This document shows, piece after piece, positions 1-24,568 of a stretch of DNA of 24,568 bases. The notes under the pieces were generated by a model. It worked only from the letters and a program-made list of their open reading frames with translations. It made no database searches and was not told the DNA's origin. Numbering within the stretch: the first letter of the stretch is position 1; each line of letters opens with the position of its first letter. The stretch is from Candidatus Hydrogenedentota bacterium. GTDB lineage: Bacteria; Hydrogenedentota; Hydrogenedentia; Hydrogenedentales; SLHB01. Position numbers and translations under genes: made by a program. The stretch is taken from assembly GCA_023384315.1 (NCBI GenBank), contig JAHDWY010000002.1, positions 1-24,568 on the forward strand. Direction: 5' to 3'.

Positions 1-2075
1 CGATCGTCCGGATCGATATCTAACGTTCGCGCGTAGGCGTCGATGTAATGCGCGACATTGCGATGGTTTTGAACGACGCCTTTCGGCTTTCCGGTGGAGC
101 CGGAGGTGTAGAGGATGTATGCAGGCGATTCAGGATCGCCATTTACGCCATCGTGCGAATCCAGGTGCTCAAACGATTCGATGGCGATCACCGGACAACG
201 TTCTCCGGCGATGGCACGTGCGCGCTCCAAAGAGGTATCCGTCGTGAGCAAGGTGCCGATCTGCGCGTCTTCGATCATGAATTGGAGACGCGCCTCGGGA
301 TAGGCCGCATCCATGGGAACGTAGGTCTTACCCGCTTTCAGCGCGCCAAGGAGCACGGCAATCATGGGCGCGTCGTGTTCAAACATCAAACCGACGCGCG
401 ACCCCACGGCGTATGTCGCCTCGAAAATACCTGATGCAATCTGAGACGCGCGCCGATCCAGCTCCGCATAGGTCCAACGGTGGTTTCGCGTGTGGACCGC
501 AATCGCGTCGGGGGTCGTCGCGGCTTGCCGCTCGAAACGCCGATGGAGCGGCGTTGCGCCGTCGAATGGGTCATCGCCTACCGGAATTGACTCGCGAGCG
601 GCCAGCGGTATATGGGCGACGGATGCGTCGGCCTGCGCGCAGATCGCGTCGAGTACTGCACCCAAATCACGCAAGAACTGCTGAATCGTTGATTCTTCAA
701 AAAGGTCACGGTTGTAGACCAGCATGAGCCGGGTCGTCGCGCCGCGAGGCCGCACGTAAAGGGTTAAATCAAATTTGGACTCGGGTTCGCGGCGGTAGAC
801 GCGTTCCACGGCGATATCGCCCATGTCAAGGCCATCGCCGCCCATGTTGATCATGTTGAACAGGACTTGGAAGACGGGCGTCCGGCTGAGGTCGCGTTCG
901 GGCTGAATCTCCTCCACCAACTTTTCGAAGGGGAGGTCTTCGTGCTCGAATGCATGCAGGACCGTATCGCGCGTCCGGCGCAGGAGCTTGCGGAATGTAG
1001 GGTTTCCCTCGAACCGCGCGCGCAGGGCTACGGTGTTGACGAAGAACCCGATCATGCCCTCCGTGCCGGGGTAGCGGCGTCCGGCGACCGGCGAGCCGAC
1101 AACAAAATCATCCTGGCCGGTGTACCGGTACAAGAGCACCTCGAAGGCCGCAAGCAACGTCATGAAGAGTGTCGCGCCTTCGTCTGCGCTCAATTTGCGA
1201 AGGGCGGCGATCGTCTGCGAATCCAGTTCCAGGTACTCGCGACCGCCGCGGAACGTCTGGTATGCGGGACGGGGACGGTCTGTCGGCAGTTCAAGCGGCG
1301 GCGGCGGCCCGGCCAGTTGTTCCCGCCAGTACAGCACGCGCTCGTCCATGTCGTCGTCGAGCCAGGCGCGTTGGATACGCGCGAAGTCGGCGTACTGGAG
1401 CGGAAGCGCATCCAGATCGGGCAAGCGTCCTTCCGAGAAACTCTCGTAGTGCTCCGCCAACTCGCGCAACACGACGCGCATGCTCCACCCGTCCGCGACA
1501 ATGTGATGGAGCACGACCGACAGGACGTGCACGTCCGGCCGCAGCCGGATAAGATACGCGCGCATGAGCGGGGCATTCGACAAATCAAACGGCGTGCGCG
1601 TAAATGCGTCCACCTGTTGCCGGAGACGGCATTCCTCGTCGCCCGGGCCTTCGTCGAGCGTGCACTGGGCGACGGCGAAACTGACGTCCTGCGCGATCAC
1701 CTGCACCGGCTGGTCGTTGAACGCGGCAAAGGACGTGCGCAGCGTTTCGTGGCGTTGCACGATGGCACACAGACTTTGCTCGAGCGCGGCGACATCCAGC
1801 GCGCCCGTGAGCCGGTAGGTCAGGTGCATGTTGTACGTCGAACGGCCCGGCTCGAGCTGATCGAAGAACCAAAGGCGGCGTTGCGAATAGGAAGCCGCGG
1901 CATGCTTGCGGCGTTGGCCGAGTAACGGCGCGATCTCCGGCTTGCGCGCTTTCAATGCATTGCGCAGTTCGGCGGAGAGGCATCCTTTCGGCGCGCGCAG
2001 ACACAGCTCATCCCCTTCCGCCCAGATGTGGGCGCCCCTCGCGATGACCTCTGCAAGGAGGGCGGCCGCGGTCAT
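1..2075 (-). CDS. Non-ribosomal peptide synthetase, N-terminal part (TubC_N docking domain - condensation domain - start of adenylation domain); runs off the window
   Basis: Not in the ORF track; translated by hand from ATG at 2075, and all motifs checked fall in this frame. N-terminus [52 protein letters not shown] (TubC_N-like). C-domain motifs ASYSQRRLWFFDQL, RHETLRTSF, PFDLSNAPLMR, HHIVADGWS (HHIVADG at 1488-1508), LPTDRPRP, GFFVNTVALR. A-domain motifs WTYAELD, LKAGKTYVPMD, YILYTSGSTGKPKGV (about 75-119). At least 691 codons. Confidence 0.95.
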   Translation of the reverse strand, partial: MTAAALLAEVIARGAHIWAEGDELCLRAPKGCLSAELRNALKARKPEIAPLLGQRRKHAAASYSQRRLWFFDQLEPGRSTYNMHLTYRLTGALDVAALEQSLCAIVQRHETLRTSFAAFNDQPVQVIAQDVSFAVAQCTLDEGPGDEECRLRQQVDAFTRTPFDLSNAPLMRAYLIRLRPDVHVLSVVLHHIVADGWSMRVVLRELAEHYESFSEGRLPDLDALPLQYADFARIQRAWLDDDMDERVLYWREQLAGPPPPLELPTDRPRPAYQTFRGGREYLELDSQTIAALRKLSADEGATLFMTLLAAFEVLLYRYTGQDDFVVGSPVAGRRYPGTEGMIGFFVNTVALRARFEGNPTFRKLLRRTRDTVLHAFEHEDLPFEKLVEEIQPERDLSRTPVFQVLFNMINMGGDGLDMGDIAVERVYRREPESKFDLTLYVRPRGATTRLMLVYNRDLFEESTIQQFLRDLGAVLDAICAQADASVAHIPLAARESIPVGDDPFDGATPLHRRFERQAATTPDAIAVHTRNHRWTYAELDRRASQIASGIFEATYAVGSRVGLMFEHDAPMIAVLLGALKAGKTYVPMDAAYPEARLQFMIEDAQIGTLLTTDTSLERARAIAGERCPVIAIESFEHLDSHDGVNGDPESPAYILYTSGSTGKPKGVVQNHRNVAHYIDAYARTLDIDPDD

Positions 2076-5000
2076 AAGCGCTCTTCCTCCAGTTCCTCTC
2101 CGGAACCGGCTATCACACGCGTGAGCGTTTCATTGGGCAGATCGTATTCTAGGATCGCGGAAATGCGCTGGGCCCAGTCGCCGAGACGGTTCGGCAGTTT
2201 CGCGCGCTTCCACGCGTCGGCAAGCGTCGGATCGATCGAGGTATGCTTCATGAAATTCGGATCGCCGATGGCACGTGCTTTCGCGCGCACGCCGTCGGTC
2301 ATGCGGCCTTCCCCGTAGGGATCGAGCACGGCGGGTTCGAACGGCACGTCGAGGAACGTGCACATGCCGCGCATGATGCGTTCGGGATCGGTAACGAGTT
2401 CCTCGTAGCGCACCGGGAACTGCCGCTCCTCCGGCACGCCTTTCAAGAACTCGATGGTATTCTCGTTGTGCGACGCCCACACCTCTTCCGCGAGCAGATA
2501 GGGATCGGCATGACCGAAGTCGAACATCTTCCCCGTACGATTCTTCACGTAGGATTCGATGACCGCGTAGGGATGGCGGTAGAGATAGATATACTTCGGG
2601 TTTTCAAAGAGATCCTCGGCGCGCTCCATGGTCTCGCGGCGGCCGGTGTAGGTCGGCGACTTGTCCACGAGCAGCTTGGGCGCCACGCTTTCCTGAAGCT
2701 GTGTGAACACGTCCTGGATGAGCGTGTCCTCCGCGAACATGCGTTCGATAAGCGCTTCCGCGGCGTCGGCATCGAGTCCCTGGGCTTCCATGAACGCGCG
2801 CTGAAGTCCGTCACCGAGGTAGTTGCCTTCGCCGAGGAACGTGCGGCGATCCTTCATGGAATGGAAATGAAGGATGTGCAATTCCGGCGGGCTGAAGAGC
2901 TGCGGGTGCCCTGCGAGCATCACACGCAATAGCGTTGAGCCGGACCGCGGCGCGGACAGCAAAAACGCGCAGGGCGGGTTCTTCCGTTCCGGTTTGGGCG
3001 GAGCGACGATCTTGCCCCTGGCCTTGTTGATGTTGGCTTGAATGAAGCCTTCCGGCGGCGGCGCTTCGCCTTCGCGCTTGCGCTGCATGATATCCAGCTC
3101 GGTGCCGATGTACTCGGCAAGACCCGCCAGCGAGGGCTGCTCAAATACCTCCCGAGGATGAATGCGGATCTTCAGATCGCGACCGAGATTGCGAATCAGG
3201 TCCATGACCATGATGGAATCGAGACCGAGATTGACCACGTTCTGGTCCACCGGCACCGCCGCGGGATCGGTGTGAAGCACTTCGCCGATCGAATTGCACA
3301 GTTGCTGTTCGATGAGCTTCCGGCGCGCCTCGCCTTCGGACTCGAGGATCTGCTTGCACCGCTCGCTCGGCACGGCGGACTTCTTCGCTTGGCCCGCGAC
3401 TTTGGACAGGAAGGGCGTGCCGTCCCCAGTGTCGAAGAGGGACTGAAGTGCCGGCCAGTCAGCGTCGACGACACCAACCTGCGCAAGATCGCGATCGAGA
3501 AGCATACCGAACGCGGCGAGACCTTCATCGGGATCGATGCTGGCAATGCCTTGTTGCGCAAGACGACCGCCGCGATCCGGCTGGGCCGCCATGCCCACTT
3601 CGGCCCATGGACCCCAGTTGATGCTGAGCGCGGGCAAACCGTTCGCGCGACGATGGACGGCCAGGGCGTCGAGGTACGCGTTCGCCGCGGCGTAGTTCCC
3701 CTGCCCCACGGAACCGAACATGGACGCGGCCGAGGAGAACAACACGAAGAAGTCGAGTCCCGTGTCCGCGAAGGCGCGGTGAAGATTCCACGCGCCTGCG
3801 ACTTTCGAGCGGCCTACGGTTTCGAAGGACGCGGGGTCCATGTCGTGGATGAGCTGATCGTCGAGTACGCCCGCGGCGTGAATGACGCCACGAATCGCCG
3901 GCCACTGTTCATCGCGGTATTGCGTCAGAAACGCGGTGAACCGCGCGGCGTCCGACACGTCAACCGCGGCGACGTGCACGGATGCTCCCGCGGCCTCGAG
4001 TTCGCGAACGGCGGCGATATTCTGACCGGCGCGGCACGCGGGATCGACCTTTGACCAGTCGTTGCGCGGCGGCAAGGCCGTGCGCGCCAGCAGTACGAGG
4101 CGGCGCGCGCCGTTTTGCACCAGCCAATGCGCCAACTTGATTCCGAGGCCACCGAACCCGCCCGTGATCAAATACGCGCCATCGGCGCGAAACGCTACGT
4201 GCGGCGACACCTCAGTCTCAGCAAGGGGACTTACGCGCGCCCCGAAGCGATTTGCCGCTCGCAGGGCGACCATGCTCTCGCCATCGTGCGCGAGCAATTC
4301 GTCGGCCAGGCTCGAAACAGGGCGATCTTTCGCCACGTCGATCAACTTACCCATCACGTCCGGGTGTTCCAGCGCGATGCACCGGCCGAGCGCCCACAAT
4401 GGGGCCTGCGAAAGATTAGGCAGTTCGCCTTCGGCAATCGCCTGGGCGGATTGCGTCACGATGTACAGGCGCGGTGCGGTCGTCGCGAGCGCGCGTTTCG
4501 CGAGCGCTTGTGCGACGAGTAATGTGCTGCGGCAAGTTGCCGCAAATTCGTCGAGTGCCTTGTTTCCATCTTCAGCTTCGGTTCGAGCGCACTTCGGCAA
4601 TACAATCACGCCGGGGCGACCGGTGCCATTCGCGTTGAAGGCGACGTCCAGGCTCTTGTCGATATCTTCCGCACGGACCGATCCGGCGGCCGTTGCAGCA
4701 AGTCCGCGCGCGGTGAGTTCGGCGACAAGTCCGCGCGAGAATTCGTCGTCTTCACCGAACACCAGCCAAGGGCCTGAGTCGTTCGTTCGCGCGGCTTCGG
4801 GAAGCGATTCCCACGCTACCGTGTGGAACCAGCCTGCAAGTTTGGCGCGTTGCTCTTCGCTGATTGCTGTGGATGTCGCGCCATCGCTGACCCGGCCGCC
4901 CAAGGCCTGAACGATGTCGTTCGACGCACCGGGCTTTACCGTGAACCAATGGCGCTTGAGTTCGAATGGGTACGTCGGCAGGGCAACGCGACGGCGCGGA

Positions 5001-8000
5001 TGATCCGTATCGAAGGCCTGCCAGTCGAGTTCGACGCCGTTGACCTGCAAGGTCGCAGCGGCGGTAAGCAACGTGCGCCAGTTGTCCGCGTCTTTGCCGA
5101 GCGAAGGAAGCCAAGTCGCTTCTGTGTCCGGCAGGCATCGGCGGCCCATGCCGATAAGGGTGTTGGCCGGGCCAACCTCGAGGAACACCGATACGCCATG
5201 ATCGGCGAGGGCCTTCATGCCGCCTTCGAACAGCACGGCGTCGCGAATATGATCGCGCCAGTATTCGGCGTCCAGCGTCTCCCCGCATTCGAGCGTCTTG
5301 CCGGTGCGGTTCGACACAAGCGGAATGGTGAGCGGCTGGTAGCGGACTTCTTTGGCCACCGCGTGGAACGCATCGAGTATCGGGTCCATCAAGGGCGAGT
5401 GGAAGGCGTGGGACACGGTCATCTTGGTGCACCGGACGTCTTGAGCGGAGAACTGTTCGACGATGGCATCGAGCGCGTCGCCCACGCCGGACACAACGAC
5501 CAGGTTCGGACCATTCACGGCGGCAATCGACAGGGCCTTCTCCTGCCCTTTGAGCGCGGCGGCGACTGTCTTGTGATCCGAGAAGATGGCCGCCATCTTT
5601 CCGCCGGCCGGAAGCGACTGGATGAGGCGCCCGCGTTCCGCGATGAGCCGCAGTCCGTCTTCCAGACTGAACATACCGGCGAGGCACGCGGCGGCATACT
5701 CGCCGACGCTGTGGCCAATCACGTAGTCAGGAGTTATGCCCCAGGAGCGCCAGAGTTCCGCGAGCGCATACTCAAGCGCGAAGAGCGCCGGTTGCGTGTA
5801 CGCGGTTTCGTTGATGGGTGATTCGGCCCCCTCCCCTGGGTACAGGATGGAGAGCAGCGGCTGCTCCAAATAGGGCCGGAGAATCGCGTCGCAACGGTCG
5901 ATGGTCGCCCGGAACGCCGGTTCGGTTTCGTAGAGTTGCCGTCCCATTCCGGCGAACTGGGCGCCCTGTCCCGTAAACAGGAACGCAAGCTTCGGCCGGA
6001 ATCCGGAGCGCACCGTGCCACGGATGACATTGGGCGCGGCTTCACCTTGCGCAAAACGGTTGAGCGCGTCGCGTAGCACATTTCCGGAGCCTTCGGTTTC
6101 CAACGGTTCCGTGAGAATGGCCAGGCGCTGTTCGAAAACGCAGCGCGTCGTGTTTGTGGAATAACAGAGGTCCCGGATCGCGGCGGCATCCTGAAGATCG
6201 CGGGACGCGTAGGAACCTGCAAGTTTCTGCAGGGCCGTTTCCGTGCGCGCGGACAGAGTCAGCACGTGGCGGGGCCGATCGGACTGCGAAGTCTCAGCGT
6301 GCGCGGGGGTCACAGGCGCTTCTTCAAGCACAACATGACTGTTCGCGCCGCCGAACCCGAAGGCGCTGACTCCGGCGAGTCGGCGTTTCGATCCGCGCGG
6401 CCAGGGCAGCGGTGCCGTCGGAATCTGGTACCGGGTCTCGTCCAGCTTGATAAGCGGGTTTACCTTGTCCAGGTGCAGATGCGGCGGAATTGTCTCGTGC
6501 TGCAGCGCGAGGACGGCCTTGATAAGCCCAACGATGCCTGCCGCGGGCTCCAGGTGCCCCACGTTCGTCTTGGCCGAAGCAATGGCGCAGGTGTTGCCTT
6601 CGTCACGTCCGTCGGACAGGACCGTTTGAATCGATTCAATCTCGATGGGATCGCCAAGCGAAGTGCCCGTACCGTGGGCTTCAAGGTAGGAGATCTCCGA
6701 AGGCGCGACGGCAGCGTTCTCCAATGCGGCGCGAATCACCGCCTGTTGGGCCTTCGTACTTGGCGCGGTGAGGCCGTTGCTGTGCCCGACGTGATTCACC
6801 GCCGTTCCGCGGACGACCGCGAGCACGTTGTCACCGTCGGCCAAGGCGTCGGATAGGCGCTTCAACACGACCAACCCGCATCCTTCGCTGCGCACGTAGC
6901 CGTTCGCCGCCGCGTCGAAAGCCTTACACCGCCCGTCCGGCGCAAGCATGCGCGCCTGCGACAAGGCAATGGTCGCCAGCGGCGACAGGATGACGCTCAC
7001 GCCACCGGCGAGGGCGACGTTACATTCGCGGTCGCGCAGGCTCTGGCAGGCCTGATGCAAAGCAACCAGTGCGGATGAACAGGCGGTATCGACGGAGACG
7101 CTGGGACCACGCAGGTCGAGCAAATAGGAGAGACGGTTCGACGCGATGGACTGCGTGTTGCCGGTGGCAACGTAGGCGTCGTTCTCCGCGCCGAGCAGCA
7201 GTTGAAGTTGCATGTAGTCGATGGACGAAACGCCGATGAAGGTGCCCGTGGCCGAACCGGCTAGACGGTCGGCGCGGACGCCGGCATTTTCAAAGGCCTC
7301 CCAGGCCACGTGTAAAAGCAATCGCTGTTGGGGATCCATACTGGCCGCTTCACGGGGGGAGATGTTAAAGAACGCGGCGTCGAACTTATCAACGTCCTCT
7401 ACGAAGCCGCCCCACTTCGTGATCATGCGGCCCGGCGTTGCCAGATCGGGATCGTACAGCGTATCGAAGTTCCAGCGATCCGCGGGAATCTCCCGTATCG
7501 CATCGCCACCATCGCGCAGCAACTCCCAGAACGCGTCCGGGTTCTTCGCGCCGGGAAACCGGCAACTCATACCGACGATGGCGATGGGTTCACCGTGGGT
7601 GCGGGAATTCGTATTCGTCGCGTCCGGCGACCACGTGCCGGAAAGATGGCGGGCCAGGGCGTCGATACAGGGATACTCGTAGACCAAAGTGGGCGAAAGC
7701 GTGCGCCCGACGACGCGCTCCATATCGGCCGCGAGTTCGACAGCGGCCATGGAATGGAGCCCGAGGCTCGAGAAGGGCTGGCGGATGTCCACCTGTGCCG
7801 CGTCGACGTTCAGCCGAAGGGCGATGCGGTGCGCGAGATACTCGCGCAGGTGCAGGTAACTCTTGCCCGCATTCGCCGACGCCGCATGCGGCACGTTCGC
7901 TGGAACCCGATCGTCAGCCGAGGCATCGGCGATCGATCTGCCGACCAGGGGCAGCGATTCGTCCAGAAACGCTTTGCGGCATGCGCGGCGCTGAATCTTG

Positions 8001-9619
8001 CCGCTCGACGTTTTCGGAATCGACCCCGGTTGAACCAGCAGCACTGCATGCACCGGCACTTCGTGCTGCTCGCCAACCGCCGCGCGAATCGTAGCCGCAA
8101 CCTGCTCCACATCCAGCCCATCGACGGCATCGCGCGCGACTTCCTGGGCGACGACGAGCAATTCGCCGCGTGCGTCTTCAATCGCGAAAGCCGCTCCGCA
8201 TCCCGGGCGCAGCGCGGGATGGCACGATTCGACCGTGAGTTCGATGTCCTGGGGATAATAGTTGATCCCGCGAATGATGATGAGATCTTTGAGACGCCCC
8301 GCAACGAAGAGTTCTCCGGCCTGCAGGATTCCGAGATCGCCGGTGCGCAGGTAAGGGCCTTCGCCGCCATCCGCAAGGGTTCCCCAGAAGGTGGCGGCCG
8401 TCTCGTCGGGGCGGTTCCAATAGCCCGACGCGACGCTGGGCCCTTTCACCCAAATCTCGCCGACCTCACCATCCGGACGGGGCAGGCAAGTATCGGGCGC
8501 GACGATTCGAACATCCTGATCGGCTGCTGGAGAACCGCAGCCCACAAGCGTCCGAATCCGTGCGTTGTCTTCCGGGAACTCGCGTACCGCCATGCTGCCG
8601 CCGCGACGCGCAAACGATACCGCAAGCGTGGCTTCGGCAAGGCCGTAACAAGGGAGAAACGCGTGGCTCCGGAATCCGGCGGAATTGAATTTCTGCGCAA
8701 AGGCGTCCAGCGTACCCGGCCGAATCGGTTCCGCGCCGTTAAACGCCACGCGCCATGCGCTCAGGTCCAAAGCGTCTCTATCGTCGTTGCTAATCTTGTC
8801 CACGCAAAGTTGATAGGCAAAATTTGGCCCGCCGCTGACGGTCGCGCGCCGCTGGCTCAAGGCTTGCAACCACGAGGCGGGTTGCTTCAGGAAGTGCAAG
8901 GGCGACATAAGCGTCGAATCGCAACCGACAAAGGGCGGAATCAGCACGCCCGCCAGCAAACCCATGTCATGGAACTGGGGCAGCCAACTGAGCACATGAT
9001 CGTCCGCGGAAAGCCCCGTCGCTTCGCGTATGTAAGCGCAGTTGTGAAGCAAATTGCCGTGGGTCACCATCACGCCCTTCGGCGCTGATGTGGAACCCGA
9101 AGTGTATTGCAGGAACGCGAGATCCGTTGGCGCGACATCGGGGTTGCGCCACGCGTCCGGGTCAGCTTCACTGGCGTCGGTCGCGACCCAACGCAACCCC
9201 GCAAGCGCGGGTTGCTCCTGGAGCAGCATCTGCGCCGCTGCCAGGTACTCCGAAGTGGTTAACGCCAGCGTCGCCTGGGCGTCCGCAAACATCGCGAGGA
9301 GCCGCCCGAGCGTCCTTCCGGGGCGTGGAGGATAGGCAGGGACCGCCGTAACACCGGCGTAGAGGCAGGCGTAAAATGCGACGTTGAACTCAATGCCGGG
9401 TGCAAAGAACAAGAGGGCGCGATCGCCCGGTTTGCTGACGAACTGAAGTTCCGCCGCAACGGTGCGCACACGCTCTTCGAATTCGTGGTAGCAGACGTTA
9501 TGCGTTATGTCTGATCCGGAAGCGATTAGCGAGAAGATTATGGAATCCGGTTGCGCCGCTGTCCGCTCGGCGAGAACATCGATGAAGTTCCGGGTTCTGC
9601 TCAGGGGAAACTTCTCCAA
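2072..9619 (-). CDS. Type I PKS: FAAL-ACP-KS-AT-KR-ACP-sulfotransferase (Ols/CurM-like, no thioesterase)
   Basis: FAAL: [52 protein letters not shown]1: LGLHS (Ser623). KS: DTACSS (Cys847), [17 protein letters not shown]: GHSVG (Ser1304) and HAFH (malonyl type). KR: [11 protein letters not shown] (B-type), YAAAN (Tyr1976). ACP2: LGLDS (Ser2135). ST: [29 protein letters not shown]. The TTG start at 9619 is uncertain. Confidence 0.95.
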
Positions 9620-9928
9620 ACGGGGCCGCCGTCAAGCTACCCTTGGTGTTGCAGCGCCATCACTCTCCGGCAACCCGCCTAGATTCGGAGCATGCGCTAA
9701 CCTATATAAATGCCGCGAGCCGTCGCCCGCGACCTATACGAATCCGCCGCGCATACCATGCGCGTGGGCCGCTTACGCCGCTGCCAAAGCGGCAACTGAT
9801 GTAGTGAATCCCCCCGAAAGGCCGACCGTCAGAAGTCGCCTCCCAAATATTGACGGCCAAGTAACGCAGTGTACAACAGCTCGTGGGCGGGAAATTTACG
9901 GCGATTCCCACATCCTCGACCAGCACCA

Positions 9929-9959
9929 ATTATACTCTACTCCGCGATTCGCATTACAA
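9929..9959 (-). promoter_or_regulatory. Candidate sigma70 promoter for the PKS-NRPS operon
   Basis: Perfect TATAAT on the minus strand (plus-strand attata, 9929-9934) in an AT-rich stretch. TTGTAA lies 19 bp upstream, which is a suboptimal spacing. Confidence 0.3.
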
Positions 9960-10165
9960 TTACCGGCTATACAGGGGTTCCTTAAGGCAAGGATACTACA
10001 TATTGTGCGGAAATACCAGCATGTACAGCCTCAAAAACACTAAATTAGCGTAATCGAAGCGATCTCCAAACCGCAATTTCGTCAATTATTTCCCTTAAAA
10101 CTCGAAAGATGTTACCAAAATGAGCCGACTCGCTTCAAATTGGACGACAACCATGAATTTTGGTT

Positions 10166-12031
10166 TCAGGTATTCCGCGAAGGTTCCGAGGGCTCCATAC
10201 CCAGGAGGGCGCGAATCTCAGCATCGAGAATTTGCCGAATGGCGGATGTGACGGGTAGGGCGGGAATTGTTGTCGTCCCTCCAACCTCGGGCAGCGTCAT
10301 GGGCTTGTACGCGCGATTCTGCCAGGAGTACCAGCGAAGCGACTCGCTTTCCAGGGGACGGTTGAAATCGAAGCGGACGTGGACCGGGCGTCCGTCGTAG
10401 TTGACGCCAAGCACCGTCACGCGCATGCCGTCCGTTTCCACGACCTGACCGGCCTCCATGGCGGACACGGGCAGCCGGCAGAAGAAGAACGACCAAGGGT
10501 ACTCCATCCAACCTTCAGGGATCGAAAGTTCCAATACGCTTTCGCTTGGCCGATGGGCGACGATCTCCCGGTTGCCGCTGTAGAGGACCCACATGGATTT
10601 TGGAACGGGCTGCCCCTTGGCGGAACGGAGCAGGGGCAACATGGCGTACATGATGTCGCCCGTCGCGTTAACGATGATGAGCCGGTCGTCCTTCAATCCG
10701 TCGTCGCGCGGCAGGCTCTCGTTGCCAACGTCAACGATCTTCCCTACATAGTGCATAGAGTACGCATTCGCCGGAAGCATGATGGGCGACACGATCAGAT
10801 GAAGGAGAATCAGGAACCCGGCCGCGAATCGCAACGTCAGCGGCTTGCGCGATCCGTCCGTGAACCACGTCGTTCGATCCGAAACACCGCCCAGGAAAGC
10901 GCCAAGCAGCCCCATCCCGCCGATGCCGACGAGCATGAGCAAGCGATACTGGGGAACGGACGAGCAGTAGGGAATCGCGCACAACGCCATGCCTGCCGCG
11001 TAGAACCGGGCCGCACGATTCGCGCGGAGGAGCGGCCAGAACAGCCACGTCAGCAGAACGACAATTCCCGCGGCGAAGGCGATGTAGAGGCCAGTCCACA
11101 AAGGCGGCAGCAGCGTGTGGTAGATGGGGTCCGGAAACATGAACTGGGAATAGAGCAGCACCGGAAAAAACTTGATGACGGCGAAAACAAAGCCAACGGG
11201 ATCGGCAACGGGATCGGTGTAGAAGCTCGATGCGGTAACGCCGTACCCGAACCACGAATAGAGGATTCGCCAGATCACAACGATGACGGCATAAGGCACG
11301 AGGGACAGCAGACGCGCGCGCCACGGCGCGGGGTCCATGAAGCACGCATACGCAAACAGATAACCGGTCACGGCCACGGTGCCCTCGCCGGAGAAGAGTC
11401 CAAGTGCGAGCATGATCCCTGCCAGGGCACCGCGGCTCGAGTTACCGGTCTGACGCCAGCGGTCGTGTGCCAGCAGAACAAACACGGCAAACATGGCGGA
11501 GAGGATGGCGTTGCGGTTGGAAAGCCAACTCACGGAAAGACCGTGCGCGGAATCCACGGCGAAGAGCAGGCCCGCCAAACCGGCGACCCATGCAGGAGAT
11601 ATGTGGCGTTGGTAGAGGCGCGTCGTGGCGAAGGCGAGGACACCGTAGAGCAGCATGCTGTGGAGATGCATGATCCAGGTGTGGCTTCCCCAGAGGATGA
11701 AATCGAGATAATGGCTGAGGGATGAAATCGGCCGCCAGAAGGAGATTTTCCATTCGGGGTCGGCCCACCAGGGAACGATGCCGCGAGCGAGATACTTCTC
11801 GTACTCTTCCGGAGTACCCTTGCCAAAGGAAAAGGTGTCGAGCGTGGCGTTGTCGACCTCCGGCAGCCCGGGCGACCCCATGAACACGGCGCTCCAGTAA
11901 TAGTCGTCCGTGACGCGGCCCACGAGCAACGACGACGCGGTCAATACGCAGGCGATGATGGCGATCATCCACGCGGCGCGCGTTCCATGAACGCGCGTAA
12001 ACCGTGCTCTTAGAATGGATAGCCCAGTCAT
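10166..12031 (-). CDS. Polytopic membrane protein, probable GT-C fold glycosyltransferase (ArnT/PMT/TMTC-like)
   Basis: About 621 aa from ATG 12031, many hydrophobic segments. Acidic DDY motif after the first TM helix, a WRPISS motif, and LLFAVDSAHGLSVSWLSNRN resembling the LLFAVHP...W...R segment of TMTC/PMT-like GT-C enzymes. Soluble C-terminal domain. Confidence 0.65.
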   Translation of the reverse strand: MTGLSILRARFTRVHGTRAAWMIAIIACVLTASSLLVGRVTDDYYWSAVFMGSPGLPEVDNATLDTFSFGKGTPEEYEKYLARGIVPWWADPEWKISFWRPISSLSHYLDFILWGSHTWIMHLHSMLLYGVLAFATTRLYQRHISPAWVAGLAGLLFAVDSAHGLSVSWLSNRNAILSAMFAVFVLLAHDRWRQTGNSSRGALAGIMLALGLFSGEGTVAVTGYLFAYACFMDPAPWRARLLSLVPYAVIVVIWRILYSWFGYGVTASSFYTDPVADPVGFVFAVIKFFPVLLYSQFMFPDPIYHTLLPPLWTGLYIAFAAGIVVLLTWLFWPLLRANRAARFYAAGMALCAIPYCSSVPQYRLLMLVGIGGMGLLGAFLGGVSDRTTWFTDGSRKPLTLRFAAGFLILLHLIVSPIMLPANAYSMHYVGKIVDVGNESLPRDDGLKDDRLIIVNATGDIMYAMLPLLRSAKGQPVPKSMWVLYSGNREIVAHRPSESVLELSIPEGWMEYPWSFFFCRLPVSAMEAGQVVETDGMRVTVLGVNYDGRPVHVRFDFNRPLESESLRWYSWQNRAYKPMTLPEVGGTTTIPALPVTSAIRQILDAEIRALLGMEPSEPSRNT

Positions 12032-12217
12032 CGGATCCCGTCGTTGGTGGATGGTAATGATGCAGCACACCCAACCGCATGCGTGACGAAGACTGATCGA
12101 ATCCCCGGCGGAGGGTGCGGACACGTCGCGACATGATACCGGATTCGCGCCGGAAGAGTACAGATAACCGTTACTGTCGCGAGAACAAAATCCCCGTCCC
12201 AGTCGGACGCCGGATAA

Positions 12218-12312
12218 ATCGCTATCGGTATCGCTATCGGGTTCGGGTTCGAAAAAGGTACGTAGGGTGTCTCAGATTTCGATACCGATTCCGATCCCGA
12301 TAGCGATACCGA
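12218..12312. repeat. Inverted repeat built from degenerate ATCGNN hexamers
   Basis: Left arm atcgct atcggt atcgct atcggg ttcggg ttcg; right arm cgatac cgattc cgatcc cgatag cgatac cga. 12225-12241 is the perfect reverse complement of 12296-12312 (17 bp). Confidence 0.9.
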
Positions 12313-12315
12313 ATT

Positions 12316-12345
12316 CAAGCGGGGCGCCCGGAGGCGCCCCGCTTG
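12316..12345 (-). terminator. Strong hairpin just downstream of the HEAT gene
   Basis: 13-bp perfect stem caagcggggcgcc/ggcgccccgcttg. The minus-strand loop UCCG is closed by C-G (UNCG class). It lies 7 nt past the stop codon, with no long U-tract. Confidence 0.7.
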
Positions 12346-12352
12346 GAGAAAG

Positions 12353-14332
12353 CTATCCTTGAATCTTGCTTTTGATTTGTTCCGTGGCCTGCGCGGCTTC
12401 TGCCTTCACTTCCTCGTCCGCGAGGTAAGGCTCAACCAATGCGAGGGCGCGTTCGTCACCGATCTCGGCGAGACCCGCGAGCACCAGCCGTTTGTCGTCG
12501 GCGCTGGCCGCGAGTTTGGAGGCCTCCTCGTACAGCGCAAGGGTCTCCTCAACGGGCCGGTCGCCGCCCTGACGCAATAGACGCAGGAATCCGCGGAATG
12601 CGAGGGTCTTGTGCGTGTTGTTGTCGGAGTTCGACGCGATCTGGCGCAGATCGTCGAGTGCATCCGCCGTGGGCCAGTCGGCCAGAGCCTTGACCGCCGC
12701 GTCTTTGACGGGATCGGCTTTTGCAGACGCTACCAGGTCACGCAACTGCGGCAACGAACTCGGGTCGGCGATGCGTCCTACTACCCGGACCAGCGATGCA
12801 CGAACTTCGGGCTTACCCTTGATCGTGGAGAATGCCTGCGCGATCTGTTGCGCGCCTTTCTGCGGCGGATCGATCCGTTGCACCGTCGATACGACGGCGT
12901 TTTCCGCGGCCGTCTGCGACGGATCGCCATTGACCTTAACGAGAAGATCGACCAAGGCCGCGAGGTCGCTTCCGTTCGCCAGTGCGCCCAAGGCGTCGAA
13001 GGACGCGTTGCGAACCGATTCGTCCTGGTCCGACGCTGTTTGAAGGAGTGTCGGGATTGCAGACTCGGCTCCGCGCGTCGCCAGGGCCTGAATCAAAACG
13101 GTCTTTGCGGGACTATCCGCGCTCTGCATGGCAGTGACGATCACGCCGTCCACGTCGTCGCCGCGGAGGGCGCCGAGCGTGGCGCGGGATACGCGCGCGA
13201 CTTCCGCGTCATCCGACATAGACAAGGCGGCCAACTGCGAAACGGAGGACGCGTTGCCGACGGTGGCCAAGGCTTCGAGCGCCGCAATCTTCACGTCCGG
13301 ATCGCTGCTGTCCAGCGCAGCCGTGACGGCCGGTAGCGCTTCCCCATCTTCGCGCGCGCGCAGGGCGTACAGCGCGACAAGTTGACCGTGGGGGTCGAGC
13401 TTGGGAAGTGCCGACGCCAACTCCGCGGTGACCTTTCCACCTTCGAGGTTGCGCAACGCACCTGCGGCAATGGCTTGAAGACCCGCGTCGCTCCCTTTCA
13501 ACAGTTCAATTAACATCGGCAGAGAATCGGCGCCTTCAACGGCGACCAGGCCTTCGATGGCGGCGATATGGGCCTCACGCGATTCGGCGTCGCTATTCAG
13601 CTCCGCGTAGATCGCCTTCGCCTTCCCCTTCTGCCCGTTCTGCACGTAGTTCGACGCGCACATGAGGTAGCCATTCGTGATGGCCGGCTTGAGTTCTTCC
13701 GATGCGCTGCCACGCGCCTTTGCCAGGGCGTCAGCGGCCTTCTCGCCCCCAATCCGGCCGAGCGCCGTCGCGGAGGCCTTCGCAACTGCCGGGTCTGGAT
13801 CGTTCAGAAGGGTAGCGAGATCGGCAACGGCTTCTTCCTGCCCACGCATGCCGATGGAATTGATGATGCCGACCTGTACGCGGTCGTCGGCGTTTCCAAG
13901 GGCGGTCAACAGCGCGTCATCGGCGGCTTCACCCTCGATGCTTTCGAGGGCGTAGCGGGCCATGTCCGAGTGCTTCTCGTCGGTCAACATTTTCGCCAGC
14001 GCGGGTACGCTCGCGTCCGTGCCGATGACGTAGAGCTGACGGCACACGAAATCCTTGCAGTCGTACGTGGCGTCCGACCCGAGGATCTCGATGAGCCCCT
14101 GCTCGATCTGCTGGCGCATGGCGGCGTCGCCGTAGGACTTCGTGCAGTAGTCCTGCACGACGCTGAGCATCTCGCGGTTCTGGCCGAACTCGTAGGTGCG
14201 AATTTGCTGAAGCGCATCCGGCAGCGACGGCGTATCCTGCGCGAGGGCCGGCATACCCGCAACGACCGCCACTAACGCCGCAACCATGGCCCATCCGGCG
14301 CGGCTGTTTTTTTGATTGATTACGCGAATCAT
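12353..14332 (-). CDS. Secreted HEAT-repeat (PBS lyase-like) protein
   Basis: 659 aa from ATG 14332 with a purine-rich RBS (GGAAGGAAGGGA). Sec-type signal (…VAGMPALA|QD). Repeated motifs such as VAKASATALGRIG and VKIAALEALATVG. Confidence 0.88.
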   Translation of the reverse strand: MIRVINQKNSRAGWAMVAALVAVVAGMPALAQDTPSLPDALQQIRTYEFGQNREMLSVVQDYCTKSYGDAAMRQQIEQGLIEILGSDATYDCKDFVCRQLYVIGTDASVPALAKMLTDEKHSDMARYALESIEGEAADDALLTALGNADDRVQVGIINSIGMRGQEEAVADLATLLNDPDPAVAKASATALGRIGGEKAADALAKARGSASEELKPAITNGYLMCASNYVQNGQKGKAKAIYAELNSDAESREAHIAAIEGLVAVEGADSLPMLIELLKGSDAGLQAIAAGALRNLEGGKVTAELASALPKLDPHGQLVALYALRAREDGEALPAVTAALDSSDPDVKIAALEALATVGNASSVSQLAALSMSDDAEVARVSRATLGALRGDDVDGVIVTAMQSADSPAKTVLIQALATRGAESAIPTLLQTASDQDESVRNASFDALGALANGSDLAALVDLLVKVNGDPSQTAAENAVVSTVQRIDPPQKGAQQIAQAFSTIKGKPEVRASLVRVVGRIADPSSLPQLRDLVASAKADPVKDAAVKALADWPTADALDDLRQIASNSDNNTHKTLAFRGFLRLLRQGGDRPVEETLALYEEASKLAASADDKRLVLAGLAEIGDERALALVEPYLADEEVKAEAAQATEQIKSKIQG

Positions 14333-14358
14333 GGTTCTATTCCCTTCCTTCCAGACGC

Positions 14359-15705
14359 TCAGACGCGCCACGGCGCCCGCAACGAGGGCATCAGCATGTT
14401 GTTGGCTTCGGCGTCGTTGATGAATTGTTCCTTGTCCGGGTCCCATTCGAGTTTGCGCCCCAGCAGCATGGCTATATTCGCGATGTGGCACATGGTCGCC
14501 GTTCGGTGGCCGACCTCGGGCGGCGCCATACACTCCCCGCGGACCTTCACGTTGTTCAGGAAATCGCGGTGGTGTCCAGGGCTTCGTCCGAGATGCTCCT
14601 CGTTGGGTCCGATGATCTCCTTGAGCAGCGACGCGGGTTCGGCCTCGAGGTTGCCGCCGTGGATGTGGATGAACACCCAGCCGTCGGTGCCCTCAAACTT
14701 GATCCCCCGGGTGCCGCCGCATTTGCAGATCATCTTCACGCCATTCGGATACTCGAAGGTGAACTCGTAGTCCATGGCGGTGTTGAACATGCCGTCGCGC
14801 GGAAAGTCGCCCCAGCCTTCGATCGACTTGGGACCGCTCCGGTCGCTCGCGTTGCCGAGCTGGCCGAGATCGATGATGTGGGCGCCGCGGTCGGTCACTT
14901 CGCCGCCGGAGTAGTCGAGAATGTACCGGAACCAGAAGTGGCAGCGTTTCTCCGTGTAGGTTGCCCAGGGGCGCGGGCCGAGCCACATGTTGTAATCAAA
15001 TCCTTCCGGGATCGGCATGGGCGGCTGATTCTCGAGCGGCCCGTGGTTGTCGATGGGAAGGTTTACATGCATGGTGTGCAACTTGCCGATGCGCCCGTTG
15101 CGCACCAGTTCGCAGGCGTAGCGCGCGTTGCTGCGGCTGCGCTCGTGACTGCCGGTCTGGAAGACGCGTCCGTAGCGCTTCACCGCGTCAACCACAGCGC
15201 GGCCTTCGCCCACCGAGTTCGCAAGCGGCTTTTCGCAGTACATGTCCCTCCCGGCCTCCGCGGCGGCCACCGCAATCACGGCATGCCAGAAGTCCGGCGT
15301 GCAGATGCACACGGCGTCGATGTCTTCGCGCGCGAGAACTTCACGAAAGTCATTGTACGAATTACACCCGTTGTATTGCCCGCTCTGCGTCTGCGTCGCG
15401 TAGGTCTCATCGACGAGTTGCTGCGCGGCATCGCGATGATCGCAGTCCACGTCGCACACCGCGAGAACCTGCGCATCCGCCTGCCCCAGGAAGGCGCGCA
15501 GGTTGGCGGTGCCCTGGCCACCTACGCCAATGGAGGCCACCGTGATGCGATTGCTCGGCGCCACGGTCCCGTCCAGCCCCAGCGCGGACGCGGGCACGAT
15601 GTAGGGGAAACCGACCGCGCCCGCCGCAGCCAAAGCTCCCCGCTTCATGAACTGGCGCCGGCTCAACCCGGTTTTCGCGACGCCGGTCTTCTTGCTCCTC
15701 TTCAT
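14359..15705 (-). CDS. Gfo/Idh/MocA family NAD(P)-dependent oxidoreductase with Tat signal
   Basis: LSRRQFMK twin-arginine motif, IGVGGQG Rossmann motif, TPDFWH, YCEKP, FQTGSHERS, WLGPRP; RBS AAAGGAGA. Confidence 0.92.
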   Translation of the reverse strand: MKRSKKTGVAKTGLSRRQFMKRGALAAAGAVGFPYIVPASALGLDGTVAPSNRITVASIGVGGQGTANLRAFLGQADAQVLAVCDVDCDHRDAAQQLVDETYATQTQSGQYNGCNSYNDFREVLAREDIDAVCICTPDFWHAVIAVAAAEAGRDMYCEKPLANSVGEGRAVVDAVKRYGRVFQTGSHERSRSNARYACELVRNGRIGKLHTMHVNLPIDNHGPLENQPPMPIPEGFDYNMWLGPRPWATYTEKRCHFWFRYILDYSGGEVTDRGAHIIDLGQLGNASDRSGPKSIEGWGDFPRDGMFNTAMDYEFTFEYPNGVKMICKCGGTRGIKFEGTDGWVFIHIHGGNLEAEPASLLKEIIGPNEEHLGRSPGHHRDFLNNVKVRGECMAPPEVGHRTATMCHIANIAMLLGRKLEWDPDKEQFINDAEANNMLMPSLRAPWRV

Positions 15706-15784
15706 GATTGTCTCCTTTGAACGCTCACTCGATCTGCTCCCTCGGGGAGTTCAAAATTCGAAATATGTCGGGAAGGTACCACTC

Positions 15785-16159
15785 TCATTCAGGCGGAATG
15801 ACAGCGCCGGTATCGGCATCTACTTTGACCGCATGGTCGAGGTAGAATTTGGCCGACATCGCAGGATAAGACTCCTTAACAACGTGATAGTATCCGTTCC
15901 GAAGCGAAACAATAATTCGCGTTTCAGAGTCCTCACCTCTTGGAAGATCGCTGTCCTTGTTGCGTAAGTCATACGTCGTGTCCAGGTATGGACTCGCCAA
16001 ATCAACCGCTTCAGATGGCTGCACGTGCACTCCGTCTAAAACTTTGTAGCCACTTATTGAATTTCCCACATCCGTGGTTTTGCATCCATAAAAGATGAAC
16101 ATTAGGGAGAGCAAGCCGAGAACCGTTACAATTCCCTTTGGCCGGTTCAGAACCAACAT
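15785..16159 (-). CDS. Small low-GC putative lipoprotein with PepSY-like motifs
   Basis: Hydrophobic N-region ending IFYGC (lipobox-like), VQPSEAVDLA, and C-terminal VKVDADTGAVI. Start is ATG 16159 (GAGGA 9 nt upstream) or 16168. Hand-counted lines give about 43-47% GC versus about 70% in a neighbouring gene. Confidence 0.6.
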   Translation of the reverse strand: MLVLNRPKGIVTVLGLLSLMFIFYGCKTTDVGNSISGYKVLDGVHVQPSEAVDLASPYLDTTYDLRNKDSDLPRGEDSETRIIVSLRNGYYHVVKESYPAMSAKFYLDHAVKVDADTGAVIPPE

Positions 16160-16220
16160 CTTGCGCATTCCTCTCGTATCGCCGTTATCCTTTAAGGCTT
16201 CCTGAAATCTAATTTCTCCC

Positions 16221-17558
16221 TCAAACACTCCACGGCGCGCGCATGGAACGCGAAAGCACTCTGTTTGCTTCCTCGTCGCCCTCGAACCGTTCTAGTTCGG
16301 GGTACCATTTCAGGCCGCGCCCCAGCAATAACGCGATGGTTCCCACGTGGCACACGGACGCCGACCGATGCCCGATCTCGATGGATGCCGCGGTCTGGCC
16401 ACGGGTCTTGATGCAGTGCAGGAAGTTCCCGTGGTGGTTGTCGCTGGCGTAAAGACGTATCTCGTTCGGGCCCACCGCCGCTTCGGCAACCTTCTCAGGA
16501 TACGCTTTGATGGCGTCGCTTTCCACATACAGCCACCCCTCGCTTCCTTCAAAGCGCATGCCCCATTGGGACGTGTCTTCGGTGGCGGTGGAAATCATCT
16601 TGACGCCGTTGGCGTAGGTGAACTCGATGCGATGGTCGATGGGCGCGTCGTAGATGCCTTCTTCCGGGAACACGCCGGTCGCTTCGATGGCGACCGGGCC
16701 GGAATGGTCGGTGCCGTTGCCCCATTGGCCGATGTCGTAGTAATGGGCGCCCCAGTCGGAGATGTAGCCCTCCGAGTAGTCCATGATCCATCGGAAATTG
16801 AAATGGCACCGGCCCGGCGTGTACGGCGCCCAGGGAGCGGGACCAAGCCACAGGTCGTAGTCGAACCCCTCGGGGACCGGCTGCGGCGGCGTGTTCGGAC
16901 CATACTCGCCGCCGCGAATGGCGAAGCCTTTGGGCACGCCGATGTGGATTGTCTGGAGTTCGCCGATGTAGCCGTTGCGGACCAGCTCGCAGGCGCGGCG
17001 GCAACCCTCGCGGGAGCGACGCCAAGTACCCGTCTGCAGCACGCGGCCGTATTGCTTCACCGTATCCACCATGGCGCGGCCATCCGCGACAGTCAGCGAG
17101 ACCGGCTTCTCGCAGTAGATGTCTTTGCCGGCGCGCGCGGCGGCGACGGTAATCACCGAATGCCAGTGATCCGGCGTTCCTATTGAAACCGCATCGATGT
17201 CGTCACGTTCGATGATCTCGCGGAAGTCCGTATACGTGGCGCAGCCGGTGTCGCCGTAGTGTTCGTCCACGATCTTCTTGGCGGCGGCGCAGCGTCCCGC
17301 GTCGACGTCGCACACGGCGACCACCTGCGCGCCCGCTTGCGCGAGGAACGCGCGCATGTTGCTCGATCCCTGACCGCCGACGCCAATGCAACCGATGGTA
17401 ACCCGATTGCTCGGGGCCGTTTTGTCGTCCGCGCCCAACGCGGACGCAGGAATGACGGTGGGAATTCCCGCCATCGCGGCTGCGGTCGCGGAGGTTCTCA
17501 AAAAACTTCGGCGGGATACGGTGGTTTGCGATAGAGATGTTGCTGCGCACTTCTTCAT
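16221..17558 (-). CDS. Gfo/Idh/MocA family oxidoreductase with Tat signal (paralog of 14359-15705)
   Basis: Start MKKCAA at 17558. VSRRSFLR, IGVGGQG, GTPDHWH, YCEKP, LQTGTWRRS, WLGPAP, DWGAH; C-terminal RAPW shared with the paralog. Confidence 0.92.
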   Translation of the reverse strand: MKKCAATSLSQTTVSRRSFLRTSATAAAMAGIPTVIPASALGADDKTAPSNRVTIGCIGVGGQGSSNMRAFLAQAGAQVVAVCDVDAGRCAAAKKIVDEHYGDTGCATYTDFREIIERDDIDAVSIGTPDHWHSVITVAAARAGKDIYCEKPVSLTVADGRAMVDTVKQYGRVLQTGTWRRSREGCRRACELVRNGYIGELQTIHIGVPKGFAIRGGEYGPNTPPQPVPEGFDYDLWLGPAPWAPYTPGRCHFNFRWIMDYSEGYISDWGAHYYDIGQWGNGTDHSGPVAIEATGVFPEEGIYDAPIDHRIEFTYANGVKMISTATEDTSQWGMRFEGSEGWLYVESDAIKAYPEKVAEAAVGPNEIRLYASDNHHGNFLHCIKTRGQTAASIEIGHRSASVCHVGTIALLLGRGLKWYPELERFEGDEEANRVLSRSMRAPWSV

Positions 17559-17563
17559 CGACT

Positions 17564-17986
17564 TCAAATTCCTGCTCCACAGTTCGGGCAACGGTGCACG
17601 CTGCTGTCGACTCGCGTGCCGCAATAGGTGCACTCGCCATATTGAGATTCCGGCGAATGCATCGCGATATTGTCGGGCTCCGGACGATAAAGTTCCACCG
17701 GTTCCGGTTCGTCATGAACGACGGTGTCGGGCGTCCCCCCCTTTGCAAACGCGACGACGACTGACACAAAACCACTGATGGCTACGATGGCGAACCCGAC
17801 GCCAAACAGTGTGAAGATGAATGGCGCGCCCATCGCGCGCGCCGAGGTCGTCCAGAAGAACGCAAAGCCGATGACCATCAGCATGATTACCATGCCGGGG
17901 ATCAGCGCGAGGCGGCCGCCTGGCGGGTTGCCGCGCGAAGCGCCGTAGTGCATGCGTACCCGCTGTCTTCGATGCCGTCGTCCCAT
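17564..17986 (-). CDS. Small two-TM membrane protein with C-terminal zinc ribbon
   Basis: Two hydrophobic segments followed by CTYCG-x8-CPNCG. It fits tightly between prpD (2 nt gap) and the oxidoreductase (5 nt gap). Confidence 0.75.
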   Translation of the reverse strand: MGRRHRRQRVRMHYGASRGNPPGGRLALIPGMVIMLMVIGFAFFWTTSARAMGAPFIFTLFGVGFAIVAISGFVSVVVAFAKGGTPDTVVHDEPEPVELYRPEPDNIAMHSPESQYGECTYCGTRVDSSVHRCPNCGAGI

Positions 17987-17988
17987 GC

Positions 17989-19509
17989 TTAGAAAATCCC
18001 CCGTCGGTCCCGTTCGGCACAGCTCAGTTCCCCGGCGTCCGCCTTGACGTTCAATTCGCGGAAAGACGCCGCATCGAGTTCCGGAAGCGATTGCACGCGA
18101 TCGAGAAACCGTTCCCGCTCCTTGTCGGACACGATACCGTCGGTGAGTGTGGTGAACTTGTGGATGTAGTCCTTCCGTTCAAACGGCCGCGCCCCAAGCG
18201 AATGTGCGTTGGCGACGGCGAGTTCGTCGACCAGGGTGTCGCCGTTCTTGAATTGAATCTCCACGCGGCCGCCGAAGGCCTTCTCCTTTGGATCGCTGCT
18301 GTGATACCTGCGCGTCCATTCGGGATCTTCGCAGGTGCCGATCTTCTGCCACAGGGCGACCGTGTCGGGACGCGACGCGCGTTCCGGCGTATAGCTGTCG
18401 ACGTGATGCCAGCGGCCGTCCTGCAACGCCACGGCGAAGATGTACATGATGCTGTGATCAAGCGTCTCCCGGCTCGCCTTCGGGTCCATCTTCTGCGGGT
18501 CGTTGGCGCCGGCGCCGATGACGTAGTGGGTGTGATGGCTCGTGTGAATCGTGATGAACTCGATGTTGTCGAGGTTTTCAATGCGCTCACGCATGCGGAA
18601 CGCGAGGTCGATGAGCGCCTGGGACTGGTATTCCGCGGAGTGCTCTTTCGTATACGAATCGAGAATCGCGTGCAACGACTCGCCGGGGTCGGGCAGGGGC
18701 ACTTCATAACGGCTGTTGGGCCCGTCAAGCATATACGCGAGCACGCTGTCTTCGCCTTCGTAAATGGGCGACGGACTCTTCTCACCCCGCATCGCCCGAT
18801 CGACGGCTTCCACGGCAAGCTTCCCCGCGTGTGCGGGGGCGTAGGCCTTCCAACTGGAGATTTCGCCCTTGCGCGACTGGCGCGTGGAGAAGGCGACATG
18901 CACGGCCTGTTGAATCGCCTGATAGACCGTATCGGTATCGAGACCCAACAATGACCCAATGCCCGCGGCCTGCGCAGGGCAGAGATGGGCGATGTGATCC
19001 TTCTTGTGCGCGTGCAGGCAAATGCCTTTGACGAGATTGATCTGAATTTCGTACCCAACGAGGATCGCGCGGATCAGATCTTCCCCCGTCAGGTTGTGGC
19101 GGCTGCCGCATTGCTGCGCGACCGCGAGAATGGGCGGAATGTTGTCGCCGGGATGAGAGTAATCCGCCGCGAGAAAGGTGTCGTGCATGTCCAGTTCGCG
19201 GACCGCGGTGCCATTTACCCAAGCCGCCCATTCGGCGTCGCAACCAAATGATTTGGAAATACCGAAGACCTGCGCGCCGCCTTCACGCGGATGAGCAAGC
19301 GCCTGACTGCGGGCGTTCGCCACCGGTTGGCGGTTGATCGCTGCCAATGCCACCGCGGCGTTGTCGATGATGCGGTTGATGACCATCTCCGACGCGGCGG
19401 CGTCCAGCGGCGCGCGATCCGTCGCGATAGCCGCCAGCTTCCATGCGAGTTGATCGTTCTTGGGCAACGCTTCTTTCGAGCGATAGACCCGTACCGAGTG
19501 GTTCTTCAT
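17989..19509 (-). CDS. prpD: MmgE/PrpD family protein, probable 2-methylcitrate dehydratase
   Basis: [51 protein letters not shown]. Start MKNHSV at 19509 with GGAGG upstream. Confidence 0.88.
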
Positions 19510-19660
19510 CCGCCTCCGTGCAATACGCGGTTCGCAGCGATTGGGCACCGTGAGACGCGTAGTATTGCACTTGAAGAAAGGTAATTCCAGAGCGGAAACG
19601 CATTCGTCCCCTCAGAGACGAACTTTCGCGCTTGCCGGGCTGGTGCCCGGTGCACCCGGG

Positions 19661-20143
19661 TCAGCGGCGGTTGGCGTGGACGAGTTCGTCGAGGCGTTGC
19701 AGGAAACGGGAGCGGTCGGCCTTCGCGAAGGGGGCCGGACCACCGGTCATGGTCCCGTGTTCGCGCATGTGAGACAGGATTTCGCGGGTCGCGAGGGCGT
19801 CGCCGATGGAGGCTTCGGTGAACACACGGCCCTTGGGACCCAGCGCGGCCGCGCCCTGTTTCAAACACCGCGCAGCAAGCGGGATGTCTGCGGTCACCAC
19901 GATGTCCCGTTCGCGGACATGCTCGACGATCCAATCGTCCGCGGCATCGAAACCATCATCGACAACGACGAGTTCAATCCCGTCTTCTTCGGGAACGCGT
20001 ATCCACGCGTTGGCAACAAGCACAACCCGCAGCCCGTAGCGTTTGGCCACGCGATAGACCTCGTCCTTGACCGGGCAGCCGTCCGCGTCGACAAAGATCG
20101 ACGGCGACGTGGGTTCCTCCGAATGCGCGTCGCGGACGGTCAT
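19661..20143 (-). CDS. yaiI: YaiI/YqxD (UPF0178) family protein
   Basis: [42 protein letters not shown]. Confidence 0.9.
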
Positions 20144-20160
20144 CTACGATACGTTTCCCT

Positions 20161-20514
20161 CTATGACGAATGGAGCGCGATGCGGTTGCCTTCGCTGTCG
20201 AACACGACGGCGCGGCTCCCCCACGGTTCGATGGAGCGCGGCGGCTGCAAGACTTTTCCGCCATTGGCTTCGACCGCCGCAACGGCCGCGTCGAGCCGGC
20301 CATCGCAGTTGAAGTACAGGAGTGCGCCGTTGCTGGACGGTTCCATGCCCGGTTTCGAGTACAGGCAGCCGGACATCTCCCCCGCTCCGTGTTCGATGAC
20401 GGCGACGCCGGGACGGTCTTCGACGACCTTCGCGCCGAGTACGGCCGAGTAGAACTGGATTGCCCGTTTCAGATCGCTGACAGGCAAGTCGAACCAAATC
20501 ACGCGGTTGGCCAT
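20161..20514 (-). CDS. VOC/glyoxalase-bleomycin resistance family protein
   Basis: 117 aa from ATG 20514 (RBS GAAGGAG): WFDLPVSDLKRAIQFYSAVLG…GGKVL…FDSEGNRIALHS. Confidence 0.9.
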   Translation of the reverse strand: MANRVIWFDLPVSDLKRAIQFYSAVLGAKVVEDRPGVAVIEHGAGEMSGCLYSKPGMEPSSNGALLYFNCDGRLDAAVAAVEANGGKVLQPPRSIEPWGSRAVVFDSEGNRIALHSS

Positions 20515-20539
20515 GAGAAATGCTCCTTCGAATTTCCCG

Positions 20540-20604
20540 CGCGCAACGTTGTGTTGCGCGACGGACCCCCATTTGCGCCTCCGCCGGCCGTTCACCGGCG
20601 AAGG
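20540..20604 (-). other. Two hairpins in the leader of the VOC gene
   Basis: cgcgcaac-gttgt-gttgcgcg (20540-20560, 8 bp stem) and cctccgccgg/ccggcgaagg (20578-20604, 10 bp stem with one G-U pair on the minus strand). Confidence 0.45.
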
Positions 20605-20661
20605 CATCCCCCTAACGGTAGCACGAGCGGGTTGGACGCGGCCAATTCTGCGTGCGAGAAC

Positions 20662-20862
20662 TCAGTCGTGGTGATCCGCCGGACGAAGATTCTCGGCATC
20701 CGCGAGTTTCCCGGCGAGTTGCGCGGGATTGTGAATGAGAATCGGCAAGTGCTGCGGACAAATCCACGTTCGTTCGCCGCGGTATTCGAGGGGAATCAAC
20801 GGCGTGGCATCGGAATCGCGTTCGCACGCCAGGCATCGGGGGATCGGTTCGTACTTGGTCAC
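20662..20862 (-). CDS. 66-aa putative metal-binding mini-protein (CxxC…CPQH)
   Basis: GTG start with GGAGG RBS 7 nt upstream; CLAC-x21-CPQH; His-rich end ADHHD; co-oriented with its neighbours. Confidence 0.7.
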   Translation of the reverse strand: MTKYEPIPRCLACERDSDATPLIPLEYRGERTWICPQHLPILIHNPAQLAGKLADAENLRPADHHD

Positions 20863-20910
20863 GGGAGGAACCTCCGTTCGGTTAGCGCTTGGTCTGGCCG
20901 TTATTCTATC

Positions 20911-21018
20911 GAAGTGCGATGGGCATTACGACGCGAATGCCTCCCGAACTGCGGTGCGCTTCGTTACAGCGAAGGCAAGCCTTCGCACTCCACAGGGCCG
21001 AAACACGGTGGCGGAGTG
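20911..21018. repeat. REP-like palindrome (GCGAAGGCAAGCCTTCGCACTCCA)
   Basis: Hairpin gcgaagg-caag-ccttcgc (20969-20986) followed by ACTCCA. Complementary gaagtgcg at 20911 and ggagtg at 21013-21018. Confidence 0.6.
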
Positions 21019-21030
21019 GACGAAGAATGT

Positions 21031-21103
21031 GGACAGCCTGCATTTTCCTTCTTGATTGCCGAGTAAATGACTCAAGCGCAGAGAAGGAAAATGGAGGCTG
21101 TCC
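21031..21103. repeat. 22-bp inverted repeat with 29-nt spacer
   Basis: ggacagcctgcattttccttct (21031-21052) versus agaaggaaaatggaggctgtcc (21082-21103): one mismatch. Confidence 0.9.
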
Positions 21104-21170
21104 CTGCTTTTCACCAATATTGGTGATCCTGACACGCGCGAACACAACACGCCGCGCGACCGCTTTCAAC

Positions 21171-21254
21171 CACTCCGAAGGAGTGCAACAGGACAGCCCA
21201 GGGCAACGCCCTGGGAATTCGCGTAGCCCCACTACTGGCTGCCCTGAAAGGGCA
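21171..21254. repeat. REP-like triple mini-hairpin element
   Basis: cactcc-gaa-ggagtg (21171-21185), cccagggc-aac-gccctggg (21197-21215), tgccct-gaa-agggca (21240-21254). Confidence 0.8.
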
Positions 21255-21268
21255 AAACACGAAACCTC

Positions 21269-22924
21269 TTACTTCCGAACGTAGACCTGGTACTCGTAGG
21301 TCAGGTTCTTCTCTTCGCCGGAGGCGAGTTCGATCTCCCACGTCAACTCATGTTTGGGATTGGTCTGTTTGAGACCTTTGCCAGTCTGCACGTCTTTAGC
21401 GGCGGGCGTGGTGTTGAGCACTTTGCCCGACAACTCTTTCGTAATCTCCATGGTGACGGCCTTGCCGTGGCGGTTGCGTACGCGGAGTTCGCCGCGCAAC
21501 GTGACAAGGTCGTAGGCCCAACCCTGGAAGCTCGACGCGTTCATGACGCGATCCGTTTCGATCTCCGCCTGTTCCGCGAGGACGTTCATGGCGCGGTTGA
21601 TCCGGATCGTCGTTTCCGCGCCGGGCGCGGTGTAGTAGCAGATGTCCTGGCCGGTAAACGCGCCCTTGGTGACAAACTCGGCGGGCGCGGTGGTCAACGG
21701 CATGTCCAACGGATTCACGATGCGGCAGGAGTGCCAGACCTCTTCCGGATTGATACCTTCCGGCGCGTTGGGCTGACCCGCATACTGGCCTTCGCTATTG
21801 AGAAAGTCCGCAATCTTCCAGGTGTAAATATGCTTGTAAGGCACATCTGCTGTGAATAGCGGAATCCACGCCGTCTCGCCACGCTTCAACGTGATCCGGT
21901 CAACGGGATAAAGGAAGAGATCCTCTGCGGCGGCGCCTTCGGCCGCAGTCGAGTACGAGGGCAAGGGCACGTCGCTCGGACTGAAGAAGACCGCCGCATT
22001 AGACATGACGGCCTGTTGCATGACCACGTTGCGATTGGATTCGCTCGCGCCACGGGTCAGGGCTTCGAGAAACTCGGCGAGTTTCTGGCTCTGCGCGACG
22101 GGGCTGACGACATCGCTGAACTTGATGTTCGGAAACCCGGTGATCAGTTCCAGGTCCACGTTGTCGAGATCGGCCACCTCGTTGATGACCAAGGCCCGCG
22201 CGCTGAACCGCGCCGTCTCAGGATCGGAGAGGTCGATGCGGTACGCAGGCGACCACGTGATGCCGCGGGCGAGATAGCTGACGGACACCTGCTCCCCCGC
22301 TGCAGGCGCGTTTAATTCCATGCGGATGGCGGGCCGCTTCTGCGGTACCGGGACCGTGCCGGATACATCGCCGCCTTCCACGTGCGCGCTGACGACGGTG
22401 TGCGGATTCACCGCGACGATTCCGGATTCCGTTTCGATCATGACGAGTTGCCCGCCGCCCGCCGGAGGCATGAAACGGGCTTCCGCCGGTTCGGGCGAAC
22501 GTCCGCCCATGAAGTAAGGATTGGTTTCGGCAGAGGTTTTCACATCGGCGAAGGGCAAGATGATCCCGCGAATCGGCTCCAGTCCTTCCTGCGGCAGGTA
22601 AAGCATCACGCGCTTCCCCACGTTTCCGTAGAGGAGATCGGCAACGGACTGTGCCGCGCGCTGGTCCTCGAAGTCTTCCATGCCCGTGATGAGCGAACGC
22701 AGTTTCAGTTCTTCAGGGTACGCCACCCAGAAGGTGCCCAGCGACGGTACCGGAAGCTGTCCGAGCCGGACCGTGCTCGCGCCTTCAGGCAGGCTCGCGG
22801 AGGCGTTGAAATAGCCGAGGCCGTTCTTGAAAAGCGCGACTTTCTGGATGGTAACCGGGGCATCGGCGGACGCGGCCTCCGCGTGGGCGGAAAACGCAAT
22901 AGCGAGGAGCGCGGCGGATACCAT
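21269..22924 (-). CDS. Secreted DUF4139/DUF4140-like protein
   Basis: Signal peptide (…AHAEA), VALFKNGLGYF, SYLARGITWSPAYRIDL, C-terminal LTWEIELASGEEKNLTYEYQV; RBS GAAGGAG. Confidence 0.8.
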   Translation of the reverse strand: MVSAALLAIAFSAHAEAASADAPVTIQKVALFKNGLGYFNASASLPEGASTVRLGQLPVPSLGTFWVAYPEELKLRSLITGMEDFEDQRAAQSVADLLYGNVGKRVMLYLPQEGLEPIRGIILPFADVKTSAETNPYFMGGRSPEPAEARFMPPAGGGQLVMIETESGIVAVNPHTVVSAHVEGGDVSGTVPVPQKRPAIRMELNAPAAGEQVSVSYLARGITWSPAYRIDLSDPETARFSARALVINEVADLDNVDLELITGFPNIKFSDVVSPVAQSQKLAEFLEALTRGASESNRNVVMQQAVMSNAAVFFSPSDVPLPSYSTAAEGAAAEDLFLYPVDRITLKRGETAWIPLFTADVPYKHIYTWKIADFLNSEGQYAGQPNAPEGINPEEVWHSCRIVNPLDMPLTTAPAEFVTKGAFTGQDICYYTAPGAETTIRINRAMNVLAEQAEIETDRVMNASSFQGWAYDLVTLRGELRVRNRHGKAVTMEITKELSGKVLNTTPAAKDVQTGKGLKQTNPKHELTWEIELASGEEKNLTYEYQVYVRK

Positions 22925-22965
22925 TGCTGAATCTCCTTCGTGGACTCGGCGTGTAGGACCGGTGC

Positions 22966-23001
22966 TATGGACGATACGGACGTTATGGACAGTATGGACG
23001 G
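22966..23001. repeat. Four degenerate 9-bp tandem repeats (TATGGACNN)
   Basis: tatggacga tacggacgt tatggacag tatggacgg. Confidence 0.85.
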
Positions 23002-23051
23002 ACCTGCGCCGGAAGTTGTGAAGAAAATGTCAGGCGAATGCAAAAGGAAGT

Positions 23052-23819
23052 TCAGGAAACAGATTCACCGGCATCCGGTTTGAGTGCGCGGACGACTTCG
23101 TCATAGTCGTACACCGGGGCGATCGCTTCGCCGGGCTTGAGGACGAGGAAGTCTTCCTCGTTCCAATCGCCGTTGACCATCTTACGGATGAGATCCGTCG
23201 ACCCTTCGATGACAACGAAGTCTTTGCCTTGCGCTTCCGCCTTCTTGCGGCACGCGTCCGCGTAGCCCAGGTGTTTGAATTCCGGCACTTCGATAAAGAC
23301 GACCTTGCCGTCCTGCGGATAGTCGGGATGAAGCGTATCCCACAGGAACTTCGCGTTCTCTTCGCCATACTGTTCGACGAACGCCTCGTAAGGCACATCG
23401 TAACCGGAACGTTCGCGGAATTCGTCCGTCTCGCGGACGAAGTCTCCGCCGTGTTCGAGGTATCCCGCGGAGCTAAAGGCCTGGCTGGGGTTGTCCGCGA
23501 AATGCTCCTTCATCCGCTGCTTCGAGCCGAGGAAGAGCGTGCAGCAGTCGTGCGCGCGCGGAATGACCAACGGCGCGCCATGACTCACCAAGCCGGCCGT
23601 CGCATTACCGCAAAGGCCGAGTCCGAGGACGATAGCGTCGTACCCTTTGCCGGACTCATTTGCGGCATCGATGCTGCGTTGAATGAGTCCACGCAGGTAG
23701 CCAGGTTCGTTGTGGGCCCCCTTCGGCGTGAACTCGAGATCGATCACATGCCGGCTCGTCGCCACGCAATGGCAAATCTCGCGGGTGAAGACTTCGCAAG
23801 CTATGAGTTTGAGAAGCAT
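23052..23819 (-). CDS. DUF1638 family protein
   Basis: LIACEVFTREI, GYDAIVLGLGLCGN, IPRAHDCCTLFLGS. Confidence 0.85.
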   Translation of the reverse strand: MLLKLIACEVFTREICHCVATSRHVIDLEFTPKGAHNEPGYLRGLIQRSIDAANESGKGYDAIVLGLGLCGNATAGLVSHGAPLVIPRAHDCCTLFLGSKQRMKEHFADNPSQAFSSAGYLEHGGDFVRETDEFRERSGYDVPYEAFVEQYGEENAKFLWDTLHPDYPQDGKVVFIEVPEFKHLGYADACRKKAEAQGKDFVVIEGSTDLIRKMVNGDWNEEDFLVLKPGEAIAPVYDYDEVVRALKPDAGESVS

Positions 23820-23834
23820 GGCGCGGAATTCTAA

Positions 23835-24568
23835 CTACTCAGGCACCGGATGGTCCAGCGACGCAATCGCTCGCAGTCCCGAGATGACGGCGTCGGTCAT
23901 AGGAAAGCCGCGCCCTAGCGTCAATACATCGGCCCTTCCACCGACGTAGTACACCGTTCCTCCGCGATGGTTGAGGCCAGGCCATTCAATGAGGATCGGG
24001 ACTTTCCAATGACCCCCATACTCCAGAAGCGCTTCACGCGTGAGTTTGATTCGAGGTAGCACGCGTTGCTCGCCGTCGATCGTAACAACAAGATCCTCAT
24101 CGCGCGTCTCAAGGTCGAGCGTCTTGTACGCTTCAATGAACGCCAGCCCTTCCTCTTCCGACCGAATGGCCCAAGGAAGGTAGCAGAAGCTGTCATCGTT
24201 GAACGCGTCGACTCCCAAATCGTCGTTCTTGTGCGCAACACTGGGAGGCCGACGTGCGGAACTCCACTCGCACTGAACCCAGCATGAATTGTCGAGGTAC
24301 TCCGGATAGAATCCGGCAGGTTCGATCATCAGGTTTCCCCGGATCTTGCTGATGGGCGGCACGGCGCCATCGTGACTTTCCGCATAGTACTTCAGCGCGA
24401 CGTACACGTGCCAAACATCGTTCGGACAACTTGCGGCCCGCGATCGACTTCGCAACTCGCCCAACCCGAAGTAGGTGCCGGCTATACACACCAACACGAC
24501 GAGTAGGCACCCAAGCGCGATACGAGTCTTGGCAGGACGTGAACTCGTCGGCTGCGATTCATTGCCTT
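23835..24568 (-). CDS. DUF1559-like / pseudopilin-like membrane-anchored protein, 5' end probably outside the window
   Basis: The frame is open from the window edge (…PAKTRIALGCLLVVLVCIAG). TM helix then RSRAASCPND…LKYYAESHDG, resembling the 'ARRASCxNNLKQ…YA' motif. C-terminal NHRGGTVYYVGG resembles a degenerate H-X9-DG motif. Confidence 0.55.
   Translation of the reverse strand, partial: GNESQPTSSRPAKTRIALGCLLVVLVCIAGTYFGLGELRSRSRAASCPNDVWHVYVALKYYAESHDGAVPPISKIRGNLMIEPAGFYPEYLDNSCWVQCEWSSARRPPSVAHKNDDLGVDAFNDDSFCYLPWAIRSEEEGLAFIEAYKTLDLETRDEDLVVTIDGEQRVLPRIKLTREALLEYGGHWKVPILIEWPGLNHRGGTVYYVGGRADVLTLGRGFPMTDAVISGLRAIASLDHPVPE

Follow-up and report, generated by a model that had tools for sequence, protein, structure and literature searches.

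The locus

The window analysed here is the whole of contig JAHDWY010000002.1 of a Candidatus Hydrogenedentota bacterium (assembly GCA_023384315.1), 24,568 nucleotides long. The gene of interest, at positions 2072-9619 of the minus strand, encodes a PKS of 2515 residues in a single uninterrupted frame. All domains given below with their positions lie on that strand. Pfam matches and motifs bear out the domain order FAAL-ACP-KS-AT(HAFH)-KR(LDD)-ACP-ST proposed in the preliminary description, as well as the missing domains, there being no Pfam match to DH, ER or TE in the 2515 residues at E ≤ 0.001. The E-values of the domain matches span 1e-12 to 1e-108, which rules out chance.

The protein begins with a FAAL (fatty acyl-AMP ligase) domain (residues 19-557, positions 7949..9565), made of an AMP-binding region (PF00501, residues 19-401) and a DIP2-like C-terminal domain (PF23024, residues 445-557). 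Its top NCBIfam matches are fatty-acid--AMP ligase families, though they fall under the whole-protein cut-offs of these families. ACP1, the loading carrier (about residues 590-660, 7640..7852), was placed by the second PP-binding stretch and its motif, with Ser623 in GLHS (620-623), and completes a FAAL-ACP loading didomain. There follows an extension module of the kind seen in olefin synthase and CurM-type proteins, KS-AT-KR-ACP with a B-type KR. In the KS (residues 677-1050, 6470..7591; PF00109, PF02801) the motifs DTACSS, EAHGTG and NVGHLE keep the Cys, His and His all in place. The AT (residues 1213-1530, 5030..5983; PF00698) carries GHSVGE, and HAFH at 1404-1407, which together indicate malonyl specificity, HAFH being established as a malonyl signature. 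The KR (residues 1814-2007, 3599..4180; PF08659) has YAAAN at 1976-1980 and VLDD at 1918-1921, the LDD motif marking it as B-type. ACP2 (residues 2105-2171, 3107..3307) is the best PF00550 stretch, with Ser2135 in GLDS (2132-2135).

Directly after ACP2 lies a sulfotransferase (ST) domain of the CurM/Ols type (residues 2196-2500, 2120..3034), where Pfam places Sulfotransfer_3 at residues 2218-2429. In phmmer searches it matched the CurM ST (4GBM) at E 2.8e-98 and the Ols ST (4GOX) at E 6.7e-84; identity to the CurM crystal chain is about 60%, and the alignment stops at residue 2500. The PAPS loop and the other motifs are in place (PRSGST 2224, PPELH 2244, VDKSP 2318, RHPY 2348, GDPNF 2452). Glu2246 and His2248 of PPELH are presumably the catalytic residues, an assignment with which conservation in the alignments agrees. 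In sum, every motif expected for chain loading, for a single extension with malonyl, for B-type ketoreduction and for sulfation is intact, which is consistent with the earlier proposal that a fatty acid is extended once with malonyl-CoA, reduced to the 3-hydroxy level and sulfated.

The second gene encodes an NRPS whose N-terminus is a TubC_N beta-hairpin docking domain (residues 5-53, 1917..2063; PF18563, 47.5 bits, cut-off 26). This is followed by a first condensation (C) domain (residues 57-491, 603..1907; PF00668, E 3e-108; HHIVADG at 190) and by a first adenylation (A) domain (residues 514-691, 3..536; PF00501, placed by Pfam at 514-681), which is cut by the contig end because the window is the whole contig. 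The rest of the synthetase was found elsewhere. In a close relative, G001, it is complete, with the layout dock-(C-A-T)x3-TE, and the genes that come after it are housekeeping genes; three other contigs of the bacterium's own genome (C391, C731 and C2) carry fragments of the same NRPS, including the continuation of the first A domain. Both in the window and in its full form in G001, the NRPS begins dock-C and lacks a loading module. The closest solved structures to the first C domain are ordinary elongation domains (among them Txo1/2 and TycC), not the starter C domain of surfactin synthetase.

Amino acid preferences were predicted from A-domain codes extracted with motif-anchored rules. The code of the first A domain, DAMHVGLFTK, has no recognisable counterpart; a glycine call for it, made from a match to LgrA of 511 bits, was dropped, since the alignment showed that score to be the sum of two separate matches between A domains, each of about 255 bits. 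Predictions for the first amino acid are Leu-like, Val-like and, in one relative, Tyr-like.

Several other genes were seen in the surroundings. The window flanks encode a polytopic membrane protein, a HEAT-repeat protein, two GFO/IDH/MocA oxidoreductases and an MmgE/PrpD protein. As parts of the system these flanking genes were rejected: they keep synteny in close relatives only and are missing from distant clusters. Facing the NRPS end in convergent orientation, both G001 and contig C2 have a gene for an alpha/beta hydrolase. Its product has a long hydrophobic, signal-like N-terminus, and for that reason it is probably exported. The genus also encodes a separate KS-AT-KR-ACP-ST-TE protein.

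Predicted coupling of the PKS to the NRPS

Fifteen residues separate the end of the ST alignment from the PKS stop, where the preliminary description gave about 20. This tail (residues 2501-2515, 2075..2119) ends in EEERL and is a putative docking motif, recognised by its conservation: the pattern [E/D]x[E/Q][E/D]ER[L/I/V]-COOH is near-invariant in 14 of 14 relatives that lack a TE, and proteins of the ST-TE and ST-C kinds do not have it. Known partners of beta-hairpin docking domains are C-terminal motifs of fewer than 15 residues, which act chiefly through their last five residues and by salt bridges (PMC9113145). The acidic tail of the PKS fits this description, with conserved charged residues among its last five. 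A single TubC_N domain is present in the bacterium's own genome (G000) and a single one in G001, in both cases on this NRPS.

The two genes share four bases, ATGA (2072..2075), in which the PKS stop TGA (2072-2074) overlaps the NRPS ATG (2073-2075); the identical overlap recurs at loci L012, L016, L017, L018 and L021. The overlap of the PKS gene with a docking-C-A NRPS gene, read earlier from the letters, is thus found again with TubC_N, Condensation and AMP-binding all recognised by Pfam. The conserved tail, the single docking domain and the predicted translational coupling fit the proposal that a FAAL-PKS-ST protein is wired into an NRPS.

Recurrence and age of the layout

A search of genomes for PKS proteins ending in ACP-ST and followed by TubC_N-C-A genes, as had been suggested, found the unit of PKS stop or overlap and dock-C-A conserved in six other contexts. 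Some of these are split, with ACP-ST as a discrete protein, such as the one at L020:8064-9503, that ends in a tail resembling EEERL. Others, L017 and L021 among them, are minimal and consist of two genes, the PKS and a one-module NRPS (dock-C-A-T-TE), with housekeeping genes on either side. On the ST tree the 14 TE-less relatives form a single clade (SH-aLRT 100), across which the ST motifs are kept down to about 50% identity. The consequence is that the arrangement must be regarded as old and maintained, not as a recent truncation. We also looked for a special subtype of C domain behind ST domains. In a tree built from 51 C domains, the four docked first C domains group weakly (SH-aLRT 69-81) and do not join with strong support the clade of C domains fused to an ST, so that the tree gives no sequence signature of a C domain for sulfated donors.

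A proposed assembly line and its rivals

The reading that we consider on balance probable is a two-gene lipopeptide assembly line yielding an anionic N-(3-sulfooxyacyl) tripeptide, X-(Phe-like)-Leu. In this line the FAAL would adenylate a free fatty acid and load it on ACP1; the KS and AT would extend it once with malonyl-CoA, moving the chain onto ACP2, where the B-type KR would produce (3R)-3-hydroxyacyl-ACP2 and the ST, with PAPS, 3-sulfooxyacyl-ACP2. With no fused thioesterase next in line, the acidic tail after the ST would bind the beta-hairpin docking domain of the NRPS, the first C domain would transfer the acyl chain from ACP2 to amino acid 1, and, after two further modules had elongated the chain, a type I TE of the ordinary kind would release it. 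On this reading sulfation would come before condensation, the C domain would take a sulfated donor and the sulfate would remain in place when the product is released. The most likely product of the system in this bacterium is then such a tripeptide; where a relative has an NRPS of one module, N-(3-sulfooxyacyl) amino acids would be made.

The sulfate could instead be a built-in leaving group, lost during or after amide formation, with the ST working as a surrogate dehydratase or as an activator of cyclisation. The peptide would then carry an acyl chain unsaturated at 2,3 or 3,4, or would contain a ring; a beta-lactam, for example, could arise if the new amide nitrogen attacked C3. The family ties of the ST speak for this, since it is closely related to the only characterised PKS sulfotransferases, whose sulfate leaves again, and the TE-less clade adjoins ST-TE clades on the ST tree; the module, besides, has no DH. 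Yet an enoyl chain is usually, and more cheaply, made with a DH domain, and the decarboxylative route of CurM and Ols is impossible once the carboxyl is held as an amide. Moreover, in the minimal clusters PKS and C-A-T-TE are set between housekeeping genes, so that further chemistry, elimination included, would have no dedicated enzyme to carry it out, and the predicted first residues are mostly non-nucleophilic. We regard loss of the sulfate in this broad sense as unlikely. Less likely again is its particular form in which sulfate serves as an on-line leaving group after hand-over to the peptide line, the C domain or the TE itself catalysing elimination or ring closure (e.g. to a beta-lactam).

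Alternatively, the ST might be silent, might be a mere scaffold for the docking tail or might act on another hydroxyl, and a plain 3-hydroxyacyl lipopeptide would then be made. Such lipopeptides are common, and the Tyr-like first residue of one relative would offer an alternative hydroxyl. An inactive ST had been named as a possible objection from the start, but the domain does not look degenerate: its PAPS-binding and catalytic motifs are conserved through a deep clade, an APS kinase gene is present for PAPS supply, and the split systems, in keeping a discrete ACP-ST didomain, tie the ST to a carrier-bound substrate. We judge this account to be more doubtful than either form of sulfate loss. 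Another objection foreseen was a CurM-type TE acting in trans, which would hydrolyse the sulfated acyl-ACP2 to a terminal alkene and make the system an olefin synthase, the NRPS being fed otherwise. The hydrolase convergent to the NRPS and the ST-TE protein of the genus might be called upon for this, but neither the comparison of structures nor tblastn nor a search for docking domains turned up such an enzyme. As a CurM-like TE the neighbouring hydrolase was rejected, its closest solved structures being haloalkane dehalogenases and esterases. Queries with the CurM, Ols and Hydrogenedentes ST-linked TEs gave in tblastn only generic matches, of 25-37% identity along stretches of about 90-130 residues, or TEs that form part of other synthetases as fused domains; no second docking domain that might bring a TE to the tail was found in G000 or G001; and the NRPS, which starts with dock-C, has no other loading module through which it could be fed. 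Alkene formation is highly improbable, and we keep to the sulfated lipopeptide as the preferred reading.

Significance

To our knowledge, ST domains of the CurM/Ols type in PKSs have been studied only within the alkene-forming ACP-ST-TE device. Here such a domain is fully conserved where the architecture argues against that chemistry: there is no TE, the carboxyl would go into an amide and the tail would recruit an NRPS. Provided that the sulfate is retained, Hydrogenedentota and further uncultured groups should contain a class of short lipopeptides and N-acyl amino acids that bear a sulfate, would count as anionic lipids or surfactants, and have no described example that we could find. If, on the other hand, the sulfate is an on-line leaving group, this would be a new use of sulfation within PKS-NRPS systems, working without a decarboxylating thioesterase. 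The minimal two-gene versions are of a size that suits direct heterologous expression, and the ACP-ST-tail unit could be a portable part with which to sulfate engineered lipopeptides.

Comparison with known systems

Starter units that combine a FAAL, a single extension and a change at the beta position before an NRPS are familiar. In iturin and mycosubtilin, and in microginin and puwainaphycin, FAAL-ACP-KS is joined to a tailoring domain for the beta position and then to the NRPS. FAAL activation, one extension, beta modification and hand-over to a C domain are the same as here; however, an aminotransferase makes a beta-amino acyl chain in them, whereas here a KR and an ST act at the beta position.

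The closest likeness in domain order is with Ols of Picosynechococcus PCC 7002 and its homologue P0042 of Gloeothece PCC 7424, which have the FAAL-ACP-KS-AT-KR-ACP-ST order in common with our protein and an ST of the same family. The PKS is collinear with a cyanobacterial Ols to the end of the ST, at 43% identity overall. In Ols a fused TE of about 290 residues then follows, which hydrolyses and decarboxylates the chain and drives out the sulfate, leaving a 1-alkene (PMC11730487), while here the protein stops 15 residues after the ST, in the docking tail, and an NRPS would take over. CurM, the terminal module of curacin A (KS-AT-KR-ACP-ST-TE), whose KR is also B-type, has a similar ST, with the PAPS loop, Glu/His and DKSP kept. 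It has no FAAL loading and its TE terminates the line, whereas the module studied here starts one. The STs of CurM and Ols are known only as 'activating' enzymes, in that the sulfate later leaves (PMC11730487).

To be sure, an in-line ST that leaves its sulfate on an NRPS product is already known. In the NRPS loading modules of OciA (cyanopeptolin/oscillapeptin) and DysB (dysinosin) an embedded ST sulfates a carrier-bound hydroxy acid, a C domain follows and the sulfate is retained (PMC2533009; PMC6520454). Their order of carrier, ST and C domain is matched here by ACP2-ST-(dock)-C. Their glyceric acid is loaded by FkbH-type domains and their domains are fused, whereas the present substrate would be a 3-hydroxy fatty acyl chain made by a docked PKS; Pfam finds no FkbH domain in the PKS, and the substrate would come from FAAL-KS-AT-KR.

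The docking pairs of TubC, EpoB, rhabdopeptide Kj12 and enacyloxin Bamb_5915 have, as here, a downstream TubC_N on the C domain and an upstream short charged tail. The short C-terminal docking motifs listed to date follow carrier, oxidase or heterocyclisation domains (PMC9113145), in contrast to the present one, which follows a sulfotransferase. Among the papers searched there was neither a paper on the layout of a FAAL-PKS-ST docked to an NRPS nor an identical characterised cluster, which had been raised as the point that would remove its novelty. The layout is a recurrent family assembled from known parts.

Architecture of the PKS and of its NRPS partner

The window is the whole of contig C453 in a fragmented genome, G000, made of 899 contigs, 72.8% complete, with 60% G+C. 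Its positions 2072-9619 (-) form one unbroken frame coding for a PKS of 2515 residues. Pfam and NCBIfam searches placed FAAL at residues 19-557, ACP1 at about 590-660, KS at 677-1050, AT at 1213-1530, KR at 1814-2007, ACP2 at 2105-2171 and a sulfotransferase (ST) at 2218-2429, and found no DH, ER or thioesterase (TE) in the protein; a motif scan recovered the complete set of expected active-site motifs. Domains and motif positions together confirm the order given in the preliminary description, FAAL-ACP-KS-AT(HAFH)-KR(LDD)-ACP-ST without DH, ER or TE. HAFH is read as malonyl-specific, and LDD marks the ketoreductase as B-type. Along its whole length the PKS aligns in the same order with a cyanobacterial olefin synthase (43% identity), which runs on into a thioesterase at the point where the PKS ends. 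A protein from a Candidatus Hydrogenedentota MAG at NCBI is identical to it across residues 2090-2515 (ACP2-ST) and has 94.6% full-length identity.

The stop TGA of the PKS gene shares an ATGA overlap with the start ATG of an NRPS gene, in which Pfam recognizes a TubC_N docking domain (dock), a condensation (C) and an adenylation (A) domain before the contig end cuts it; the overlap with a docking-C-A NRPS, also given in the preliminary description, holds as well. In the related genome G001, with about 90% DNA identity across most of the window region, the locus sits within a contig of 305 kb. This genome has the full NRPS (3527 aa, dock-(C-A-T)x3-TE, the TE having a normal GWSFG), which is followed 3' by a convergent alpha/beta hydrolase gene, then by housekeeping genes including accA and ispD. 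Since contigs C391, C731 and C2 of G000 hold fragments of the same NRPS (88-95% identity) and the same hydrolase, the G001 arrangement applies to the window's genome. Motif-anchored extraction gave what we take to be the binding-pocket codes of the three A domains, as leads only: DAMHVGLFTK (no assignment), DAWTIAGVCK (Phe-like) and DAWFLGNVVK (Leu). The hydrolase (GHSFGG; L014:17461-18438 (+) in G001, C2:4785-5759 in G000), directly after the NRPS stop, is 91% conserved between the two genomes, has a hydrophobic, signal-like N-terminus and shows likeness to haloalkane dehalogenases and esterases.

Upstream of the PKS by 540 bases, on the same strand, lies a polytopic membrane protein (window 10166-12124 (-), about 600-650 aa), with no Pfam match, syntenic in L012 (the corresponding stretch of G001) and in L016, a locus of another relative, and missing from distant clusters. 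Beyond it, window 12353-24566 (-) is taken up by ordinary neighbours that show no apparent connection to the cluster; they encode a HEAT-repeat protein, two GFO/IDH/MocA oxidoreductases, of which one bears a TAT signal, MmgE/PrpD, and DUF4139 and DUF1638 proteins. Window 1-3300 (NRPS start, ST and ACP2) is 99.6-100% identical to L012, and window 3300-19978 about 83-98%, mostly around 90%. This step points either to a recent recombination between lineages at the ACP-ST/NRPS junction or to co-assembly of strains into one chimeric contig.

An old sulfotransferase lineage

Against crystal structures, the ST is matched along the full chain by the STs of both CurM (E 2.8e-98, about 60% identity) and Ols (E 6.7e-84), and it keeps the PAPS loop PRSGST, the Glu/His of PPELH, DKSP, RHPY and GDPNF. 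These motifs are kept in all 14 TE-less relatives, at identities down to about 50%. By no sequence criterion, neither these matches nor these motifs, does the ST come out as inactive. An APS kinase gene is present in both G000 and G001, so that PAPS can be made. In a tree of 136 ST domains the 14 TE-less relatives form one clade (SH-aLRT 100), adjoining, with weak support (85), a clade of KS-AT-KR-ACP-ST-TE proteins. A single clade with conserved motifs shows the TE-less state to be old and maintained, and neither a truncation nor an assembly artefact.

Within the window's genus a second PKS of about 2270-2320 aa (G001:C18:63248-64117 and other genomes), with an ST about 51-54% identical to that of the window, appears by size and ST similarity to belong with the KS-AT-KR-ACP-ST-TE proteins; related Hydrogenedentes proteins of this type have a TE of the PF00975 kind, not the CurM alpha/beta-hydrolase kind. 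Many NRPS proteins (P0013-P0027, P0041, P0054, P0056), from Thermoanaerobaculia, Acidobacteriota, Thalassomonas and others, have two STs each, some ending in ST-TE, and an aminotransferase stands together with two tandem STs in 'Iturin-like' proteins; two-ST proteins form a separate deep branch of the tree. Homologues also include fused FAAL…ST-C and KR-ACP-ST-C proteins.

A dedicated tail and its spread

All 14 members of the TE-less clade share a C-terminus with little variation, [E/D]x[E/Q][E/D]ER[L/I/V]-COOH, missing from the compared STs that precede a TE or a C domain on the same chain. According to a review of docking domains (PMC9113145), the partners of beta-hairpin (TubC-type) docking domains are intrinsically disordered C-terminal motifs of fewer than 15 residues, which are held mostly by salt bridges and at their last five residues; its list has such motifs after carrier, oxidase and heterocyclisation domains. 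A tail that follows an ST, as here, is missing from that list. G000 and G001 each have exactly one TubC_N, on the NRPS partner of the PKS. Tail and docking domain occur together in all the contexts examined, and a four-base overlap of PKS and NRPS genes is found in L012 and in the relatives' loci L016, L017, L018 and L021.

Across 135 species-level genomes of the phylum, the TE-less gene is present in each of the five species that make up the window's genus there, and in other families. A one-module dock-C-A-T-TE comes after the PKS in L017 and L021, with lepA and a signal peptidase directly after it in L021. L020 is a split system: FAAL, ACP-KS-AT-KR, a discrete ACP-ST (L020:8064-9503 (-), 479 aa) ending in IEEGRL, then dock-C-A-T-TE. 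In L019 a discrete ACP-ST (L019:10153-11466 (+), 437 aa) with an IEEGRL-type tail precedes a multi-module dock-C-A NRPS; an MMPL transporter lies upstream, and no FAAL, KS, AT or KR is found near that gene. What all these forms share is thus carrier-ST-tail plus dock-C-A. For the first amino acid the predictions differ among relatives (Leu-like, Val-like, Tyr-like or no assignment). Beside distant members lie lysyl-phosphatidylglycerol-synthase-type domains (LPG_synthase_TM; LPG_synthase_C fused to an NAD-dependent epimerase/reductase) at L017:8402-9262 (-) and L018:5933-8023 (-), with a P450 and an ABC/FtsX exporter also at L018, which hints at a membrane-lipid role of these members.

Fate of the sulfate

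A fatty acid would be loaded and extended once with malonyl, its keto group reduced by the B-type domain to a 3-hydroxyl, then sulfated while carrier-bound; the sulfated chain would pass to the peptide line, be extended there and be freed by the terminal TE. The best reading of the product is an N-(3-sulfooxyacyl) tripeptide. We infer that sulfate is kept, because minimal clusters hold no further enzyme. The main rival, in which sulfate is a leaving group for elimination or ring closure, seems to us unlikely: elimination of the CurM/Ols kind requires a free carboxylate, which amide formation removes. In OciA and DysB, in-line ST domains leave sulfate on NRPS products (PMC2533009, PMC6520454).

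Alkenes might also arise if a CurM-type TE acted in trans on the second carrier. Searches by tblastn with the TEs of CurM, Ols and Hydrogenedentes ST-linked proteins returned only weak generic matches or TEs fused to other synthetases, and no CurM-type TE in trans, and neither G000 nor G001 has a second TubC_N through which such a partner might dock. The hydrolase beside the NRPS, considered for this role, resembles dehalogenases or esterases and looks exported. Search, likeness and docking-domain count all speak against a trans-acting TE.

Relation to known systems

Up to the sulfation step the PKS works as an olefin synthase does; from there onward, PKS and NRPS work as an iturin- or microginin-type lipopeptide starter. 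Lacking the defining fused TE, the system is not a member of the alkene-forming Ols/CurM family. Literature searches brought up no characterised cluster with this PKS-NRPS layout, and in a FAAL review of 2025 ST domains come up only under olefin synthases (PMC11837247). The docked TE-less combination is directly testable. With its dedicated tail, it varies an uncharacterised theme to which the fused ST-C proteins belong too: its single parts are all known and retained sulfation has precedent, while their combination is both undescribed and widespread.
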